Of a stretch of DNA of 43,905 bases, positions 1 through 43,905 are shown piece by piece. Made by a program: the position numbers and the translations under genes. Origin of the DNA: Bacteroidia bacterium (GTDB lineage: Bacteria; Bacteroidota; Bacteroidia; NS11-12g; UBA955); assembly GCA_036405075.1 (NCBI GenBank), contig DASWYG010000025.1, positions 1-43,905 of the forward strand, in the 5' to 3' direction. Within the stretch, counting starts at the first letter, position 1. Each line of letters begins with the position of its first letter. The notes beneath the pieces were generated by a model. That model searched no databases. It was not told the DNA's origin and worked only from the letters and a program-made list of their open reading frames with translations.

Positions 1-145
1 GATTTGACCCATAATATTTATCTGATTTGGTAGTACAAAGATATACCCGTTTTTGATTTATGCAATACTTTTTCATAAATATTTTAGAAATAAAATACAA
101 CTATCACATTTACAATAAAGTAAATTTTGTTTCTGAATTACAATT

Positions 146-173
146 AAAAGAAAAAGCCCCCATTTCTGAGGGC
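146..173 (-). terminator. Rho-independent terminator closing the late structural/lysis operon
   Basis: The minus strand reads GCCCTC-AGAAAT-GGGGGC (5 bp plus one mismatch) followed by TTTTTCTTTT. It lies about 50 nt past the stop of the last minus-strand gene, 224..733. Confidence 0.55.
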
Positions 174-223
174 AAATCCCGGCTTTCGCCTCCAAATCGG
201 ATATTATTATCCAAAGTGCAAAT

Positions 224-733
224 CTATTTATATTTTCGATATAACCAATATCTAAAGGCTATAATTAATACTATTATGCTTAGTAATAAACCTGCGATTA
301 TGCCTATTAATAAGCTATCCCACCAAGGAGGCTCAATTGTCTTATAAACGACCCTCACAATCGTTTTGCGCTCTACAACCGTGTCACGCTTTAGTATTGT
401 TTGCAGGACCTCTTTTGTTTTCCATTTTATGATCGTCACAGATTTGATTGATCCAGTGTCAACGGTCAGCGTATCGACTTCATTGTGATATTTAACGAAT
501 GTATCGATCTGAAAGCCTTTAATTGTATCAAGTCGAGTGATTGTATCACTTCTGAGACATCCTAGCTTTGTGGCCTTTGTAATCGCTTTTTGACATTTCT
601 TTTCTGCATTGTATCCCGACAACATGAAAGCTGCAATAATCAATACAACAACTGCAATTAATTTTAGCACGTTCCACGCAATGAATAAGGCAAGTAAATG
701 CCAGTCGTTTTGGTTTCTATCTTGATCTATCAT
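224..733 (-). CDS. Membrane protein of unknown function with a hydrophobic helix at each end
   Basis: ATGA overlap with the upstream gene. An N-terminal helix (LLALFIAWNVLKLIAVVVLIIAAFML) and a C-terminal helix (LLIGIIAGLLLSIIVLIIAF) flank a T/V/K-rich, beta-looking middle region. Confidence 0.7.
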   Translation of the reverse strand: MIDQDRNQNDWHLLALFIAWNVLKLIAVVVLIIAAFMLSGYNAEKKCQKAITKATKLGCLRSDTITRLDTIKGFQIDTFVKYHNEVDTLTVDTGSIKSVTIIKWKTKEVLQTILKRDTVVERKTIVRVVYKTIEPPWWDSLLIGIIAGLLLSIIVLIIAFRYWLYRKYK

Positions 734-2877
734 AAGTTGATTTTAAAGCATTGAAGTGCGCCCGACCATTCACAATTGTAGAAATAATAGTAAGAACTAT
801 TCACATAAACCACCCCACCACTATAAGCATTACCGGCAAGTTCTTTTGGTGTTTCCCCGGTCACTTGCCATGCGGTCACGCCTCCACGAGTGAGTAATTT
901 GCCGTTTTCGTGTACAAAGAATAGATTAGTTTGGCCACCGGCACCGCCAAAGAACTCGCCGATGTATTTAACGAATACTTTATTGCCAACAACATAAACC
1001 TCATGACCGCCCCCATATTCCACGCCTTGCCCAATTTCGAAAGCGTCTCCGCTTGGATATATTTGGTTTGATCCGGTTATCGAAGGCATGGCATTAAACA
1101 CTATTTTGCCGTCCTTTATCCAACTTAAATGATAGCCTGTATGTTCTTTATTTGGATTGAATACAATTAAATATCCATCATCGGTTACATTTATAAAGGC
1201 ATTGTCGATATTGAGTGCAGAATGTTGAGAAATTGTAACAGATTGTAACATGTTACTATTTTTGAAAAGTACTGCAGTTTCTCCGGTATTTCGAGAACAT
1301 TCCCATACATACTCATTACCAAGGTTATCAAATGAAACACTTGCAAACATTTCATACTTTTTGATGACTTTCAAGCCCGTAGGCGATAGATATACTTTGC
1401 ATGGCACTCTTATGTCCTGATTGTCGTCTTTGTAGCACGAATCGACTAAGGCAAATGTTTTTCCATTAACAGTGTGAAGTGATCGTAAGAAATTTAAAGT
1501 ATTCTCTTTTACCAGGTAATTTGGCTTCAATCCGTATGTCCAGTTGGCGACCTGCTCCCATTTAACTGATGGGTAAGTGATCTTGTACTCAATGCCACAA
1601 GCGAAAACACGAGTAGGATCATTTTTATCGACAACGGAGTTATAATTCATCGGCACATAAGCAATGTGATTGATGATCACTCCATCTGAAGTGTAGTGTA
1701 AAATTCTACTGTTTCCGGCATCGACAATCCAAAGTGTGCCGTCCGAACCGATATAAACAAAGCCTTTTCGCTCGAAAGTATTGAAGTCTTTGGGCGTGTA
1801 AGTATAGAAGTCTACTTTAGGCGATGTTTGAGCAGTTGCAATCACTTTGCCGTTATAAGTGACAGACTGATCAGTCATTATAATGGTGTTTCCATTGAGA
1901 GTAAATGATGAAATGTGAACTGATGCAGAAAATGCACTTGTAGAAATCGAAGCCCCGGTGAACTTATCGTAAGTCTTTTTTTGAGTTGAAGTGTAAATGT
2001 AGATGTATTTATCATCAACCTCAATCGCTTTTGGTCGAGCAGATAAGTTATTCTGAACCAATCCGATTACTGATTTATACGGATTTGCCTGTTTTGTACA
2101 TTTTGCAGATTTGCCATATTGAAATGTTACCTCTGCATCATTTTCATATACAACAACGCCGCAATCAATCTTGCTAGGCCCATCTCCATCCATATCATAC
2201 CCGTGTGGATCGAATCCCAAAAGATAAACCCGTTTGCCATCTGAAGCAACCGAAACACCCTCAAAAACAAAGTCATTATTTCGTGGTTTATCTACTTCAA
2301 TGTGTTCTGTTGGATCACTGATAAGTGTCTTTGCAATTGGTGAATTTCCTTCAACAAATCCCTTTGTGAAATACAAATAACCATTGCACTCAGCAACAGC
2401 AGTCGGACTTCTTAGACCCTTAAATTTCGTAGGTCCGTAATCCAGTTTTGATGTATTACCAATATGCCCAAACCATTCATAAGAAGGTATTCCTGTTGTT
2501 GGTGGTAATGGAGTTATAACCGGAGTTGTAACCGGCTTTGTGCCAACCCAAATCGAATAATTATCATATCCGCAATTTTGTAAAGAGTATTTCCATACGC
2601 CTGTATAACTGGCCGATGTTGGCTGAAAAGTACCGGTACCGTCTTTTTTCAAAAGCAGCTTACCAACTCCCGAAATTGATGTAACGGTTGTTGTAGTGTT
2701 TGCGGATGCTGATCGTTGAACACAGTTGATAAAATAAAATGAAACCTGGTTCTTGAGTTTGAAGGATATTTTGTTTGTGCCATTTAAAAAAATACTGTCC
2801 TGCGCGTTCAAAAATGGTAATGAAAGCATTAACCCTATTGCAAGTAATATAAGCCTTGCTGCTGTTTTTAATTTCAT
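730..2877 (-). CDS. Secreted beta-propeller-like protein (NHL-like repeats) with a Sec signal peptide
   Basis: Signal peptide MKLKTAARLILLAIGLMLSLPFLNA|QD, with Gln at +1. Repeated G/Y/W-rich strands, for example GTLWIVDAGNSRILHYTSDG. ATGA-coupled to the genes on both sides. Confidence 0.75.
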   Translation of the reverse strand: MKLKTAARLILLAIGLMLSLPFLNAQDSIFLNGTNKISFKLKNQVSFYFINCVQRSASANTTTTVTSISGVGKLLLKKDGTGTFQPTSASYTGVWKYSLQNCGYDNYSIWVGTKPVTTPVITPLPPTTGIPSYEWFGHIGNTSKLDYGPTKFKGLRSPTAVAECNGYLYFTKGFVEGNSPIAKTLISDPTEHIEVDKPRNNDFVFEGVSVASDGKRVYLLGFDPHGYDMDGDGPSKIDCGVVVYENDAEVTFQYGKSAKCTKQANPYKSVIGLVQNNLSARPKAIEVDDKYIYIYTSTQKKTYDKFTGASISTSAFSASVHISSFTLNGNTIIMTDQSVTYNGKVIATAQTSPKVDFYTYTPKDFNTFERKGFVYIGSDGTLWIVDAGNSRILHYTSDGVIINHIAYVPMNYNSVVDKNDPTRVFACGIEYKITYPSVKWEQVANWTYGLKPNYLVKENTLNFLRSLHTVNGKTFALVDSCYKDDNQDIRVPCKVYLSPTGLKVIKKYEMFASVSFDNLGNEYVWECSRNTGETAVLFKNSNMLQSVTISQHSALNIDNAFINVTDDGYLIVFNPNKEHTGYHLSWIKDGKIVFNAMPSITGSNQIYPSGDAFEIGQGVEYGGGHEVYVVGNKVFVKYIGEFFGGAGGQTNLFFVHENGKLLTRGGVTAWQVTGETPKELAGNAYSGGVVYVNSSYYYFYNCEWSGALQCFKINL

Positions 2878-3071
2878 AAATATTTTTTAATGTTTATTTC
2901 GTTAAGTGTCTCGTTTGCTGTCGAAATTGGTTCTTTTCCATCTCGAATAGATTCAAGCGCAAGTATTGCTTTTTCAAAGTCATTTAGAACATCTGTAAAT
3001 GTATGCATCAGTGTTACAATCGGTTCTGTTTCAGGAAATAATTCCTCATGCTTAATAATATTTTTGTTCAT
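2874..3071 (-). CDS. Small acidic hypothetical protein (65 aa)
   Basis: ORF with ATGA overlaps to both the endolysin gene and the 715-aa gene. Confidence 0.6.
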   Translation of the reverse strand: MNKNIIKHEELFPETEPIVTLMHTFTDVLNDFEKAILALESIRDGKEPISTANETLNEINIKKYL

Positions 3072-3643
3072 AATTTAACGTAAGTTGGTTTGCCTTGTGT
3101 CTCCCATTTAGCCTTTAGTTGTGAAGCTGAAAATCCAAATGATTTTTCAAAGTGCGGATAGTCTTTAAATGATTTGAAATTACCACCCCAAAACCACCCG
3201 TATTTCTCAAATATCTTGACCACTTCCATCCAGTCAGGTATTTTGTCTCCATCGAAATCTTGACCCCGTTCCCATACTGCACGACCATGATCGATCAAAA
3301 CGATGTCAACTGCTAAACCATAGTTGTGACAGGACTCACCACCCTTTGCATTTGTGACCTTTGACCCTCCGATTGTTCTACCTTTGGCATATAAGTCGTT
3401 TTGCTCTTTAAACGTCCTGAGAGTGTATGCAAATCGACAAAATGCTGTGCCAGTTAACGCTGCACATATTTCATCATAGATGGCCTTTACTTCACCCTTT
3501 ACTTTCGGGTGAAGTAGTTCTATTCGTTGAAGTGTTATTTGGTCTTTCATGTTAATTTTCGGTTCAATTTTAACAACGTTATGCAATGTTTTGATATATA
3601 TGTCTCCGACATTGATGTCGGAGACATCATTTTTTCTTTCCAA
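3068..3643 (-). CDS. Endolysin, peptidase M15 (VanY / L-Ala-D-Glu peptidase type)
   Basis: SCHNYGLAVDI and DYPHFE fit the His/Asp zinc-ligand motifs of M15 peptidases. The gene follows two small TM proteins. The ORF-track start at 3643 is TTG, and the ATG at 3550 (MKDQITLQRIELLHP) is a plausible alternative start. Confidence 0.8.
   Translation of the reverse strand: MERKNDVSDINVGDIYIKTLHNVVKIEPKINMKDQITLQRIELLHPKVKGEVKAIYDEICAALTGTAFCRFAYTLRTFKEQNDLYAKGRTIGGSKVTNAKGGESCHNYGLAVDIVLIDHGRAVWERGQDFDGDKIPDWMEVVKIFEKYGWFWGGNFKSFKDYPHFEKSFGFSASQLKAKWETQGKPTYVKL
3600..3627. repeat. Perfect 13-bp inverted repeat at the holin/endolysin junction
   Basis: ATGTCTCCGACAT-TG-ATGTCGGAGACAT. The right arm ends on the stop codon of 3627..3848. 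Confidence 0.9.
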
Positions 3644-3848
3644 ATCTTGGGTCGTTGGGGTTCAAGTAATTTGCAATAGTTGGTAGAAACGCCACCATGC
3701 CACCGGCAAACAATTTTTTAATGAGTGCCACATCGAAGTGAAACGGGTCAATCCCTTGCATCAACTCGTATGCATAAAGTGAGATGACAGTTGAAAGGAA
3801 ATGTTTCACGAAATTTCCTTTGAGTGTATCAAAAAATGTCTTTTTCAT
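3627..3848 (-). CDS. Holin-like small membrane protein (73 aa, two hydrophobic segments)
   Basis: Hydrophobic stretches FLSTVISLYAY and LFAGGMVAFLPTIANYL, a basic C-terminus, and a position directly upstream of the endolysin gene. Confidence 0.55.
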   Translation of the reverse strand: MKKTFFDTLKGNFVKHFLSTVISLYAYELMQGIDPFHFDVALIKKLFAGGMVAFLPTIANYLNPNDPRFGKKK

Positions 3849-4075
3849 TTATTCTTTAAATTAAATTCGTACAGAGCCTTTGTATTGTCTTTGATGACCT
3901 CATTTTGCATTTGCCACATCTGACGTTGAAGTGCATCTACTTTTTTATTGAGATTGAAGTTTTGGTAGGTCAAAACCGCAACCCACGATACTAATATCAC
4001 AACGGCCAGTCCTTTGGCCATTATTTCTTTTATCAGTATCGCTCTTTCGTTTGCTGAAATTAGTTCTCCCATCAT
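3845..4075 (-). CDS. Small type-II membrane protein with a coiled-coil tail (holin, antiholin or spanin-like)
   Basis: A single TM segment (GLAVVILVSWVAVLTY) followed by a heptad-like stretch, KKVDALQRQMWQMQNEVIKD. ATGA-coupled to the next gene. Confidence 0.5.
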   Translation of the reverse strand: MMGELISANERAILIKEIMAKGLAVVILVSWVAVLTYQNFNLNKKVDALQRQMWQMQNEVIKDNTKALYEFNLKNK

Positions 4076-4077
4076 TT

Positions 4078-4560
4078 TTACATTGTGCTTATTATTTCTC
4101 CTCTTTGATATCTCGCAAGCAGTTCATACCATAGAGCCGTAAAGGATGCTTTAATTGTTGCGTTTTGAGGCTTATCTTGCTCATCTCTGAATCCTTGCCA
4201 ATTCAAATACGCTAAATCAACCGCAAGCCCTTGCGCAGATTGAATCAATTCTATTTTGAACCCACCTAAATTGAAGGTATTGTTCGGAAATAATTCTAAA
4301 ATCTCAGCTTCGACAGGGATTAATACCCCCGAACCAGTCATTACTGGCACAGTTGTGTCAGGCAATTCATTAGAAATATCTACCAATGGCAAATCTTTTA
4401 ACCATGCAAATTCTTGACCTTCATAAGCATTTATTTCCTGCTCACTTATAAAATAACTCCCGTCTGCTGTCGCTGAAGGATTGAACAGGTTGTCTTGAGT
4501 AAAGTATTGACCTTGCAAAGACCTATATTGCTCTATTGTTAAATATGCTATTTTAGACAT
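4078..4560 (-). CDS. Tail-associated hypothetical protein (160 aa)
   Basis: ORF in the distal tail block, overlapping the upstream gene by 8 nt. Confidence 0.6.
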   Translation of the reverse strand: MSKIAYLTIEQYRSLQGQYFTQDNLFNPSATADGSYFISEQEINAYEGQEFAWLKDLPLVDISNELPDTTVPVMTGSGVLIPVEAEILELFPNNTFNLGGFKIELIQSAQGLAVDLAYLNWQGFRDEQDKPQNATIKASFTALWYELLARYQRGEIISTM

Positions 4561-5395
4561 TTCTTTTTAAATCGATTTGAAGTTGATGTACTATTGGAAT
4601 CCAAGCCAAAATTTGTGATTCAGTTACAGCTTTGCCGGTTATAAATCTCATAGCCCATTCGATATCGCTATACTGATTGATTGAGGCATTATTATTGTTT
4701 CTCGCACCCAAATAGAAAGGCTTGTTGATCAGTGTCAATGTAGGTGCTGAGTATGATAAATCAAGACCATCCTTGTCGTATGTTTTCATGTTTGTAGAAT
4801 CAAGATTTACTGCTGTAAATCTCAGATTTGCGTTTCCTGCGCTACTTTGAGAGCCTAATGTATAACCATCAAAAAGGCCAAATTCATAAATACGAGTTGC
4901 ATTTGTCAAATCCCATGTGCCCTCTAAACCTGTGGTTCCTTTGCCTCTTTGATAACCTCCAAATAATAATTGTTGCGCTCCGGCTTTGGCCAATGAATCC
5001 CAATGAGTATTTGCGTAAGCGTTTGAGGCATTACCCTTTATTCCTGCGCCGTTGAAAGTCCATCCACCTGAGAAAGACAATCTAAATGCTGCATCACTAT
5101 CAACCGGATTGACAGCATTGTATTTACATGAGGTCGCTGAATCTAATAAGAACAACCACATTGCATCAAATACAGTGCTTAAATTGTTTACCTTTAAAGT
5201 CAAAGAGAAAGCGCCTTTAGTTGCAACAAAGAACTTATCAATATATGTCCATAACTCAACCCCTGTAAGATCATAAGGCGAAGTGCCGTAGTTGGTTGAA
5301 TTATTTAGAATGCCCAATACATCCATGAGCGCAACCGTTTCGGGTTCGTAAGACTTACCTGCATTATAATAGATTACCCTCCTAGACATATACAC
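4553..5395 (-). CDS. Tail fibre or baseplate-associated protein (280 aa)
   Basis: G/S/N/T-rich beta-type composition and a position between the large distal tail protein and the lysis genes. Confidence 0.55.
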   Translation of the reverse strand: MYMSRRVIYYNAGKSYEPETVALMDVLGILNNSTNYGTSPYDLTGVELWTYIDKFFVATKGAFSLTLKVNNLSTVFDAMWLFLLDSATSCKYNAVNPVDSDAAFRLSFSGGWTFNGAGIKGNASNAYANTHWDSLAKAGAQQLLFGGYQRGKGTTGLEGTWDLTNATRIYEFGLFDGYTLGSQSSAGNANLRFTAVNLDSTNMKTYDKDGLDLSYSAPTLTLINKPFYLGARNNNNASINQYSDIEWAMRFITGKAVTESQILAWIPIVHQLQIDLKRNV

Positions 5396-6599
5396 CAGTT
5401 GTTTTAACCCATCCTGCCGAAGTTGCTATTGTGCGTTTTACCGCAATGGTATCGCCGAGTTGATATTCTGAAGGCGCTGCACCAAATGCACCACCATTTA
5501 ATGACCATGTAATTGTGCCACTGGCGCCATCCTGAGTAATACTGTCGATTGTACCTACTCCATCCGCATCAATTGTGATCTCACTTGTTTCGAGTTCATC
5601 TTCTAAGAACTCAAATCGAGCAACCAATGTCTTTACTTCGATGAATTTAGTTAGTGATGACGATGGTATCGGCAAAGCCCCGATGTCTCCATATACATTG
5701 CGTTTAAGCTTGTTTTTATCAACTTCTTTGAACTCATATACATAATTGGACTTGGTTGATAAGACTTGATTGTTTACGTCTTTGATCTCACTCAGGTAAA
5801 CTGGAAACTTTCTGTAAATCTTTTGATTTAAGAGATTATAATCAGTGATCAAAATGATATTACTCAGCATCGCATCTTCATTCAGATAATCTGAAATGTA
5901 GCCGGGTAAAAGATGGGTATTTAAAGTGTAAACATTCTCAATTTCAGCAGTGATTTGGTGTACTTTTCGCCTTGTGTCTATGAAGTTATCAGTCACGTAA
6001 GTCGGTGTTTTGTCACCAAATTTACCGTCAATGCGAAGCGATTGAGGCCATCCAATGCCAGTGTAGTCGAATCCCGACAATATTGAACCGTTTTGATAGG
6101 TTTCAATCTTTACAGTGCCGTCTGCACGTTCCGGAACATATTCGATCACATAAAATTTGTGCGAATCCCATGTGTATGTTTGTCCGGCACTTACTTGAGT
6201 GGTTCTTACTGTGTAAAATCCATACCCAAAGGCAAGTTGAACCAAATTCCAGTCTATAATGAATCCCTTTACATTTCCGATTGCTAAGTCACCGAAATTG
6301 TAGTAAGTGCCATAAGAAGAGCCGTTCAAAGTAGCTTTTAGTACTCCATCTTTATAAAGAGTAAATGTGATTGTGTCGGTGTCAAGTGCTTTCATTTTAA
6401 TGAAAGACTTGTAATCATTTTGCCATGTTTCACCACCGTTTTTTACAAACTGAGTTTCGACAAAATCACACCCATCGCACACGCAAACTTCACTCCCTGC
6501 ATCCTGAATCAACCCTGACACAACTGATGCCGCTTGAGAATCGGCAATCCCAATTAATCGCATGGGAAAAGCGTTATTGTAAAATGTCTTTATACTCAT
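5382..6599 (-). CDS. Tail fibre or baseplate-associated protein (405 aa)
   Basis: Position and composition. ATGA-coupled to the 1187-aa gene. Confidence 0.55.
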   Translation of the reverse strand: MSIKTFYNNAFPMRLIGIADSQAASVVSGLIQDAGSEVCVCDGCDFVETQFVKNGGETWQNDYKSFIKMKALDTDTITFTLYKDGVLKATLNGSSYGTYYNFGDLAIGNVKGFIIDWNLVQLAFGYGFYTVRTTQVSAGQTYTWDSHKFYVIEYVPERADGTVKIETYQNGSILSGFDYTGIGWPQSLRIDGKFGDKTPTYVTDNFIDTRRKVHQITAEIENVYTLNTHLLPGYISDYLNEDAMLSNIILITDYNLLNQKIYRKFPVYLSEIKDVNNQVLSTKSNYVYEFKEVDKNKLKRNVYGDIGALPIPSSSLTKFIEVKTLVARFEFLEDELETSEITIDADGVGTIDSITQDGASGTITWSLNGGAFGAAPSEYQLGDTIAVKRTIATSAGWVKTTGVYV

Positions 6600-9500
6600 G
6601 TCAGTTGATTTCCGCTTGTGAAATTATAATTAGGGTTGTTTGGTGAGTAAATGGCCCAATCGTTCGGTAATACGCCAGTCCAGTCATTAATGACGTGTTT
6701 GACCCAATAGAAACGAGCTTGATGTCCTGTTACGAATGTATTAGGATCAATTACCCAAATATGTGACTGGTTTTTGTTCTGAAGTGGCGAAGTTTCAATC
6801 GTTGAACTTGCTTGACCTCTCAATGCTTGTGGTGTGCCTTCGTTTGCGTTTGTTGCACTCATCGGAGTTTCAATTGTCCAGTGGTCAGGGTCAGATGGTG
6901 AGGCGATATTTGCTCTCAATCTTGAGAAGTGACGACCAAAACCACCGCTTCCATTGTCGGCTGAGTGAACAATTAAAAATACCGGGTTTGAATTTGCGTC
7001 AATCTCAAGTACTTCAAATCCAATGTTAAAGGCCAAATCGCCAACGGTTCCGGCAAGTCCATCAACATTCTCACCATTGCTTGTATTGATTTGAATATTA
7101 TAAACCAGTGAATAATTTGAAAAGTCTGCTCTATCAACTGGATCGGTTGTGCTGCCTGAAGATTGGTAATACTGTGCAATCTTACCATAAGTGTATTGAA
7201 ACGATTGTGGAGGGTTGTCATAGTTCATCACATAGACATTGGAGTTGTCGTGAATGATATCTTGCGGATGAGCGCACATATCATTTGTTGGGGAACCTGA
7301 GTCATAACACACCCATGATAAATTCTGCCATGATGTGCCGTTATGATAAAGAATCTTACAACCTCTGTCACCACCTCCCAAATTTGCATCACGATTACCA
7401 AACCAAATATAAGGTTTTGAGTTTGGTTCAAGTGCAGGATCTATTCGAATGAATGTTGGACCTGAACCGCCAATATTTGCAGTGTAAATTCGTGTTTGGG
7501 TGTAAATAGTGCCATTGAAGATGAACTCATGAACTTCAGTTGCGGTACCAGTGTAGGTAACTGCATAAAAATTAGGTTTACCGTTTGTATTTATTGTCGA
7601 AACTGCAAGTTTGAGATTTTGATAGGTGTATGAAGCGCTCAAAGCAATCGCTGTCTCACTGATGATGACTTTATCTGCGTTCAGTTGAGCAATCCTGAGT
7701 GAATTGGAAACCGCTATGCCATTATCAGCGCAGTTGAATAACAATAATTCATCTTCGCTTAGTGATTTGATGTCTCTGGCAATTTGGTAAAGTGGAAAAT
7801 TAGGACTGCCAAACAACCTGCCTGAGAGCAAATAATCTTCAGTTCCCAACTTGGTGAAGTCGATTAGTATAGTTGTTACTACTTCTGTGCCGGTGTCGAC
7901 AAGTTTTAATTTAGATTCACCGTTGACCGCTTTGAATATTCCGCCCGTTCTCAGTGTTCTGAGGCTTGATGCCTCTTCGATTGTGCCATATCCGGTTGAT
8001 TGAGCGATATCCAATCTCGTTACAGCGCAATCGATGTTAAAATCTGCAGTATTGCCAGAAGTTGGCGTATAAGTAATCACTACCTTGGTATCGGCGTTTT
8101 TTAAGATAGCACCACCCAAATCATTGTCATCAATATCAAATGTTTGAATGGTAACACCCCATAAAGTCAACTCATCGAGTGACCAATCATATATTTTAAG
8201 GTCAGGTGAATAATCCGAGTAACGAGTAGTGACATTTTTCTCAACATCAACATCAATTACCAGTTTAATTGAGTAACCGTTACCAATGTATCGACTAGAA
8301 TCTTTACCCATGCCGAGTGAATCGAGCGCACCATCGTAGAAAATTGTGTCTGCATTCGGCAATTTGATCCATGATTGCCAGTCAAGTTTCACAGCACATT
8401 TTAGTTCAATATCCTGCCAACCACCAACCGGATCATCGAAGGTTAAGAATACTTTATTGAACTGGTCGCCGGTGGCTAATTTATAACCCCTGGTTGTATT
8501 GATGTCGAGTTTTTCATAGTCAACAACCGCATTGACCAATATCTTGTCCGATACATCAAAGATGTACTTTTGAAGGTCAAATTGATTGTTTTCAGAATAA
8601 GCGATTACTCGGACTTGAATGTTTCGGATGTTGGCAAGTAGATTCTTACTGATTGTGCAGCCATATTGAATGCCATCTTGTTTCCATCCTTTGTAATCGG
8701 TATACCCGTTCTCATCGTCATCAATAGGATGAGGAAAGAACTCTTGATTAGAGAAAGTGAGTAATCCAGACTCATCATTATTGACAACAAATTGCTGCCA
8801 GTCCGCTTGAACGATAACCTTATTTGAGGTGTCTACTGAGTTGGTGTTTCCGGCTTGAATGCCGATGAAGTATTTATCTGAAATGGTATCGAGTAAATCC
8901 GGGTTGATGTACTCCCTTTCATCGCTTGAAAACTCAATATCGGCCTCAAAATCCACTCTCGAAGCACTCAAGTAATTGAATGTGATTTGTTTTATCCTGC
9001 CTGATCCGGTTGTGGTAAAAGTTCCGGAGACCATTGATCCGATAATAGAATCGGTCAGGAAAGTGTCTTGCAGACTGTCTTGTTTAGATGAATAACGGCT
9101 CAGTGGTGCAGCCCAAAAAAAGTAGATGCCTAATTTGGATGTATTGGTGAATCCTGTGCCATTAATTTGGCCAGTGACACGAGTTTTTTGATGTAGTTGA
9201 AGTGAATCAACCGCCTCACCATCATCGTAGTTGGTATAGGCTAAATTTGAGACGGAATAAGGGTTATTGTAACCATTGTAGTTTTCTCCAAACCAACCCA
9301 CAGAACCGAGCAACGATGAATCGGTAATTACTATTGAAGTATTTGGATTGGTCAGTGCAGTTCTGAATGTGTAACTTGCAATGTGCTTGATGGTATTTTC
9401 CTTAAAAAACTCATCCGGTTGGGTACCGTTGTCGAATGCAGTCTCATAGGCTTCTAAGAACAACGGATTAATAATGAACTCCTGAGTAATCTCGTATTTG

Positions 9501-10159
9501 TGCATATAGTCAACACCGATTGATTTCGGATCTGAACTACTTACATATTTTACGGTCGCATCGCCTGACTTCCAAGATTTAGAGGCCGAAGTACCACCAC
9601 CAACAACCATTGTGTGAACGGTTGGTGTAGTTGTGTCTATGGCGTTGAAATAATAGAACTGTTTATCATTGGTATAGGGTGAAATGAAGTTCTCAGGTGT
9701 GCTGTTTTCTACAAAGCCAAACGAATATTCAAGTGCCACTGGTTTATCCAGGCAAATAAGTGCATGCTCTGTTTTTTGACCTAATGGAGCAGAGCCGGAT
9801 GTAATTGTAAATTCAATCTCTTCACTGTTCATTGAATCAATTGTACCTTCCCATTCGATTGAAGCTGCTATGTTGTTGGCTAGTCCTGTCCAATCCTTAA
9901 CAAAGACGATTGACTGACCAATTGAGAAACCGTCATCCTCCCATGAGCCACTTATCCGTTTAAGAATGTTTCCGTTTTGGACCTCGAAGTAACGAGTTTG
10001 GTCGGCCTCTGTAATTAATGAAGCATTTACTTCAGACACAAATTTCAACTTCTCTCCTACTGACCCCTTCAAATGTTTTGCAAAGTCAGTTAAGTTTGAA
10101 GCGAATGTGTTACCATTGCCCCACTGCGAGAAATATTTTCTACTTAATATCTGTATCAT
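6596..10159 (-). CDS. Large distal tail / host-recognition protein (Tal or gpJ position, 1187 aa)
   Basis: The largest ORF in the window. It lies two genes downstream of the tape measure and is beta-rich. All internal ORFs in other frames are short shadow ORFs. Confidence 0.65.
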   Translation of the reverse strand: MIQILSRKYFSQWGNGNTFASNLTDFAKHLKGSVGEKLKFVSEVNASLITEADQTRYFEVQNGNILKRISGSWEDDGFSIGQSIVFVKDWTGLANNIAASIEWEGTIDSMNSEEIEFTITSGSAPLGQKTEHALICLDKPVALEYSFGFVENSTPENFISPYTNDKQFYYFNAIDTTTPTVHTMVVGGGTSASKSWKSGDATVKYVSSSDPKSIGVDYMHKYEITQEFIINPLFLEAYETAFDNGTQPDEFFKENTIKHIASYTFRTALTNPNTSIVITDSSLLGSVGWFGENYNGYNNPYSVSNLAYTNYDDGEAVDSLQLHQKTRVTGQINGTGFTNTSKLGIYFFWAAPLSRYSSKQDSLQDTFLTDSIIGSMVSGTFTTTGSGRIKQITFNYLSASRVDFEADIEFSSDEREYINPDLLDTISDKYFIGIQAGNTNSVDTSNKVIVQADWQQFVVNNDESGLLTFSNQEFFPHPIDDDENGYTDYKGWKQDGIQYGCTISKNLLANIRNIQVRVIAYSENNQFDLQKYIFDVSDKILVNAVVDYEKLDINTTRGYKLATGDQFNKVFLTFDDPVGGWQDIELKCAVKLDWQSWIKLPNADTIFYDGALDSLGMGKDSSRYIGNGYSIKLVIDVDVEKNVTTRYSDYSPDLKIYDWSLDELTLWGVTIQTFDIDDNDLGGAILKNADTKVVITYTPTSGNTADFNIDCAVTRLDIAQSTGYGTIEEASSLRTLRTGGIFKAVNGESKLKLVDTGTEVVTTILIDFTKLGTEDYLLSGRLFGSPNFPLYQIARDIKSLSEDELLLFNCADNGIAVSNSLRIAQLNADKVIISETAIALSASYTYQNLKLAVSTINTNGKPNFYAVTYTGTATEVHEFIFNGTIYTQTRIYTANIGGSGPTFIRIDPALEPNSKPYIWFGNRDANLGGGDRGCKILYHNGTSWQNLSWVCYDSGSPTNDMCAHPQDIIHDNSNVYVMNYDNPPQSFQYTYGKIAQYYQSSGSTTDPVDRADFSNYSLVYNIQINTSNGENVDGLAGTVGDLAFNIGFEVLEIDANSNPVFLIVHSADNGSGGFGRHFSRLRANIASPSDPDHWTIETPMSATNANEGTPQALRGQASSTIETSPLQNKNQSHIWVIDPNTFVTGHQARFYWVKHVINDWTGVLPNDWAIYSPNNPNYNFTSGNQLT

Positions 10160-10316
10160 TTAGCTTCTTGATTACTTCTAATATCTTATCTGAGTTGAGC
10201 GAATTTATGCCCTCTTTGATGGCTGCTGTGTGCTGTTTTAGTGCCGCTTTTTGCTCATCGCTTAACCCGGACTTTTCGATTTGCTCTTCTGTTTTCTTTA
10301 ACTGTTCTAAAATCAT
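10140..10316 (-). CDS. Small helical protein (58 aa), absent from the ORF track
   Basis: Hand translation gives MILEQLKKTEEQIEKSGLSDEQKAALKQHTAAIKEGINSLNSDKILEVIKKLNDTDIK. Its ATG forms an ATGA overlap with the stop of 10313..12100, and it fills an otherwise empty 150-nt gap. Confidence 0.5.
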   Translation of the reverse strand: MILEQLKKTEEQIEKSGLSDEQKAALKQHTAAIKEGINSLNSDKILEVIKKLNDTDIK

Positions 10317-12100
10317 GGTTCAACTGGTGTTTCTTTAAGTGATTCTTGATTAACATAAGTAAAAGGCTCTTCAATGGTCGCAACAGCTGTGTCGCTCGAA
10401 AGATTCCATTTGATGTGCCTGAACTTCATTACTGTGCCGTTATGCTCGAAAAATGAGTTATTATATGTTTTTAAATAGTCTTCAAAACTGAATGGTATTC
10501 TAACTCCCTCATAAATTTTCTTTTGTGAAAACTCAGGAGCTTCTTTGAATGAGCGGACATAGTGATAGTTGTTGTATAGATATTTTGCTGATAGTAAGTC
10601 TCTGTGGTTTTTAGGGATAATTCCATCCCGGATCACAACCAACTTAGGGACATTGAATGAATTCTGTGAGATAACCAATTTACCCTTATTTTCATCGATC
10701 TTTTCGTTGAATGTTTTGCCTCCGAGGATCTTGATAAATGAGTCAATGCCCATTAGCAGCGTCTTTGCTGCGTATTCCATTGCGCTCAACTTATTGCGCC
10801 TCGCCCCCAATGCAAGTTTAATTCTTACGTCTTCTAAACCTTTTGTTAATCGGTTTTTATTTTCAATTGGGTTGGCCAGTTCAGTAGCAACCTCATAGAA
10901 CACACCTTTTTCGTATTGCTTCGAATCGCTGTCCTTTTCATTTGGCATGGTGTATTCGTCCGCAGGATCATACTGAAATGACAAAATAAAATTACCCCTG
11001 AATTCATCGGTATTAAACCTGAATTTTTCCATCAATAAACCATTTGCTCCAAGCAATTCATTAGGCAATTGGTAGCCTGAATTCTTTTGCAATCTTTCGG
11101 ACTTTTCAGGTATTAAAATGAATGTTCTTCTATTGTTGATTACAGTCATTTTACTCTTTGCCCTAAATAGATCTATGGCTGTGTTTAACGCTTCTATGCA
11201 TTGATAACCAAAATCGTCAGTGTTTGGAATACCTTCATCCTGCCTGTTTTTACGGATCTTATTGTCTGTTTTTGAAGGGAGGTAAACATACCAATCAAGT
11301 TCTCTTATTTCGCTTTGAAAGTCTATATCAAAATAGGCAAATGCTTTTGTTAACATTGTCCTTAAAGTCATGCCTTTATACTTTACTGGTATTGGCAAAA
11401 GGTTTTTGACAAGAGATTTTAATAAATTTGTTACCGTGATTAGCAAAATTGCAGTGTATGCAATGAGTTGAATTGCGAACGCAATCGCTTCGTATAGATC
11501 AGCCGGTTTTTGAGTTGGTGTAGAAAATGTGAGGGCCTTAAATGTTTTTACAATCGACTCTTTATTTTCTTTAATCCAATTATGCGTAGTATCATATATC
11601 AAGAACAAAGAGACTGATACCAACGTCGTCTCCAATCCATCAAACTTTTTACGAATAATTACAGGGACTTCAATATAATCATTTTCGGTAATAAATTTCT
11701 TTTGAGCCAATAACCCATAGGTAATGGATTGCAACATTTGATCAATGTATTCCAATCCATCATAAGGTTTTATTTTAATCGTCAACTCCGTTTCATTGAT
11801 AAACTCAATTTCAGTTGTATCTAAAATACCATCATAGTTGATGTACTTTTGAAGCTGATCTGAATATATCTGCATTGTGAATGGAATGCCGTCAAATATT
11901 GAAGGTCCATTACTTCTCGATTGGTCATAATTGATCCACCTTTTTATCAGTAAGGCGGTTTCATTGACAAACCTGAATGAGTCTATTTCAATTTGTGGCT
12001 GTATAGAATCTTCATAAGCGGCAATAATGTCTATATTCATCCAATTTGTTGGTGGTAATACATCTTGCCCGGCAATATTGAAAATAATTTCGTATTTCAT
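10313..12100 (-). CDS. Distal tail protein (Dit position, 595 aa)
   Basis: Immediately downstream of the tape measure gene and ATGA-coupled to it. Contains an internal hydrophobic segment, AIAFAIQLIAYTAILLITV. Confidence 0.55.
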   Translation of the reverse strand: MKYEIIFNIAGQDVLPPTNWMNIDIIAAYEDSIQPQIEIDSFRFVNETALLIKRWINYDQSRSNGPSIFDGIPFTMQIYSDQLQKYINYDGILDTTEIEFINETELTIKIKPYDGLEYIDQMLQSITYGLLAQKKFITENDYIEVPVIIRKKFDGLETTLVSVSLFLIYDTTHNWIKENKESIVKTFKALTFSTPTQKPADLYEAIAFAIQLIAYTAILLITVTNLLKSLVKNLLPIPVKYKGMTLRTMLTKAFAYFDIDFQSEIRELDWYVYLPSKTDNKIRKNRQDEGIPNTDDFGYQCIEALNTAIDLFRAKSKMTVINNRRTFILIPEKSERLQKNSGYQLPNELLGANGLLMEKFRFNTDEFRGNFILSFQYDPADEYTMPNEKDSDSKQYEKGVFYEVATELANPIENKNRLTKGLEDVRIKLALGARRNKLSAMEYAAKTLLMGIDSFIKILGGKTFNEKIDENKGKLVISQNSFNVPKLVVIRDGIIPKNHRDLLSAKYLYNNYHYVRSFKEAPEFSQKKIYEGVRIPFSFEDYLKTYNNSFFEHNGTVMKFRHIKWNLSSDTAVATIEEPFTYVNQESLKETPVEP

Positions 12101-14658
12101 TTTTTAATGCCCCTTTTGATAGATTTTCTATTGTGCTTTGTCTCAATAATGTCTACCATCATTTTATTTACCTCATCATATCTAAATGATGGGACTGGTT
12201 TGTTTTCGATGACTTTAGTGAGAGTTTGTATCTCTTCTTTCATCGACTTTGTCTCACTTAATAACCGATCATCAACATGATTACTCATGATAATTTCGGG
12301 CATGATACCACGTTGATAATAGAGTGCCAGGTTTGCAAGTTCATCGTTTGATAAGTCGCCGATTTTGCGGTTCTGATCTTTGGTCAATACCCTTTCATTG
12401 GGGTGAAGAATAGCATGAAAACCGCCTTTGCCATCGACTCCGGTACCGTTGTTTCCTGTGTCTTGAGTTCCTTTCTCAAATGCAGGCAAAGCCCTCAATC
12501 CTGCGGATAATGCAGTCAAATCCTTTAATGTTTTTTGAAGTGCAATAGTTGGGTTTGATTCCAAGTTGGCTGTGTATGCTTTCAGTCCGGCAAAGAACAA
12601 TTCTTGACGTTTTTGAGTCTTTTGTTGTTTGAATTTCTTTGCCTCCAATTCAGCTTGTCTGCGCTCTTCAAGTGCTATACTATCGGCTGCATCTTTGTTG
12701 CCTTTGATTGCAAGTTCTTTGAGCATGTCGGCTCTTCGCCTTGAGTTATTGATCTCGGTGTCTGTTTTGCTTAATTGTATTTGATTTTCTTGTTTTGCAT
12801 TTTGCTCAAGAAGAGACAATGAATCTTTGGCAAATTTCTGCTGAGCTTTCAAGGCTTCTTTGCGTGCTTTTTCGTCGGCCTTTTCTTGCTCTAACTGCTT
12901 TTTTCTTTTGTATTGATCTGCCTCAATTATACTATCATTAATAGCCTGTTGTTGGTTTACCAAGTCCTCGAATTGCTTATCAAGGCTATCCTTACGCGCT
13001 TTTTCTTCAGCATTTAGAATATCTTTCATTTCGCGCTCAAACTTACTAGCAATAGCAAGATTTGCCTCTTCTCTTTGTTGAGCGTCTTTAATCCTGAACT
13101 CATTCATTTGCATTTCGAAGGCCGCCTCTTCTTCCATTAGCAACTTCTTGCGCTCATTAGCATCACGCACACTTTCTATTTGAAGAACATTCATTTTGTG
13201 TTGAAGTTCCAATGCCTCAATCAATAGTTTTTCTGCTTCTTTTGCATCTTTTTCGGCCTCCTTACCCTCTTTTCTTGCTGCCTCCCTATTGGCCATACTT
13301 CGTTTCAATGCCGCCTCCTGTGTTTTGACATCATAAACCTCCTCTTCGGCCAAAAGATCCCTGTAGCTATCAGAATAAGCCTCATATTTCATGTTTAATT
13401 CTGCTTGGAGTACATCTTTTCTGGCCTTTAATTCCTCATCATCTTTGACATCTATCTTATTGATGAAAGCTTGTTGATCATCTAATTTCTTTTTGTATTG
13501 CTCTTTTTGAGCCAAATATGTCTGAATCTGCTCTATCGATTTATTGTTATACTTAACCTCAATCTCGTATACTTTTTGGTTGTATTCCTCTCTATCTTTG
13601 AGGGTGAGATTCTCTTCTTCTATGGCATCATATTGCTCTTTAAGTCTTTCAAGTTCAAGTTTCCTATTAAGATCTAGTTGTTTAATTGACTCCTTGTAAC
13701 GTTTGTCTGTAGCTGACAACCCATGTTCGACTTCTTCATTTAGGCTTTTTTGCGCTTTTGCTGCCGCATCGAGAGACTTTTTAACTTTATCGACACCAAG
13801 TGCCATGTCTATCAATTTACCACCGTAGACGGTCAATAAAGTAACACCAAGACTAATTAATGTTTGCCACGAGAAAAGCGATTTTCCTAGTGCTTTCCAA
13901 ATTGGCTCGGATTTCTCTCCTTGGGCGTCGAGTTGTTTGTTCGCCTCTCTTAATCTATTGATCTCATCAACTAATATTGGTAAGTTATTAGAGATTGCCA
14001 TGAACCCAGTGTTTAGCGAGTTAGCAAATGCCGGAGCCTCCCTTGTTAATTGATTGATTGAATTTCTTAATCCATCATAACCACTGGCATAATTTCCGAC
14101 ATTTCGCTGATGTTGCCCGGCGTCTGCGTCTACCTTTTTTAGAGTCGCATCTAGTGCATCAAGTTCCTTTTTTAAGGCTTTCGCTTCTTCTGTGTTCTCT
14201 TTATTTACGATAGCAAGATCTTTCCATGCTTTGCGGAGTTGGTTGAGCTTCATTGATGCTTTGTCGTATGCACCAGTTGACTCTGAGTTCATCTTCGCCC
14301 AATCTTTCGTCTCCTTCTTTATTCTCTCCAGTTCAAGCCTAGACTCTGCTAATAGTTGAGCTTCTAAGGTCAATTCAGCGTTGAGTTTATCGGTTGTCGC
14401 TCTGAGTTCTTTCTTAATTTTATCAAAGGCACTCATTGCCTCTGCCGCAACCCTTGTACCTTGAGTGAATCTGGTCAACCCGTCTGTTGAACCAAAATCA
14501 GCACCTCTGAAAGTAATTTTGAGTGCTTTTGCAATGTCTTTGATTTGTGTCTCAGTATTATTGAGTACCGCCAAAAAGGCAATAAAGTCATCGATAACCG
14601 GCTTGGTTAAGTTCGGTTCAGCAATGTCTTTATGTGTGATTATACCCTTATTTGGCAT
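12097..14658 (-). CDS. Tail tape measure protein
   Basis: 853 aa with long K/E/A/L coiled-coil stretches, a hydrophobic segment (WQTLISLGVTLLTVYGG), and a C-terminal GGFHAILHPNERVLT motif of the kind seen in tape measures. Its position is canonical. Confidence 0.85.
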   Translation of the reverse strand: MPNKGIITHKDIAEPNLTKPVIDDFIAFLAVLNNTETQIKDIAKALKITFRGADFGSTDGLTRFTQGTRVAAEAMSAFDKIKKELRATTDKLNAELTLEAQLLAESRLELERIKKETKDWAKMNSESTGAYDKASMKLNQLRKAWKDLAIVNKENTEEAKALKKELDALDATLKKVDADAGQHQRNVGNYASGYDGLRNSINQLTREAPAFANSLNTGFMAISNNLPILVDEINRLREANKQLDAQGEKSEPIWKALGKSLFSWQTLISLGVTLLTVYGGKLIDMALGVDKVKKSLDAAAKAQKSLNEEVEHGLSATDKRYKESIKQLDLNRKLELERLKEQYDAIEEENLTLKDREEYNQKVYEIEVKYNNKSIEQIQTYLAQKEQYKKKLDDQQAFINKIDVKDDEELKARKDVLQAELNMKYEAYSDSYRDLLAEEEVYDVKTQEAALKRSMANREAARKEGKEAEKDAKEAEKLLIEALELQHKMNVLQIESVRDANERKKLLMEEEAAFEMQMNEFRIKDAQQREEANLAIASKFEREMKDILNAEEKARKDSLDKQFEDLVNQQQAINDSIIEADQYKRKKQLEQEKADEKARKEALKAQQKFAKDSLSLLEQNAKQENQIQLSKTDTEINNSRRRADMLKELAIKGNKDAADSIALEERRQAELEAKKFKQQKTQKRQELFFAGLKAYTANLESNPTIALQKTLKDLTALSAGLRALPAFEKGTQDTGNNGTGVDGKGGFHAILHPNERVLTKDQNRKIGDLSNDELANLALYYQRGIMPEIIMSNHVDDRLLSETKSMKEEIQTLTKVIENKPVPSFRYDEVNKMMVDIIETKHNRKSIKRGIKK

Positions 14659-14659
14659 T

Positions 14660-15250
14660 TTATTTCTTGTTTATAGTTTGAATCATTGAGTAGAATTCAA
14701 TGACACTTACTTTGTGTGGATCTATTGGATGGCCTTGCGCTCTTGATAGCTGTGCAATGACCTTGTAAATGCTTTCACTTTCTTTTGTTTTATAATCTTC
14801 AATTTCTGCTTTCTTCTCATTGACGATGGCCTTATTGATTGGGCTTGGATCAAGAATATAGTTGCACATGAGTTCAGAATATTGCTTTAGGTTTTCGAGG
14901 TACTCTTTGTAATCATTCGACAATCCGATTTGCTTTAAAAACTGGTCGTTGATTCGTTTGTAAATGCGATTCATGACCATTATTTCAATAGGTGCATAGA
15001 TGAATAGAAGCATAACAAACCCCAATGCGAATGCAATGTTGATGCTCAGTAAATAGGTAACAAATACCAAAATACCAACGATGAATTCACGGTTATTTTT
15101 AGCCAAAAGTCTTGTATCGCCAGTCTCATTGATTTTGAACCAATGTATTACGGGCAATGTTTCAATTGAACCATAATACCTAAGCCAAATCAAGCTTTGT
15201 ACGAAGGACTTGAGGGTATTTTTCGCGTATGTAATTTTGAACCTTTTCAA
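14660..15250 (-). CDS. Membrane-helix-containing protein in the tail-chaperone slot (196 aa from a TTG start)
   Basis: Overlaps the upstream ORF by 71 nt in the +1 frame. The only in-frame start in the overlap is TTG. Hydrophobic stretch FIVGILVFVTYLLSINIAFALGFVMLLFIYAPIEI. Confidence 0.45.
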   Translation of the reverse strand: MKRFKITYAKNTLKSFVQSLIWLRYYGSIETLPVIHWFKINETGDTRLLAKNNREFIVGILVFVTYLLSINIAFALGFVMLLFIYAPIEIMVMNRIYKRINDQFLKQIGLSNDYKEYLENLKQYSELMCNYILDPSPINKAIVNEKKAEIEDYKTKESESIYKVIAQLSRAQGHPIDPHKVSVIEFYSMIQTINKK

Positions 15251-15647
15251 TATTTTCTTGTTGTAATCCGATTGTAAAGCCTCCCCATTCTTGGTTGATA
15301 TCTTTAGAACCTTTCATTGGGTCAGCTGTTATTTCTATGTAATCTGCCCCAACCGGCACAATTACCCTGAATGATTTATAGAAGTCGCCGTCTTGGTACA
15401 ATGTCACCCTGTCTGTTGGTCTACCTGTTTCAATTTTAATTTTAACAGTATAAGGAGCGTAACCACCTCCAATAGAATCCAATCTTCTGCCTAAACTATC
15501 TTCACCCTTCTCAAACAATTGATCACGAGTGTTCAGATCAATGATCATTTCTTGCAGTTCAGTTGAGTTGAATATCTGCTGAAGTATCGCATGATGGTCA
15601 AGCGACTTGATCCAACCATTTACCGTATTTTTCACTGTCTCAAGCAT
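15180..15647 (-). CDS. Tail assembly or completion protein candidate (155 aa)
   Basis: Lies between the major tail and tape measure genes. Confidence 0.5.
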   Translation of the reverse strand: MLETVKNTVNGWIKSLDHHAILQQIFNSTELQEMIIDLNTRDQLFEKGEDSLGRRLDSIGGGYAPYTVKIKIETGRPTDRVTLYQDGDFYKSFRVIVPVGADYIEITADPMKGSKDINQEWGGFTIGLQQENIEKVQNYIREKYPQVLRTKLDLA

Positions 15648-15678
15648 ATTATTGGGGGCTTTTTATCGCCCCCTTTAA

Positions 15679-15852
15679 TCATTTTTTCTTTTCGGTTTTC
15701 TCCTTTGTTTCAGGCTTCGCAGCCTTTACAATGTCATCCCACAGAGTATTGATATCGCAATTGATTTTACCTCTGTGAGCCGCTTTAAATGCAGTCTCGC
15801 CCATTGCGTAACAAGCTGCTGCATCTCCACTGAAATTGCCTCTTATAATCAT
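15679..15852 (-). CDS. Small protein (57 aa counted from MIIRGNFSG)
   Basis: The ATG at 15852 lies 2 nt after the stop of the major tail gene. The longer track ORF (to 15885) would overlap that gene by 31 nt. Confidence 0.5.
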   Translation of the reverse strand: MIIRGNFSGDAAACYAMGETAFKAAHRGKINCDINTLWDDIVKAAKPETKEKTEKKK

Positions 15853-15854
15853 GG

Positions 15855-16808
15855 TTATTGAAGTGCAATTGCTACATCTTCCCAACCTGCATCATCGAAT
15901 GGTTTCGCTGCATCGGTTGAGCCGAGTGAAAGACGAAGGATGTCTGTGTTGGTTTGAGCGGTGAATGTGAAAGCATATCTACCTGGCACAGTTGTACTCT
16001 CAACACAGGTTGAAATTGTAACAGCACCCGCATCAGTCACATTGTACAATACAAAGTCAGCGGCTACCAATCCCTCAACTGCTGTTTTGGTTTTAATGGT
16101 GCCGAAGTCTTGAGTAATATCAACAGTGAATGTGGTTGTAGATCTGAGAGCCGCAACTTGTTCAAGTGTAGTATCTCTCATGCCTTTCCATTCGTTGATC
16201 AAATCAATACCAATGTCACTTGAGGAAATCCAAGAGAATTTCTCATCCAAAACGGTGTTCAGGAACTCAAATGCCAATGCACCACCTTCATTGGTGTTTC
16301 CGCTTTTAAACGCAAACATTGCATGTAGTGTGCTGTCGGCAAGTGGCAAAGGATAAAGTTTGCCTTTTGATTTCTCATAACCTCCCAGGTTTAAAGTATC
16401 TGATGTAATTAGTACACCAAGTTTACCACATCTGTGAGAGTTGATCTTACCAATGTAGGCTGGGCCGGTTCCTTTGAAGATTGCTTCAAATGTTCTTGAT
16501 CCGTAACGTACAAACTCTTTAGATCCGTCGTCAAATTCCTCGTAAACCGCATCGCCTTTAGGCATGTTGACATTTTTCATATCAACCGGAACAGGGAAGT
16601 AACGGGCATATCTATTGTCGTTGTATTGAAGAGCATCGAAGAACGCTTTATTCAAGGTTGCTGTCGATGTATCGATAAAGTTTTCGGTGCCGTCCTCTTT
16701 GTAGAGAGGCACAAAAGTAATCCTGAATGGTCTGCCAAATTTCTCAATGCAATTTGGCAATCCAAGATTCTTGACGTTTTCGTTGCATTCGCAAATTAAT
16801 CCGCTCAT
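15855..16808 (-). CDS. Major tail (tube) protein candidate with an Ig-like C-terminal region
   Basis: 317 aa, located upstream of the chaperone slot and tape measure. The C-terminal T/V-rich strands (TFTVDITQDFG...GRYAFTFTAQT) resemble the Ig-like extensions found on tail tube proteins. No sheath gene is present. Confidence 0.5.
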   Translation of the reverse strand: MSGLICECNENVKNLGLPNCIEKFGRPFRITFVPLYKEDGTENFIDTSTATLNKAFFDALQYNDNRYARYFPVPVDMKNVNMPKGDAVYEEFDDGSKEFVRYGSRTFEAIFKGTGPAYIGKINSHRCGKLGVLITSDTLNLGGYEKSKGKLYPLPLADSTLHAMFAFKSGNTNEGGALAFEFLNTVLDEKFSWISSSDIGIDLINEWKGMRDTTLEQVAALRSTTTFTVDITQDFGTIKTKTAVEGLVAADFVLYNVTDAGAVTISTCVESTTVPGRYAFTFTAQTNTDILRLSLGSTDAAKPFDDAGWEDVAIALQ

Positions 16809-16822
16809 TTTCTATTTAAATT

Positions 16823-17389
16823 TTAACATTCGTGTTTATCGTAATCGTATCTGAGAGAGAAGTTGAACCGGAAACAATGAAATGGATTCATGTCTCTGTG
16901 CTTCATTCCTGATTCTCTCATAAATCCAGGGTAATCGCTTAAAACCGCTTCTATGCCGGTTTGAATTCCTTCCAATGTGAAACCATATAGATCTTGATTG
17001 CAGAAGTATTGAACATCTTGCCTTGTGATCTCATCCGGCCTTGCATCGGTAACCTTTAATTTCTTGAGGTTGACAAAGAATATCAAATGCACATTTGCGA
17101 CATTTTGATTCTCCTGGGTGTCGACTTCAATTGTGTCACCAACCCCAAAGAATGAGGTCACTTTCACTTTATCGTCGAGTAATACTTCTTTGTATTCGTT
17201 TTTAGTCAAATAGACTTCGGGTACATAACCATCTGTTTTTTGGTTCTTGTACGCCCTGTCATAGCATAACCAATCAGTAGTAGACACATCACTTAAACCC
17301 CATCTTGCAATAAGTTGAGTATGCAGCCAGTTTTGAAACTGTTGTATCACATAATCAATGCCTTTTGGAGTGGGTGACTGAATCTTCAT
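16823..17389 (-). CDS. Head-tail joining or neck protein candidate (188 aa)
   Basis: Called on position alone, between the capsid and tail genes. Confidence 0.45.
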   Translation of the reverse strand: MKIQSPTPKGIDYVIQQFQNWLHTQLIARWGLSDVSTTDWLCYDRAYKNQKTDGYVPEVYLTKNEYKEVLLDDKVKVTSFFGVGDTIEVDTQENQNVANVHLIFFVNLKKLKVTDARPDEITRQDVQYFCNQDLYGFTLEGIQTGIEAVLSDYPGFMRESGMKHRDMNPFHCFRFNFSLRYDYDKHEC

Positions 17390-18441
17390 GATTGATACAT
17401 GGTGACCTTATCGTCATTAAAGAAGTTTTTATTAAGTCGTTGAATCTCTCGTTTCAATCTATTTTTGAATCCTGCTGAGTATGGCACAGTATCGGTAGGC
17501 ATATCTTGATTGAGTTCAGTGTACAATGAACCGAGTTGTTCTTTGTTTATTCTTTCGGTCGAATTCGATCTTATTGAATAAATGATGTTCTCGATCACAT
17601 TGCAGGTCACTTGTAAGCCAATCGCCTCATCAAACATTGAAGGATTTCTAATGATCACTTGCGTGAAATCTCTGACAGATGTCAGCTCCATGTTGATGCC
17701 GTAGTTTAAGTCATTATAAACCACACTATCGACATCATAAGTCAATGGACCAGTTTGATCAGCTTTAAACCCTCTGTAACCGAAAATGCTAGGACAAGCC
17801 CACTCACACACATCGTAATCAATTGCTCTAACGTCTCCCAAGTCTTCTTGAAAGTAGCCTATGAAGAAGTCTCCGGCCTTGTAAGTAGATGATGAAATTG
17901 AAAGCAATAAGTCATCAATGTTGAATACTGTTTCAACTCCCGCCGAAACTGTGACCGATTTCTCCCAAATCTTTCCTTTGAACGAATGGAAACAATACAT
18001 GTTGAATGTTTTATCGCCATCGAATAGAAGGGACAAAGAATTCAATCGCACAGCATAACTACTATCATTCGCAACATTGATCTTGAAGCCACAAAATTTG
18101 TTTTCATTCTCAATCAATGTCACCTCTTTTGGTTCACGTCTACTGAACAACTGCAGATTTTCAATGATGATGTCTTTATTGAACACCCCTTGAAGTATTC
18201 TTACGATTGCAGCCTTTTGAAGCGATTCTAAATATGCGTTGAAGTTGGCATTGGAAATGTCAGCATCTTCATGCGTATCTTTGATGTTTTTTATCGATAC
18301 TGCAGTGTGAAAGTCATCAAAGTATCTACCGGATTTAGAAATCAGATTGTTTCCGGTAAGAATATCATACCCACTCAATGTGGGCTGTCTCCAACCCACA
18401 CGAGTGAATAATGAACTTATGACTAAATCGGACTGAAACAC
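17386..18441 (-). CDS. Structural protein of unknown role (351 aa)
   Basis: ATGA-coupled and directly downstream of the capsid gene. Confidence 0.45.
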   Translation of the reverse strand: MFQSDLVISSLFTRVGWRQPTLSGYDILTGNNLISKSGRYFDDFHTAVSIKNIKDTHEDADISNANFNAYLESLQKAAIVRILQGVFNKDIIIENLQLFSRREPKEVTLIENENKFCGFKINVANDSSYAVRLNSLSLLFDGDKTFNMYCFHSFKGKIWEKSVTVSAGVETVFNIDDLLLSISSSTYKAGDFFIGYFQEDLGDVRAIDYDVCEWACPSIFGYRGFKADQTGPLTYDVDSVVYNDLNYGINMELTSVRDFTQVIIRNPSMFDEAIGLQVTCNVIENIIYSIRSNSTERINKEQLGSLYTELNQDMPTDTVPYSAGFKNRLKREIQRLNKNFFNDDKVTMYQS

Positions 18442-18453
18442 GAGATCTTAAGA

Positions 18454-19467
18454 TTAAACTTTTGCTACCTCGAAAACCACTGACTCAGTTGCAACTGATA
18501 CAGGTGACAAGCATGAAGCCATATCAACTGACAATTCAAATTGCATTACTACGTCCTGAGAGCTTCCGTTTGATCCTGATGCATCTGCTCTTTCAGCATA
18601 TCCATGCACAGCGAAAGTGATGCCCAAACCCCAAGGGTCTTGCATAACACCGAAACCGCCTACATAAGACATGTAATCTCCTTCACCTCTACGATTCACA
18701 GGTGGAATCCAAGGCAACAAAGCAAATGAGCCTTTTGGCATAATCAATCCCAATGCACCAGTGGTGTAATTAGCATCAGCCAATTCGATTGATTCAGCGA
18801 TGTTCATGCCGTTGAATTGGAAAGTCAGGTTGGCATTGTTTCCGGCTCCTTGTGCTTTTTGATACTCAGCATCGATGAAACCGAGTGGATTCAAGATCAC
18901 ATCCAGTTCATCACGGTAGTTGTTCTGTCTCATCATTGATTTGATGGTTTGGAAAAACTGATTCGCTGTGCTGATCTCGAATGCATCATTTGCACCATTG
19001 AATGAACCACCTTGAGTTGCAGCATTGATTTGTGTTCTTTGCGCTTGAAGGTAAGTCACTTGATCAGTCTCAATGTCTTCAATGATGTTCTTCATTGAGT
19101 TCTCGAATTGCTGCGCAAGTGCTTGTTCAAAAGCAAACGCGTTGTTATCCATTTGTTTCAATGAGATACTGAATGGATCGGAAAAAGTAGCCCATGAAAG
19201 AGCCAATACAAATGAATCACCTCTGTTTCCAGTGTGATTGTGAGTTCTTGCTGAACCTGATGCACGTTTCGAACGTTTGAGGATATTGGCCTCAACTGCT
19301 CTGTCTTCTCTTTTTCTGAGATCCGCAGCACCTGGGATCAAGAAATCTTGGTTCATTAAACCAAGTGCGACAGCCGGAGAAACTTTCATTCTGTTCTCCG
19401 GTGCCTGATATTTTTTGTTTAGCAACGCTTGTGCTTTGACAAGGTTGGTTGGGCTAAAATTTGCCAT
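18454..19467 (-). CDS. Major capsid protein candidate
   Basis: 337 aa, directly after a scaffold-like gene and preceded by a 110-nt leader. No TM segment and no enzyme motifs. Confidence 0.6.
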   Translation of the reverse strand: MANFSPTNLVKAQALLNKKYQAPENRMKVSPAVALGLMNQDFLIPGAADLRKREDRAVEANILKRSKRASGSARTHNHTGNRGDSFVLALSWATFSDPFSISLKQMDNNAFAFEQALAQQFENSMKNIIEDIETDQVTYLQAQRTQINAATQGGSFNGANDAFEISTANQFFQTIKSMMRQNNYRDELDVILNPLGFIDAEYQKAQGAGNNANLTFQFNGMNIAESIELADANYTTGALGLIMPKGSFALLPWIPPVNRRGEGDYMSYVGGFGVMQDPWGLGITFAVHGYAERADASGSNGSSQDVVMQFELSVDMASCLSPVSVATESVVFEVAKV

Positions 19468-19578
19468 TTTTGGAGTAATTATTTAAAATTGCTCCCTCGC
19501 ATCCTGGGGAATAAATCCTTGGTCAGTATCTTGACCTATTGTTAATCTTTGCCCGGTATCTTGGGCGATTATCCTTTT

Positions 19579-20403
19579 TTAAGCGTTCAAGTCGAATGTT
19601 GGATTCGCTTTGACAGCTTCGCTAACAGCTTGAGAGAACTCTTCGCCGTTAACTGATTTACCTGCATCTTGAAATGACTTTTCAAGCTCACTCAATTTGA
19701 GGTAAGTTGTTTTCTTTTCACTCGATCCGCCTCTGCCTTGTTTGCCCGAGTCTTCTTCAGTAATCCATTTGCGTTCTTGAAAATAAGAATGAATGACATC
19801 TTTAACCTCAAGTGGTGCTTGAGTTGTTTTGTCCTTCACAGTCTCATTGCCTTTTTTAGCAACAAGTTTGCCGTCTTCTTCAACAAACGTAAACTCTCTT
19901 TGAAGCAACATCAAAGATTCTTCATCCTTGAGTGATCCGATTCTATTTGACGGGAAAGATGATAAAATTGTTTGATTGAGTGATTGAGTTTTGAGTTTGG
20001 TTTCAATCTCTGTTTTTTCGGCTTGAGCAGCTTTGAGATTCTCTCTGAGCGTTTCTAAAGATTTGTTCAGCTCTTCGACTTTCTTGTCAGGTTTTAAATT
20101 AGCATCTGCAAGTGTTTTGCTTTTTAACGCCTCGACAAACTTGTCTGCATCTTTACCCTCGAAATCTAAACCCAGTTTCTCTTTTTGCTCTTTGATGAGC
20201 ATTTCAATTCCGCTCTCTTTGCCCTCTTTGTAGCCTTGTGTTTTCTGATTTTTATCGCGGGTAGCGAGTTCATCAGTGGTAAAGACTGACACTTCAGGTA
20301 AGGTCAATTCTACTTCTTTCTCGTCTTTAATTGCATTTTCAAGATCAGATTCTTTGATCTTTAATGCTTTGGCAATTGCGGTTATTTGGTCTTTCTTTAG
20401 CAT
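19579..20403 (-). CDS. Scaffolding protein candidate
   Basis: 274 aa, K/E-rich and predicted helical or coiled-coil. It lies between the portal and capsid genes. Confidence 0.6.
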   Translation of the reverse strand: MLKKDQITAIAKALKIKESDLENAIKDEKEVELTLPEVSVFTTDELATRDKNQKTQGYKEGKESGIEMLIKEQKEKLGLDFEGKDADKFVEALKSKTLADANLKPDKKVEELNKSLETLRENLKAAQAEKTEIETKLKTQSLNQTILSSFPSNRIGSLKDEESLMLLQREFTFVEEDGKLVAKKGNETVKDKTTQAPLEVKDVIHSYFQERKWITEEDSGKQGRGGSSEKKTTYLKLSELEKSFQDAGKSVNGEEFSQAVSEAVKANPTFDLNA

Positions 20404-20418
20404 AAGTATGTGATAAGG

Positions 20419-20814
20419 TTAGTCTTTCCTATAAAGACATTTCGAGTCGATGTAAACTTTCATAGTTCCGCTTCCGGTCGTGTTTGTTCGAAAGTGACTA
20501 TAACAACCAGGATCTACTACCTTTACCAGTTTGGTATTGGTGGCGTAATTCAAAGCGGTCATAGAGTCGATTTTAAACCAAGTGTTTCCGTCAATACTAA
20601 CTTCAAAATAGGTCTTTCCGGCAACGGTTCCTGATGCTTTTGTCAGTTTGAATTGAAACACAAATACAGTTGCCTTTGCAGGGGCCCTGAAAGTAGTGTA
20701 CTTTGTTGCCGTGTTACTCAGGCTGTCACCTGAACCGGTCATCGGTACGGCTTGTGCGCTGGAAATCGCAACAAATGCGAACATCAGCATAATGAGTGTG
20801 ATTAATTTTTTCAT
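20419..20814 (-). CDS. Secreted small beta-rich protein inside the head module (131 aa)
   Basis: Signal peptide MKKLITLIMLMFAFVAISSA|QA, with Gln at +1. The remainder is T/K/V-rich. Confidence 0.65.
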   Translation of the reverse strand: MKKLITLIMLMFAFVAISSAQAVPMTGSGDSLSNTATKYTTFRAPAKATVFVFQFKLTKASGTVAGKTYFEVSIDGNTWFKIDSMTALNYATNTKLVKVVDPGCYSHFRTNTTGSGTMKVYIDSKCLYRKD

Positions 20815-20835
20815 TTTAAATATGAGTGTTGATTT

Positions 20836-21291
20836 TTAGCCTTTTAAAAAGTACTTCACATTGCGATCGTGTGAGCGCAAATTCAAAGTGTTTGCTTGTT
20901 CTTGAGAAATCTTCACATTATCACGGATGAGTCTGATTTTCTCTTCTTTTTCAATGATGAAATTACCATCTTCATCTGTCTTTCTGGAACCGTCTTTCTT
21001 CGTAGAGAATGTGGTCCTGATTTGCCACTCTTCAAATATTAGGTTCTTGGATTCAGAAGCCTCTTTCTTCGGTTTTGGTGCTTTGGCGGTTTCTGTTTCT
21101 GCGCCTGCTTCACCTTTACTTGCCTTAAATGCTTCGAATGCTTCAGATGTGACAAATTCAATCACTTCTGTTACTTCTTTGGGCGCAAGTCCTTCTTGTG
21201 CCAGTGCCGCTTCTGCTGCTGCAATATCGGCCTTAATCTGAGCCTCAAACTTGAGTGCTAAAGATTTCTTTTTCATGTGGTTTAGTGCCAT
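20836..21291 (-). CDS. Head-module hypothetical protein (151 aa)
   Basis: ORF immediately downstream of the portal gene, with an A/E-rich N-terminal half. Confidence 0.55.
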   Translation of the reverse strand: MALNHMKKKSLALKFEAQIKADIAAAEAALAQEGLAPKEVTEVIEFVTSEAFEAFKASKGEAGAETETAKAPKPKKEASESKNLIFEEWQIRTTFSTKKDGSRKTDEDGNFIIEKEEKIRLIRDNVKISQEQANTLNLRSHDRNVKYFLKG

Positions 21292-21293
21292 GA

Positions 21294-22901
21294 TTATTTA
21301 ATTATTGGTTGTGGTTCTTGTATATTTTTAGCCTTCACATACTCAGAGAGGCTTATGTTTAATTGGTCAAGTTTCTTGATTAAAATTTCATTATCCGGTA
21401 ACTGGTTGAGCCATTCACCGAAGTATAATTTCTTATTGAAATCCTCGAAATTGGAGATATTGGATTTCGCCTCACCTATTGTCAAATGGACAAACGGCTC
21501 AAGCCTCATCAATTTGAGGTGCTTATTGAGTTCTATTGCATTATTTTGGTACTTTGAATAGTAATACTCGGCCAGTAATTCATCAAGTACGGATGTTGGA
21601 GATCCTTTAGACCTTGCCTCTTGATATTTTTTCCAAATCACATCAGGTCCCTCGATCAGGTATCTTCTACCTAAATTGATTGAACAGCCTTTATAGGTGT
21701 TTTCGAAATAGAACTTACCTGTTTTATCTGTTACGAACTTTTCAATCGATTCAGCCCACTTACTTAACCTTTCTAAACGGTCATTCATTGGCTGCATATC
21801 TGAGACAATCTCAGTTGCAGTCTTTTGACCATCGGTACTCAATCCATTGGTTTTGGCTTCATCTGTTTTGCCCCAATATGTTGAATGCATAGAAGATTCA
21901 AGTTCCTTGAGTTCTTCTGACATTTTGGTCCATCCTTCGATATCGGGTGTAGAATATCCGGCAATGTCGGGACTGATCGTTGGTTGACCCTCAAGTGGAA
22001 TTGGTAGCGTAATAATTTGAGATGAATCTTGAGTAACACTTTTACCGGTTCCGTTGCATGTTTTACAGTCTTCACCATGCTTATGTCCTGAACCTTTACA
22101 ATCGGAGCAAACAGTTTGGTACTGCCATGCTTTCGGAAACCCGTGTTTGAGTTTAAAGATAGTTTTTACCGATCTTTCTCTTAAGAACTGATCAGCAATT
22201 TCAATTACTTCTGCATCGGGTGAAACAAATGTCTCAGATGTTTTTGATTTTATATCCGAGATGACAATTGCCGGGACTTTTCCAAAATAGTTCTTAAATG
22301 TTTTATCTTGAATTACTGTGACGGTTTCTTCGCCATCGTATCGAACAAGATAGTCGAATGCATCGTCAACAACTCTAAACTGATCCTTTTCATCTGTTCT
22401 GAATACAACATACTCAACGTCTCTACCTTTAAGTTGGTAGTCAAAGATGACTGAAATTGACTTGTAAGTAGGATAAGTCTCATTGTCGCCAACCTCCATA
22501 AACACCAAGCCCATTGGATCAGTGTGAAAGTATTGTTTTGCAAATACTTCAACCCAGTTGCGCACTGAATATCCGTTGTAAATATCATTCAGTATCTCGA
22601 TGAGTTGCTTTTGTGAACTAGCACCTATATCATAAAAAGTTGAACCACCTTTGGCAGTGAATATCTTATCTTCAGGTCTATGAAGTCGTGCAAATATGTC
22701 AACGTTTGATTGAGCATATTTCTTTCTAAGTTCAAGTTGTTTTTTATTTTCAAGCCCTGATACTTCACTCAATAAATCATCCGAACCTTTACCGGTAATG
22801 TGTTGAGTTAGCTTCTTAGATTCGCTCTGAGCAGCATTAATCATGTCCTCATTAGGATTGTTTTTGATAATGCGCTTGATGTCGTCGAGACTTAGAATCA
22901 T
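21294..22901 (-). CDS. Portal protein candidate carrying a DnaJ-type CxxCxGxG zinc-finger insertion
   Basis: About 535 aa and the first structural gene after terL. The track start at 22910 is TTG, and the ATG at 22901 gives MILSLDD. The motif CSDCKGSGHKHGEDCKTCNGTG is encoded at 22041..22109. Confidence 0.5.
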   Translation of the reverse strand: MILSLDDIKRIIKNNPNEDMINAAQSESKKLTQHITGKGSDDLLSEVSGLENKKQLELRKKYAQSNVDIFARLHRPEDKIFTAKGGSTFYDIGASSQKQLIEILNDIYNGYSVRNWVEVFAKQYFHTDPMGLVFMEVGDNETYPTYKSISVIFDYQLKGRDVEYVVFRTDEKDQFRVVDDAFDYLVRYDGEETVTVIQDKTFKNYFGKVPAIVISDIKSKTSETFVSPDAEVIEIADQFLRERSVKTIFKLKHGFPKAWQYQTVCSDCKGSGHKHGEDCKTCNGTGKSVTQDSSQIITLPIPLEGQPTISPDIAGYSTPDIEGWTKMSEELKELESSMHSTYWGKTDEAKTNGLSTDGQKTATEIVSDMQPMNDRLERLSKWAESIEKFVTDKTGKFYFENTYKGCSINLGRRYLIEGPDVIWKKYQEARSKGSPTSVLDELLAEYYYSKYQNNAIELNKHLKLMRLEPFVHLTIGEAKSNISNFEDFNKKLYFGEWLNQLPDNEILIKKLDQLNISLSEYVKAKNIQEPQPIIK

Positions 22902-22907
22902 TAAGTA

Positions 22908-22953
22908 CAAATTTAGATTGATGAAATGGGTTCAATCGGACGAGATGCGAACG
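22908..22953 (-). promoter_or_regulatory. Copy P3 of the bipartite promoter-like element, upstream of the portal gene
   Basis: Minus strand: CGTTCGCATCTCGTCCG-N21-TAAATTTG. The octamer matches the Bacteroidetes -7 consensus TAnnTTTG and ends 6 nt before the ATG at 22901. Confidence 0.55.
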
Positions 22954-22978
22954 AAAAAAGCCACCTTGTGAGTGGCTT
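22953..22978 (-). terminator. Rho-independent terminator ending the tRNA island
   Basis: Minus strand: AGCCAC-TCACAAG-GTGGCT followed by TTTTTCG. Confidence 0.6.
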
Positions 22979-23232
22979 TAAACTTTTAATAAAACAAATA
23001 ATTCCAAAGTATCTACCGAGAAGCACGATTTCAAACAAGGCCGTCTTTCCGGCTGCCATATCCATCTGCAATTGATGAACAAAACTCATTAATACTATCA
23101 ATGAGGGGGCTTAAATAACTACGGGGCTAACACTGTGTACTTTAGTGATACTTCTCAAATGTACATCAATCAGAGTTTCGAACCTCAGATCAGTTTCATT
23201 TAAGGATTTCGCCCCTTTCTTAAAAATTGTTG

Positions 23233-23303
23233 AGCTGAGTAATGGAATCGAACCATTTTAAACAGGGTTGCAATCTGTGACCTAGCCACTCGGACAACTC
23301 AGC
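23233..23303 (-). tRNA. tRNA-Cys(GCA): tRNA-Cys (anticodon GCA), non-canonical
   Basis: 71 nt: GCTGAGT TG TCCG AGTGGCT AGGT C ACAGA TTGCAAC CCTGT TTAA AATGG TTCGATT CCATT ACTCAGC T. Supporting features are a perfect 7-bp acceptor stem, a perfect T arm with loop TTCGATT, U33 and A37, and the U73 discriminator that is a Cys identity element. Weak points are a D stem with only two G-C pairs and an A31.C39 mismatch. CCA is not encoded. Confidence 0.7.
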
Positions 23304-23327
23304 ATTTAGAGGGGAATATTTCGCCCC

Positions 23328-23504
23328 TCACCCCCACATGTTGCGGCCAGTAGGTATCGGCTGCATGTCTTTCCATGCCGTCAAGCTAAACGTGGAGACT
23401 GCATGAAACGAACATGCAAATGCCTCATGCTTTACTCTCAGGGCTTCTATTGCATATACACCCGTATTGATTACCGACATCTCGGCATTGTCCGACATCT
23501 CCAT
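23328..23504 (-). CDS. Possible 58-codon ORF with outlier composition; the same stretch could instead be a structured leader RNA
   Basis: Hand translation gives MEMSDNAEMSVINTGVYAIEALRVKHEAFACSFHAVSTFSLTAWKDMQPIPTGRNMWG. The sequence is visibly more G+C-rich than its neighbours and is packed with GCATG/CATGC palindromes and hairpins. Confidence 0.3.
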   Translation of the reverse strand: MEMSDNAEMSVINTGVYAIEALRVKHEAFACSFHAVSTFSLTAWKDMQPIPTGRNMWG

Positions 23505-23572
23505 TTACCCGGCTCTTCACCGGGTATCTTTTTTAATCATTTATCGGTCAAATAAAGAACGTAAAAGGGACA

Positions 23573-23618
23573 CAAATATTTATATATAATCTGAATCTAA
23601 AACGACGAGATGCAGACA
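23573..23618 (-). promoter_or_regulatory. Copy P2 of the bipartite promoter-like element, upstream of the tRNA island
   Basis: Minus strand: TGTCTGCATCTCGTCGT-N21-AATATTTG. It begins immediately after the terL stop codon. Confidence 0.5.
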
Positions 23619-25094
23619 TTAATAATTTGCAGGAGTTGAACCAAGATTATATTCAAGTCTTAAATCAAACCATTCACGCATCATGAACGGGTCACCGAAG
23701 TCAGGCGAACGGCCATTTAATATTGCTTTCTGCTCTTCCTTTGAATTGATTTGCATTTTGCCATCCATGTCTACCTTATCTCGTTTGATGGCTCTTAAAT
23801 CAGCTTTAATGAGGTCACGAATATCGACAACCTCAGATCCTTTTTTGATTTTAGTACCTCGAATACCGTTGATCTCGACCGTTTCGGGTGTAATGGTCCA
23901 AAGCGCAGAACCTTCATTCACTTTCTTAGATGCCCGGTAATAGCACTGTGTTTTGAGATTCTTGTAATTCTCTTTGATTCTTGTCTCAGGATCTTTCATC
24001 GGTTGCGCACCACCGTGAAATCCTTGATACCCTCCGAGCTTCACTGTGCTGTCCCCAACTCCATCTTGATCGACTAAGACATTTGACTTAGGAATAATGA
24101 ATCGTTTGCGTTCGGCTTCAATGATGTTTACAATGTCGTATGCTTCAGTTTTAAAATAGACAATGGTTTTGACTACTTGCCAACCTGACCAAACAAGCAC
24201 AACTGTATAATCTCGGCCAAATCTTGACGCATCGCAAGTGATGTATTTTTTGCCCGGATCTGCATAGTTTGAAAACAGATCATTGCACTTGTAATAATCA
24301 AATAAACCAAGTCCATCAACTCTAACTTTCCAGTTACCATCAAGAAGCTGCGCCCTGAGTGCTTCATCTTGAGCCATTAAGTTGGCCAAGTATTCAGGAT
24401 TGACTTCAAGTAGTTTTTTGTTGTGATAAATAGAACCTGGAATAAAGGTCATTGACTTAACAAGATCATTCACATCAACATCATTTGCTTTTGCGATTGA
24501 AGCAATGTCCGGAACTTGATCAATGACTTCTTGCTTGGTGTTTCCCCAAATGTAATTGTCTTGATACATGATGAAGTATCTGAGCTTACCACATCTTTCT
24601 TTTGTTGGAAACCCGTCTTCACCAATGAACCACTTAATGAACTCAGCAACCCAACTATCAGGGTCAGGGTTACATGTGCATCGAACATACGGCTTAACGC
24701 CGCATGATGAACGATTACGAGATAACAAATAAAAGAATTGCTTTTTAGTGAAATGTGTAACCTCGTCGAATCCAATGAATGGAATTTGTGATCCTTGCCA
24801 GTTGAGAATATCTTTCTCATATTCTAAGTGCGAAAATTTGAGTTTTGAGTTCTTGAATATCCATTCAGATGTGCTGCCTTTAGGTGAACCTCCGGCAAAT
24901 GGATAAAGCGTTGTTGAAGTGTCCCACAAACCACCCTCAGATTTAATTTGTGGCATTGTACGTCTGAATATTACACCGCCCCAGTTCTCTACATTCTTAT
25001 GTCTCAAAAACTCCATCAGCAATGCAAATGTCTTTCCTGATCCTGCGGCACCGCCACCAATGACAATATCAGCAGGTGAACCCATAAAGTCCAT
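23619..25094 (-). CDS. terL: Terminase large subunit
   Basis: Walker A motif GGGAAGSGKT near the N-terminus, a DE-type Walker B (IGFDEVTH), a C-terminal nuclease-like half, and a size of 491 aa. Confidence 0.85.
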   Translation of the reverse strand: MDFMGSPADIVIGGGAAGSGKTFALLMEFLRHKNVENWGGVIFRRTMPQIKSEGGLWDTSTTLYPFAGGSPKGSTSEWIFKNSKLKFSHLEYEKDILNWQGSQIPFIGFDEVTHFTKKQFFYLLSRNRSSCGVKPYVRCTCNPDPDSWVAEFIKWFIGEDGFPTKERCGKLRYFIMYQDNYIWGNTKQEVIDQVPDIASIAKANDVDVNDLVKSMTFIPGSIYHNKKLLEVNPEYLANLMAQDEALRAQLLDGNWKVRVDGLGLFDYYKCNDLFSNYADPGKKYITCDASRFGRDYTVVLVWSGWQVVKTIVYFKTEAYDIVNIIEAERKRFIIPKSNVLVDQDGVGDSTVKLGGYQGFHGGAQPMKDPETRIKENYKNLKTQCYYRASKKVNEGSALWTITPETVEINGIRGTKIKKGSEVVDIRDLIKADLRAIKRDKVDMDGKMQINSKEEQKAILNGRSPDFGDPFMMREWFDLRLEYNLGSTPANY

Positions 25095-25144
25095 CTGAAA
25101 TCCTTTCTGTGGCTCTATGACCTTGATATTTTTGTTGGGAGTGT

Positions 25145-25471
25145 TCAGTTTAGATTGATTTCTAATTCTCGACCCATATCAAAGCAAAAATTTTGTAAGT
25201 GATGCAATGTGTATATTTCGCATAAATGAACTTCTGTTTCACCAAAATACACTTGCCCCTCTACTGAAATAATTATGTCGTCCTTAAAGTAATACCCAGT
25301 TTGACCTTCATTAAACCCGCATTTCAATAGTATTTCTTCGGTGATGGGGATGGGTTTACACCACGGTCTTTCATTATGCCATATTTCTTCAATTGTGCTA
25401 GGCGAGGCTTGTCTGTATTCACCATTATGGTCATACCAATTCCCTATCCTTAATTCGTTTGCTTGTATCAT
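25145..25471 (-). CDS. Paralog family A protein (108 aa)
   Basis: Shares ELRxGNW, PITEEILLKCGF and LHxLQN...ELEINL with 31417..31794. Confidence 0.65.
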   Translation of the reverse strand: MIQANELRIGNWYDHNGEYRQASPSTIEEIWHNERPWCKPIPITEEILLKCGFNEGQTGYYFKDDIIISVEGQVYFGETEVHLCEIYTLHHLQNFCFDMGRELEINLN

Positions 25472-25476
25472 TTTGT

Positions 25477-25761
25477 TTAACTTTTTTTGCGTGTTTTTGG
25501 TCTCAATACGGCTTTTTCGGAGACAAAAGGGTTTTTGTTTAATGTTTTTGGCTCAACTGGTATACTGTTTTGATTAATTAATAAAGATCCATCTTTGGTC
25601 CACTTTCCATATCCAACAAAATCGCCTAACTGAAGTCCATTGGGTTTGTGTACCTTCAAAACATCGCCCTCTTCAACGATGTAAAACTTTTGTTTTCCAA
25701 CATTACCGAGGGATGCTTGACATTTAAAGTCTTCTATTGGTGTTGTTAATTCGCAGTTCAT
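25477..25761 (-). CDS. Hypothetical protein (94 aa)
   Basis: ORF in the tightly packed minus-strand operon. Confidence 0.55.
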   Translation of the reverse strand: MNCELTTPIEDFKCQASLGNVGKQKFYIVEEGDVLKVHKPNGLQLGDFVGYGKWTKDGSLLINQNSIPVEPKTLNKNPFVSEKAVLRPKTRKKS

Positions 25762-25796
25762 ATTTGGTGTTTATGGTAGTATATACTACTATGTTT

Positions 25797-26045
25797 CTAA
25801 CTTTTATCTTTCCAGTTACTCTTATCACATACATACATTTTGAGTTGATCATAACTCCATGGGCAAAAGAATTCTGAACCATGACATACTACAACCGATT
25901 TGTCTTCATGCGGTCCAATAGCACCAATCTCAAAGAATCTCATTGACTTTGATTCATGCATATCATCACTGGTTTTGATGCCCAATTCTTTTAGATGAGA
26001 AGACTCCTCGGTGTAGAACAGTATTTCAATGTCAATGTATTTCAT
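25797..26045 (-). CDS. Hypothetical protein (82 aa), distant paralog of 27038..27301
   Basis: Shared pattern: RFFEIGAIGPHEDKSVVVCHGSEFF...DQL against IYNIDAISPFYLGPDRQYSIVHSGASNF...DDL. Confidence 0.55.
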   Translation of the reverse strand: MKYIDIEILFYTEESSHLKELGIKTSDDMHESKSMRFFEIGAIGPHEDKSVVVCHGSEFFCPWSYDQLKMYVCDKSNWKDKS

Positions 26046-26215
26046 CGGTTATTGACTCTTATTGAATGCAGCATCAACATTTCTTTAGTAAAGCATGAAG
26101 GATGCTCTTTTCTTTGCTCAAGGCATGTTTTATTTAATCTAAGTGCTTTGTAATAAACACCCGACTCTTTTGCCTCTTTAAATGTTTTGAAGTTTAAATA
26201 TTGGTAAAATCTCAT
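26042..26215 (-). CDS. Small protein (57 aa), absent from the ORF track
   Basis: Hand translation gives MRFYQYLNFKTFKEAKESGVYYKALRLNKTCLEQRKEHPSCFTKEMLMLHSIRVNNR. It starts 3 nt after the terS stop and ends in an ATGA overlap with the next gene. Confidence 0.45.
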   Translation of the reverse strand: MRFYQYLNFKTFKEAKESGVYYKALRLNKTCLEQRKEHPSCFTKEMLMLHSIRVNNR

Positions 26216-26218
26216 AAC

Positions 26219-26713
26219 CTATCTTCCGTTGTCAGGCATTTTAAAAACCGTGATTTGATTGATTTCATTTCCATCAGTGGTGACATCTATTTTGTCTCCG
26301 TATTTCTTCGGCTGCATCTTAGAAAGCATCCATTTACGGGCATCGATCTTGAGTTGATCTCTTCTTACAGCAACGCTGTTAAAGATTGGGTTGCCATCTT
26401 TATCGTAAACAACATCTTGTCCAGTTGAATCACTTATGGAGATGATCTCTTCGAATATCTTTTCTGCTCTTTGTTCGCGCGCATGCGCGTAGTTGTCTGA
26501 AAACTCTTTATCTGTTCTTAGCCATTCATAAACAATATCAGTTGATGGAAAATCTGGTAACTTACTGATTCTCAGCAACGAAAGCCCATTTATCCCTATC
26601 TCATGTAGTATCTTTTCTTTTATTGAAGCAGTTAATTCCTTGGTCCACTTTTTAGGTCGCCCTATTGGTTTAACAACTTTCATTTTAGGCTTTGTCTTCT
26701 TTGTCATCTTCAA
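26219..26713 (-). CDS. Terminase small subunit candidate
   Basis: Basic N-terminus, an HTH-like segment (GINGLSLLRISKL), and YAHAREQRAEKIFEEII...RRDQLKIDARKWMLSKMQPKKYGDK, which is typical of small terminases. The track start is TTG, with ATG codons at 26707 and 26683. Confidence 0.65.
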   Translation of the reverse strand: MKMTKKTKPKMKVVKPIGRPKKWTKELTASIKEKILHEIGINGLSLLRISKLPDFPSTDIVYEWLRTDKEFSDNYAHAREQRAEKIFEEIISISDSTGQDVVYDKDGNPIFNSVAVRRDQLKIDARKWMLSKMQPKKYGDKIDVTTDGNEINQITVFKMPDNGR

Positions 26714-26776
26714 AAGTGTATTTTGTAATTTGAAATAATACCCATATCAATGCTGCAAATCCTAATATGTCCATAA

Positions 26777-27022
26777 TCAACCTATCTTTGCCAAATCATG
26801 TAAACCACTGGATAAATACACTGGTTGCAATGGTTGATTGAATGTCAACTGTTGAAGGTAAACACACCTTGTCTTTGACACCTCTTCAAACTCTTCGTCG
26901 GTCATTTGCCAACATGTGATCACCTCACCAGTCTCAGGTATTCGCAAAGCCGGTAATGGTTGATATTCGGGCTGATTTGCTCCGAATACTACGTTTTGTC
27001 CTTTAAATTCTTTTGGTTTCAT
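26777..27022 (-). CDS. Hypothetical protein (81 aa)
   Basis: ORF in the operon. Confidence 0.55.
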   Translation of the reverse strand: MKPKEFKGQNVVFGANQPEYQPLPALRIPETGEVITCWQMTDEEFEEVSKTRCVYLQQLTFNQPLQPVYLSSGLHDLAKIG

Positions 27023-27037
27023 GTCGATTTATATAAG

Positions 27038-27301
27038 TTAATTTCTACTTGGTAAATGTATTTCGAGTTCTCTGTGTTTATCAATCAATGCCTCTAGGTC
27101 ATCAACTTTCATATCTATCATGAAATTGGATGCGCCTGAATGAACAATTGAATATTGACGGTCAGGTCCTAAATAGAATGGGCTTATTGCGTCAATGTTG
27201 TATATGACCACTGTGTATTTTACACCTTCATCAATCTCTTTGATCATTTCTTCAATGTCGGGCGAATTTGAATGAAATATTGTTTCTATTTTAAGTTTCA
27301 T
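27038..27301 (-). CDS. Hypothetical protein (87 aa), distant paralog of 25797..26045
   Basis: See 25797..26045. ATGA-coupled to the upstream gene. Confidence 0.55.
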   Translation of the reverse strand: MKLKIETIFHSNSPDIEEMIKEIDEGVKYTVVIYNIDAISPFYLGPDRQYSIVHSGASNFMIDMKVDDLEALIDKHRELEIHLPSRN

Positions 27302-28395
27302 AATCCAAAAAAGAATTGATTTTGATTGCTTGGTGGTGCGCTTGGTGTGTATTTGATGATGAAGTTAAATGCAACATCGAAAGTTACACTATCGGTACCC
27401 ACCCACGGATTTTCAAATGGAGTTGCAGAGTATGTTTTACCCGGTAGGTCTCTTGATTGAGCTGTAGTGCCTGTGTTATATCTGCTGTACCAAATGTCAT
27501 CATACGCCTCAAATGCGTGAATAAATTGCCCGGCCGTTCTCGATATGGATAAGCCTTTTGACTTTCTCCACGCGGGGAACTGATTGTAGTTAAACTCTGA
27601 GCCGGTTCCAAGTACTGCATTTGGTGTACTGGAACTATCATCGTATAAACCACATCTCCCTTTATGTGGTGCATCTAGGTGATTGACATATACCCAAATC
27701 TCATCGATTGTACAGTCTTCAGGAACTTCAAATTTTGTTCCGGCTTGAGAGGTTGCGACCACTTCCCCGGTTGAACTTGATCCGACAGTCGCCTCACCAA
27801 AGTAGTTTGTTGGGAGTTGTTGATCGAGTATTTCTAATACAAAAGTTTGCCATCCTGTTGCTGTAACACCTGTGGCAACATTGGTAGAACTCCATCCGGT
27901 ACCAGTTAAATCATAATGAACAGCCCCTATGTCTGTTGCATCACTGTTACTGTTGTGATTGGTCATTCCGCTTGGAGCGGTTGCGGCTGCGGCTGCAGGA
28001 TCTCTCGAGAAACAAAAACCTATGGCTCCGCTCGTATTGTCAGATTCTAAAAATGTGAGGGCTGCGTAGTTAAATGTTGTTGAACTGCCTCGATTTTGTA
28101 CAAATGCCCCTGGCGCCGCATTTTCGAGAACAATGCAGCATGTTGTTGTCCCATTGGTAAAGGTACCTATGGTTTCACTGGATGAAGTTGCGATTTTGTA
28201 GGCTACCCTTAATGAACATGTATTTGCTCCGGTTGTCGAATAAATGTTGGTCAGATTTTGTCCACTTGGTAAAGTTGGCGGGGTTGTATTACCATCGCGA
28301 AACGAAGCAACCAATATCATGTTCCCTGCGGAATGAGTTGGTACGGTTGCCGTATTTGTACCCCAATTTGCCGTTCCTCTTATTGACCATGCCAT
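27298..28395 (-). CDS. Receptor-binding or tail-fibre distal protein candidate (365 aa)
   Basis: T/S/G/N-rich beta-type composition. TAATG-coupled to the tail-fibre gene upstream. Confidence 0.5.
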   Translation of the reverse strand: MAWSIRGTANWGTNTATVPTHSAGNMILVASFRDGNTTPPTLPSGQNLTNIYSTTGANTCSLRVAYKIATSSSETIGTFTNGTTTCCIVLENAAPGAFVQNRGSSTTFNYAALTFLESDNTSGAIGFCFSRDPAAAAATAPSGMTNHNSNSDATDIGAVHYDLTGTGWSSTNVATGVTATGWQTFVLEILDQQLPTNYFGEATVGSSSTGEVVATSQAGTKFEVPEDCTIDEIWVYVNHLDAPHKGRCGLYDDSSSTPNAVLGTGSEFNYNQFPAWRKSKGLSISRTAGQFIHAFEAYDDIWYSRYNTGTTAQSRDLPGKTYSATPFENPWVGTDSVTFDVAFNFIIKYTPSAPPSNQNQFFFGL

Positions 28396-30071
28396 TATGC
28401 TTCACTTTGTGATGCCATACAGCACCATTTACTTGTCACTGAATCCCACTCAAACATCACAGTTAATACTTTGCCTAAAACGGTTGTCGTTGGCAGTGTT
28501 GCTGCTCTACTTGCGAATGATGCACCCCATGTGATTGCCCTTGCTGTGCCGTCGTCTTTAATCCTATATTCGAGTTGATCAAAATCGCTTGGTGTACCGG
28601 ATAAATTTGCGCTCATTGAACTGATTGCTAATGCCAATGCAGTTATGCTCACTCTATCACAATTGTCAGTGTTTACAGTTGGTGTGGCATTGCTTGTGAT
28701 AGTGGTGACACGCTTTGTGATTCGCTTATTGGTCAGGGTTGCCGTTGCGCTGTTTTTAGTTGAATCGCTTGTATTGTCAACATTACCCAAACCAACATCA
28801 CCCTTTACAAGTGTGAGATCGGTTTTAAGTTGTTCCATGGTTCGATTGGTCCATGCACCTGATTTTCGCTGAATGATGTCATCGTTTGATGGACTTAAAC
28901 CGGATATCGAAGTTAAAGCTGCGTTAATTGGTTGGTAAAGTGTATCAAAATAAGTCTTAAGAGTTGCTTTGATGTTTACCCATGTGACTTTTTTTGATGC
29001 GTTTGAGGCTGCTGAATCTGCTATACCAATCATGTCAGCATCAACTGGGGTTGTTTTGCCCGATAATCCGTTGATTACAGCCCCTAAAGTTACCGCACCC
29101 GTGCTTCCATCAAGTGAAAGAAATTGATCAGTATAATCAGCCTTAAACCAATTTGATGCAAATGTCGAAGTTGATGCATTGTCAGCAATGGCAATTACTC
29201 GGTCGTTTATTGCGAATGTTTGACCGTCAACAGTTCCACCAACTGAGACAATGTAAGATGCTCCGGCTTGTGCAGTACCTCCACCCGGAAACGATCCGCT
29301 TGAGGCATCCCATGATCCTTTTAAGACAACTGCGGCATCGAGATTGTTAACACGAGTTTCTATATCATCGAGATCAACTGCTTGAGTAACTGTGATGTTT
29401 GCAAGTTTCGCTTTTTCTGCTGCAGTAGAAAATTTCTTGGTAGCACCTTCGGTGATGTCATCGGTATCATCTACCGCTTTCATAAACGCTCCGGCGGCTG
29501 CAACATTGGTTGAATCCGTTACATCGGCTCCGGCTTCAATACCTGCAAGTTTTGTCGCTTCTGTGGATGAGAAAAATAGGTTTACCGCACCCTCTGTGAT
29601 GTCGTCTGAATTTGTAATGACATCTTGTTTTGCATCTAGTGCGGCTTGTAAATCAGTTTGATCTGAAAGAGTTCCTGAAATGTCACCCCATGCACTTGCG
29701 CCACCTCCACCACCGGCAGCGGTTTGAATCTTAATTTTACCGTCCGAAGTGAATACTTTGAAGTCGCCTGAGTACATCAATACTTCACCCGGTGCGAGAG
29801 AAACTTTGAATAAATCGAATGCGCTGCCAATCTTTTTTTGAAGTGTGATGGTATTCGAAGTTGATTCATGTTTGTTCTTAATCGACAACATCGTGACCTC
29901 AACAGTAGCATTTATTCCAGGTATTACAATTTCTGTTGTAGTTGCTGAGTTGATTGAAACACCGTATGAACTTTTATCACCTGAAATCGGCTCATAATTC
30001 ACAATAACGTCAATGTCCGCCGCAGAGGACGTGACAATTTGAATGGTGTTATCGGAGTTTTTATGGTTCAA
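28395..30071 (-). CDS. Tail fibre protein
   Basis: [23 protein letters not shown] and repeated DDITEGA-x-F-S-x-E-x-KLAGIE motifs are typical of phage tail fibres. Also has a Gly run and G/T/S/A-rich strands. Confidence 0.7.
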
Positions 30072-30412
30072 AGTACAGGCTTTCTATTCAGCATTTGGCG
30101 AAGTACGAATGAGTGATTGTTACCTATTCCAACTACTTCATTGATGTAGTTTTGAGCGGCTTCAACTCGACCCTCTTCGCACAGTTTTTTTATTCTTTTA
30201 AAGTGATTTACTTCTACTCCCCCGCTTCTTACTCTCTCATAAACCACTGTCGGATCAACAGGATTCCCATTAGATTGCTTGGTTATACCTTTTGCGATAA
30301 GCGATGTACCAGTGACATACTCAACTGTTTTTTGGTTTTCCGCTGTGTAGCATTTGGGCAATCCCATTGCAATGCTCTTAATGTGCTTAATATCGGATTT
30401 GGAGAGTTTCAT
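30068..30412 (-). CDS. Hypothetical basic protein (114 aa), first gene after promoter-like element P1
   Basis: ORF that is ATGA-coupled to the tail-fibre gene. Confidence 0.6.
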
Positions 30413-30470
30413 TTTAGCAAAAATATACTACCTATCAAGCGCATGAGTGCTGAGTTGATTGGCGTTTACG

Positions 30471-30516
30471 CAAAAATCGTTTTATTAAATAGGTCTATTC
30501 AGACGAGTTGCGAACG
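30471..30516 (-). promoter_or_regulatory. Copy P1 of the bipartite promoter-like element, upstream of the tail-fibre/packaging block
   Basis: Minus strand: CGTTCGCAACTCGTCTG-N21-GATTTTTG. It matches P3 at 15 of 17 positions in the upstream box and has identical spacing. Confidence 0.5.
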
Positions 30517-30517
30517 G

Positions 30518-30661
30518 TTAATATTTACCTGACATCCAGTTCATAAATGTTGTTATTAATTTCAAAATGAAAATACAAAACTTAACGATAGTCCCCAAAA
30601 TCAATAGTTTAAGAATCTTTAATTCAATTTTAATAAATTCCATATTTCGTTGATTATTCAT
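30518..30661 (-). CDS. Micro-ORF encoding a 47-aa hydrophobic peptide
   Basis: MNNQRNMEFIKIELKILKLLILGTIVKFCIFILKLITTFMNWMSGKY. ATGA overlap with the stop of 30658..31110. Confidence 0.45.
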   Translation of the reverse strand: MNNQRNMEFIKIELKILKLLILGTIVKFCIFILKLITTFMNWMSGKY

Positions 30662-31110
30662 ATTCCCTCTTGTATTACCATGTCATTAAAGCAAAATTGA
30701 ATATAACTTTCTTTCGACCCACTGAATAACTGCCCTTTACCTTCACCCTCTACAAAGTTTGCATTATGTTTGCAGGTTATCGTGTCGCAAACAGTTATTG
30801 AATCATCTTCTGTGACCAAATAAACATCAAATCCTACACATAACAAATCGTCAATTTCCTCACATTTCTCAAATTGTAATCCTTTATGATAAGAGGTTAA
30901 TATGTCAAATTGAGATATAAGTTTAATCCCATTATCAATGTAGCTTAATTGAGTATTTTCGAGGAATTCTTCGCATTTAGCAAAACCAATGGAACTAATG
31001 TGATTGTTATGATAATAAGGTATAATTGCAACTAGTTTGCTATTATCATATACAAGCATGTGAAATGATCCATCTTCATCTTTTGCGACTATAAACCTAT
31101 AATCATTCAT
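30658..31110 (-). CDS. Acidic hypothetical protein (150 aa)
   Basis: ORF, ATGA-coupled on both sides. Confidence 0.6.
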   Translation of the reverse strand: MNDYRFIVAKDEDGSFHMLVYDNSKLVAIIPYYHNNHISSIGFAKCEEFLENTQLSYIDNGIKLISQFDILTSYHKGLQFEKCEEIDDLLCVGFDVYLVTEDDSITVCDTITCKHNANFVEGEGKGQLFSGSKESYIQFCFNDMVIQEGI

Positions 31111-31229
31111 ACTTTCTCAACTTTATATCCTTGTGCCTCCAAAAGTCGTTTGACCTTGTAATAATTTTTTTCTTCAATTACTTGAGTACTGTCTTCTTTT
31201 CCTTTGGTGTATCTAATGGTTGTTTTCAT
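31107..31229 (-). CDS. Micro-ORF (40 aa, MKTTIRYTKGKEDSTQVIEEKNYYKVKRLLEAQGYKVEKV)
   Basis: TGATG overlap upstream and ATGA overlap downstream. Its first 15 nt, ATGAAAACAACCATT, are also present inside the 29-nt junction repeat. Confidence 0.4.
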   Translation of the reverse strand: MKTTIRYTKGKEDSTQVIEEKNYYKVKRLLEAQGYKVEKV

Positions 31230-31393
31230 CAAAATGATTTTTTTGTTTTCATTCTATGCTTTTGTATTAAATGTTTGCGCTCTAGTGCTTTTGTTTTAAG
31301 ACTTGCGTATTCCTCGGCAAATCTTATTACCCAACTATCCATAGCAGATATTTTATTCCTGTACTTTTTTAAAAACAGTTCCTCAGCTTTCAT
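31229..31393 (-). CDS. Micro-ORF (54 aa, MKAEELFLKKYRNKISAMDSWVIRFAEEYASLK...)
   Basis: It starts at the ATG that ends junction-repeat copy A. It replaces the F/L-rich plus-strand track ORF 31131..31403. Confidence 0.45.
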   Translation of the reverse strand: MKAEELFLKKYRNKISAMDSWVIRFAEEYASLKTKALERKHLIQKHRMKTKKSF

Positions 31394-31419
31394 TTCTATT
31401 TAATTAATGGTTGTTTTCA
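31391..31419 (-). repeat. 29-nt gene-junction repeat, copy A
   Basis: Minus strand: TGAAAACAACCATTAATTAAATAGAAATG, running from the stop of the upstream gene to the start of the downstream gene. Contains the palindrome TTAATTAA. Confidence 0.9.
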
Positions 31420-31794
31420 TAGGTTAATTTCTAGTTCTTGACCTGATAAGGCGTAAATAAGGTTTTGAAGTTGATGGAGGTGTTCAATATAAACCTCTAC
31501 TTTTGATATATTATCTACAAGGAAAGTGTTATTTACTTTATTGTGCCATATAGATATAGCAACATTTGAATACCCAATATATTTTCCTATTTCTTCTTTT
31601 TTCTCAAACCCACACTTCAATAGTATTTCTTCGGTAATGGGGATGGGTTCAATTTTATCTGCATTGTTGTATATTGCATTACCTTCAAGATGCACAGAAC
31701 CTAGATTGAAATCTAAATATATCCCATCTATCTGATGGAAATCTCCAAGCAATGACACCCAGTTACCTAATCTTAATTCTCTTACGTTTATCAT
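31417..31794 (-). CDS. Paralog family A protein (125 aa)
   Basis: ELRLGNW, PITEEILLKCGF and HLHQLQNLIYALSGQELEINL, a paralog of 25145..25471. Confidence 0.65.
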   Translation of the reverse strand: MINVRELRLGNWVSLLGDFHQIDGIYLDFNLGSVHLEGNAIYNNADKIEPIPITEEILLKCGFEKKEEIGKYIGYSNVAISIWHNKVNNTFLVDNISKVEVYIEHLHQLQNLIYALSGQELEINL

Positions 31795-31820
31795 TTCTAT
31801 TTAATTAATGGTTGTTTTCA
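31792..31820 (-). repeat. 29-nt gene-junction repeat, copy B
   Basis: Identical to copy A at all 29 positions. Confidence 0.9.
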
Positions 31821-32216
31821 CTTTAATTCAGCTTCTAATTTTTGTATTTGAAGTTCAGTCCAATCATGATTGAGTAGTTCAAAATGTTCATTTCTGAAAT
31901 CTTTGACTGATTGAATGCTTGATTTAGCGTTTTTAATTTTGGTAAACAATTCTTTCATCATTTGCGCCTTACAGTATCTTATAGCTTCGCTTTCTTTAAC
32001 AAAGTAAAACACACGCTTATTGTCTGAATATCTAGAATATTCAATTACCACTTCACCTGAGTTAATTTTACGGGGTATTTTTTCGTCGGATGGCAAATAC
32101 AACTTTTCAGAATCTACTTTATAGATAGTAATAGATTCGTACTTCATTGTATTTTTGTAAACTTTATAAACTTTGTCTCCTGCTGTTAATTCGATAAATT
32201 TTGTTTTTGCTATCAT
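31818..32216 (-). CDS. Hypothetical protein (132 aa)
   Basis: ORF bounded on both sides by junction repeats. Confidence 0.6.
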   Translation of the reverse strand: MIAKTKFIELTAGDKVYKVYKNTMKYESITIYKVDSEKLYLPSDEKIPRKINSGEVVIEYSRYSDNKRVFYFVKESEAIRYCKAQMMKELFTKIKNAKSSIQSVKDFRNEHFELLNHDWTELQIQKLEAELK

Positions 32217-32242
32217 TTCTGTTTAATTAATGGTTGTTTTCA
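32214..32242 (-). repeat. 29-nt gene-junction repeat, copy C
   Basis: Matches copy A at 28 of 29 positions. The similarity to copy A continues for about 70 more nt into the 3' end of the adjacent gene. Confidence 0.9.
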
Positions 32243-32612
32243 TAGGTTAATTTCTAGTTCTTCGCCTGTTAATGCGAAGTAGAGGTTTTGAAGTTGGTGG
32301 AGGTATTTGATATGTCCTTGTTTAAATGATATAAATGTATCGTCTTGAATTATGTCACATTCTCCGCAATTAAAGTTATAAAACCTCAACCCCATCCTTG
32401 GGTTAAAATATATAACTGCCCATTCTCCACTCTTTTCAACCCCACCCCTCGTAAAGTGTTATTTCTTTATGTTGTAATGGATTTAAAGCGTATAAGGCAG
32501 CTAGCTTCAACTCCCCATTTGTATGCTCAGAATCGTGTTCTAAAGTCCATCCATGTTTTTCTAATTGTTCCCGTCTCTCGTCGGAAATCAATTCAATTCC
32601 TGTTTTATTCAT
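32240..32612 (-). pseudogene. Decayed chimeric gene: an unrelated N-terminal module fused to a family A C-terminal module
   Basis: The frame from the ATG at 32612 gives MNKTGIELISDERREQLEKHGWTLEHDSEHTNGELKLAALYAL...ITLYEGWG and then hits TGA. The family A homology can only be followed across that stop and one frameshift, ending ...GHIKYLHQLQNLYFALTGEELEINL at 32240. Confidence 0.5.
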
Positions 32613-32866
32613 GATTGATTAAATGTTTGTTCAAAGTATTGTTCTGCATTTTTAAATTCTTTCACCAATTGGTCAGCATTATCACTCAACCCTTGATTGT
32701 AAGCATTTTCTATTTGCGCTCGTTCCTTTTCTTTTGCTTGTTTGATAGACAGTGTTACGGCATGGCTTTGTCCATAGCCATCGCTGTGCAAATACCTTAA
32801 TTGCTTTAGTCTTTCAACTAAATACTCAACGGCTGTTTGTTGTTTTTTGGTTGTATCTTGTTTCAT
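32609..32866 (-). CDS. Hypothetical protein (85 aa counted from MKQDTTKKQQ)
   Basis: The ATG at 32866 forms an ATGA overlap with the stop of 32863..33201. The longer track ORF would overlap that gene by 67 nt. Confidence 0.55.
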   Translation of the reverse strand: MKQDTTKKQQTAVEYLVERLKQLRYLHSDGYGQSHAVTLSIKQAKEKERAQIENAYNQGLSDNADQLVKEFKNAEQYFEQTFNQS

Positions 32867-33201
32867 GGTGTTGGTGGTTCGGGTAATGGTTGCCAGTGGG
32901 TAACTATTGGGTGATGTAAAATGCTCCAATCATTGAATTCATAGTCGTAAAATACCACAGATATTACCCCGGAATCATAAAGAATTAATACCTTTTCAGA
33001 GAAGTTTTGCCCTGTGTTTTCAGGAAGCCTATCCTCAACACTTATCCATTTACTTGCCTTCAATTCTTCAATTTCTTTTTGAAGGGAGGCTGTTTTTGAT
33101 TGGGCGTATTGTTCGGAAATAATTGCAATAGTATTTCTTGCGGCACTTGGAAGACCTGATAATTCATTATCAATTTTTTGTGTTAATTGTTGTTTATTCA
33201 T
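32863..33201 (-). CDS. DUF551-like phage protein (112 aa)
   Basis: The C-terminus WISVEDRLPE...VTHWQPLPEPP matches the DUF551 signature as recalled from memory. Confidence 0.6.
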   Translation of the reverse strand: MNKQQLTQKIDNELSGLPSAARNTIAIISEQYAQSKTASLQKEIEELKASKWISVEDRLPENTGQNFSEKVLILYDSGVISVVFYDYEFNDWSILHHPIVTHWQPLPEPPTP

Positions 33202-33541
33202 GATTAATTGTTTTTAAATATTCTTTTGCCTTTATTGAACACTCATCTTCAGGGTAATTTTTGCCATATTCTTGCCTGAATGCGTCTAGTGCGCCATCAG
33301 ATGAAGCTAACATTACTTTGAGGTGATGGACAAGGTTCTTATTAACATTTTTCAATCTCTCTATCTCCTTATCCTTTTCCTGTATCAGTTGATTATGATA
33401 GGTTTCGGATAGGTATCTTTTAAACCCGTCATTAACTCTATGTTGCCAAATGGAGGCGTTATGCACCCATTCTGATGCAACTACTGTTCTAAGGTCTTGG
33501 TTATCGACCCAAATTTCTGTTGGTTCTTTTGGTTGGTTCAT
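33194..33541 (-). CDS. Hypothetical protein (115 aa)
   Basis: ORF in the operon. Confidence 0.55.
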   Translation of the reverse strand: MNQPKEPTEIWVDNQDLRTVVASEWVHNASIWQHRVNDGFKRYLSETYHNQLIQEKDKEIERLKNVNKNLVHHLKVMLASSDGALDAFRQEYGKNYPEDECSIKAKEYLKTINHE

Positions 33542-33559
33542 AATGTTTCTATAATTTTA

Positions 33560-33856
33560 TTAAATATACCCCTCTGAAATATCAATATCTTTACAAGTAA
33601 CATTATCAATTTCACCCAATACATCACACCAAAATTTTCTACAATCGTTGGTATAATCATCGGAACGGTCTTCCCATTCTTCATGAATTTCTTCGACGAC
33701 TTTTTTGGCACATATCTTACAATTTTCCAGAATAGTTGGTCCGTAAGCGGTGTTTGTAAGCATACTGCTCCCAGAATAAGGATAAACTATACCCTTATAA
33801 TAATCAACTAATTCAATAGCTTTTTGTTTTGCTGTTTTTGGTTTATTTTCTTTCAT
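33560..33856 (-). CDS. Cys-containing hypothetical protein (98 aa)
   Basis: ORF. Its upstream sequence ATAGAAACATTATG is shared with the next gene. Confidence 0.55.
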   Translation of the reverse strand: MKENKPKTAKQKAIELVDYYKGIVYPYSGSSMLTNTAYGPTILENCKICAKKVVEEIHEEWEDRSDDYTNDCRKFWCDVLGEIDNVTCKDIDISEGYI

Positions 33857-34053
33857 AATGTTTCTATTTCGTTGTTATAAATCTTTTCTAAAAGGACAAT
33901 ATTTTTAGGTTTTTGATTATCTAAACCCAAATAAATTGCTTCTTTAATACTGCTTACCTTTGAATCTGAAAAATGTTTTTCCATGTTCTCAAGCAACTCG
34001 TTTCTTAGTTTCTCATCCTTTACGGATTCAAACCATTGTTTAATTGTTTTCAT
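33853..34053 (-). CDS. Hypothetical protein (66 aa)
   Basis: ORF, ATGA-coupled. Confidence 0.55.
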   Translation of the reverse strand: MKTIKQWFESVKDEKLRNELLENMEKHFSDSKVSSIKEAIYLGLDNQKPKNIVLLEKIYNNEIETL

Positions 34054-34649
34054 TGTATGTGATTTATTTTGAGGTTTTTATTTACAATATCAATAATATA
34101 TTCTCCAATGTGCTTGCGGCAAATGTCAGCAGTAGCTAATTCATTAGTTTTTACGGCGGCGTGAGCAGTAGCGTAGGCGGCGGTATGGATTACCTCAATA
34201 TTAGTATCACGCATCTTAAAGTCAACACTTGCTATATATGTATCATAGGCATGATTATGAACAACAGAAGATGAATATGAGGCACCTGGGGCTTGGTCAA
34301 AAATATCATCATCGTCATTAGTTGATATAACTGAAATGCAATCGCTTAGCACATCTTCAGTAATTTTACCATTACCGTAATCAATAAGCGCATTTATAGC
34401 ATTTTTAATTTCATCACTATCCTCTAGGTTAATCACCGTTGCAGCACAATGCCCGTAAGCAAGTGATAAACGATTCTTTTCAACGCCGATTCTTTTTGCT
34501 AAGCATTGAAGCCAGTCACCCCTTGGACATGAAGCAACAAAATCTTCTACCGACATATCGCCTATCCATTCATAAACCTCTCCTGCGACATAAACTTTGG
34601 ATAAATACTCTTTAAATGTCATTGTATGTTTCGTTAAAGTATTGTTCAC
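34050..34649 (-). CDS. Helical hypothetical protein (199 aa) with a CPRGDW motif and an Ala-rich C-terminal half
   Basis: ORF with no enzyme motif recognised. Confidence 0.55.
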   Translation of the reverse strand: MNNTLTKHTMTFKEYLSKVYVAGEVYEWIGDMSVEDFVASCPRGDWLQCLAKRIGVEKNRLSLAYGHCAATVINLEDSDEIKNAINALIDYGNGKITEDVLSDCISVISTNDDDDIFDQAPGASYSSSVVHNHAYDTYIASVDFKMRDTNIEVIHTAAYATAHAAVKTNELATADICRKHIGEYIIDIVNKNLKINHIQ

Positions 34650-34878
34650 TTGTTATCACAAGACGTTTTGATACTTCTCCACAACCTTCATATTCTGCCT
34701 CAGTGTACAAATGCCCGTCTTCTCTAGCATTTATAATACACTCTCGCTCGGTAGGTAAGAGTGAGTCTATTAGTTTAATAACTTCGTGCATTAAATTACT
34801 TTCACTAGCAGTAAGTATCTTTGGTGTAATAAAATCTTCGCGAAGATTTTCCTTTAATTGTTGTAATGGTGTTTTCAT
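34612..34878 (-). CDS. Hypothetical protein (88 aa counted from MKTPLQQLKENL)
   Basis: The track start at 34944 is non-ATG and would run through a 38-aa micro-ORF. ATG at 34878. Confidence 0.5.
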   Translation of the reverse strand: MKTPLQQLKENLREDFITPKILTASESNLMHEVIKLIDSLLPTERECIINAREDGHLYTEAEYEGCGEVSKRLVITSEQYFNETYNDI

Positions 34879-34879
34879 T

Positions 34880-34996
34880 TTACTTTGATTGATTGTGATT
34901 TGATTTAATAATTCTCTTACTCCAGTTATACTGCACAATCGCAACTAGGAGCCATCCAATGAAGATGTAAACAGGTGTCAACGCTAATACTATCAT
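34880..34996 (-). CDS. Micro-ORF encoding a 38-aa single-TM peptide
   Basis: MIVLALTPVYIFIGWLLVAIVQYNWSKRIIKSNHNQSK. ATGA overlap with the stop of 34993..35373. Confidence 0.4.
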   Translation of the reverse strand: MIVLALTPVYIFIGWLLVAIVQYNWSKRIIKSNHNQSK

Positions 34997-35373
34997 GACA
35001 ACGAATTGAGTTTATTTGTGATGTTTTGAATGTGCGCCGAGAATTTCCGATTAGAATCCAGTAGATCATTTGCCGTATTTATCATATTTACGGAGCTGCT
35101 GTGAGACTTTCTATTCATCAGCGAGGCAATCATACCCTTGTGGTCTGTAACGTGCCTATAAAGCAAAATTGCCCATGCAGGTCTTGCGTAAATTAAATTG
35201 CCTGACTTTTTCTTTGACAAAAGATCGTCTTGAGTGACTTTAAATTCAGCGCAAACACATTCTTGTATGCTTGATTCATTGAAGAGTATTGTTTGTTTTT
35301 CCATTTGGTATTTGATTTTTAAATTATTGGGGCAATGGTCCTTGGTTGAAATTTTGGTTCTTTGGTGTCTCAT
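34993..35373 (-). CDS. DnaA domain IV-like DNA-binding protein (126 aa)
   Basis: FKVTQDDLLSKKKSGNLIYARPAWAILLYRHVTDHKGMIASLMNRKSHSSSVNMINTANDLL...HIQNITNKL follows the pattern of the DnaA C-terminal domain (DL-S-R...AR-A-YL...IG...DH-TV...I). Confidence 0.55.
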   Translation of the reverse strand: MRHQRTKISTKDHCPNNLKIKYQMEKQTILFNESSIQECVCAEFKVTQDDLLSKKKSGNLIYARPAWAILLYRHVTDHKGMIASLMNRKSHSSSVNMINTANDLLDSNRKFSAHIQNITNKLNSLS

Positions 35374-35582
35374 TCGAAATTTAGTGCTTGAATGTGTGCT
35401 TGTTTCTCGCAGTCGATAATTGCCTGAACTGCTGCCTTTGGGCTACTAAACATTATCTTACCTTCATGTGTTTGATGACGATATTTTGAAATATCGATTC
35501 TGAACATCGATACAATTTCATCGATTGAATAACCTCCAATAAAGTGAGCCTGTACAACGTCTATGTAAATTTGTTCGTTCAT
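35370..35582 (-). CDS. Hypothetical protein (70 aa)
   Basis: ORF, ATGA-coupled on both sides. Confidence 0.55.
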   Translation of the reverse strand: MNEQIYIDVVQAHFIGGYSIDEIVSMFRIDISKYRHQTHEGKIMFSSPKAAVQAIIDCEKQAHIQALNFE

Positions 35583-36406
35583 AACATCATTTGTTCATCG
35601 GTGAAAGTCATTACATCTACTGTATTCGTTTTGAGATACTCTTTCATTGCGAGATGTTTCACAACGATGTCATTTGAATCCGCACTCATCAATGAGATCT
35701 CAAGTGGAGTTTTACCGATTCTTGATGTTTTGAGTGCTTGTTCTTTCAGGTCAATTCGTTCAGCTTGTGCCGGATCAATCAATTCGTTTTTTATAAAGAA
35801 GTTCCAGGCGACATCATTTTTATCGTAGAATGGCGTATTGTCTGAATTTATTTGTTCTATGAAATAGTGAATGTAATATCTACGTGATGCTGCTCTTTCA
35901 TTGAATCTAAGTTGTTTCACTTCGTGTTTTTTACTCATCTCATCGTTGTATTTCTCTTTTAAAATCCTATTCATTTCGTCGTTTTGGTAACGAATGAATC
36001 CGTTTAGTATCTCTGACACATACAGCGCACTGAAGTTGTTGTAAACCTTAACATCAAGTGGTTTTTTATTAATATCCTTCAACACTCCAATCATACTTTT
36101 ATTGATCGCCAAATACAGTTGCTCGATGGTCAGTTCCGAGTAAAGAGTTTTGATGTGATTACTTAAAATAATCAACTCTTCATTGCTCAGCGGATCTTTA
36201 ATTCCAAGAACAGTTCTCCAACAAGTGATGAAGATGGAAATCTTGGTATCAAAGACGATCTCTTCGAGTTCACTTATTTTCGGGTGGATTGTTGATTGGT
36301 ACAATTCCAAGTCGGCCTTGGATTTGATCCACTGCGGCGTCTCCATGTTTTGCTCTAAGGAAATTGTCGACTGTACTGAGGTTGTCTGTGATAGTTGCTT
36401 TTCCAT
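35579..36406 (-). CDS. Replication-module protein of unknown function (255-275 aa)
   Basis: The only in-frame starts, at 36406 and 36346, both lie inside the upstream gene. Confidence 0.55.
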   Translation of the reverse strand: MEKQLSQTTSVQSTISLEQNMETPQWIKSKADLELYQSTIHPKISELEEIVFDTKISIFITCWRTVLGIKDPLSNEELIILSNHIKTLYSELTIEQLYLAINKSMIGVLKDINKKPLDVKVYNNFSALYVSEILNGFIRYQNDEMNRILKEKYNDEMSKKHEVKQLRFNERAASRRYYIHYFIEQINSDNTPFYDKNDVAWNFFIKNELIDPAQAERIDLKEQALKTSRIGKTPLEISLMSADSNDIVVKHLAMKEYLKTNTVDVMTFTDEQMML

Positions 36407-37091
36407 TATTGTGATTTTTACTAAAATTTTTTTCGTTGTTTTTCCAAGTGATTAGTCGTCTTGAGATTTCGAATGTTGATTCTTTTTCGAAGCGCATTTT
36501 TTTCCCGTTTTCATTCATTTCGGTCCAGTACATGAAAAACGCTTTAAGCATGTCAACTGAATAAGCTTCTCTGAATGGTTTTAATTTTTCTTTGAATACC
36601 AACTGTCGATCTTCAATTGTGAGTGGCAAAATCTTATTTTGCCCTTTATCTTTATTATCTTCTTCTAATTCTAATTCTTTTTCTTCTTCTTTATTGGCTT
36701 TTTTTGGCTTTCCGTTAGGTATACGGTCGGTTAGCGGTCGGTTAGCGGTCGGTTTTTCTCCCTGTGTTTTCAAGTGTTTCGGCCTACCTCCTTTTTTGCC
36801 ATTATCTGAATTTTTACTAGAAATATGTTGCCTTTCTTCTAGTTGTTCATCAAGAAATTTGATTGATAAAAAACCTTCGTTAACCGAAAAATAGCGGTCG
36901 GTTAATTCCTGTAAAGCGGTCGGTTTTTTATATCTTCGATTAACATCTTCGATGGATAGTTTTCCATCCCTTTGCCAATAAAGTGCGCAAATACTAATAA
37001 ACAATCCTTGTGCTTCAAATGATTCAACTGAAATATCTCCAGTTAACCATTCTGTTGGTATAAATTTAAAATATGGAAGTCCTTTTGCCAT
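36270..37091 (-). CDS. DUF1376-type replication initiator candidate
   Basis: The N-terminus MAKGLPYFKFIPTEWLTGDISVESFEAQGLFISICALYWQ fits the DUF1376 signature as recalled from memory. The gene contains iterons. Confidence 0.6.
   Translation of the reverse strand: MAKGLPYFKFIPTEWLTGDISVESFEAQGLFISICALYWQRDGKLSIEDVNRRYKKPTALQELTDRYFSVNEGFLSIKFLDEQLEERQHISSKNSDNGKKGGRPKHLKTQGEKPTANRPLTDRIPNGKPKKANKEEEKELELEEDNKDKGQNKILPLTIEDRQLVFKEKLKPFREAYSVDMLKAFFMYWTEMNENGKKMRFEKESTFEISRRLITWKNNEKNFSKNHNNGKATITDNLSTVDNFLRAKHGDAAVDQIQGRLGIVPINNPPENK
36723..36754. repeat. Origin-like iterons: three tandem copies of (A)GCGGTCGGTT with an 11-bp period
   Basis: ACGGTCGGTT AGCGGTCGGTT AGCGGTCGGTT, next to a strongly pyrimidine-skewed A+T-rich stretch at roughly 36640-36720. 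Confidence 0.8.
36881..36925. repeat. Two further iteron copies 22 bp apart, plus the inverted repeat TTAACCG/CGGTTAA
   Basis: AGCGGTCGGTT at 36893..36903 and 36915..36925. The arm TTAACCG at 36881..36887 pairs with CGGTTAA at 36899..36905. Confidence 0.75.
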
Positions 37092-37367
37092 TTATTGCAG
37101 TTGATTTTTTATATACCTATTAACTATCCACCCTTTTTCTCTTGCTTCATTTGGATTGAGTTCGATGTATTGATGACACCTGAAACACACTGCCATAAAG
37201 AAGTCGATATTTGTAAGTAAATTTCCGATCCTACCTGCTTTGTGATGAACTTGAGTGGATTTATTTCCACATCGTTCGCATTTAGGTTTTAGAGTCAAGA
37301 ATTCAAGTCTTAGTTTTGAATATTCTCGGTTTTGGGCTGCACGTTTCTTGCTTACTTTTCGTATCAT
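37092..37367 (-). CDS. HNH/NinG-like zinc-binding nuclease candidate (91 aa)
   Basis: CERCG...VHHKAGR...VCFRCHQYIE, that is two Cys pairs plus His residues, with a basic N-terminus. Confidence 0.5.
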   Translation of the reverse strand: MIRKVSKKRAAQNREYSKLRLEFLTLKPKCERCGNKSTQVHHKAGRIGNLLTNIDFFMAVCFRCHQYIELNPNEAREKGWIVNRYIKNQLQ

Positions 37368-37457
37368 TTTTGTTGAATTGGTGAAAGAATGCCAGTCTCT
37401 TCCCGGCTGTCTCGTCTCATTTAATTCATCATTTAGCTAATACCCTGCTTCGATGTT

Positions 37458-37507
37458 GTGAGTGTGGAGGAATCGAACCTCTCATTACGCCGACCGTATC
37501 ACACTCA
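37458..37507 (-). ncRNA. tRNA-like minihelix (acceptor stem, T arm and one short hairpin, with no anticodon arm)
   Basis: TGAGTGT GA TACG-GTCGG-CGTA ATG AGAGG TTCGATT CCTCC ACACTCA C. It has a perfect 7-bp acceptor stem, shares the 11-mer GGTTCGATTCC with the tRNA-Cys, and is only 50 nt long. Confidence 0.4.
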
Positions 37508-37519
37508 ATTGGGAGGTAG

Positions 37520-37795
37520 TTAAGAAAGAATGTTGACTGATCCTTCAACGATTAGTTGTTGGAATACTTTTGGTGGATTATGAGTGCCTCTCGCTTCACG
37601 TTGCTCAATAATTTCTCTTATTGCTGCATTGTGAAAGTAATCCTTACCATTGATTTTGCCACGATGTTTCAGTTCTTGGCCAATTTCCAATCCTTTGTCA
37701 CTGACAACTTGTACAATTGCTTCGTTGTCACCTTGTAGCTTCCACGACATAAATTGTGGATAGCCTGATCTTGCGTCTGTATTGATTGTTTCCAT
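37520..37795 (-). CDS. Hypothetical protein (91 aa)
   Basis: ORF in the operon. Confidence 0.55.
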   Translation of the reverse strand: METINTDARSGYPQFMSWKLQGDNEAIVQVVSDKGLEIGQELKHRGKINGKDYFHNAAIREIIEQREARGTHNPPKVFQQLIVEGSVNILS

Positions 37796-37798
37796 TTT

Positions 37799-37993
37799 TT
37801 ATTTACTTGCCTTGTAATTTTGAAGTTTGATGAACCTTACCCAAGTGTTAAAGTCAGGTCTTTTATTTGGGTAAGTTGATTGTCTAATGCCAGTGATGTA
37901 ACTGATTTGAGGTTGGCTCTTCTTTGGTCTTAATGCCAGTGATATAACAATGACATCAAACACCAGTAATCCTAAAATGTGAATTAGGTTCAT
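37799..37993 (-). CDS. Small membrane protein (64 aa)
   Basis: N-terminal TM segment LIHILGLLVFDVIVISLAL. ATGA-coupled. Confidence 0.5.
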   Translation of the reverse strand: MNLIHILGLLVFDVIVISLALRPKKSQPQISYITGIRQSTYPNKRPDFNTWVRFIKLQNYKASK

Positions 37994-38580
37994 GATTTAA
38001 TTACCTCCAATCTTTTTAATTCAAAGAAACATTTCGCACAAGCAATAACGTCATTTAAAGCATCGTGAGCGCCGTCAAACGAAGTTTTAAATAACACATT
38101 GTGAAGCTCTTCTAGTTTTGGCCATTTAAAAGACGCATACCCGTTTTGGTTGGGTATTTTGCAAAAGTTTGTTGATGACTGCATTGTACAAACCTTTATC
38201 GGTTTTGTCTCTGACTTAAGGTTAAGTCTGATATATTCTGCACCAACAATTTTTTCATCAAATGCCATGTTATGGGCAATTAAATGAGTGCAATTGCTTA
38301 AATATGAATTAAACTCATTGATTGCCTCTAAAATAGGAATTCCCAACTCCAATGATTTTTCAGTTGAATAACCGTTGTCAATCCAAAATTTTTCATTTGG
38401 AATAACCCAATTATCGGGTTTAATAAGGGCGCAGTACTTATGGATAATCTCACCTTGTTCATTGAATACAGCAAAGGCTAATTGAATTATTCTTGGCCAG
38501 TTATCTACGCTGCTCACTGGAGCTTTCCAATCTTTTGGAAGTCCATTTGTTTCCGTATCGAAAAATAAATATTTGTTCAT
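37990..38580 (-). CDS. DEDDh 3'-5' exonuclease (DnaQ-like)
   Basis: Exo I FFDTETNG, Exo II HNMAFDEKIV, Exo III HDALNDV. Confidence 0.8.
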   Translation of the reverse strand: MNKYLFFDTETNGLPKDWKAPVSSVDNWPRIIQLAFAVFNEQGEIIHKYCALIKPDNWVIPNEKFWIDNGYSTEKSLELGIPILEAINEFNSYLSNCTHLIAHNMAFDEKIVGAEYIRLNLKSETKPIKVCTMQSSTNFCKIPNQNGYASFKWPKLEELHNVLFKTSFDGAHDALNDVIACAKCFFELKRLEVIKS

Positions 38581-39266
38581 ATCTCTGAAAGTGCTTGTTT
38601 TACTCTAGTTTCCAATAAATCAAAATCCGACTGCGGTATTTCAAATTCAAATGAATTGAGTTCGCTGATATTGGATTCTTTTAAAATGTATGGGAGTTCG
38701 TCGTAGTTTGCCGACTTAACCCAAAAGAAGCGATACTGGTCTACTGTTTCAATTGATTCAGCCAATGTAACGATGTCCCCTAGTGTTTCGTAGTAAGGCA
38801 TATAAACAATCAATTCAGCGTGTTTGTAGCCTATAATCAATGCGTTTGAAACAAGTTGCCAGTAGTATTCAGGTTTCTCTTCTTTGAAGTACTCAATGTC
38901 CTTTTTTTCGCAGATTTCGAGTAGTTCACAGAAAGCTTTCAGTGTGAATGGGCATTTGATATCAATGACTGATTTTTTGGGTACATTTTCGCCGTCGGGA
39001 GAACCTGCATAAAATGGGATTGATGGGTGCGCTTTGGTTTCGTCTGAATAGTACTTGTAATTAAGCCCTAGTGACTGGAATGCCATGCGCTCACACAAGT
39101 GACCCCATGTAATAGGACGGGTGTTTACTTCGGTGTTAATTGACCTTAGTAGTCTGCGCTCCATCTTAATCTCAGTGATGTATGTTTGGCGTGGCTTTGG
39201 CGCGCCCATTATACGGTACACTTGAGAAGATGTGATCGCTGCGATTCTGTTTGAGTTGTGTATCAT
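38577..39266 (-). CDS. YqaJ / lambda-Exo-like PD-(D/E)XK recombination exonuclease
   Basis: GSPDG...IDIKCP...YYWQL motifs. The gene lies near the annealase gene. Confidence 0.7.
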   Translation of the reverse strand: MIHNSNRIAAITSSQVYRIMGAPKPRQTYITEIKMERRLLRSINTEVNTRPITWGHLCERMAFQSLGLNYKYYSDETKAHPSIPFYAGSPDGENVPKKSVIDIKCPFTLKAFCELLEICEKKDIEYFKEEKPEYYWQLVSNALIIGYKHAELIVYMPYYETLGDIVTLAESIETVDQYRFFWVKSANYDELPYILKESNISELNSFEFEIPQSDFDLLETRVKQALSEI

Positions 39267-39562
39267 TTTAATAGATTTTTTAAGAATTCAATTCGTGGTT
39301 GTAATGCTTCATTTGGGTGTCTATTATTAAACCAACATTGGTTTGGTGTTTCCCATTTATACATACCTGGGTAGAAGCCAAGTATTTCGTTCATATCGCC
39401 TGATCGTGACTTAATGTAGAAAATGGATGAAAAACATAAACCAAATTCAAGATTGATTTCTATCAAATACTCAATGGCTTTATCGGGAGTCATATCACTG
39501 ACTTTATTATAAGCTTCTTGGTAAATACTAAGAAGGTGTTCTATTTGCTCTTTTGTTATCAT
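39263..39562 (-). CDS. Hypothetical protein (99 aa)
   Basis: ORF, ATGA-coupled. Confidence 0.55.
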   Translation of the reverse strand: MITKEQIEHLLSIYQEAYNKVSDMTPDKAIEYLIEINLEFGLCFSSIFYIKSRSGDMNEILGFYPGMYKWETPNQCWFNNRHPNEALQPRIEFLKNLLK

Positions 39563-40227
39563 AATGTTTTCAGAATTTCGATTGCTTTTTTGTAAGATTT
39601 GGTGTCTTTTTCGTCAATGATTCGCTTAATGTTCACTTTGTCTTCTCGTGACAGTGATTCACATTTAAGCTCAAATAGTTCGGTAAGTGTTTCAAGGTCT
39701 TCAACCGGATTTGTCCTTGTCATTTCAAATGCTACTGAGTCAGGTCTGTTAAGGTCACGACCAAAGATTTTACCGATATGCTCACAGGCATCTTTTATGG
39801 CATAAGATTTCGCGCCAGGCAATGCTTTCATAACTGCATCGGATTTGATGGCATTTAGATTCGCTGCGCTTTCGCCTTTGTCAGTTTGGACCGCAACCGC
39901 TCCTACCCCATCTTGGTACCTCATTTCTTCTGTGATTGGGTCTTGGTAGTGAACACGAACGGTAACAGCTACGGAATTGAACAAAGGTTTGGTTTCGATT
40001 ACTTCTACGTTCCACTTTTGAAAAATCCTAGTCATCAAGTATTCGACAACTTCGATTGGAACGTATTCAATTGGGACCTTTTGTCCATTTACTTTTTTTG
40101 TGGCCAGTGGATGGTTTTTAACCCACTTTTTAGGGGTTTCCACGTTGAGAATAGCATTTAATTGATCGTTTTTAAATGCTATCTCCGTGTTTTTGGTCAG
40201 GTCTTGTATTGTTGGGAGTTTGGACAT
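39559..40227 (-). CDS. Rad52/Sak-like single-strand annealing protein
   Basis: YVPIEVVEYLMTRIF..W..E...VAVTVRV...DGVGA...A..SDAVMKALPGAKSYAIKDACEHIGKIFGRDL fits the pattern of Rad52-fold phage annealases. Confidence 0.6.
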   Translation of the reverse strand: MSKLPTIQDLTKNTEIAFKNDQLNAILNVETPKKWVKNHPLATKKVNGQKVPIEYVPIEVVEYLMTRIFQKWNVEVIETKPLFNSVAVTVRVHYQDPITEEMRYQDGVGAVAVQTDKGESAANLNAIKSDAVMKALPGAKSYAIKDACEHIGKIFGRDLNRPDSVAFEMTRTNPVEDLETLTELFELKCESLSREDKVNIKRIIDEKDTKSYKKAIEILKTL

Positions 40228-40248
40228 TGTTTTTTAAGAATTATTTTT

Positions 40249-40695
40249 TTACTTGAATATTACTATCATGCTGTCTAATGGATTGCCGATCTGCTTTATT
40301 CTTCGCCCATTATTGTCTAATTTTTCAAATGATATTCTTCCTTTCACGAAGCGTATTTCACTTGCATTAGGAAGAATATGATCGTGAAATAATTTTGTGC
40401 TGGTACTAACAGGTATTAACAGAACGCATATTTTGCCTTTTTTAGCCTCGTCAATAGCTTTTAGTATAAAGGCTTGCTTAAGTTCTTTTGAATAAGGCGG
40501 GTTAACAAAATTTCGACTTCCCCATTCTACCTTTAATCCATCAATCAATATTTCGCCAGTATTATATGGGCAAGGATCGAAGTCGAAATCAAACTCTTTA
40601 TTTAGGGGTTCATATATACTTAACGGAGTAAGCCAGTTGTCATTTTCTTTTCTTTGCATAAACAAAACATTAAAATATTCAGAAAGGAAGATCAT
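40249..40695 (-). CDS. Phage Dam-type DNA N6-adenine methyltransferase (orphan)
   Basis: NDNWLTP, FDFDPCP and VNPPYS motifs. The likely start is the ATG at 40659 (MQRKEND). No restriction partner gene is present. Confidence 0.75.
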   Translation of the reverse strand: MIFLSEYFNVLFMQRKENDNWLTPLSIYEPLNKEFDFDFDPCPYNTGEILIDGLKVEWGSRNFVNPPYSKELKQAFILKAIDEAKKGKICVLLIPVSTSTKLFHDHILPNASEIRFVKGRISFEKLDNNGRRIKQIGNPLDSMIVIFK

Positions 40696-40996
40696 CCGTT
40701 TCGGGGGCTTCGTCTGACTGAGTTGTGTTATTTACGGGCGTTGCTTTTGCAGTGCCATTGTCCGCCCAAACTCTTTTTCCGTTACCGACATATACTTTCG
40801 GAACTTTTAAGTTTCTATCAGCTTCGCTTTGTTGCATTGAGATTGAACAAATGTTGCCATACTGATCTTGTTCATCATTGATGAATTGAGTAAGATTCAG
40901 AAACTTTGCAGTTTTACCGCTTTTAAGTGTCACTTCTTTGATTTGTGACTTATCTACCTTAGATAAATCAATGGATATGTTTATGATTTGTGCCAT
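40679..40996 (-). CDS. Short SSB-like protein ending in an SSB-type acidic tip (DDLPF)
   Basis: 105 aa. The C-terminus SDEAPETDDLPF mimics the DDDIPF tip of bacterial SSB. The gene lies within the recombination module. Confidence 0.5.
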   Translation of the reverse strand: MAQIINISIDLSKVDKSQIKEVTLKSGKTAKFLNLTQFINDEQDQYGNICSISMQQSEADRNLKVPKVYVGNGKRVWADNGTAKATPVNNTTQSDEAPETDDLPF

Positions 40997-41307
40997 TATT
41001 TTTGTACATCTGAAAGGTGAAGTTCGTCAAGTTTAATGTTCGGATGTTCGCTGTTTTCATTGCAGATTTTGAAACCCGCCAGTTCTGAAACCGCATTGCA
41101 GAACATTATTTTAAAGTATGATTCACTTGTGGGTTGGTGGCTCTCGATTTCTTTGTCAGAGAAACCGTCTAAGTCCATGAACTGAATCAGTGGAGCGGAT
41201 TTCTTAACACCTGTGAAGTTGGTTTTGTTTGATTTGAATACCCAATCTCCAATGATGAAGTAATCGGGCATTTCAATTGTTTTGGTTGTTGCTATTTCTA
41301 TTTTCAT
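40996..41307 (-). CDS. Hypothetical protein (103 aa)
   Basis: ORF, coupled on both sides. Confidence 0.55.
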   Translation of the reverse strand: MKIEIATTKTIEMPDYFIIGDWVFKSNKTNFTGVKKSAPLIQFMDLDGFSDKEIESHQPTSESYFKIMFCNAVSELAGFKICNENSEHPNIKLDELHLSDVQK

Positions 41308-42548
41308 AATGATTCAGCTTGTTTTATTGCCCATACTTTGAATGCATTGAACTTGTCATTTATCTCAGCATACACTTTCGCTGCCCCTTCATCTTTGATT
41401 TCAATCTCAGGCATTGCCATAGAATTGATAGAGGTTTTGATTTTGGTTTTAACCGGTGCTTTTGCTGCTTTGCGCTCGGCTGCAATTCTCTCTTTCTCCA
41501 ACCTATCAGCTTCCGCTTTGCGATCGGCTTCTTCTTTTTCTTTCTTTGCAAGTTCGGCGGAAAGTCGTTTGCGCTCAGCTTCTTTTTCTACTGCTATTCT
41601 CTCGGCCTCCGCATTTTCATTCGCAATTCGCGCAGCTTCTTTTCTTTCATACTCCCATTGCAACTCAGCGCCTTTTTTTATTTCAGAAAATTCTGCTTGA
41701 TACTCTTCCTCTGATTTAGAGATAAGTCCATTATAATCTCTTATAAATACAATGTATGGCCTAAGCTCGTTGTTTCTTTTTGCGATAGTAGCTTCCCTTT
41801 CTTGGGCTTCTTTCTTAAGCCTGTCAGCTTCTTGTCTGATTTTTTCTTGCTCCAGTTCGTATTTAGATTGTACTACCTGAGAAGTTTTGAGTATTTCATC
41901 CCATTGTTCATCGGTCATATCAATGGTTGGTGCACCTTGAGCGTGTTTGCCAAACTTCGCAATTTCAAGTTGCCTGTCTCTAAGAATGGATTGTCTACGC
42001 TCGTTCTCACCTCTTTCGGCTTCGGCTTTTTTCTCAGCTTCAATTTTCTCTACTCTTTTTTTCTCAAGACCTTCAACAAAAGCACTGAATACATCGTCGG
42101 ACATATTCTCAATGTCAACCGCATTCACTTCCGGAAACAATTTGAGTGCTTCCATGCGCTTGGTTGTTCTCTCGGCCTTTTCTTTGGCAGCCTTGATTTC
42201 TTGGTACTTTTCAATTTCCTCAAGGTTTGCCTCCATGCGTTGATTGACTTCGATCTCTTTGCGTTTGATAGCATCTACAAACTGACCACCTTTAAGGAAA
42301 TAGTCCTTTGTCACTTTGTGCCATGCTTCAATGCCTTTGGTTCTGTTGTCCTTGATTTTCAAGCGCAATTCTCTCGCTTGTTTTGATGTTTGAGGATCTT
42401 CTAAATCCATTTTAATGATGGATTCGTACTGGCTTACTAATGCCTCTCTTTCTGAGATAATTTGAGGCAAGTTGCCAACTAATTCGATTGCTTTGTTTTC
42501 TTCGATGCCATATTGTTTTGCATCAATTTGAATGAGTTCTGTGTTCAT
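41304..42548 (-). CDS. Coiled-coil early protein (414 aa)
   Basis: Long K/E/A/R heptad-like stretches. All overlapping plus-strand ORFs are its antisense shadows. Confidence 0.65.
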   Translation of the reverse strand: MNTELIQIDAKQYGIEENKAIELVGNLPQIISEREALVSQYESIIKMDLEDPQTSKQARELRLKIKDNRTKGIEAWHKVTKDYFLKGGQFVDAIKRKEIEVNQRMEANLEEIEKYQEIKAAKEKAERTTKRMEALKLFPEVNAVDIENMSDDVFSAFVEGLEKKRVEKIEAEKKAEAERGENERRQSILRDRQLEIAKFGKHAQGAPTIDMTDEQWDEILKTSQVVQSKYELEQEKIRQEADRLKKEAQEREATIAKRNNELRPYIVFIRDYNGLISKSEEEYQAEFSEIKKGAELQWEYERKEAARIANENAEAERIAVEKEAERKRLSAELAKKEKEEADRKAEADRLEKERIAAERKAAKAPVKTKIKTSINSMAMPEIEIKDEGAAKVYAEINDKFNAFKVWAIKQAESL

Positions 42549-42706
42549 TTGGAATGTTTTTTATTTAAGATATTTTGTTTGATTTGCTCGATTTTAGCGT
42601 CTTTGATTTCAGCTTTCACTTCATCCGATTGCGGGCGTTTGCAAAGCATTTTGATAATCAATTCATTTTGCCTTTCGATTTTGGCCAGTCTTTGCTCAAT
42701 TGTCAT
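42545..42706 (-). CDS. Small helical protein (53 aa), absent from the ORF track
   Basis: MTIEQRLAKIERQNELIIKMLCKRPQSDEVKAEIKDAKIEQIKQNILNKKHSK. It ends in an ATGA overlap with the 414-aa gene. Confidence 0.45.
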   Translation of the reverse strand: MTIEQRLAKIERQNELIIKMLCKRPQSDEVKAEIKDAKIEQIKQNILNKKHSK

Positions 42707-42902
42707 CCGTGTTTACGTTAAATGTTTCCTCTTCGTACTGCTCGTTTTCAAGATGTTCATCGCTGAACCTTCTGCATTTGGCCATCATTTCTGCATACTC
42801 TTGATCGGTCATTTTAGAAATGAGATTGTCGATTGAGTTTGTCTCAACATATCTATTGGAAGTTGAGAATGAAACTGAACTGTGGTGGTGAGTGATTATC
42901 AT
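42696..42902 (-). CDS. Hypothetical protein (68 aa)
   Basis: ORF, ATGA-coupled to the cro-like gene. Confidence 0.55.
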   Translation of the reverse strand: MIITHHHSSVSFSTSNRYVETNSIDNLISKMTDQEYAEMMAKCRRFSDEHLENEQYEEETFNVNTDDN

Positions 42903-43093
42903 GCTGCTTGAAATGAATTAAAGTATTGGGTCATGCAGTCGATAGTTGACTGAGTTGCTTTACCATTATTAAGGGCTTCCCTTATTGTTGGTTTTGAAAG
43001 GCCTGTACCTGCTTTAACATCGTCCAGTGTGATGTCGAACATGATTGTTCTCCATTTTTTAAGTACCTTTAAATCAATGGGTTTACGTTTCAT
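42899..43093 (-). CDS. Cro-like HTH regulator
   Basis: 64 aa with a helix-turn-helix, VKAGTGLSKPTIREALNNG. It is the first gene of the leftward operon and diverges from the repressor gene. Confidence 0.65.
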   Translation of the reverse strand: MKRKPIDLKVLKKWRTIMFDITLDDVKAGTGLSKPTIREALNNGKATQSTIDCMTQYFNSFQAA

Positions 43094-43158
43094 AACTATT
43101 ATTTATTTTCTTTTCTGTTTCCTTTTGTATTACTTTTGTAAAACAGTAATGCAATATT

Positions 43159-43193
43159 AAGGACAATCCTTACAATAAACAAGGAAAATCCTT
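43159..43193. promoter_or_regulatory. Two operator-like 13-bp palindromes, AAGGA-N3-TCCTT, 22 bp apart
   Basis: AAGGACAATCCTT at 43159..43171 and AAGGAAAATCCTT at 43181..43193, each followed by ACAA. A third palindrome, TGTAAAATAATTTACA, lies at 43200..43215. Confidence 0.6.
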
Positions 43194-43232
43194 ACAAAAT
43201 GTAAAATAATTTACAAATCCTTGATACACAAC

Positions 43233-43877
43233 ATGAAAAATTTACAAAATGACGGACAAACCTTAAAACAGTGGCTTAGAACAAACGGCTACGATGTTTC
43301 ATGGTTAGCGGAAAAGCTAGGGATCACGACCCAATCCGTCTATGAACAACTAAGAAAACAAAATATTGGTGACATTTTTAAAGCAAAACTTGTAAGGGCC
43401 AACCTTACTGTTTTTACAAACGAAAACAATATTGCAGCGAATTCACCCGTTAAATCAGTCCAATCAACAAAACTTAATCTTATGATAGTTCCTTTAAAAG
43501 CCTATGGAGGATTTCTCACAGGCTACGCAAACCGTGTTTTTCTCGATTCTCTTGAATATTCAGAGTTTCCGTTTATAAAAGGCCAGTGTTATGCATTTGA
43601 AGTCGACGGCTTCTCTATGTACAATCCTGGTGATGAGAATTCAGTCAAACCCAGTGATTATGTTGTATGCACCGAAATACCCGGACCGGACTGGCTCAAT
43701 AAGGGTAAAATTTATGTCTTTCAAACTATCGATGGAATTATAATTAAAGAATTTAAAGCCATAGAGGATGGCAATTTCATTTTAAGATCATTGAATCCAG
43801 AGTATAAAGATATCCCTCCTATACCCGTTAAATCGGTCAAAAAAATCTATTATAAAGAATACATCATTAAAAAATAA
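43233..43877 (+). CDS. CI/LexA-like repressor with an S24 autopeptidase domain
   Basis: N-terminal HTH (VSWLAEKLGITTQSVYEQLRK). The C-terminal VDGFSMYNPGD...IIIKEFK fits the Ser/Lys dyad of S24 peptidases. The track start at 43221 is TTG, with an ATG at 43233. Confidence 0.8.
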   Translation: MKNLQNDGQTLKQWLRTNGYDVSWLAEKLGITTQSVYEQLRKQNIGDIFKAKLVRANLTVFTNENNIAANSPVKSVQSTKLNLMIVPLKAYGGFLTGYANRVFLDSLEYSEFPFIKGQCYAFEVDGFSMYNPGDENSVKPSDYVVCTEIPGPDWLNKGKIYVFQTIDGIIIKEFKAIEDGNFILRSLNPEYKDIPPIPVKSVKKIYYKEYIIKK

Positions 43878-43881
43878 ATAC

Positions 43882-43905
43882 ATGAAAACATTACAAAACA
43901 TTAAT
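43882..43905 (+). other. Start of a further plus-strand ORF, cut off by the window edge
   Basis: ATGAAAACATTACAAAACATTAAT begins 4 nt after the repressor stop. Confidence 0.3.

Follow-up and report, generated by a model that had tools for sequence, protein, structure and literature searches.

Phage tRNA genes and gene clusters are well known, for example the tRNA region of T4, which also contains two small stable RNAs, and the arrays of T5 and other phages. Lambdoid phages carry morons, which are accessory cargo with its own promoter and terminator placed between conserved genes, and the boxB hairpin of lambda-type nut sites has a 5-bp stem and a purine loop, either GAAAA or GAAGA. Theta ribozymes, which are minimal HDV-like ribozymes, occur next to tRNAs in gut phages of Bacteroidota (Kienbeck et al., 2024, PMC10879173), and mobile regulatory cassettes named PeSL are described for T4-type phages (Arbiol et al., 2010, PMC2839356). 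A further element relevant here is nucleotides 2056–2063 of 23S rRNA, the A2058 site of macrolides, Erm and TLR13 (PMC3661153).

The window analysed here is a stretch of 43,905 nucleotides from a Bacteroidia bacterium assembly, in which all genes lie on the minus strand. Between terL and the portal gene it has its longest non-coding gap (22902..23618), which the first-pass annotation had regarded as the only long stretch without a listed gene apart from one spurious ORF; longest it is, but not the sole one, gaps of 150–390 nt being found also at 30413, 31111, 32217 and 37368. The gap is richer in G+C, as had been noticed (0.475–0.495 at 23200–23500 versus about 0.38 around), and its minus strand does carry a tRNA-Cys(GCA) that proves real, together with several hairpins and one intrinsic terminator. 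With a promoter copy, cargo, an intrinsic terminator and a second promoter copy for the portal gene it also looks like the self-contained unit that was proposed. We consider it fairly probable that the island is an accessory non-coding expression cassette in a hypervariable terL/portal cargo slot of a Bacteroidota-type phage. The features, all on the minus strand, are the following, scores being those of the R1 covariance model.

23573..23613, minus strand: promoter-like element P2, GCATCTCGTC (23604–23613), 27 nt, TTTG (23573–23576)
23506..23526, minus strand: 7-bp G+C hairpin UACCCGG-UGAAGAG-CCGGGUA, terminator-like on the plus strand
23384..23504, minus strand: orphan G+C-rich segment, the 5' two-thirds of a 58-codon ORF, with the in-frame direct repeat GAGATGTCGG in two copies
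23362..23383, minus strand: motif copy 1, UGACG-GCAUG-GAAAGA-CAUGC-A, 15.4 bits, best in the window
23309..23329, minus strand: leader hairpin GAGGGG-CGAAAUAUU-CCCCUC, ending 5 nt before the tRNA 5' end
23233..23303, minus strand: tRNA-Cys(GCA) (ARAGORN and Rfam RF00005), discriminator U73, CCA not encoded
23202..23217, minus strand: second, shorter leader hairpin AAGG-GGCGAAAU-CCUU, carrying the 11-nt direct repeat
23156..23190, minus strand: imperfect stem containing GGUUCGAA, then a TACATTTG box
23039..23058, minus strand: motif copy 2, UGGCA-GCCG-GAAAGA-CGGC-C, 12.8 bits, about 60 nt before the terminator
22951..22979, minus strand: intrinsic terminator AAAGCCAC-UCACA-AGGUGGCUUU plus U-run
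22908..22948, minus strand: promoter-like element P3, GCATCTCGTC (22939–22948), with TAAATTTG ending at 22908
37390..37412, minus strand: third motif copy, GAGACA-GCCGG-GAAGAGA-CUGGC-A, 14.3 bits, outside the island

The boundaries of the island are marked by a promoter-like element, CGTTCGCAwCTCGTC-N27-TTTG, of which only three copies with identical spacing exist in the window, two of them flanking the island. The repeated element seen in the first pass is real: the GCATCTCGTC copies of P2 and P3 both lie exactly 27 nt from TTTG, and the third copy is at 30502–30511. P2 directly follows the terL stop codon and has the same geometry as P3 and the copy at 30511; in P3 the end of TAAATTTG is 6 nt before the portal ATG (22899–22901). 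In Bacteroidota, sigma-A promoters have TTTG at −33 and TAnnTTTG at −7. The −7 box is represented by TAAATTTG in P3 and, imperfectly (7/8 match), by AATATTTG in P2, whereas a −33 TTTG some 19–21 nt upstream of it is absent from both. Instead, all three copies share GCAwCTCGTC 27 nt upstream of TTTG, which suggests a phage-specific factor. From these similarities we infer promoter activity of P2 and P3. The minus-strand Rho-independent terminator is as had been described, with a 9-bp hairpin (22957..22979) followed by TTTTTT, and terminator-type sites in the region number three versus 0.8 expected from shuffles. Sub-threshold Rfam matches in the island proved to be terminator look-alikes; the weak matches to MicA, isrD and Phe-leader all fall on 22951..22979.

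That the junction is a cargo slot is read from the gene content of relatives. Those with TerL 77–80% identical (L055 and L058) hold a tRNA-Met there, the one with 69% identity (L060) holds two small ORFs, and in those with 55–68% identity the junction is empty, with a gap of 85 nt in L061 and of 36 nt in L005. The idea of a cassette, raised in the first pass, fits because the same slot can hold tRNA-Met, small ORFs or nothing. In the two tRNA-Met relatives the architecture is that of the present island, in the order box, leader hairpin, tRNA, GAAGAGA hairpin, one or more terminators and again box, the modules of the three islands having been matched by eye, since a global MAFFT alignment was uninformative. 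The box is duplicated at both island ends also in L055 and L058, and P3 is conserved in L055 as CTCGTC-N27-TCAATCTAAATTTG. The island itself gave no match by BLAST in 50,697 phage records and nothing significant by blastn and nhmmer in 51, later 335, fetched loci.

The tRNA is called by ARAGORN as tRNA-Cys (gca) at 23233..23303 (minus strand), and RF00005 covers it in full length (1–71) with 43.7 bits versus a gathering score of 29. To label it non-canonical was fair: the pairs 10:25 (U·U) and 13:22 (G·A) of the D-stem and 31:39 (A·C) of the anticodon stem are not Watson-Crick pairs. This odd D-arm is common to tRNA-Cys genes in freshwater phage tRNA arrays. Among phage tRNA-Cys relatives the cloverleaf is kept by compensatory changes: eight distinct sequences, compared with columns 4–23 fixed by the search pattern used, have both-side changes in 10 of 21 pairs, and 86% of the cells are paired, a level reached by 0 of 500 shuffles. 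Cysteinyl-tRNA synthetase recognizes the GCA anticodon together with the U73 discriminator, and the predicted fold places GCA at the anticodon and a U after the acceptor stem. Next to U73 follows CAA, so that a CCA-adding enzyme is required; a missing encoded CCA is common in phage and Bacteroidota tRNAs. The exact 36-mer of the tRNA was not found in IMG/VR. Cys codons make up 1.0% of the phage total and 0.72% in late genes, and with this ordinary usage and a single tRNA-Cys isoacceptor a simple compensation of codon bias is unlikely to be the role of the tRNA; the first pass had also proposed that it may stand in for a host tRNA cut by an anticodon nuclease, which is a hypothetical role.

On both sides the tRNA is bracketed by a direct repeat, ATTTCGCCCCT at 23206 and 23318, which is 11 nt long rather than the 10 nt first given. 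This repeat (GGGGCGAAAT) had been considered a mark of cassette insertion or of processing; what is found instead are two copies of a G-rich leader hairpin. An equivalent hairpin lies 3–6 nt 5' of the tRNA in both tRNA-Met relatives, with different stems that all pair (UGCGGGG-GAAA-CCUCGCA in L055, AGGAGGG-GCAA-CCCUCCU in L058), and this same position points to a duplicated leader module rather than to a target-site duplication. Directly after the tRNA comes CAACAATTTTTAAG, and no second tRNA is found downstream by tRNA models at E≤10. The T-arm-like hairpin reported at 23169..23190 was likewise without a tRNA-model match at E≤10 and reduces to an imperfect stem containing GGTTCGAA. To see in the GGUUCGAA stem a possible tRNA remnant is speculative, and equally speculative is a promoter reading of the TACATTTG box, which matches the Bacteroidota −7 consensus TAnnTTTG.

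The suggestion of structured RNA in the island turned out to have some substance, not in the form of a known RNA family (among known small-RNA and cis-regulatory families, Rfam 15 returns for the window the tRNA alone at or near the gathering score) but in that two hairpins, which the first pass had not singled out, seem to be members of a conserved phage motif. These two and the hairpin at 37390..37412 appear from sequence and pairing to belong to UGRCR-[5-bp stem]-GAAAGA/GAAGAGA-[stem]-A. Many unrelated phages, among them lambdoid phages of E. coli and phages of Bacteroidota, Pseudomonas and cyanobacteria, contributed about 190 different instances, whose stems covary; together they give a 22-nt consensus, cUGRCR-[GCYNG-GAAAGA/GAAGAGA-CNRGC]-A-HHH. 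In matches to TGACAG-N4-GAAAGA-N4-CA the two N4 are fully complementary in 99 of 121 cases versus about 2% by chance; for the form with the GAAGAGA loop it is 25 of 125. Around a fixed stem (n = 114) positions −5 to −1 are U in 101, G in 110, R in 110, C in 110 and A in 100 cases, and on the 3' side A is found at +1 in 88, while G is depleted at +2 to +4. Frequent positions of the motif are 2–7 nt 5' of a tRNA gene and a short way ahead of a start codon; of 99 instances, 18 have a tRNA beginning 2–11 nt downstream and none has one beginning at 16–100 nt. Relative to flanking long ORFs the orientation is sense in 56 and other in 13 cases. The mEp390 region is seldom found among E. coli genomes and carries no annotation.

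Within the window, the three copies individually are weak matches (E = 0.1–0.4 each), with copies 1, 3 and 2 at ranks 1, 2 and 4 of the covariance model, and all of them lie on the coding strand in two intergenic regions that account for about 1% of the sequence searched. In copy 1 the stem (GCAUG/CAUGC) has 5 bp, the 37.4-kb copy pairs GCCGG with CUGGC including one G·U pair, and copy 2 has only 4 bp (GCCG/CGGC). Their flanks UGACG (copy 1), UGGCA (copy 2) and AGACA (37.4 kb) all occur among the 114 unbiased contexts, where TGACA is found 74, TGGCA 15, TGACG 6 and AGACA 3 times; the UGGCA flank with C at +1, as in copy 2, also occurs naturally elsewhere. Copy 2 corresponds by synteny to the motif that L051, L055 and L058 have 3' of their tRNA; indeed, in this phage family the motif stands 3' rather than 5' of the tRNA. 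Copy 1 lies 58 nt before the tRNA-Cys, which is atypical versus the usual 2–7 nt. The third copy precedes the ORF at 37092..37367 by about 20 nt and follows a tRNA-like minihelix (37458..37507) at a distance of about 45 nt. An exact 21-mer of copy 1 was not found in IMG/VR, and the 7-bp hairpin at 23506..23526 is not among the matches of the R1 covariance model at E≤10.

The hairpins of the island thus led, unexpectedly, to a short RNA motif of hundreds of unrelated phages, whose stem covaries strongly and whose single-stranded bases hardly vary, and which was not found in Rfam 15, where no family covers it at 25 motif-bearing loci, or in the searchable literature, where neither its sequence nor its description gave anything relevant. 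Several known explanations were tried and rejected. A hammerhead, twister or pistol ribozyme reading of the "CUGA..." beside the hairpin fails in that the conserved cores are missing by eye and the Rfam ribozyme models are empty. The UGA of the motif is not a stop codon of the SECIS or readthrough type, a long in-frame upstream ORF being present in only 10 of 118 instances. If TGACA were a −35 box and the hairpin a 17-nt spacer, tRNA 5' ends would fall inside the −10 box, and stem covariation and the presence of Bacteroidota among the hosts also oppose this reading. A check for a pseudoknot of the loop with downstream sequence (GAAAG with CUUUC) gave TTTC just 3' in 20 cases versus 4 expected, and loop complements of at least 4 nt are modestly enriched (25 versus 17 and 9 in controls). 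We put forward, tentatively, as a real possibility that the motif is an undescribed, very widespread cis-acting phage RNA signal that a universally conserved factor of the host recognizes and that sets or shields the 5' boundaries of tRNAs, small RNAs and mRNAs in phage transcripts, the island then being an exchanged cassette of the type "hairpin plus RNA unit".

The span between the 7-bp hairpin and the leader hairpin, for which the first pass had offered a 58-codon ORF or a structured RNA, is where most alternatives arise. The frame is open (23328..23504, minus strand), its ATG is 2 nt after the 7-bp hairpin, the direct repeat CCGACATCTC at 23474 and 23492 exists with a start-to-start spacing (18 rather than the 19 nt stated) that is in frame, and small ORFs occupy the slot in L060, all of which would suit a small, moron-like accessory protein that P2 would express along with the tRNA. 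We regard this as very improbable. The codon-usage score of −0.025 per codon compares with a minimum of −0.010 for the real 58-codon gene windows tested and is the same as for spurious ORFs, the GC3 value is 0.55 versus 0.36, gene callers made no call in identical contigs, and a copy of the conserved RNA motif overlaps the frame. Homologues, exact or remote, were found neither in Pfam, PHROGs and an exact-sequence look-up nor in back-translated scans of viral and genome contigs and a search of 5.8 billion proteins. Most likely the frame does not represent a gene. A plus-strand antisense small RNA ending at a terminator at 23506..23534 is hardly credible either: the hairpin is indeed present and perfect and is followed on the plus strand by TCTTTTTT, but no promoter-like site was found on that strand within the island, the genes are all on the other strand, the plus-strand fold is weaker (z = −1.95), and the motif copy of the segment fits its family in minus orientation only.

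More weight must be given to RNA readings of the segment and to the view that it does nothing. Its GCATG/CATGC cores are abundant as described, about 20-fold above the window average, although five were counted rather than six, and they form stems; the minimum-free-energy fold of 23392..23503 is a four-way junction, closed by 7 bp (UGGAGAU/GUCUCCA) and adjoined by a UGCAUG-UUCGUUU-CAUGCA arm. Motif copy 1 follows 9 nt after, just as the motif of this family trails tRNAs and tRNA-like elements and as, at 37.4–37.5 kb of the same phage, a tRNA-like minihelix is followed by the motif. The segment could therefore be a functional cloverleaf- or tRNA-like RNA, released from the tRNA precursor and acting, e.g., as decoy or regulator. 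This is quite improbable, since neither a tRNA nor another Rfam model matches at E≤10, the z-score of 23392..23503 is −1.6, and homologues that could lend covariation support were not found. Searches of phage records, fetched loci, contigs and proteins gave none, and the approximately 120 nt upstream of motif copy 1 stay an orphan. The lack of any homologue would fit with passenger DNA: the segment, and perhaps motif copy 1 with it, may have arrived with the tRNA-Cys from another phage and be decaying, only the tRNA being functional. The segment is missing from the nearest relatives L055 and L058, its G+C content is 0.49 versus 0.38, the fold is not decisive (z-scores of only −1.6 to −2.6), and the duplicated leader hairpin and the putative GGUUCGAA remnant suggest an earlier rearrangement. 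Even so we consider it unlikely, because the segment holds a well-formed motif copy with a natural flank variant and compact phage genomes rarely retain 200 nt of junk. The island is also identical in three independent read sets, from which it follows only that this genome carries it as a fixed component.

In the reading that we prefer, an accessory non-coding expression cassette, transcription would start at P2, which belongs to a promoter class of three members that is the phage's own, so that the cargo would be co-expressed with the structural genes. The transcript would consist of a structured leader, tRNA-Cys(GCA) and a trailer and would stop at the intrinsic terminator, with P3 restarting transcription for the portal gene and the structural operon. 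Host enzymes would process the primary transcript, RNase P cutting a few nt past the leader hairpin; after trimming of the 3' end and addition of CCA the product, a tRNA-Cys of phage lineage, would keep Cys decoding available during infection. The GAAAGA hairpins would be cis-elements marking the 5' side of RNA units, copy 1 ahead of the tRNA and copy 2 heading a trailer of about 100 nt that ends at the terminator, and their most likely role would be that of signals for processing or stability, recognized by a conserved factor of the host.

On its own, a tRNA gene in a phage is nothing unusual. Of wider interest is a fixed slot between two genes that are among the best conserved in phages; flanked by duplicate promoter copies, different tRNAs and other cargo replace one another there, which should be useful for tracing the gain and loss of phage tRNAs, including those thought to counter tRNA-targeting defences. 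More important is the motif: if it is truly a processing, stability or decoy signal, it would be a general feature of phage RNA biology and, in practice, a landmark by which units of tRNA and small RNA could be annotated in viral metagenomes.

With theta ribozymes the motif shares that it is a short structured element in register with phage tRNAs that also occurs isolated, in sense orientation, in non-coding regions, and that the associated tRNAs are usually without encoded CCA (PMC10879173). Theta ribozymes, however, abut the tRNA at its 3' end and have an ACCUCC..CGUGGU double-pseudoknot core, whereas the motif is a coreless 22-nt hairpin usually 2–7 nt 5' of it. A theta or HDV-like ribozyme was rejected also because a regular-expression search for the core RCC-U-CC-NCGY-GGY found none on either strand of the window, and GGAAAGAC is absent from the sequence tables of PMC10879173; self-cleavage of so small a hairpin is not expected. 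The resemblance to 23S rRNA is that the loop of the motif, taken with the G and the C that close it, gives the 8-mer GGAAAGAC of nucleotides 2056–2063 (PMC3661153). The match extends over just 8 nt, has different flanks and is lost in the GAAGAGA variant; since an arbitrary 8-mer matches rRNA somewhere at an estimated frequency of about 7%, this is a lead and not a finding. A bolder version of our proposal is that the GGAAAGAC loop may mimic the A2058 region and titrate an rRNA-directed enzyme or a defence nuclease.

The motif is like boxB in that a short stem of 5 bp carries a loop rich in G and A and has conserved single-stranded sequence on its 5' side, and in its presumed action in cis on transcripts. 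Unlike boxB it has a loop of 6 or 7 nt and several copies per genome, and it is near-identical across phages of Proteobacteria, Bacteroidota, cyanobacteria and others, whereas pairs of N and boxB are lineage-specific; an N-like protein for the motif was not identified. With morons and PeSL cassettes the island has in common that repeated promoter and stem-loop modules flank insertions, deletions and replacements of self-contained cargo; recombination at the repeated boxes of the island would be in line with this. It differs from both in that its box combines a phage-specific −45 to −33 element with a −7 TTTG of Bacteroidota type and in that the cargo is non-coding RNA. As in phage tRNA clusters, a phage-borne tRNA is accompanied by flanking non-coding RNA, would be matured by host enzymes and varies among relatives. 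To our knowledge the GAAAGA hairpin has not been reported for T4 or T5, and unlike the regions of these phages the island contains a single tRNA, which lies at the terL/portal junction of a 44-kb phage between duplicated promoter copies.

The minus strand carries every long ORF of the window, and between TerL and the portal gene lie 717 nt without a credible gene. This gap is the longest stretch of the window free of minus-strand ORFs of at least 60 aa and is locally rich in G+C (0.475–0.495 at 23200–23500 vs. about 0.38 around), as the first-pass annotation had described it and as the ORF map and the G+C profile bear out. That it is the only long gene-free stretch holds just insofar as it is the longest, as there are four other ORF-free gaps of 150–390 nt. 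The parts of the island and their order are directly observed:

Features of the terL/portal gap and related sites
23619..25094, minus strand: TerL (Pfam Terminase_6N)
23573..23613, minus strand: promoter-like element P2, CGTTCGCAwCTCGTC-N27-TTTG
23506..23526: hairpin
23328..23504, minus strand: 58-codon ORF
23362..23383, minus strand: hairpin motif, copy 1, UGACGGCAUGGAAAGACAUGCA, 15.4 bits (rank 1)
23232..23303, minus strand: tRNA-Cys(GCA)
23040..23053, minus strand: core of motif copy 2, GCCGGAAAGACGGC, with UGGCA and C flanking, 12.8 bits (rank 4)
22957..22979, minus strand: terminator
22908..22948, minus strand: promoter-like element P3, same pattern and spacing as P2
21294..22901, minus strand: portal gene, ATG at 22899–22901
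30470..30515, minus strand: third promoter-like element, same pattern and spacing
37458..37507, minus strand: tRNA-like minihelix
37390..37412, minus strand: third motif copy, GAGACAGCCGGGAAGAGACUGGCA, 14.3 bits (rank 2)

The hairpin, the minus-strand terminator (its coordinates now corrected) and both direct repeats that had been claimed are present, with small corrections. Besides the tRNA, Rfam models find nothing in the whole window at any gathering score, and the other matches of a permissive scan of the island (E = 0.2–9) are terminator look-alikes. The loop of the 23506..23526 hairpin, UGAAGAG, resembles that of the motif, the covariance model does not recognise the hairpin, and no plus-strand promoter is evident in the island; we treat it as an ordinary hairpin that on the opposite strand happens to look like a terminator. 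The neighboring portal protein has at residues ~255–280 two CxxCxGxG repeats (CSDCKGSG ... CKTCNGTG), the signature of a DnaJ-type zinc finger and unusual for a portal protein. As an observation the island is confirmed; its first interpretation was partly right.

The tRNA-Cys(GCA) is the sole tRNA called by ARAGORN in the window and scores 43.7 bits with the Rfam tRNA model (gathering score 29), so that the two checks proposed for it agree. It has regular acceptor, anticodon and T stems, the anticodon loop UUGCAAC, no encoded CCA and U as discriminator, which is the main determinant for CysRS. Its D-stem has just two Watson-Crick pairs, with U.U on one side and G.A on the other (U10.U25, G13.A22). 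This odd D-arm, for which the tRNA had been called non-canonical, is real and common to phage tRNA arrays: a 20-mer across it is found in 18 JGI metagenome contigs (L318–L335), all of them dense, phage-like tRNA arrays (G+C 0.30–0.39), many from freshwater samples. Across these contigs and the window, eight different tRNA-Cys sequences keep the cloverleaf, with 10 of 21 pairs changed on both sides, which was matched by none of 500 shuffles. The oddities are therefore family traits rather than decay. Most likely the gene came from the phage gene pool, and sequence comparison indicates that a phage-borne tRNA-Cys lineage moves between phage groups. Cys makes up only 1.00% of the phage codons (0.72% in late genes), and both Cys codons are read by one isoacceptor; making up for a codon bias is therefore a weak reason to carry the tRNA. 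It may stand in for a host tRNA that has been depleted or cleaved.

Upstream of the tRNA, a segment of ~180 nt had been described as either a 58-codon ORF or a structured RNA. By a codon model fitted to 10,397 codons of the window's phage, the ORF scores −0.025 per codon, as compared to a mean of 0.273 and a minimum of −0.010 for real 58-codon windows and a mean of 0.013 for spurious plus-strand ORFs; its GC3 is 0.55 vs. 0.36. It is not called by gene callers on identical contigs, matches nothing in Pfam or PHROG and has no relatives in viral or genome contigs or in a collection of 5.8 billion proteins. We regard it as not a gene, and the chance that it is one after all is very slight. Taken as RNA, the segment has a predicted fold modestly more stable than those of shuffles: z = −2.6 for 227 nt, flanking hairpins included, and z = −1.6 for a 112-nt four-way junction, in both cases for a single sequence without homologues.

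The promoter-like elements claimed at both ends of the island stand as a repeated box with identical spacing to TTTG; their role as promoters we infer. The box, GCATCTCGTC, is found once immediately past the terL stop codon and once immediately ahead of the portal gene, each time exactly 27 nt upstream of TTTG within a Bacteroidota-like −7 box, and a third copy at 30511 has one mismatch and the same 27-nt spacing. No further box-N27-TTTG sites are present in the 43.9 kb. The canonical −33 TTTG is absent from the copies, with the shared box in its place. Probably, the three represent one phage-specific promoter class replacing the Bacteroidota −33 box, which suggests that the phage encodes its own transcription factor or sigma factor. 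Relatives carry their own box sequence (e.g., AGAATGTCCGCTAT, two copies, in L058). P2 would fire along with the two other promoters of its class and give a precursor with leader, tRNA-Cys and trailer. Cleavage by RNase P, trimming of the 3′ end and addition of CCA would mature the tRNA, and transcription would end at the terminator and re-initiate at P3. Downstream of the tRNA, TACATTTG (23156..23163, minus strand) matches the Bacteroidota −7 consensus and could start the trailer, from motif copy 2 to the terminator, separately.

It is the hairpin motif, more than the tRNA island itself, that carries the interest of this locus. As GACAGCCGGGAAGAGACCGGCA, following the tRNA-Met of two relatives (L055 and L058), it is nearly the sole conserved stretch of both islands. 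Unrelated phages on 11 IMG/VR contigs (G+C 0.38–0.65) have its exact 20-mer, and so do prophage-like regions of Pseudomonas, Sphingobacterium, a spirochaete MAG and a Mediterranea MAG; the remaining genome matches, inside high-G+C genes, look like chance. Degenerate scans yielded more than a dozen different stems among the matches listed. With TGACAG-N4-GAAAGA-N4-CA the N4 are fully complementary in 99 of the 121 matches listed vs. ~2% expected, and with the GAAGAGA loop (TGACAG-N4-GAAGAGA-N4-CA) in 25 of the 125 listed. Four of five stem pairs covary in a 94-sequence alignment, whose sequences were chosen for pairing; the unbiased statistic is therefore 99/121. Flank conservation was sampled unbiased by fixing only the hairpin GCCGGGAAAGACCGGC in 114 contexts: at −5 to −1 these have U (101), G (110), A or G (91/19), C (110) and A (100), on the 3′ side A at +1 (88), and G is almost absent at +2 to +4. 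The consensus is cUGRCR-[GCYNG-GAAAGA or GAAGAGA-CNRGC]-A-HHH, and more than 190 instances were collected (loci L063–L419). By reading of the degenerate-scan matches, a variable hairpin often ends 0–4 nt ahead of UGRCR. Closing pair and loop, GGAAAGAC, are identical to 23S rRNA 2056–2063 (the A2058 macrolide/Erm/TLR13 site), which the GAAGAGA variant does not match; the identity could be coincidence.

Often a tRNA gene begins 2–7 nt 3′ of the motif, or an ORF starts shortly after it. ARAGORN places a tRNA 2–11 nt downstream in 18 of 99 instances (mode 3–5) and a tRNA start 16–100 nt downstream in none of the 99. In a stricter classification (n = 115) an ORF start within 70 nt follows in 46, a tRNA in 16, an intrinsic terminator within 110 nt in 10 (small-RNA-like units) and something other in 43. 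Flanking long ORFs lie on the same strand as the motif in 56 vs. 13 cases. Readings of its UGA as a stop codon (on instance check) and of the motif as a theta ribozyme were rejected. Among cultured phages it occurs in E. coli lambdoid mEp390 (downstream of a cI-like repressor), Cronobacter ESP2949-1, Acinetobacter Alexa, Klebsiella P7641, Stenotrophomonas Pokken, Pseudomonas Medea1 and cyanophages, unannotated in every case. No Rfam 15 family covers it, and no description was found in the searchable literature, which is not proof of novelty; it seems to be a phage RNA element that is widespread and undescribed. Just 3′ of it, five loci (L196, L219, L227, L254, L295) have class II tRNA-like starts (GUCAGGUGGCGGAAUUGGUAGACGC...) that diverge past the D-arm and are not called by ARAGORN; these may be tRNA genes split by an intron or an insertion. 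Four others from enterobacterial and related phages (L315, which is mEp390, L309, L312, L404) share more non-coding sequence downstream (CACAAC..., ...GCUGUGUGUAGUCUUGGC...), suggesting that a larger, conserved non-coding RNA begins with the motif.

In the window, a covariance model from 94 instances, run unfiltered on both strands, gave the matches of ranks 1, 2 and 4, each weak singly (E = 0.1–0.4). All three are on the coding strand within two intergenic regions that make up ~1% of the search space, and the variants in their flanks (UGACG, UGGCA, +1 C) are exactly those that occur naturally as minor forms. Copy 2 (23039..23058) and the terminator form a ~100-nt unit laid out as the motif-plus-terminator units elsewhere. 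Members of the window's phage family carry the motif on the 3′ side of a tRNA or of a tRNA-like element: a suppressor tRNA(UUA) in L051 (12–14 nt away), tRNA-Met in L055 (47 nt) and L058 (36 nt), the minihelix at 37.4 kb (~45 nt) and the tRNA-Cys of the island (~175 nt). In L051 (TerL 44% identical) the ochre-suppressor-like tRNA, a perfect motif (31.8 bits) and a terminator follow each other at 7870..7990; this is a hint that the phage may recode stop codons. The minihelix has a 7-bp acceptor-like stem (GAGUGUG/CACACUC), a T-arm (GAGG-UUCGAUU-CCUC) and a small extra hairpin; it scores 18 bits with a tRNA-Sec model (E = 0.2, 171-nt search), is not called by ARAGORN, and is followed by the motif and then an ORF. 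Because of the strict register with downstream RNA units, the sense orientation, the directly observed invariance of its single-stranded bases and its occurrence in phages sharing essentially no proteins, the GAAAGA hairpin is put forward, with low confidence, as a putative cis-acting signal for processing or stability that a conserved host factor would read.

Three Logan contigs with identical TerL have islands base-for-base the same as that of the window. The content of the junction differs among more distant relatives:

Content of the terL/portal junction in relatives (TerL identity)
L055–57 (80%): tRNA-Met(CAT), 441-nt island
L058 (77%): tRNA-Met(CAT), 353-nt island
L060 (69%): two small ORFs, one HTH-like, and a terminator
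L061 (68%): nothing, 85-nt gap
L005 (55%): nothing, 36-nt gap

The terL/portal junction is therefore a hypervariable slot, its variability being directly observed. Each tRNA-Met island has its own box duplicated at both ends, terminator(s), a G-rich leader hairpin with GNRA loop 3–6 nt before the tRNA and a conserved hairpin after it. In L060 (3287..3874) the HTH-like ORF is weakly HTH_19/HTH_3-like, and there is no tRNA. The island of the window is the largest version of the slot, with a different tRNA and a ~200-nt extra segment. With its duplicated promoter-like boxes, the arrangement resembles morons and the PeSL cassettes described from T4-type phages (PMC2839356).

Follow-up and report, generated by a model that had tools for sequence, protein, structure and literature searches.

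A candidate late promoter class with a phage-specific upstream box in a Bacteroidota temperate-type siphophage genome

Genomic setting of the elements

The window, by which the whole analysed stretch of 43,905 nucleotides is meant, looks like a temperate-type siphophage genome that is transcribed from right to left, with almost all of its genes carried by the minus strand. Its right end holds a CI-like S24 repressor gene and a weakly Cro-like gene that diverge from each other, followed by genes of recombination and replication type, encoding a YqaJ protein, an exonuclease of the RNase_T type, Dam, a primosomal-type protein, a DnaA_C-like protein and an HNH protein, and then by a run of small ORFs. 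Operator-like repeats (GTAAGGATTNTCCTT, present twice together with a partial copy) were noted at 43159..43224, between the diverging repressor gene (43221..43877, plus strand) and the Cro-like gene (43093..42899, minus strand). No integrase was found among the ORFs searched, which include little of the left arm (730..21291). Three elements of 46 nt, designated P1, P2 and P3, are located on the minus strand further to the left, in the following setting.

30471..30516, minus strand: P1, at the junction of early and late genes, starting 2 nt past the stop codon of a 47-aa ORF
30516..30502 and 30478..30471, minus strand: parts of P1, namely the box CGTTCGCAACTCGTC and the -7-like octamer GATTTTTG
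30418..30425, minus strand: P1b, a box of the canonical TAHHTTTG form (TATTTTTG), 5 nt upstream of the start codon (ATG at 30412) of the 114-aa ORF
30068..30412, minus strand: 114-aa ORF (pI 9.7), the first ORF after P1
23573..23618, minus strand: P2, which starts 1 nt after the TerL stop codon
23618..23604 and 23580..23573, minus strand: parts of P2, namely the box TGTCTGCATCTCGTC and the octamer AATATTTG
23232..23303, minus strand: tRNA-Cys (GCA), the sole detectable tRNA downstream of P2
22957..22979, minus strand: intrinsic-terminator-like hairpin with a T-run, immediately before P3
22908..22953, minus strand: P3, directly after the T-run of the terminator hairpin
22953..22939 and 22915..22908, minus strand: parts of P3, namely the box CGTTCGCATCTCGTC and the perfect -7 octamer TAAATTTG
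21294..22901, minus strand: portal gene (phrog_7376 portal protein, E = 3e-59), the first gene of the P3 unit

Downstream of P1 lie the 114-aa ORF and the genes for two tail-fibre-like proteins, TerS and TerL; P2 faces approximately 590 nt of non-coding DNA that contains the tRNA-Cys; and the structural genes run from the portal gene, downstream of P3, to position 224. A first-pass annotation of this DNA had placed the three copies in front of a tail-fibre/packaging block, a tRNA island and a portal/structural block, and the first and the last of these assignments hold, while the supposed tRNA island amounts to one detectable tRNA, with nothing beyond it being recovered by Rfam between P2 and P3. 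The same island also carries a canonical TACATTTG box (23156..23163, minus strand) between tRNA-Cys and the terminator at 22957..22979, about 180 nt from the latter; this box may drive a small non-coding RNA, and Rfam returned only sub-threshold terminator-like hits in that region.

Copy number and architecture

The three minus-strand 46-mers are present as first quoted (30516..30471, 23618..23573 and 22953..22908), and they are the only exact matches in the window to CTCGTC-N23-NANNTTTG, the spacing of 23 nt being confirmed in each. Similarly, exact matches to the box GCAWCTCGTC are limited to P1, P2 and P3 across the 43.9-kb window, three being observed against 0.077 expected on both strands from base composition (probability of at least three, 7e-5). 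For the full pattern the expectation from base composition is about 1.3e-4 copies, and in 300 shuffles CTCGTC together with the octamer at that spacing occurred on average 0.03 times and never more than once. All three copies are intergenic, within the non-coding 7% of the window, and are located on the gene-carrying (minus) strand. Frequent occurrence of the motif inside coding sequence was not seen, as the three matches to GCAWCTCGTC that lie within ORFs each contain one mismatch and lack the octamer. A position-weight scan built from eight elements (the three of the window and five from its relatives, see below) yielded no fourth copy on either strand, and no box was found at the window's other promoter-like sites.

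P1 and P3 are identical at 34 of 46 positions, P2 has the box and TTTG in common with them, not the spacer, and nothing is conserved upstream of the element in the three copies. The box is G+C-rich, spans 15 nt (CGTTCGCAWCTCGTC) and is asymmetric, its orientation being that of transcription in every copy, and inspection by eye revealed neither a dyad symmetry nor an internal direct repeat that would be consistent across copies. Since lambdoid Q binding elements are found within or adjoining late promoters, and a terminator is present in this region, the boxes might be thought to act as loading sites for a Q-like antiterminator or as RNA processing or antitermination signals. Such a role is very improbable in view of the fact that there are three separate elements, that P3 is positioned after and not before the terminator, which suggests re-initiation rather than read-through, that no Q-like protein was found among the searched ORFs, and that the copies have neither a common structure nor a match in Rfam.

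Proximal octamer, -33 position and predicted leader length

In Flavobacterium johnsoniae the -7 element consists of T-12 A-11 .. T-8 T-7 T-6 G-5, with the start site located 4-5 nt further on (PMC6847099). The resemblance of the octamer to the sigma-A -7 element TAnnTTTG (TAHHTTTG), which had been pointed out in the first-pass annotation, is borne out by all three copies, given that P3 (TAAATTTG) matches perfectly and that P1 (GATTTTTG) and P2 (AATATTTG) miss only T-12. The canonical -33 TTTG is indeed missing, as the corresponding position (19-21 nt upstream) reads TGAA, CGAT and GTTT. This absence had been taken as a sign of dependence on an activator, for which it is weak evidence, since genuine F. 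johnsoniae promoters themselves show hardly any trace of a -33 element (PMC6847099). On the other hand, P1 and P2 lack the near-invariant T-12 and would thus be weak core promoters, as expected if an activator is needed. When the final G of the octamer is set at -5, GCAWCTCGTC falls at -45..-36, just upstream of the -33 position, and the 15-nt box extends from about -50 to -36, while transcription from P1 would start near 30466/30465 according to the 4-5 nt rule (PMC6847099). An ECF sigma promoter (-35 'AAC' and -10 'CGT', 16-17 nt apart) was also considered and rejected, as GCAAC and CGTC are separated by a single nucleotide, and the window ORFs searched revealed no ECF sigma domain.

The coding strand of the window contains nine matches to TAHHTTTG, four of which are intergenic, including those of P3 and P1b. 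As judged from its sequence and position, P1b would be a second promoter, of the leaderless type, between P1 and the first late ORF, and it could provide box-independent basal expression.

The portal ATG (22901) is located 6 nt after the TTTG of P3, and a NAnnTTTG or TTTG box is found 6-9 nt before the portal ATG in every examined relative with at least 53% portal identity; in many distant relatives such a box precedes the portal ATG by 16-22 nt. The conserved distance between octamer and portal ATG supports a promoter function. An octamer at 6-9 nt would leave the portal mRNA nearly leaderless, with only 1-4 nt ahead of its start codon, and that of the window would probably have a leader of 1-2 nt. 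This arrangement predicts that nearly leaderless mRNAs are routinely made for a major structural operon, as opposed to the leaders of more than 10 nt that characterize 87% of the predicted F. johnsoniae transcripts (PMC6847099).

The position of the box relative to the octamer is also relevant to another possible function, namely that of an operator at which a repressor silences late promoters in the lysogen, in the manner of the asymmetric 'stoperator' sites of cluster A mycobacteriophages. The window does encode a CI-like S24 repressor and a Cro-like protein, and the box is asymmetric and oriented with transcription in all copies. We nevertheless consider this function improbable, because the CI/Cro-operator-like repeats (GTAAGGATTNTCCTT, 43159..43195) are unrelated to the box, the site is centred near -43 and does not overlap the core -7 element, and the imperfect -7 boxes of P1 and P2 fit activation better than repression.

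Conservation and co-variation of the box in relatives

A 12-kb megablast query found no match in the INPHARED phage collection, and an exact-peptide scan of IMG/VR with the portal protein returned nothing. Portal homologues with 45-65% identity were obtained from metagenomes and from Bacteroidota genomes, including Chitinophaga, Parabacteroides and Prevotellaceae. The 46-nt geometry is conserved at syntenic sites in four of these relatives (L324, L078, L079 and L323; 61-65% portal identity), as the assignment to a promoter class had anticipated, and the 23-nt spacing is constant in the three window copies and in five elements from these four phages. L324 (62% portal identity) contains the 46-nt element twice, the first copy (337..382, TGTCACATTCTCGTC...CATATTTG) directly after the TerL stop and the second (726..771, CGTCACAAACTCGTC...TAAATTTG) after a terminator hairpin and 7 nt before the portal ATG, with a tRNA-Met between the two. 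In L078, L079 and L323 the variants ATCGTT, GTCGTG and GTCATC are present before the portal gene with the 46-nt geometry kept. The consensus of the eight elements from five phages reads cGT....A.cTCGTc..atta...c.a.tT.aT.aA...A.aTTTG, in which the core of the box and TTTG are most conserved.

A different box is found in L076, whose late module is collinear with that of the window (TerL 76-77%, fibres 64% and 70%, and TerS 61% identical). This genome has three elements, all with the box GAMTGTCCGCTAT, at the three sites occupied in the window: upstream of the late module's first ORF (1066..1103), at the TerL stop, where it is followed by tRNA-Met and tRNA-Arg (7066..7103), and after a hairpin and before the portal gene (7688..7725). 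The order of a hairpin followed by an element before the portal gene is therefore common to the window, L324 and L076. The box types that stand against each other in the L324/L078/L323/L076 lineages, which derive from the read sets SRR33465378, ERR8156864, ERR2683115 and ERR9698295, are CTCGTC and GTCCGCTAT. Over the box region, identity amounts to 14-17/22 within the window and 16-19/22 within L076, versus 6-12/22 between the two, and the spacers are not conserved among copies, with the exception of window P1 versus P3 (12/16). Boxes that are alike within a genome and different between genomes, together with drifting spacers, fit a genome-specific recognition factor, and this pattern supports the existence of a specific trans-acting factor.

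Comparable arrangements were observed in more distant relatives. L003 (AAAAAGTTACGCACATTTT) and L004 (CACCGTACCAATTCGTAATT) each possess their own box of 19-20 nt in two copies, with identical spacing to the TTTG octamer, one copy ahead of the packaging genes and the other ahead of the major capsid gene, and L073 and L319 have an A-rich box in common, with two copies each. Searches of viral and of metagenome contigs with GCAWCTCGTC-N24-ANNTTTG gave about 120 single matches each, which are chance-like (best match 31/46, never more than one per contig), and the longer patterns of the window-type and L076-type boxes gave four chance matches each, located in contigs without protein similarity to the window ORFs.

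As the copies are positioned at module junctions of a mosaic genome, they could in principle be recombination scars or module-boundary repeats that are kept by descent and have no regulatory role. This is extremely improbable, however, because conservation is limited to the box and TTTG while the spacers drift, because paralogous copies are more alike than orthologous ones, and because the spacing is exact in every genome.

Search for a recognition factor

The first-pass annotation had stated that no activator or sigma-like factor could be identified in the window, and this is still the case after searches of about 40 ORFs with Pfam and 30 with PHROGs, which detected no sigma factor and no homologue of MotA/AsiA, Q, RinA/ArpU or Mor/C, remote homologues being possible. 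The only proteins returned by the search for regulators were CI-like, weakly Cro-like, DnaA_C, HNH, Dam and recombination/replication proteins. No regulator signature is present in the ORFs just upstream of P1 (32216 to 30518; 47, 150, 41, 54 and 125 aa), nor did Pfam provide anything informative for the ORFs that flank the boxes of L003, L004 and L076. No early genes are common to the relatives that were compared, and the close relatives are represented by short contigs without early regions.

The 114-aa ORF that follows P1 occupies the one position of the conserved late module at which the window and L076 have unrelated genes, as the ORF at this position in L076 encodes 96 aa without detectable homology, while the flanking late genes are 61-77% identical. 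Small late ORFs at 25477..26045 and 26777..27301 differ between the window and L076 as well. A confident AlphaFold model was obtained for the 114-aa protein (pLDDT 94), and with Foldseek this model had no neighbour among the solved structures of the PDB and only uncharacterised viral neighbours, none of them annotated, in BFVD. Its homologues among protein representatives (HMMER) include a metagenomic protein of 2075 aa that is matched in 16 stretches, residues 10-69 fitting one of them. Neither the search with the predicted structure nor the homologues suggest DNA binding, and the 114-aa ORF is a weak candidate for the specificity factor.

Another candidate is encoded at 34993..35373, among replication-type genes, and is a stand-alone DnaA domain-IV-like protein of 126 aa, which could plausibly bind an asymmetric site as a monomer. 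In L070 a DnaA domain-IV-like gene directly follows the DnaB helicase gene, and a word-indexed search with the DnaA_C-like ORF gave one homologue besides itself. These two best candidates, the 114-aa ORF and the DnaA_C-like ORF, are unconvincing, and the ORF at 35370..35582, which had been proposed earlier as a candidate as well, had no match at all.

The outcome of this search accords with a reading in which P1, P2 and P3 are ordinary strong host promoters, with the box serving either as an upstream or extended -33-type element that is read by the host sigma factor or alpha subunit, or as the site of a host activator, and in which boxes differ as hosts differ. The -7 octamer is of the host type, and different hosts are plausible because the relatives were recovered from distinct metagenomes and several Bacteroidota families contain portal homologues. 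We regard this host-only reading as unlikely, given that the boxes are G+C-rich and specific to phage lineages even where late genes are 61-77% identical, and that the other promoter-like sites of the window are without the box.

Proposed role as late promoters

It is suggested that P1-P3 are late promoters which combine a host sigma-A -7 element with a box bound by a candidate factor, a reading to which we assign a probability of roughly 0.6. As regards its parts, P1, P2 and P3 are very probably promoters, and the box is probably a specific site for a putative protein. The element behaves as a late-gene promoter class would, as had been proposed, being placed at the junction of early and late genes as well as ahead of the tRNA and the portal gene, with a geometry that is conserved in relatives and with no intragenic copy. 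A phage-specific late promoter class is a well-known kind of element, and a repeated motif that occurs solely at the start of late transcription units and has been retained by relatives, as found here, is typical of it.

According to the proposed mechanism, the NAnnTTTG octamer would serve as the -7 element and be read by the host primary sigma factor, while a sequence-specific protein that co-evolves with the box would bind there and recruit or stabilise RNA polymerase, either as a class-II-type activator or as a substitute for sigma region 4. This protein is most likely a product of the phage itself. In this scheme, transcription of the tail-fibre and packaging genes would be turned on by P1, and P2 would drive tRNA-Cys and the surrounding non-coding RNA up to the terminator. 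This terminator (22957..22979) would end the transcripts from P1 and P2 immediately before P3, and P3 would then restart transcription to produce the nearly leaderless portal mRNA that is predicted to head the structural operon.

Concerning known systems, the elements resemble the sigma-ABfr promoters of Bacteroidota (-33 TTTG / -7 TAnnTTTG) in their NAnnTTTG octamer, their AT-rich spacer and a start-codon distance that would allow transcription to begin 4-5 nt past the octamer (PMC6847099). They differ from these promoters in having no TTTG 19-21 nt upstream, in the G+C-rich 15-nt box at about -50 to -36, and in the lack of T-12 in P1 and P2. The middle promoters of phage T4, which depend on a MotA box and on AsiA and exemplify sigma appropriation, retain the host proximal element, carry an asymmetric phage-specific box upstream and bring about a temporal switch, and these MotA-dependent promoters appear to be the nearest analogy. 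In both systems the proximal part is still of the host type, and a phage-specific box at a constant distance takes the place of the upstream element; unlike in T4, no MotA or AsiA homologue was detected (Pfam/PHROGs), the box is centred near -43 instead of -30, and both the host phylum and the sigma factor are different.

Late activators are also known from other temperate phages, in particular RinA/ArpU/LtrC/Alt of Gram-positive siphophages, Mor/C of phage Mu and Ogr of phage P2, and the activator gene is usually located just upstream of terS. The present elements resemble the RinA/ArpU/Mor/C/Ogr systems in that promoters precede packaging and structural genes in a temperate phage, activator dependence being only proposed in our case. 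They differ from the RinA/ArpU/Alt systems in that no homologous activator gene was found immediately upstream of the packaging module, and from the Mu Mor/C sites in that the box is without dyad symmetry. With lambda PR' and Q they have in common a late control point where early genes give way to late ones, and a DNA element that lies within or beside the promoter. The window, by contrast, has three candidate promoters where lambda has one, P3 follows directly on a terminator, and no Q protein was found. The window elements thus belong to none of these activator families, as the searches revealed no MotA, AsiA, Q, RinA/ArpU or Mor/C homologue and no sigma-domain protein.

One may tentatively speculate, as a possibility that we consider rather doubtful, that Bacteroidota siphophages use an undescribed family of small specificity proteins which, much as in sigma appropriation, take over the weak -33 contact of the unusual sigma-ABfr holoenzyme, each lineage having its own protein-box pair. 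Such lineage-own pairs would account for boxes that are the same throughout one genome but not in two phages whose late genes are 60-77% identical. Concerted evolution of the box could alternatively stem from a host factor (in different hosts) or from recombination between the copies.

Significance

Next to nothing has been described on how phages of Bacteroidota control their late genes. A thin literature search found no described counterpart for the box, for its geometry relative to the Bacteroidota -7 element or for its lineage-specific co-variation, and queries on TAnnTTTG in phages and on late promoters of Flavobacterium phages, equally thin in coverage, found no work on promoter classes. 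In a 2026 preprint on Bacteroidales prophages, activators of middle-late genes are only hypothesised (10.64898/2026.06.25.734096). The element provides a sequence handle that marks the starts of late operons in uncultured phage contigs, and the box represents a concrete bait for its cognate factor in DNA pull-down and one-hybrid screens. The elements are also candidate orthogonal regulatory parts for the engineering of Bacteroides and Flavobacterium, where promoters differ from the E. coli type, and if the family of specificity proteins is real it would supply naturally orthogonal promoter-activator pairs for Bacteroidota. The finding would gain further interest if the factor represents a new way of redirecting the sigma-ABfr holoenzyme.

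Additional observations

Several other features were noted in the window and its relatives. A promoter-like motif, TTTGCTTATATTTGC, is common to L074 (~4070..4085, after a TerS-like gene, PF16677) and L323 (~2465..2481, upstream of TerL), and is reported as a separate conserved promoter-like site in relatives, without box elements. The 111-nt gap before the major capsid gene of the window (ATG 19467) contains no -7 box; it holds two hairpins with the same loop, AAGATAC (19521..19566, minus strand), which may constitute a translational or processing signal.

A tRNA-like minihelix with an acceptor stem and a T arm (GGTTCGATTCC), which was not called by ARAGORN, is located at 37460..37506 (minus strand) and is followed by a GACAGCCGGGAAGAGACTGGCA hairpin at 37390..37411 (minus strand). 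Near-identical GACAGCCGGGAAGAGACTGGCA hairpins are present in the tRNA islands of L076 (~7585) and L324 (~570), and weaker hairpins of this type occur in the window at 23508..23524 and 23039..23056.

Finally, the window encodes three paralogues of phrog_10066, a family whose function is not annotated (31417..31794, 25145..25471 and 32240..32395, minus strand), one of them a 51-aa remnant, with the C-terminus ...HQLQNL..L.G.ELEINL. A direct repeat of 38 nt is found at 32213..32250 and 31390..31427, and phrog_10066 homologues are located upstream of the late region in L076 and L074.

Follow-up and report, generated by a model that had tools for sequence, protein, structure and literature searches.

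The turnover of small accessory genes in phages is disputed, with random illegitimate joining followed by selection on one side and homologous exchange at short sequences on the other. A 43,905-nt stretch of DNA recorded for a Bacteroidia bacterium (GCA_036405075.1 DASWYG010000025.1:1-43905; referred to here as the window) brings this question to a single locus, at which the same 29-nt sequence lies at three neighboring gene boundaries. Is this sequence a site at which genes have been exchanged, or does it reflect some other process? We consider it moderately probable that the 29-nt element serves as a recombination linker, a short boundary homology for the homologous gain, loss, and swap of single-gene cassettes.

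The window appears to be the almost complete genome of a temperate-type phage. All of its genes lie on the minus strand except that of a CI-like repressor (43221-43877), the terminase gene is at 23619-25094 (minus strand), and the early and accessory region is tightly packed. Proteins of the window have homologs in an Olleya phage as well as in records of Empedobacter and Chitinophagales, so that, judging from these protein sequences, the host probably belongs to the Bacteroidota.

Repeated junction and its gene array

The junction, TGAAAACAACCATTAATTAAAYAGAAATG (= TGAAAACAACCATTAATTAAATAGAAATG), occurs in three copies on the minus strand, as the first-pass annotation had reported. Copy A (31391-31419; 29/29 positions identical) separates a 125-aa paralog from a 54-aa gene, copy B (31792-31820; 29/29) separates a 132-aa gene from the 125-aa paralog, and copy C (32214-32242; 28/29, with a T-to-C change) separates a truncated paralog fragment from the 132-aa gene. 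Every copy begins at the TGA that closes one ORF and ends at the ATG that opens the following one, which agrees with the earlier description of stop-to-start boundaries. The 5' half of the junction, 15 to 16 nt of (A)TGAAAACAACCATTA, occurs again in a half copy, D (31214-31229, minus strand; 16 nt, ATGAAAACAACCATTA), which forms the first 16 nt and the real start of a 40-aa ORF (31107-31229, minus strand; MKTTIRY..., MKTTIRYTKGKED...). The repeat of the junction 5' part that opens this ORF, ATGAAAACAACCATT, lies at 31215-31229, and the junction thus does embed the true 5' end of the micro-ORF noted previously at 31229. Read 5' to 3', the array consists of a 58-aa ORF, the paralog fragment, copy C, the 132-aa gene, copy B, the 125-aa paralog, copy A, the 54-aa gene, and half copy D with the 40-aa ORF. 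The full copies are spaced 401, 422, and 823 bp apart, in line with the distances of about 400 and about 820 expected before, and a further spacing of 191 bp, to half copy D, was missing from that account.

Copies A, B, and C had no matches in 100 dinucleotide-preserving shuffles, the chance expectation being 0. Copies A and B, copies B and C, and copy C were each spanned by contigs independently assembled from separate public runs, which were broken only where the exact repeat is longer than the assembler's 31-mer. The repeat is therefore not an assembly artifact, and the independent contigs together with the absence of shuffle matches exclude an origin by artifact or chance.

The paralog family that had been noticed in the array is phrog_10066, a widespread family of small phage proteins, and two genes and one fragment in the window match its profile. 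The 125-aa paralog (31417-31794, minus strand) is a full-length member (E 4e-24, profile positions 1-135), with 649 homologs in a large protein collection, the best sharing 46% identity. The third member, as stated earlier, is a 108-aa paralog at 25145-25471 (minus strand; E 6e-12), just upstream of the terminase gene. The 3' fragment (32240-32428, minus strand) covers profile positions 75-135 of 136; its first ATG, at 32395, would give a 51-aa ORF, and homology to the paralogs begins about 10 codons upstream of that ATG. Next to it is the 58-aa ORF (32436-32612, minus strand), the 5' fragment of an unrelated module, which stops at a TGA and would have continued for about 35 to 75 further positions in the matching PHROG profiles (median, about 60). 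The region 32240-32612 had been described as one decayed chimera; an unrelated 5' module is indeed joined to the 3' part of a paralog, but the two are really abutted gene fragments in different reading frames, and their abutment is an old deletion or illegitimate join. Stop-codon recoding at the TGA (32436) was ruled out by a same-frame TAA ten codons later. A stretch at 27001-27050 weakly resembles the paralog end and junction (70%), but not in frame, and the 87-aa gene located there lies outside the family; we attribute this likeness to chance.

The two other genes of the array are less familiar. The 54-aa gene (31229-31393, minus strand), between copy A and half copy D, had no match in Pfam or PHROG, and the 132-aa gene (31818-32216, minus strand), between copies C and B, had two homologs only (44% and 38% identical), both on short contigs.

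The similarity between copies A and C was said to continue for about 70 nt into the 3' end of the neighboring gene, and it does so, with 105 nt in common at 86% identity and an exact run of 41 nt. Such an extension is what a duplication would leave, and it favors an alternative that we regard as possible but doubtful, in which the junctions are passive scars: the paralog and its flanks underwent a local unequal crossover or tandem duplication once or twice, unrelated genes were later replaced illegitimately, and the repeats have no role and will decay. However, copies A and B are identical over exactly 30 nt and their flanks are unrelated on both sides, and the borders of the repeat fall exactly at the stop and the start codon. 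The comparison of copies A and C also argues against passive scars, as the junction is better conserved (28/29) than the adjoining coding DNA (58/71; Fisher one-sided p=0.044).

Cassette presence and absence in a close relative

The sole close relative in the collections searched is L064, a Logan contig of 41,269 nt from a different study, which was found via the paralog. It shares 92 to 97% identity with the window across several modules, with unrelated segments between them. Absence of the junction from related genomes had been named as an argument against shuffling at this site; L064 contains one copy, at 9978-10004, identical at 27/27 positions. In L064 the junction precedes the same paralog start, with 98% identity over 52 nt between L064 9978-10029 and copy B plus the 23 nt that open the 125-aa gene, and upstream of the L064 junction there are different genes and a truncated, lipoprotein-like ORF of 21 aa (MKHLILIIILLWGCNNQTTIN*). 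This ORF terminates at the TAA of the junction, whereas the window uses the TGA, in another frame.

Neither the 132-aa nor the 54-aa gene is present in L064. The stop of the L064 paralog runs directly into ATGAAAACAACCATTAGATAC, overlapping ATGAAAACAACCATTAGATACACC..., and L064 10324-10360 is identical to half copy D and the start of the 40-aa ORF at 37/37 nt. In a three-way alignment, L064 consists of the left flank of copy A, the common 16 nt, and the right flank of D, so that the indel comprising the 54-aa gene coincides exactly with the repeat. In this single comparison, the earlier proposal of cassette shuffling at the junctions is thus upheld by the different upstream genes in L064 and by the absence of the 54-aa gene at the 16 nt.

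Two further cassettes, both on the minus strand, show the same pattern with other repeats. A 98-aa gene (33560-33856) is flanked by a 16-nt direct repeat, ATAGAAACATTATGAA, at 33867-33852 and 33552-33537, and a 190-aa gene (34050-34622) by an 11-nt direct repeat, ACATACAATGA, at 34629-34619 and 34060-34050. Each gene is missing in L064 exactly at its repeat, with a single repeat copy remaining, and the repeats of both cassettes cover start codons. The 29-nt junction is the longest of these start-codon-spanning repeats. When the start regions of the 71 genes were compared (2,485 pairs), the longest in-register matches were 30 and 16 nt, both between adjacent genes, followed by one of 13 nt between genes two apart. 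That three separate cassettes are present or absent at start-codon repeats is more than one duplication explains, which argues against passive scars. Since there is only one close relative, each cassette event was seen once.

Many other islands of 24 to 37 nt with 93 to 100% identity between the window and L064 lie at borders between nonhomologous segments, including both ends of a candidate annealing-protein gene described below. The paralog in L064 is likewise a mosaic, its three parts matching the 125-aa and 108-aa paralogs of the window; the middle is 88.6% identical to that of the 108-aa paralog. Indels of a 91-aa and an 85-aa gene between the window and L064 are associated with microhomology of 3 to 7 nt only, which indicates that illegitimate recombination acts here too. 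Such indels, together with scar mini-ORFs elsewhere (for example, MKQDTTKTNI* in L064), are on the side of the passive-scar explanation.

The window linker is an apparent hybrid of two native L064 junctions, one joining the paralog end to the MKTTIRY start and the other joining a leader to the paralog start, which have the 12 nt AAACAACCATTA in common. This hybrid could have been derived by one crossover within AAACAACCATTA, a derivation that would equally suit passive scars.

Beyond L064, scans for exact patterns of the junction or of its paralog-end form returned nothing in IMG/VR or GTDB genomes, and five single 20-mer matches in JGI metagenomes, in unrelated contexts, were judged to be due to chance; few phages thus share this linker. 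At the 51 IMG/VR loci with related terminases (≤56% amino acid identity), both the array genes and the junction are missing, and IMG/VR searches for related loci gave no hit with either the YqaJ or the 114-aa protein. Other relatives that carry the 558-aa gene (L067-L071; 65 to 77% identity) are without the junction, and since L070 and L071, like L068 and L069, are identical pairs, they offer no additional indel test. In Olleya phage Harreka_1, the sole deposited phage with a DNA match, the paralog is present with an ordinary junction. Genome-specific repeated leaders occur in the related phages L024, L044, L061, and L010.

No deletion or duplication variants were seen in contigs from the five source runs, whose 4-8x coverage is too shallow for rare variants. 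Contigs from four of the five runs over 30600-33300 were identical, with no recombinant joints, and two further runs holding distant relatives gave scraps only.

Junction features, recombination genes, and proposed mechanism

A consensus scan of 30400-33300 for sigma-70 promoters (8 sites versus 13.1 expected) placed none in the junction copies; one promoter-like site (32189-32161) begins about 25 nt downstream of copy C, within the 132-aa gene. Inspection by eye found no Bacteroidetes-type TTTG or TAnnTTTG motif in the 29 nt, a scan revealed no terminator-like sites at the copies, and no Rfam family matched the junction. RNA structure is absent at the copies, with minimum free energies of 0 to -1.1 kcal/mol in 66-nt windows (z, +0.4 to +1.25), and the leader part is A-rich and unstructured.

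Each boundary contains a mini-ORF, (A/G)TG AAA ACA ACC ATT AAT TAA, whose stop lies 6 nt ahead of the next ATG, with which it is in frame. In copy A (31420-31400, minus strand; ATG AAA ACA ACC ATT AAT TAA) it overlaps the upstream TGA, and in copy B (31821-31801, minus strand) it begins with GTG where the other copies have ATG, so that the geometry is an ATGA or GTGA overlap followed by TAA, 6 nt, and ATG. The junction has stops in all three frames (TGA/TAG/TGA, TAA, and TAA). By our estimate, about 1 in 8 AT-rich 29-mers would have stops in all frames; these stops are not rare, and we therefore treat them as a property of the junction and not as evidence.

These features bear on a second alternative, in which the copies are kept identical by functional constraint on a selected translation element whose mini-ORF relays terminating ribosomes (termination-reinitiation) in a host that ignores Shine-Dalgarno sequences. 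Most neighboring genes overlap by ATGA, whereas the three junction boundaries have 23-nt gaps bridged by the mini-ORF, and a Shine-Dalgarno-like 4-mer precedes only 5 of the 71 genes, whose leaders are A-rich. In Bacteroidetes initiation regions, A is favored at -3, and an upstream AUG is avoided; in Bacteroidia, unstructured RNA favors initiation (PMC6847099). The lack of structure at the junction would suit this role, and terminase-related phages have their own repeated leaders of 19 to 32 nt ahead of consecutive small genes. The junction nevertheless has G at -3 and contains an upstream AUG, both contrary to these preferences. Moreover, functional constraint by itself would yield a loose consensus and not 29/29 identity limited to three neighboring genes in one genome, and in L064 this stretch forms the end of another ORF, without an ATGA-overlap relay. 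As the main explanation of the repeat, a translation relay is unlikely; it is compatible with a recombination role.

The window also contains genes whose products could act on such homologies. The product of 38577-39266 (minus strand) is clearly predicted to be a YqaJ, or lambda-exonuclease-type, exonuclease (Pfam PF09588, E 4.6e-8; PHROG RecE-like exonuclease; TIGR03033). Two genes upstream of it, 39559-40227 (minus strand) encodes a candidate Rad52-like single-strand annealing protein, an assignment that is tentative given a sub-threshold match to Pfam Rad52_Rad22 (E 0.032). The L064 gene at the same position scores 23 bits, over the Pfam cut-off, and the two proteins have their C-terminal 40 aa in common. 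A single-sequence AlphaFold model of the candidate (pLDDT 52) was too poor to use.

In the proposed mechanism, the linker, placed exactly between the stop codon of one accessory gene and the start codon of the next in a temperate, Bacteroidota-type phage, would recombine with other linker copies, or through copies of its 16-nt 5' half, and so move single-gene cassettes. The enzymes would most likely be the phage's own exonuclease and the candidate annealing protein. The minimal efficient pairing segment is 23 to 27 bp for Red-beta and 31 to 34 bp for RecA (PMC3945230), and the exact identities of 30 nt between copies A and B and 41 nt between copies A and C exceed the Red-beta segment. The repeats on either side of a cassette could be the product of a single crossover with a circular cassette. 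A gene joined upstream would be terminated by the all-frame stops, and a gene joined downstream would retain a usable start; all-frame stops, an unstructured A-rich leader, and an ATG would thus allow recombinants with these exact borders to survive. The repeats, their borders, and the cassette differences at the repeats in L064 are observed, as are the lack of promoter, terminator, and structure and the presence of the exonuclease gene; that the exchanges were homologous, were catalyzed by phage enzymes, had a particular direction (insertion or deletion), and still continue is inferred. If the linker reading is right, deletions of 191, 401, 422, 592, 823, and 1014 bp should occur, cassettes should form circles, and the process should depend on the genes for the exonuclease and the annealing protein.

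A stronger form of the linker idea seems quite improbable to us. It holds that selection maintains the junction as a portable adaptor for cassettes, comprising an all-frame stop, a Shine-Dalgarno-independent leader, and a start, and that genes travel with it as small circles that integrate Campbell-style into any other copy via the annealing protein and exonuclease only. If it were true, temperate phages of the Bacteroidota would possess an integrase-free, integron-like form of gene capture, and the repeated leaders in L024, L044, L061, and L010 would be its local counterparts.

Comparison with known systems

The array resembles integron cassettes in that single promoterless genes are separated by a recurring site, the last of which has a different outer flank. 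An array of this form, with one repeated site and a changed right-hand flank at its end, looks like the result of successive insertions and could suggest that a site-specific enzyme recognizes the junction, be it as an integron-like attC, as the site of a homing endonuclease, or as a transposon end. Unlike integrons, however, the locus has no integrase among the neighboring genes, no attC-type fold, and no GTTRRRY core. The hairpin-forming imperfect inverted repeat is absent, no integrase or endonuclease family was matched among the array genes in Pfam or PHROG, and the other cassettes of this genome use different, unrelated repeats, which argues for sequence-independent homology. A site-specific target is accordingly very unlikely.

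The first-pass annotation had likened the junctions to recombination linkers of T4-type phages. The PeSLs (promoter-early stem-loops) of these phages are short motifs repeated between the genes of a variable region, on either side of small genes whose function is not known (Arbiol et al. 2010, PMC2839356; Comeau et al. 2014, PMC4122927). Close relatives differ by indels and replacements whose crossover points fall within the motif, for which homologous recombination between the copies, with excision of circles, has been proposed (PMC2839356; PMC4122927). Similarly, three copies and a half copy of the junction flank small genes, and the 54-aa indel breaks within the common 16 nt. The defining parts of a PeSL are a strong sigma-70-like promoter and a stable stem-loop terminator, which act on transcription (PMC2839356). 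In contrast, the junction is a 29-nt, unstructured sequence with neither promoter nor terminator, it lies inside a co-directional translated array, and it would act, if at all, on translation. Since it has no promoter and no stem-loop, the junction is not a PeSL, and this phage is temperate-type, with a CI-like repressor, not T4-type. The idea of a recombination linker fits L064, but the T4 comparison is an analogy only.

The junction is of the same kind as the short conserved boundary sequences described for lambdoid phages (Clark et al. 2001, phage HK620, as cited in PMC2327257), and Rad52-like recombinases drive exchange and mosaicism in phages (PMC3945230). Like lambdoid phages, the phage in the window appears to be temperate, with a mosaic early and accessory region, near-identity islands at gene borders, and its own exonuclease and, here, candidate annealing protein that would be usable with short homology. 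In both, these islands are a few tens of bp long and lie between unrelated segments. As expected of a boundary sequence, the junction is preserved in L064 next to different upstream genes, and it fits the boundary-sequence modular exchange known from lambdoid phages. Unlike the lambdoid case, a single genome contains one boundary sequence in three copies, at successive genes, this sequence extends exactly from stop to start with all-frame stops, and the host lineage is of Bacteroidota type. To our knowledge, nothing similar has been described in Bacteroidota-type phages with Shine-Dalgarno-independent translation, and three stop-to-start copies in a row are the unusual feature of this phage. 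The locus reveals no new principle; it is a clean, precedented example of small-gene shuffling and an unusually legible case for homologous exchange at short common sequences.

Probable paralog exchange and a conserved internal stretch

The single phrog_10066 paralog of L064 (10001-10327), a 41,269-nt contig and the sole close relative found, is a mosaic in three parts. Its first 29 nt show a 98% match to the 125-aa gene of the window and belong to a 52-nt match that starts in the junction, the 29-nt stop-to-start sequence. The middle 220 nt are 88.6% identical to the distant 108-aa paralog of the window (25456-25237), and the last 72 nt are 93% identical to the 125-aa and fragment copies. This three-part composition implies exchange between paralogs that are separated by 6 kb in the window.

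The phrog_10066 genes also contain an internal stretch of ~45 to 50 nt encoding ...PIPITEEILLKCGF, located at 31597-31649 and 25313-25356 in the window and at L070 6266-6318, L065 2831-2882, L064 10115-10161, and L063 10160-10201 in other contigs. The DNA identity of this stretch is 86 to 94% across phages whose proteins are just ~40% identical overall. Possible explanations are a hot spot for recombination and a nucleic acid element within the phrog_10066 gene.

Gene replacement, a possible fusion or split, and deletion

The candidate annealing-protein gene is represented by a different allele in L064, swapped between two near-identical islands, one at the start (window 40219-40243 and L064 3577-3601; 25 nt, 100%) and the other at the end (window 39567-39603 and L064 4196-4232; 37 nt, 97%). 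The sequence common to the two proteins is limited to the C-terminal 40 residues.

Comparison of window 33050-33420 with L064 8705-9253 revealed that one 182-aa gene in L064 covers two window genes, with its 5' part matching the 115-aa gene and its later part matching the DUF551 gene (32863-33201). The join of the two parts falls within a coiled-coil-like QKEIEELK region; either the two genes became fused in L064 or a single gene was split in the window.

L064 has undergone deletion of the 85-aa gene (32609-32866; window 32608-32879 versus L064 9253-9309), and the scar carries a mini-ORF, MKQDTTKTNI*, in which the first 7 codons of the deleted gene are fused to its last few. This scar shows that deletion generates mini-ORFs of the junction kind in this lineage. 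In the window, a 9-nt direct repeat, TGGGGTTGA, occurs at 32436-32444 and 32386-32394, 50 nt apart, where the 58-aa and paralog gene fragments join; one copy holds the stop of the 58-aa fragment, and the other holds the region in which the 51-aa ORF starts.

The junction and start codon repeats in other genomes

In L064, a 21-aa ORF (9930-9995; MKHLILIIILLWGCNNQTTIN*) ends early at the TAA of the junction. It encodes a lipoprotein-type signal peptide and lipobox with almost no mature part, and it looks like the remnant of a truncated gene. The metagenome contig Ga0182739_1049268 (1100-1126) has 25 nt (TATGAAAACAACCATTAATTAAATA) in common with the junction (search seed, 20 nt); this match is probably due to chance, since the flanks are unrelated.

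Other phages of the group have their own genome-specific repeats of 19 to 32 nt, which either immediately precede or span the start codons in series of consecutive small genes (L024 15159/15308/15549, L044 1776/2370/3572, L061 1998/2505, and L010 13/542/949). Examples include AAACAAATAAATATTATGGA, which occurs 3 times, and ATGACAGCAACCTCA, which begins both of two adjacent unrelated genes.

Follow-up and report, generated by a model that had tools for sequence, protein, structure and literature searches.

We describe a 50-nt element (37458-37507, minus strand, from sequence and minimum free energy fold) in the early operon of a Bacteroidota phage, within the window, as we call the whole 43,905-nt stretch of DNA that was analysed. 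It is a genuine feature of tRNA origin that lacks the anticodon arm. Of the four roles that an earlier note on this DNA had suggested, a cut site for RNase P and RNase Z is the best supported, by anatomy and by analogy, and we hold it plausible, in a tentative way, that the element is cut by these two enzymes as the t-elements of plant mitochondria are. Once transcribed within the early operon, it would fold into a tRNA-derived RNA structure. Host RNase P would first cut immediately 5′ of the U at 37507 and RNase Z would then cut after the discriminator C at 37458; the early transcript would end up split between an orphan gene and the genes for an HNH endonuclease and a replication initiator, with the release of a tRNA-like RNA of around 50 nt. 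The analysis establishes the structure, its tRNA signature, its strand and place, and the genes of both enzymes in the host; transcription through the element, the two cleavages and any benefit to the phage are inferred. Being cut is not necessarily the reason why the element is kept.

Read 5′ to 3′, the element is composed of an acceptor stem, the dinucleotide GA, a small hairpin, an AUG linker, a T arm, the 3′ acceptor strand and the discriminator C. The acceptor strands, as read from the minus strand, are TGAGTGT (37507-37501) and ACACTCA (37465-37459, followed by the discriminator at 37458), which form 7/7 Watson-Crick pairs, just as the earlier note had it. Upstream of the 5′ strand lie a U at position -1 and an A at -2, neither of which can pair with C73 or A74, so that the end of the stem is sharply defined. 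CCA is not encoded at the 3′ end, where AAC comes after the discriminator; the tRNA-Cys of the phage is alike in this, as are many tRNAs of the host, in whose assembly roughly two thirds of 32 tRNA genes lack an encoded CCA by our reading. The hairpin TACG-GTCGG-CGTA (37498-37486, minus strand), which is also present as claimed and is seen both in the sequence and in the fold, resembles a D arm with a 4-bp stem and a 5-nt loop containing GG. The T arm AGAGG-TTCGATT-CCTCC (37482-37466, minus strand, from sequence and motif count) carries the tRNA signature GGTTCGATTCC at 37479-37469. The earlier note was right about this arm and about the 11-mer that it has in common with the tRNA-Cys, but the outermost pair of its stem, A.C, is a mismatch. 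In the predicted fold G8 pairs with that T-stem C instead, giving 8 + 4 bp where tRNA has 7 + 5, and the stack still comprises 12 bp.

The proposed tRNA-like structure without an anticodon arm coincides with the minimum free energy fold (-17.4 kcal/mol) and also with the centroid fold. The modelled pairs are standard in 15/15 cases, a point that we count in favour of a cut signal. None of the predicted folds contains an anticodon arm, and only 18 nt separate the 5′ acceptor strand from the T stem. The structure persists in longer transcripts, with acceptor pair probabilities of 0.76-1.0 when 0-400 nt of flank are added on each side. The fold energy itself is mildly unusual (z -1.59, with 14/200 shuffles as good; in a second run z -1.89, with 9/200), and this margin of only ~1.6-1.9 standard deviations over shuffles, together with the A.C pair in the T stem, weighs against the cut-signal reading.

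The architecture nevertheless goes far beyond what chance would give. Two copies of the 11-mer GGTTCGANTCC are present in the window, one in the tRNA-Cys and one in the element, against 0.05 expected, and one of 100 shuffles reached two. When both strands of the 3.63-Mb host assembly (7.3 Mb) were scanned for a T loop with a 4-of-5 stem and a 7-of-7 Watson-Crick acceptor, 52 matches were found, eight of which, the element among them, had an interior shorter than 38 nt; the other seven short-interior look-alikes lack the 11-mer.

With canonical tRNA (RF00005) and phage tRNA genes the element has in common the acceptor stem, the T arm with a consensus loop and the discriminator base. Indeed, the combination of a 7-bp acceptor, a 5-bp T stem and a TTCRANN T loop is found in it, if the T arm is taken as four pairs plus A.C or as part of the 8 + 4 stack. 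It differs from canonical tRNA in having no anticodon arm and a D-like loop of 5 nt. ARAGORN called no tRNA gene at the element with either default or lowered bacterial settings, and Rfam reported nothing there at gathering level. The covariance-model check put forward in the earlier note left it below the Rfam thresholds, the best weak match being tRNA-Sec with 18.3 bits (E 0.34), where the gathering score is 47. We rejected the assignment as a canonical tRNA gene on account of these subthreshold scores and of the missing anticodon arm with its 7-nt loop. Two further calls were discarded: one is a spurious 'mtRNA-Arg', given by ARAGORN with mitochondrial and lowered thresholds, in which the T arm is used as an anticodon arm; the other is a plus-strand Rfam match to 'Plastid-ycf2 5′UTR' (19.8 bits, E 0.11; gathering score 65.7) that reads a T arm in antisense.

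The tRNA-like domains of tmRNA and YrlA keep the acceptor stem and the T arm and have the anticodon arm replaced, and they form part of far longer RNAs, which also comprise pseudoknots and a tag reading frame in one case and a Ro-binding stem in the other. The element resembles these domains of tmRNA and of bacterial and phage Y RNA (YrlA; PMC3929946) in mimicking the top half of tRNA, whereas it is closed and self-contained, has an A3-U70 pair and shows no partner gene nearby. A tmRNA domain was considered and rejected, since the pair is A3-U70 and not the G3.U70 of alanine identity, and neither ARAGORN nor Rfam finds a tmRNA in the window or in the gap.

Where does the element lie? The gap that holds it (37368-37519, 152 nt) is, as the earlier note maintained, the largest in the tightly packed early operon, because the competing gap at 33857-34049 (193 nt) holds a 66-aa ORF. 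The coding (minus) strand of the operon carries the element, 12 nt after the stop codon of the upstream gene and 90 nt before the start of the downstream one. The upstream gene (37520-37795, minus strand, from the ORF list) encodes a 91-aa orphan protein that belongs to no PHROG or Pfam family. In a large protein collection its sole match is itself, in a cluster of two members without a homologue beyond the cluster; its predicted structure has a pLDDT of 40, and comparison with the Atlas returned only generic small look-alikes. The downstream gene (37092-37367, minus strand) encodes a 91-aa HNH endonuclease (phrog_740, E 4.4e-11; Pfam HNH 17.4 bits, under the cut-off of that model) and abuts a gene of replication initiator or primosomal type (36270-37091, minus strand, from PHROG matches), which carries the iterons.

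Several features are consistent with processing of the element by tRNA-trimming enzymes. RNase P binds the stack of T stem-loop and acceptor and measures from the elbow rather than from the anticodon arm (PMC4919913), and the parts of tRNA that are read by end-trimming enzymes, namely a 12-bp acceptor/T-stem stack and a consensus T loop, are kept in the element. An elbow might form if the GG of the small hairpin docked on the T loop; this is a guess, since the hairpin loop has 5 nt instead of the 8-9 nt of the canonical D loop (PMC4919913) and position 8 is a G and not a U. The host encodes a type A RNase P RNA (189.8 bits) and an RNase Z (307 bits, above the cut-off). In plant mitochondria, t-elements were found through the motif GGTTCRANYCC, and mRNA ends that have been mapped fall at the ends of these elements (PMC1920247, Forner et al. 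2007); cutting of their 5′ end by RNase P and of their 3′ end by RNase Z is described there as yielding mRNA ends and a small stable RNA (PMC1920247). The phage element resembles them in its non-canonical cloverleaf, in its T-arm motif, which GGTTCGATTCC matches within a non-canonical tRNA-like fold, and in its place on the sense strand next to or between mRNAs (PMC1920247), here the minus strand between 37520-37795 and 37092-37367. Those t-elements are, as described in the same source, organellar, mostly ~70 nt long, with more of the cloverleaf kept and with ends mapped experimentally (PMC1920247), whereas the present element is phage-borne, 50 nt long, without an anticodon arm and known from sequence alone.

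The main rival explanation, possible but in our view doubtful, is that the element is an inert relic, a former phage tRNA gene from which deletions removed the anticodon arm and most of the D loop, which has no role now and whose decay has simply gone no further. A genuine tRNA-Cys gene is present in the phage (ARAGORN, Rfam), a remnant similar to a T arm, with GTTCGAAAC at 23175-23183, lies ~45 nt downstream of it, and terminase-related phages have tRNAs as well as tRNA-like genes missed by ARAGORN. Also, small HNH endonuclease genes are mobile and often found among phage tRNA genes, and the element adjoins such a gene. On the other hand, decay should scatter mismatches, and here the modelled pairs are all standard and the T loop matches the consensus perfectly; two separate trims, one leaving a 5-nt loop and one removing a whole arm, would have had to yield a clean three-way junction. 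The tRNA-Cys cassette shows no extended similarity to the element beyond the 11-mer, the local alignment score being 22 against 18.0 +/- 2.4 for shuffles. Moreover, even a relic, if transcribed, would still be a substrate of RNase P and RNase Z.

The relic explanation also gains from the searches for relatives, in which the element is a singleton with no conservation detected in viral and genome collections, in the host family or in 24 terminase records; to judge from these collections and relatives, this weighs against a cut signal. Exact and degenerate DNA patterns for the hairpin and T arm gave no match in viral_contigs or genome_contigs, and neither did the exact 21-mer made of the T arm and the 3′ acceptor strand (genome_contigs, 185,579 species, and viral_contigs). 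With blastn, the 1 kb around the element matched none of 50,697 phage records, and in a DNA search of host-family genomes the sole matches were two short, spurious ones. We also built a covariance model on the single sequence of the element. In the 125 genomes of the host family, nothing but the element of the window itself reached an E better than 0.63, and the model had no match in the 24 records of terminase-related phages. The absence from related phages, which the earlier note would have taken as an argument against a function, holds here for distant relatives only (0/24 terminase records).

The loci of genes related to the neighbours gave the same picture. The relatives of the initiator (L002-L011) have the N-terminal domain alone in common and carry no tRNA-like element, nor does any comparable element occur in the whole set fetched through the initiator or the exonuclease (L002-L104), in which just one locus has a second early gene in common with the window. 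In the relatives of the HNH endonuclease (L105-L107, 53-54% identical) there is no gap upstream of the HNH gene and no element.

A looser pattern, with the acceptor stem and the T-loop motif fixed and an interior of 18-47 nt, matched once in genome_contigs (L108), once in viral_contigs (L109) and four times in metagenome_contigs (L110-L113). ARAGORN calls a tRNA in three of the four metagenome matches, the remaining one, L112, being a shortened ortholog of L110, and calls none in L108 and L109. At the 16 positions left free in the pattern, identity to the element is 9 for L108, 8 for L109 and 3-5 for L110-L113. Across 30 sources the covariance model gave E below 0.01, besides the element, only for L108, L109 and L113, all of them selected by the pattern, and none of the six pattern-selected loci has protein similarity to the window. 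These sequence comparisons are a weak hint that L108 and L109 may be kin to the element. L108 is a second, unrelated Bacteroidota phage-like operon with a tRNA-like element that ARAGORN misses; this element has the same acceptor stem, which was fixed in the search pattern, and, again on the coding strand, occupies the one large gap of its operon. We count this parallel in favour of a cut signal.

That the element is the phage copy of the end of a host tRNA gene, used for integration, is hardly credible. This reading, raised in the earlier note as an attP-like tRNA fragment, finds a parallel in the terminase relative L185, a provirus record that ends within a tRNA-like sequence. However, both acceptor strands are present and not merely the 3′ half, and the longest match in the host is 14 nt and does not lie in a tRNA. 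The earlier note would have recognised an att core by identity of the 3′ half with the end of a host tRNA gene, and no match exists among the 32 tRNAs that ARAGORN finds in the draft host assembly; the 21-mer of the 3′ half, as said above, has no exact counterpart in either contig collection. The assembly contains recombinases (seven matches to PF00589 and three to PF00239), none of them on the contig of the window, so the remark that no integrase gene is nearby holds for tyrosine and serine recombinases over the entire contig. Because there is no host tRNA match, the 3′ half is in no collection searched and a recombinase is missing, the att core reading is largely refuted.

Could the DNA itself be the functional form? 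As the earlier note observed, the small hairpin contains the iteron core CGGTCGG (37496-37490), and the distance that it put at 570 bp is 567 nt to the nearest iteron (36917-36923). The core occurs six times in the window, in five iterons on the plus strand and in the element on the minus strand, against 0.87 expected, and none of 100 shuffles reached six. The iterons share the 9-mer CGGTCGGTT and are located at 36724, 36735, 36746, 36895 and 36917 of the plus strand, within the initiator gene. We consider it unlikely that the initiator has a sixth, inverted binding site in the hairpin region, one that would act as an operator or origin accessory and would make the likeness to tRNA secondary. 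The core is confined to the iterons and the element in 43.9 kb, the match to iteron 1 extends to the 10-mer ATACGGTCGG, of which the element has an inverted copy (iteron 1 at 36721-36730), and the site precedes the transcription unit of the initiator itself. Nevertheless, the element site is a single copy that lacks the invariant TT of the iterons, with CGGTCGGCG in place of CGGTCGGTT, and no promoter-like site overlaps it: a sigma-70-type scan gave none and the Bacteroidota -7 motif TAnnTTTG was not read in the gap. Binding of the initiator would also leave the acceptor stem and the T arm unexplained, and a rough post hoc estimate puts the chance of a 10-mer common to the 50-nt element and the iteron blocks at about 0.005. 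We regard the shared 10-mer as an unexplained coincidence. The element was rejected as a full replication iteron, as it lacks the 9-mer present in all five. In the closest relatives of the initiator (L002, L003), the iteron-like repeats differ from those of the window.

Another explanation concerns the fate of the released RNA. It is very unlikely, in our estimation, that the 50-nt RNA, perhaps CCA-tailed, serves as a decoy, competitor or inhibitor of enzymes recognising the elbow or body of tRNA; to name tRNA-targeting defence nucleases or modification enzymes as its targets is pure speculation. The element is a complete mimic of the tRNA top half with a closed junction, t-element RNAs of plant mitochondria are reported to accumulate and to gain a non-encoded C or CCA (PMC1920247), and an anti-phage nuclease, P2 OLD, is described as removing the anticodon arm from tRNAs (PMC12445682). 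However, the element has no anticodon stem and hence no site for OLD to cut, and the lack of detected conservation speaks against a mimic as well. A combined version, in which the tRNA body without an anticodon arm is cut from the early mRNA by RNase P and RNase Z and acts in trans, perhaps as a decoy or blocker of host enzymes gripping the tRNA elbow such as tRNA-directed defence nucleases, and the hairpin DNA could double as an initiator site, seems to us quite unlikely; if true, replication control and the processing of early RNA would be connected.

Should the element be cut as proposed, phages would punctuate polycistronic mRNAs with the universal tRNA-trimming enzymes of the host, an established strategy in mitochondria. 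The literature searched on the point contained no description of tRNA-like punctuation of phage mRNAs. Cleavage would uncouple the stability and dosage of the neighbouring early genes, separating the orphan gene from the nuclease and the initiator. As one case without detected conservation, the element is worth more as a testable lead than as a finding.

A bacterial co-transcript offers a further comparison. In secG-leuU of E. coli, RNase P separates the mRNA from the tRNA (PMC2241853), and the order of a gene, a tRNA-shaped RNA and a terminator-like hairpin (PMC2241853) is the same as in the phage operon. They differ in that leuU is a working tRNA (PMC2241853), whereas the phage element cannot decode and two further genes come after the hairpin. 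The latter, GCCGG-GAAGAGA-CTGGC followed by AUUCUUUC (37407-37391, minus strand, from a terminator-like scan), is 50 nt downstream of the element and weakly terminator-like, and falls inside the span 37391-37507 given in the earlier note. Hairpins with a GC stem and a purine loop number five in the window, all on the minus strand, against 0.4 expected for a motif that was defined after seeing them. The class flanks the tRNA-Cys and also follows the element, an observation that we count towards the cut-signal reading.

Read on the minus strand from 37507 to 37458, the element consists of TGAGTGT-GA-TACG/GTCGG/CGTA-ATG-AGAGG/TTCGATT/CCTCC-ACACTCA-C, followed by AAC. In the RNAfold structure the acceptor stem encloses a T arm and, ahead of it, a hairpin of 4 bp, leaving the place of the anticodon arm empty; the folding energy is -17.4 kcal/mol, with identical MFE and centroid structures. 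This is the structure drawn in the earlier note except for the outermost T-stem pair, which is A·C and not paired as drawn; G8 prefers this C as partner, giving 8 + 4 pairs and not 7 + 5, and the stacked helix is 12 bp long on either count. Acceptor pairs 2-7 have probabilities of 0.76-1.0 with 0, 30, 100, 200 or 400 nt of flank per side, and the MFE structure keeps the fold in four of these five contexts. Because the U at -1 and the A at -2 are unable to pair with C73 and A74, the end of the acceptor stem is unambiguous.

The window is the whole of contig C25 (43,905 bp), one of 455 in a 3.63-Mb assembly, and its proteins resemble those of Bacteroidota phages (Cellulophaga, Flavobacterium and Bacteroides phages). 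All genes around the element are on the minus strand, here the coding strand. An orphan gene of 91 aa (37520-37795, minus strand) has its stop codon 12 nt before the start of the element, and its protein belongs to no family and has no homologue beyond its own cluster. A 91-aa HNH endonuclease gene (37092-37367, minus strand; phrog_740, E 4.4e-11) begins 90 nt after the element and adjoins the initiator gene (36270-37091, minus strand), which carries the iterons. At 152 nt, the gap between orphan and HNH genes is indeed wider than any other in the early operon; a rival-looking gap of 193 nt further down is occupied by a 66-aa ORF. The sole terminator-like site within 36900-38100 is a hairpin, GCCGG-GAAGAGA-CTGGC followed by AUUCUUUC (37391-37407, minus strand), 50 nt downstream of the element. 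The protein collection lists the exact HNH protein solely from run assemblies and the adjoining orphan from NCBI too, so the deposited record may lack an annotation for the small HNH gene.

Could such a fold arise by chance? Its energy alone is mildly unusual (z -1.59, with 14 of 200 shuffles equally good; z -1.89, with 9 of 200, in a second run). The T-arm 11-mer GGTTCGANTCC, already noticed in both the element and the tRNA-Cys, occurs nowhere else in the window, that is, twice against 0.05 expected. Both strands of the 3.63-Mb assembly were scanned for a TTCRANN loop whose stem has no fewer than 4 of its 5 pairs and, straight after that arm, a 7-nt strand having a perfect Watson-Crick partner upstream. 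This returned 52 matches, mostly with tRNA-like interiors of 39-56 nt; interiors were shorter than 38 nt in only eight, the element included, and the 11-mer is absent from the other seven. Nothing comparable was found by the same scan, with G-U pairs allowed, in 846 kb of fetched loci. Since this combination of features is out of the ordinary, though the energy alone is mild, we take the element to be derived from a tRNA or to mimic one, and not to be a chance hairpin.

A canonical tRNA gene is ruled out by ARAGORN and Rfam. The tRNA-Cys at 23232-23303 is the only tRNA gene called by ARAGORN in the window and the sole Rfam match there, both at gathering thresholds and at E ≤ 1. The covariance-model comparison suggested in the earlier note thus gave no gathering-level match at the element, the best on its strand in a 301-nt search being tRNA-Sec, whose 18.3 bits fall short of the gathering score of 47.

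What might a tRNA-like fold without an anticodon arm do inside an operon? RNase P grips the stack of T-stem-loop and acceptor stem and measures from the elbow (PMC4919913), the anticodon arm lying outside that ruler; the tRNA parts remaining in the element are those that end-processing enzymes read. The host has genes for an RNase P RNA of type A (189.8 bits) and for an RNase Z, whose 307 bits exceed the curated cut-off. In about two thirds of the host tRNA genes, with 3′ ends read by eye, no CCA is encoded, nor is one in the phage tRNA-Cys, from which we infer that the host cell routinely trims tRNA 3′ ends endonucleolytically and adds CCA. The closest described system is that of the t-elements of plant mitochondria, tRNA-like folds of non-canonical shape that the motif GGTTCRANYCC picks out, whose ends match mapped mRNA ends and which build up as small RNAs carrying non-encoded C or CCA (PMC1920247). 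The bacterial secG-leuU transcript, in which RNase P splits mRNA from tRNA and a terminator follows (PMC2241853), is a second analogue. On the strength of the kept tRNA parts, the host enzymes and these two analogies, we tentatively favour, at a little short of an even chance, that RNase P and RNase Z would cut read-through transcripts on either side of the element, parting the mRNA of the orphan gene from that of the HNH and initiator genes. The fold itself is real and clean, the mechanism plausible and testable. Keyword searches of the open-access literature, which are no proof of absence, turned up no description of a phage operon punctuated by a tRNA-like element. Processing signals resembling tRNAs are known in organelles, and tRNA mimics in tmRNA, Y RNAs and RNA viruses. 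Many unclassified tRNA-like candidates have been reported in viruses (PMC10690425). That the RNA acts in trans as a decoy is speculation and very improbable; it draws only on the recent finding that the P2 OLD nuclease severs tRNA anticodon arms (PMC12445682).

An inert tRNA relic with no present role would agree with the element being a singleton and with other tRNA debris in the phage and its relatives, but it is hard to square with two clean trims and an intact set of pairs (15 of 15), and we consider it rather unlikely.

Five hairpins of the window combine a GC stem with a purine loop of GAARRR type, all on the minus (coding) strand: three in the tRNA-Cys island (23040-23526), one at 25682-25661 and one at 37391-37407. 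Only 0.4 would be expected, and 200 simulations never reached five, a generous statistic as the motif was defined once the hairpins had been seen. Even so, the tRNA-Cys and the tRNA-like element have a kind of neighbour in common. About 45 nt downstream of the tRNA-Cys, at 23170-23195 (minus strand), stands a T-arm-like remnant, GAGGTTCGAAACTC, perhaps what is left of a second tRNA gene.

The hairpin of the element holds CGGTCGG, correctly recognised before as the iteron core. This motif is confined to the element and the five iterons, and the match to iteron 1 reaches 10 nt in inverted orientation, as a role at the DNA level would have it. However, the TT common to all five iterons is missing from the element and a scan found no promoter-like site overlapping it, which leaves such a role improbable.

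An att core was rejected, having failed every test run. The element has both acceptor strands, more than a 3′ half. Its longest host match is 14 nt, outside any tRNA, and it resembles none of the 32 tRNAs found by ARAGORN, the only ones recovered from this draft assembly (95% complete by marker genes). The 21-mer of T arm and 3′ acceptor has zero exact matches in genome_contigs and viral_contigs. The attP-like tRNA fragment proposed earlier is thus unsupported. The accompanying remark on integrases holds: the contig has no recombinase gene of either the tyrosine or the serine type.

No second copy of the element was found by DNA pattern, blastn, a covariance model built from it, or any neighbouring gene. 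The model matched none of 24 terminase-relative records, 12 of them at least 90% complete. The earlier note would have counted absence from related phages against a function; the absence stands, but these relatives are distant (at most 56% identical in the terminase protein) and their early regions mosaic, so it says little. There are also near-identical relatives: the orphan protein and the HNH protein have one cluster mate apiece, on public run-assembly contigs of 1,056 and 41,269 bp. More distant HNH relatives (53-54% identity) begin at most 2 nt from the end of the upstream gene or overlap it; the element is therefore no standing part of the HNH cassette. As a singleton with no conservation seen, it is a testable lead more than a finding. 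Matches to the tRNA model occur in 5 of the 24 records. In one (L187:1500-1800, minus strand; G147), a cluster with ARAGORN tRNA-Asp and tRNA-Phe is flanked on each side by a tRNA-like sequence that ARAGORN does not call, one of them matched in part by the Rfam tRNA family (29.6 bits). The provirus record of another terminase relative (L185:1500-1561; G127) stops within a tRNA-like sequence (28.3 bits), as expected of a prophage integrated in a tRNA gene.

Fixing the acceptor stem and T-loop motif and leaving the remainder free retrieved six sequences, four from metagenomes. At the 16 unfixed positions, L108 and L109 are identical to the element at 9 and 8 and the other four at 3-5, a weak agreement (p about 0.01-0.03 before correcting for six comparisons). 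ARAGORN calls neither a tRNA. L108, a 66-nt element at 3756-3821 (minus strand) of the Saprospiraceae MAG contig JAHDBE010000026.1, has the same acceptor stem, a near-identical T arm, a D arm with AGTGGATA and a stub in place of the anticodon arm. A compact operon of small genes on the same strand, a DNA methyltransferase among them, has one large gap, of 187 nt, and L108 fills it on the coding strand; the layout is that of our element. L109, 68 nt long in a 94,826-bp viral contig (IMG/VR), shares the acceptor stem and the tail ACACTCACAAC and has no stable anticodon stem. The agreement at the unfixed positions hints that both are kin of the element, with the top half kept and the bottom half variable. 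ARAGORN places the 68-nt sequence as the 3′ part of a permuted tmRNA (L109:3148-3538, tag DNYNVVDYTHVA), a call that looks doubtful. Three of the four metagenome matches are called tRNAs by ARAGORN; the fourth is L112 (200-265, on a 174.5-kb contig), whose flanks are identical to those of its ortholog L110 (1334-1404), likewise a phage tRNA-like gene. The anticodon loop of L110 has 7 nt and the gene is called tRNA-Ala (AGC), whereas in L112 the arm has dwindled to a stem of 3 bp and a loop of 4 nt, a comparison that shows the anticodon arm shrinking between close relatives.
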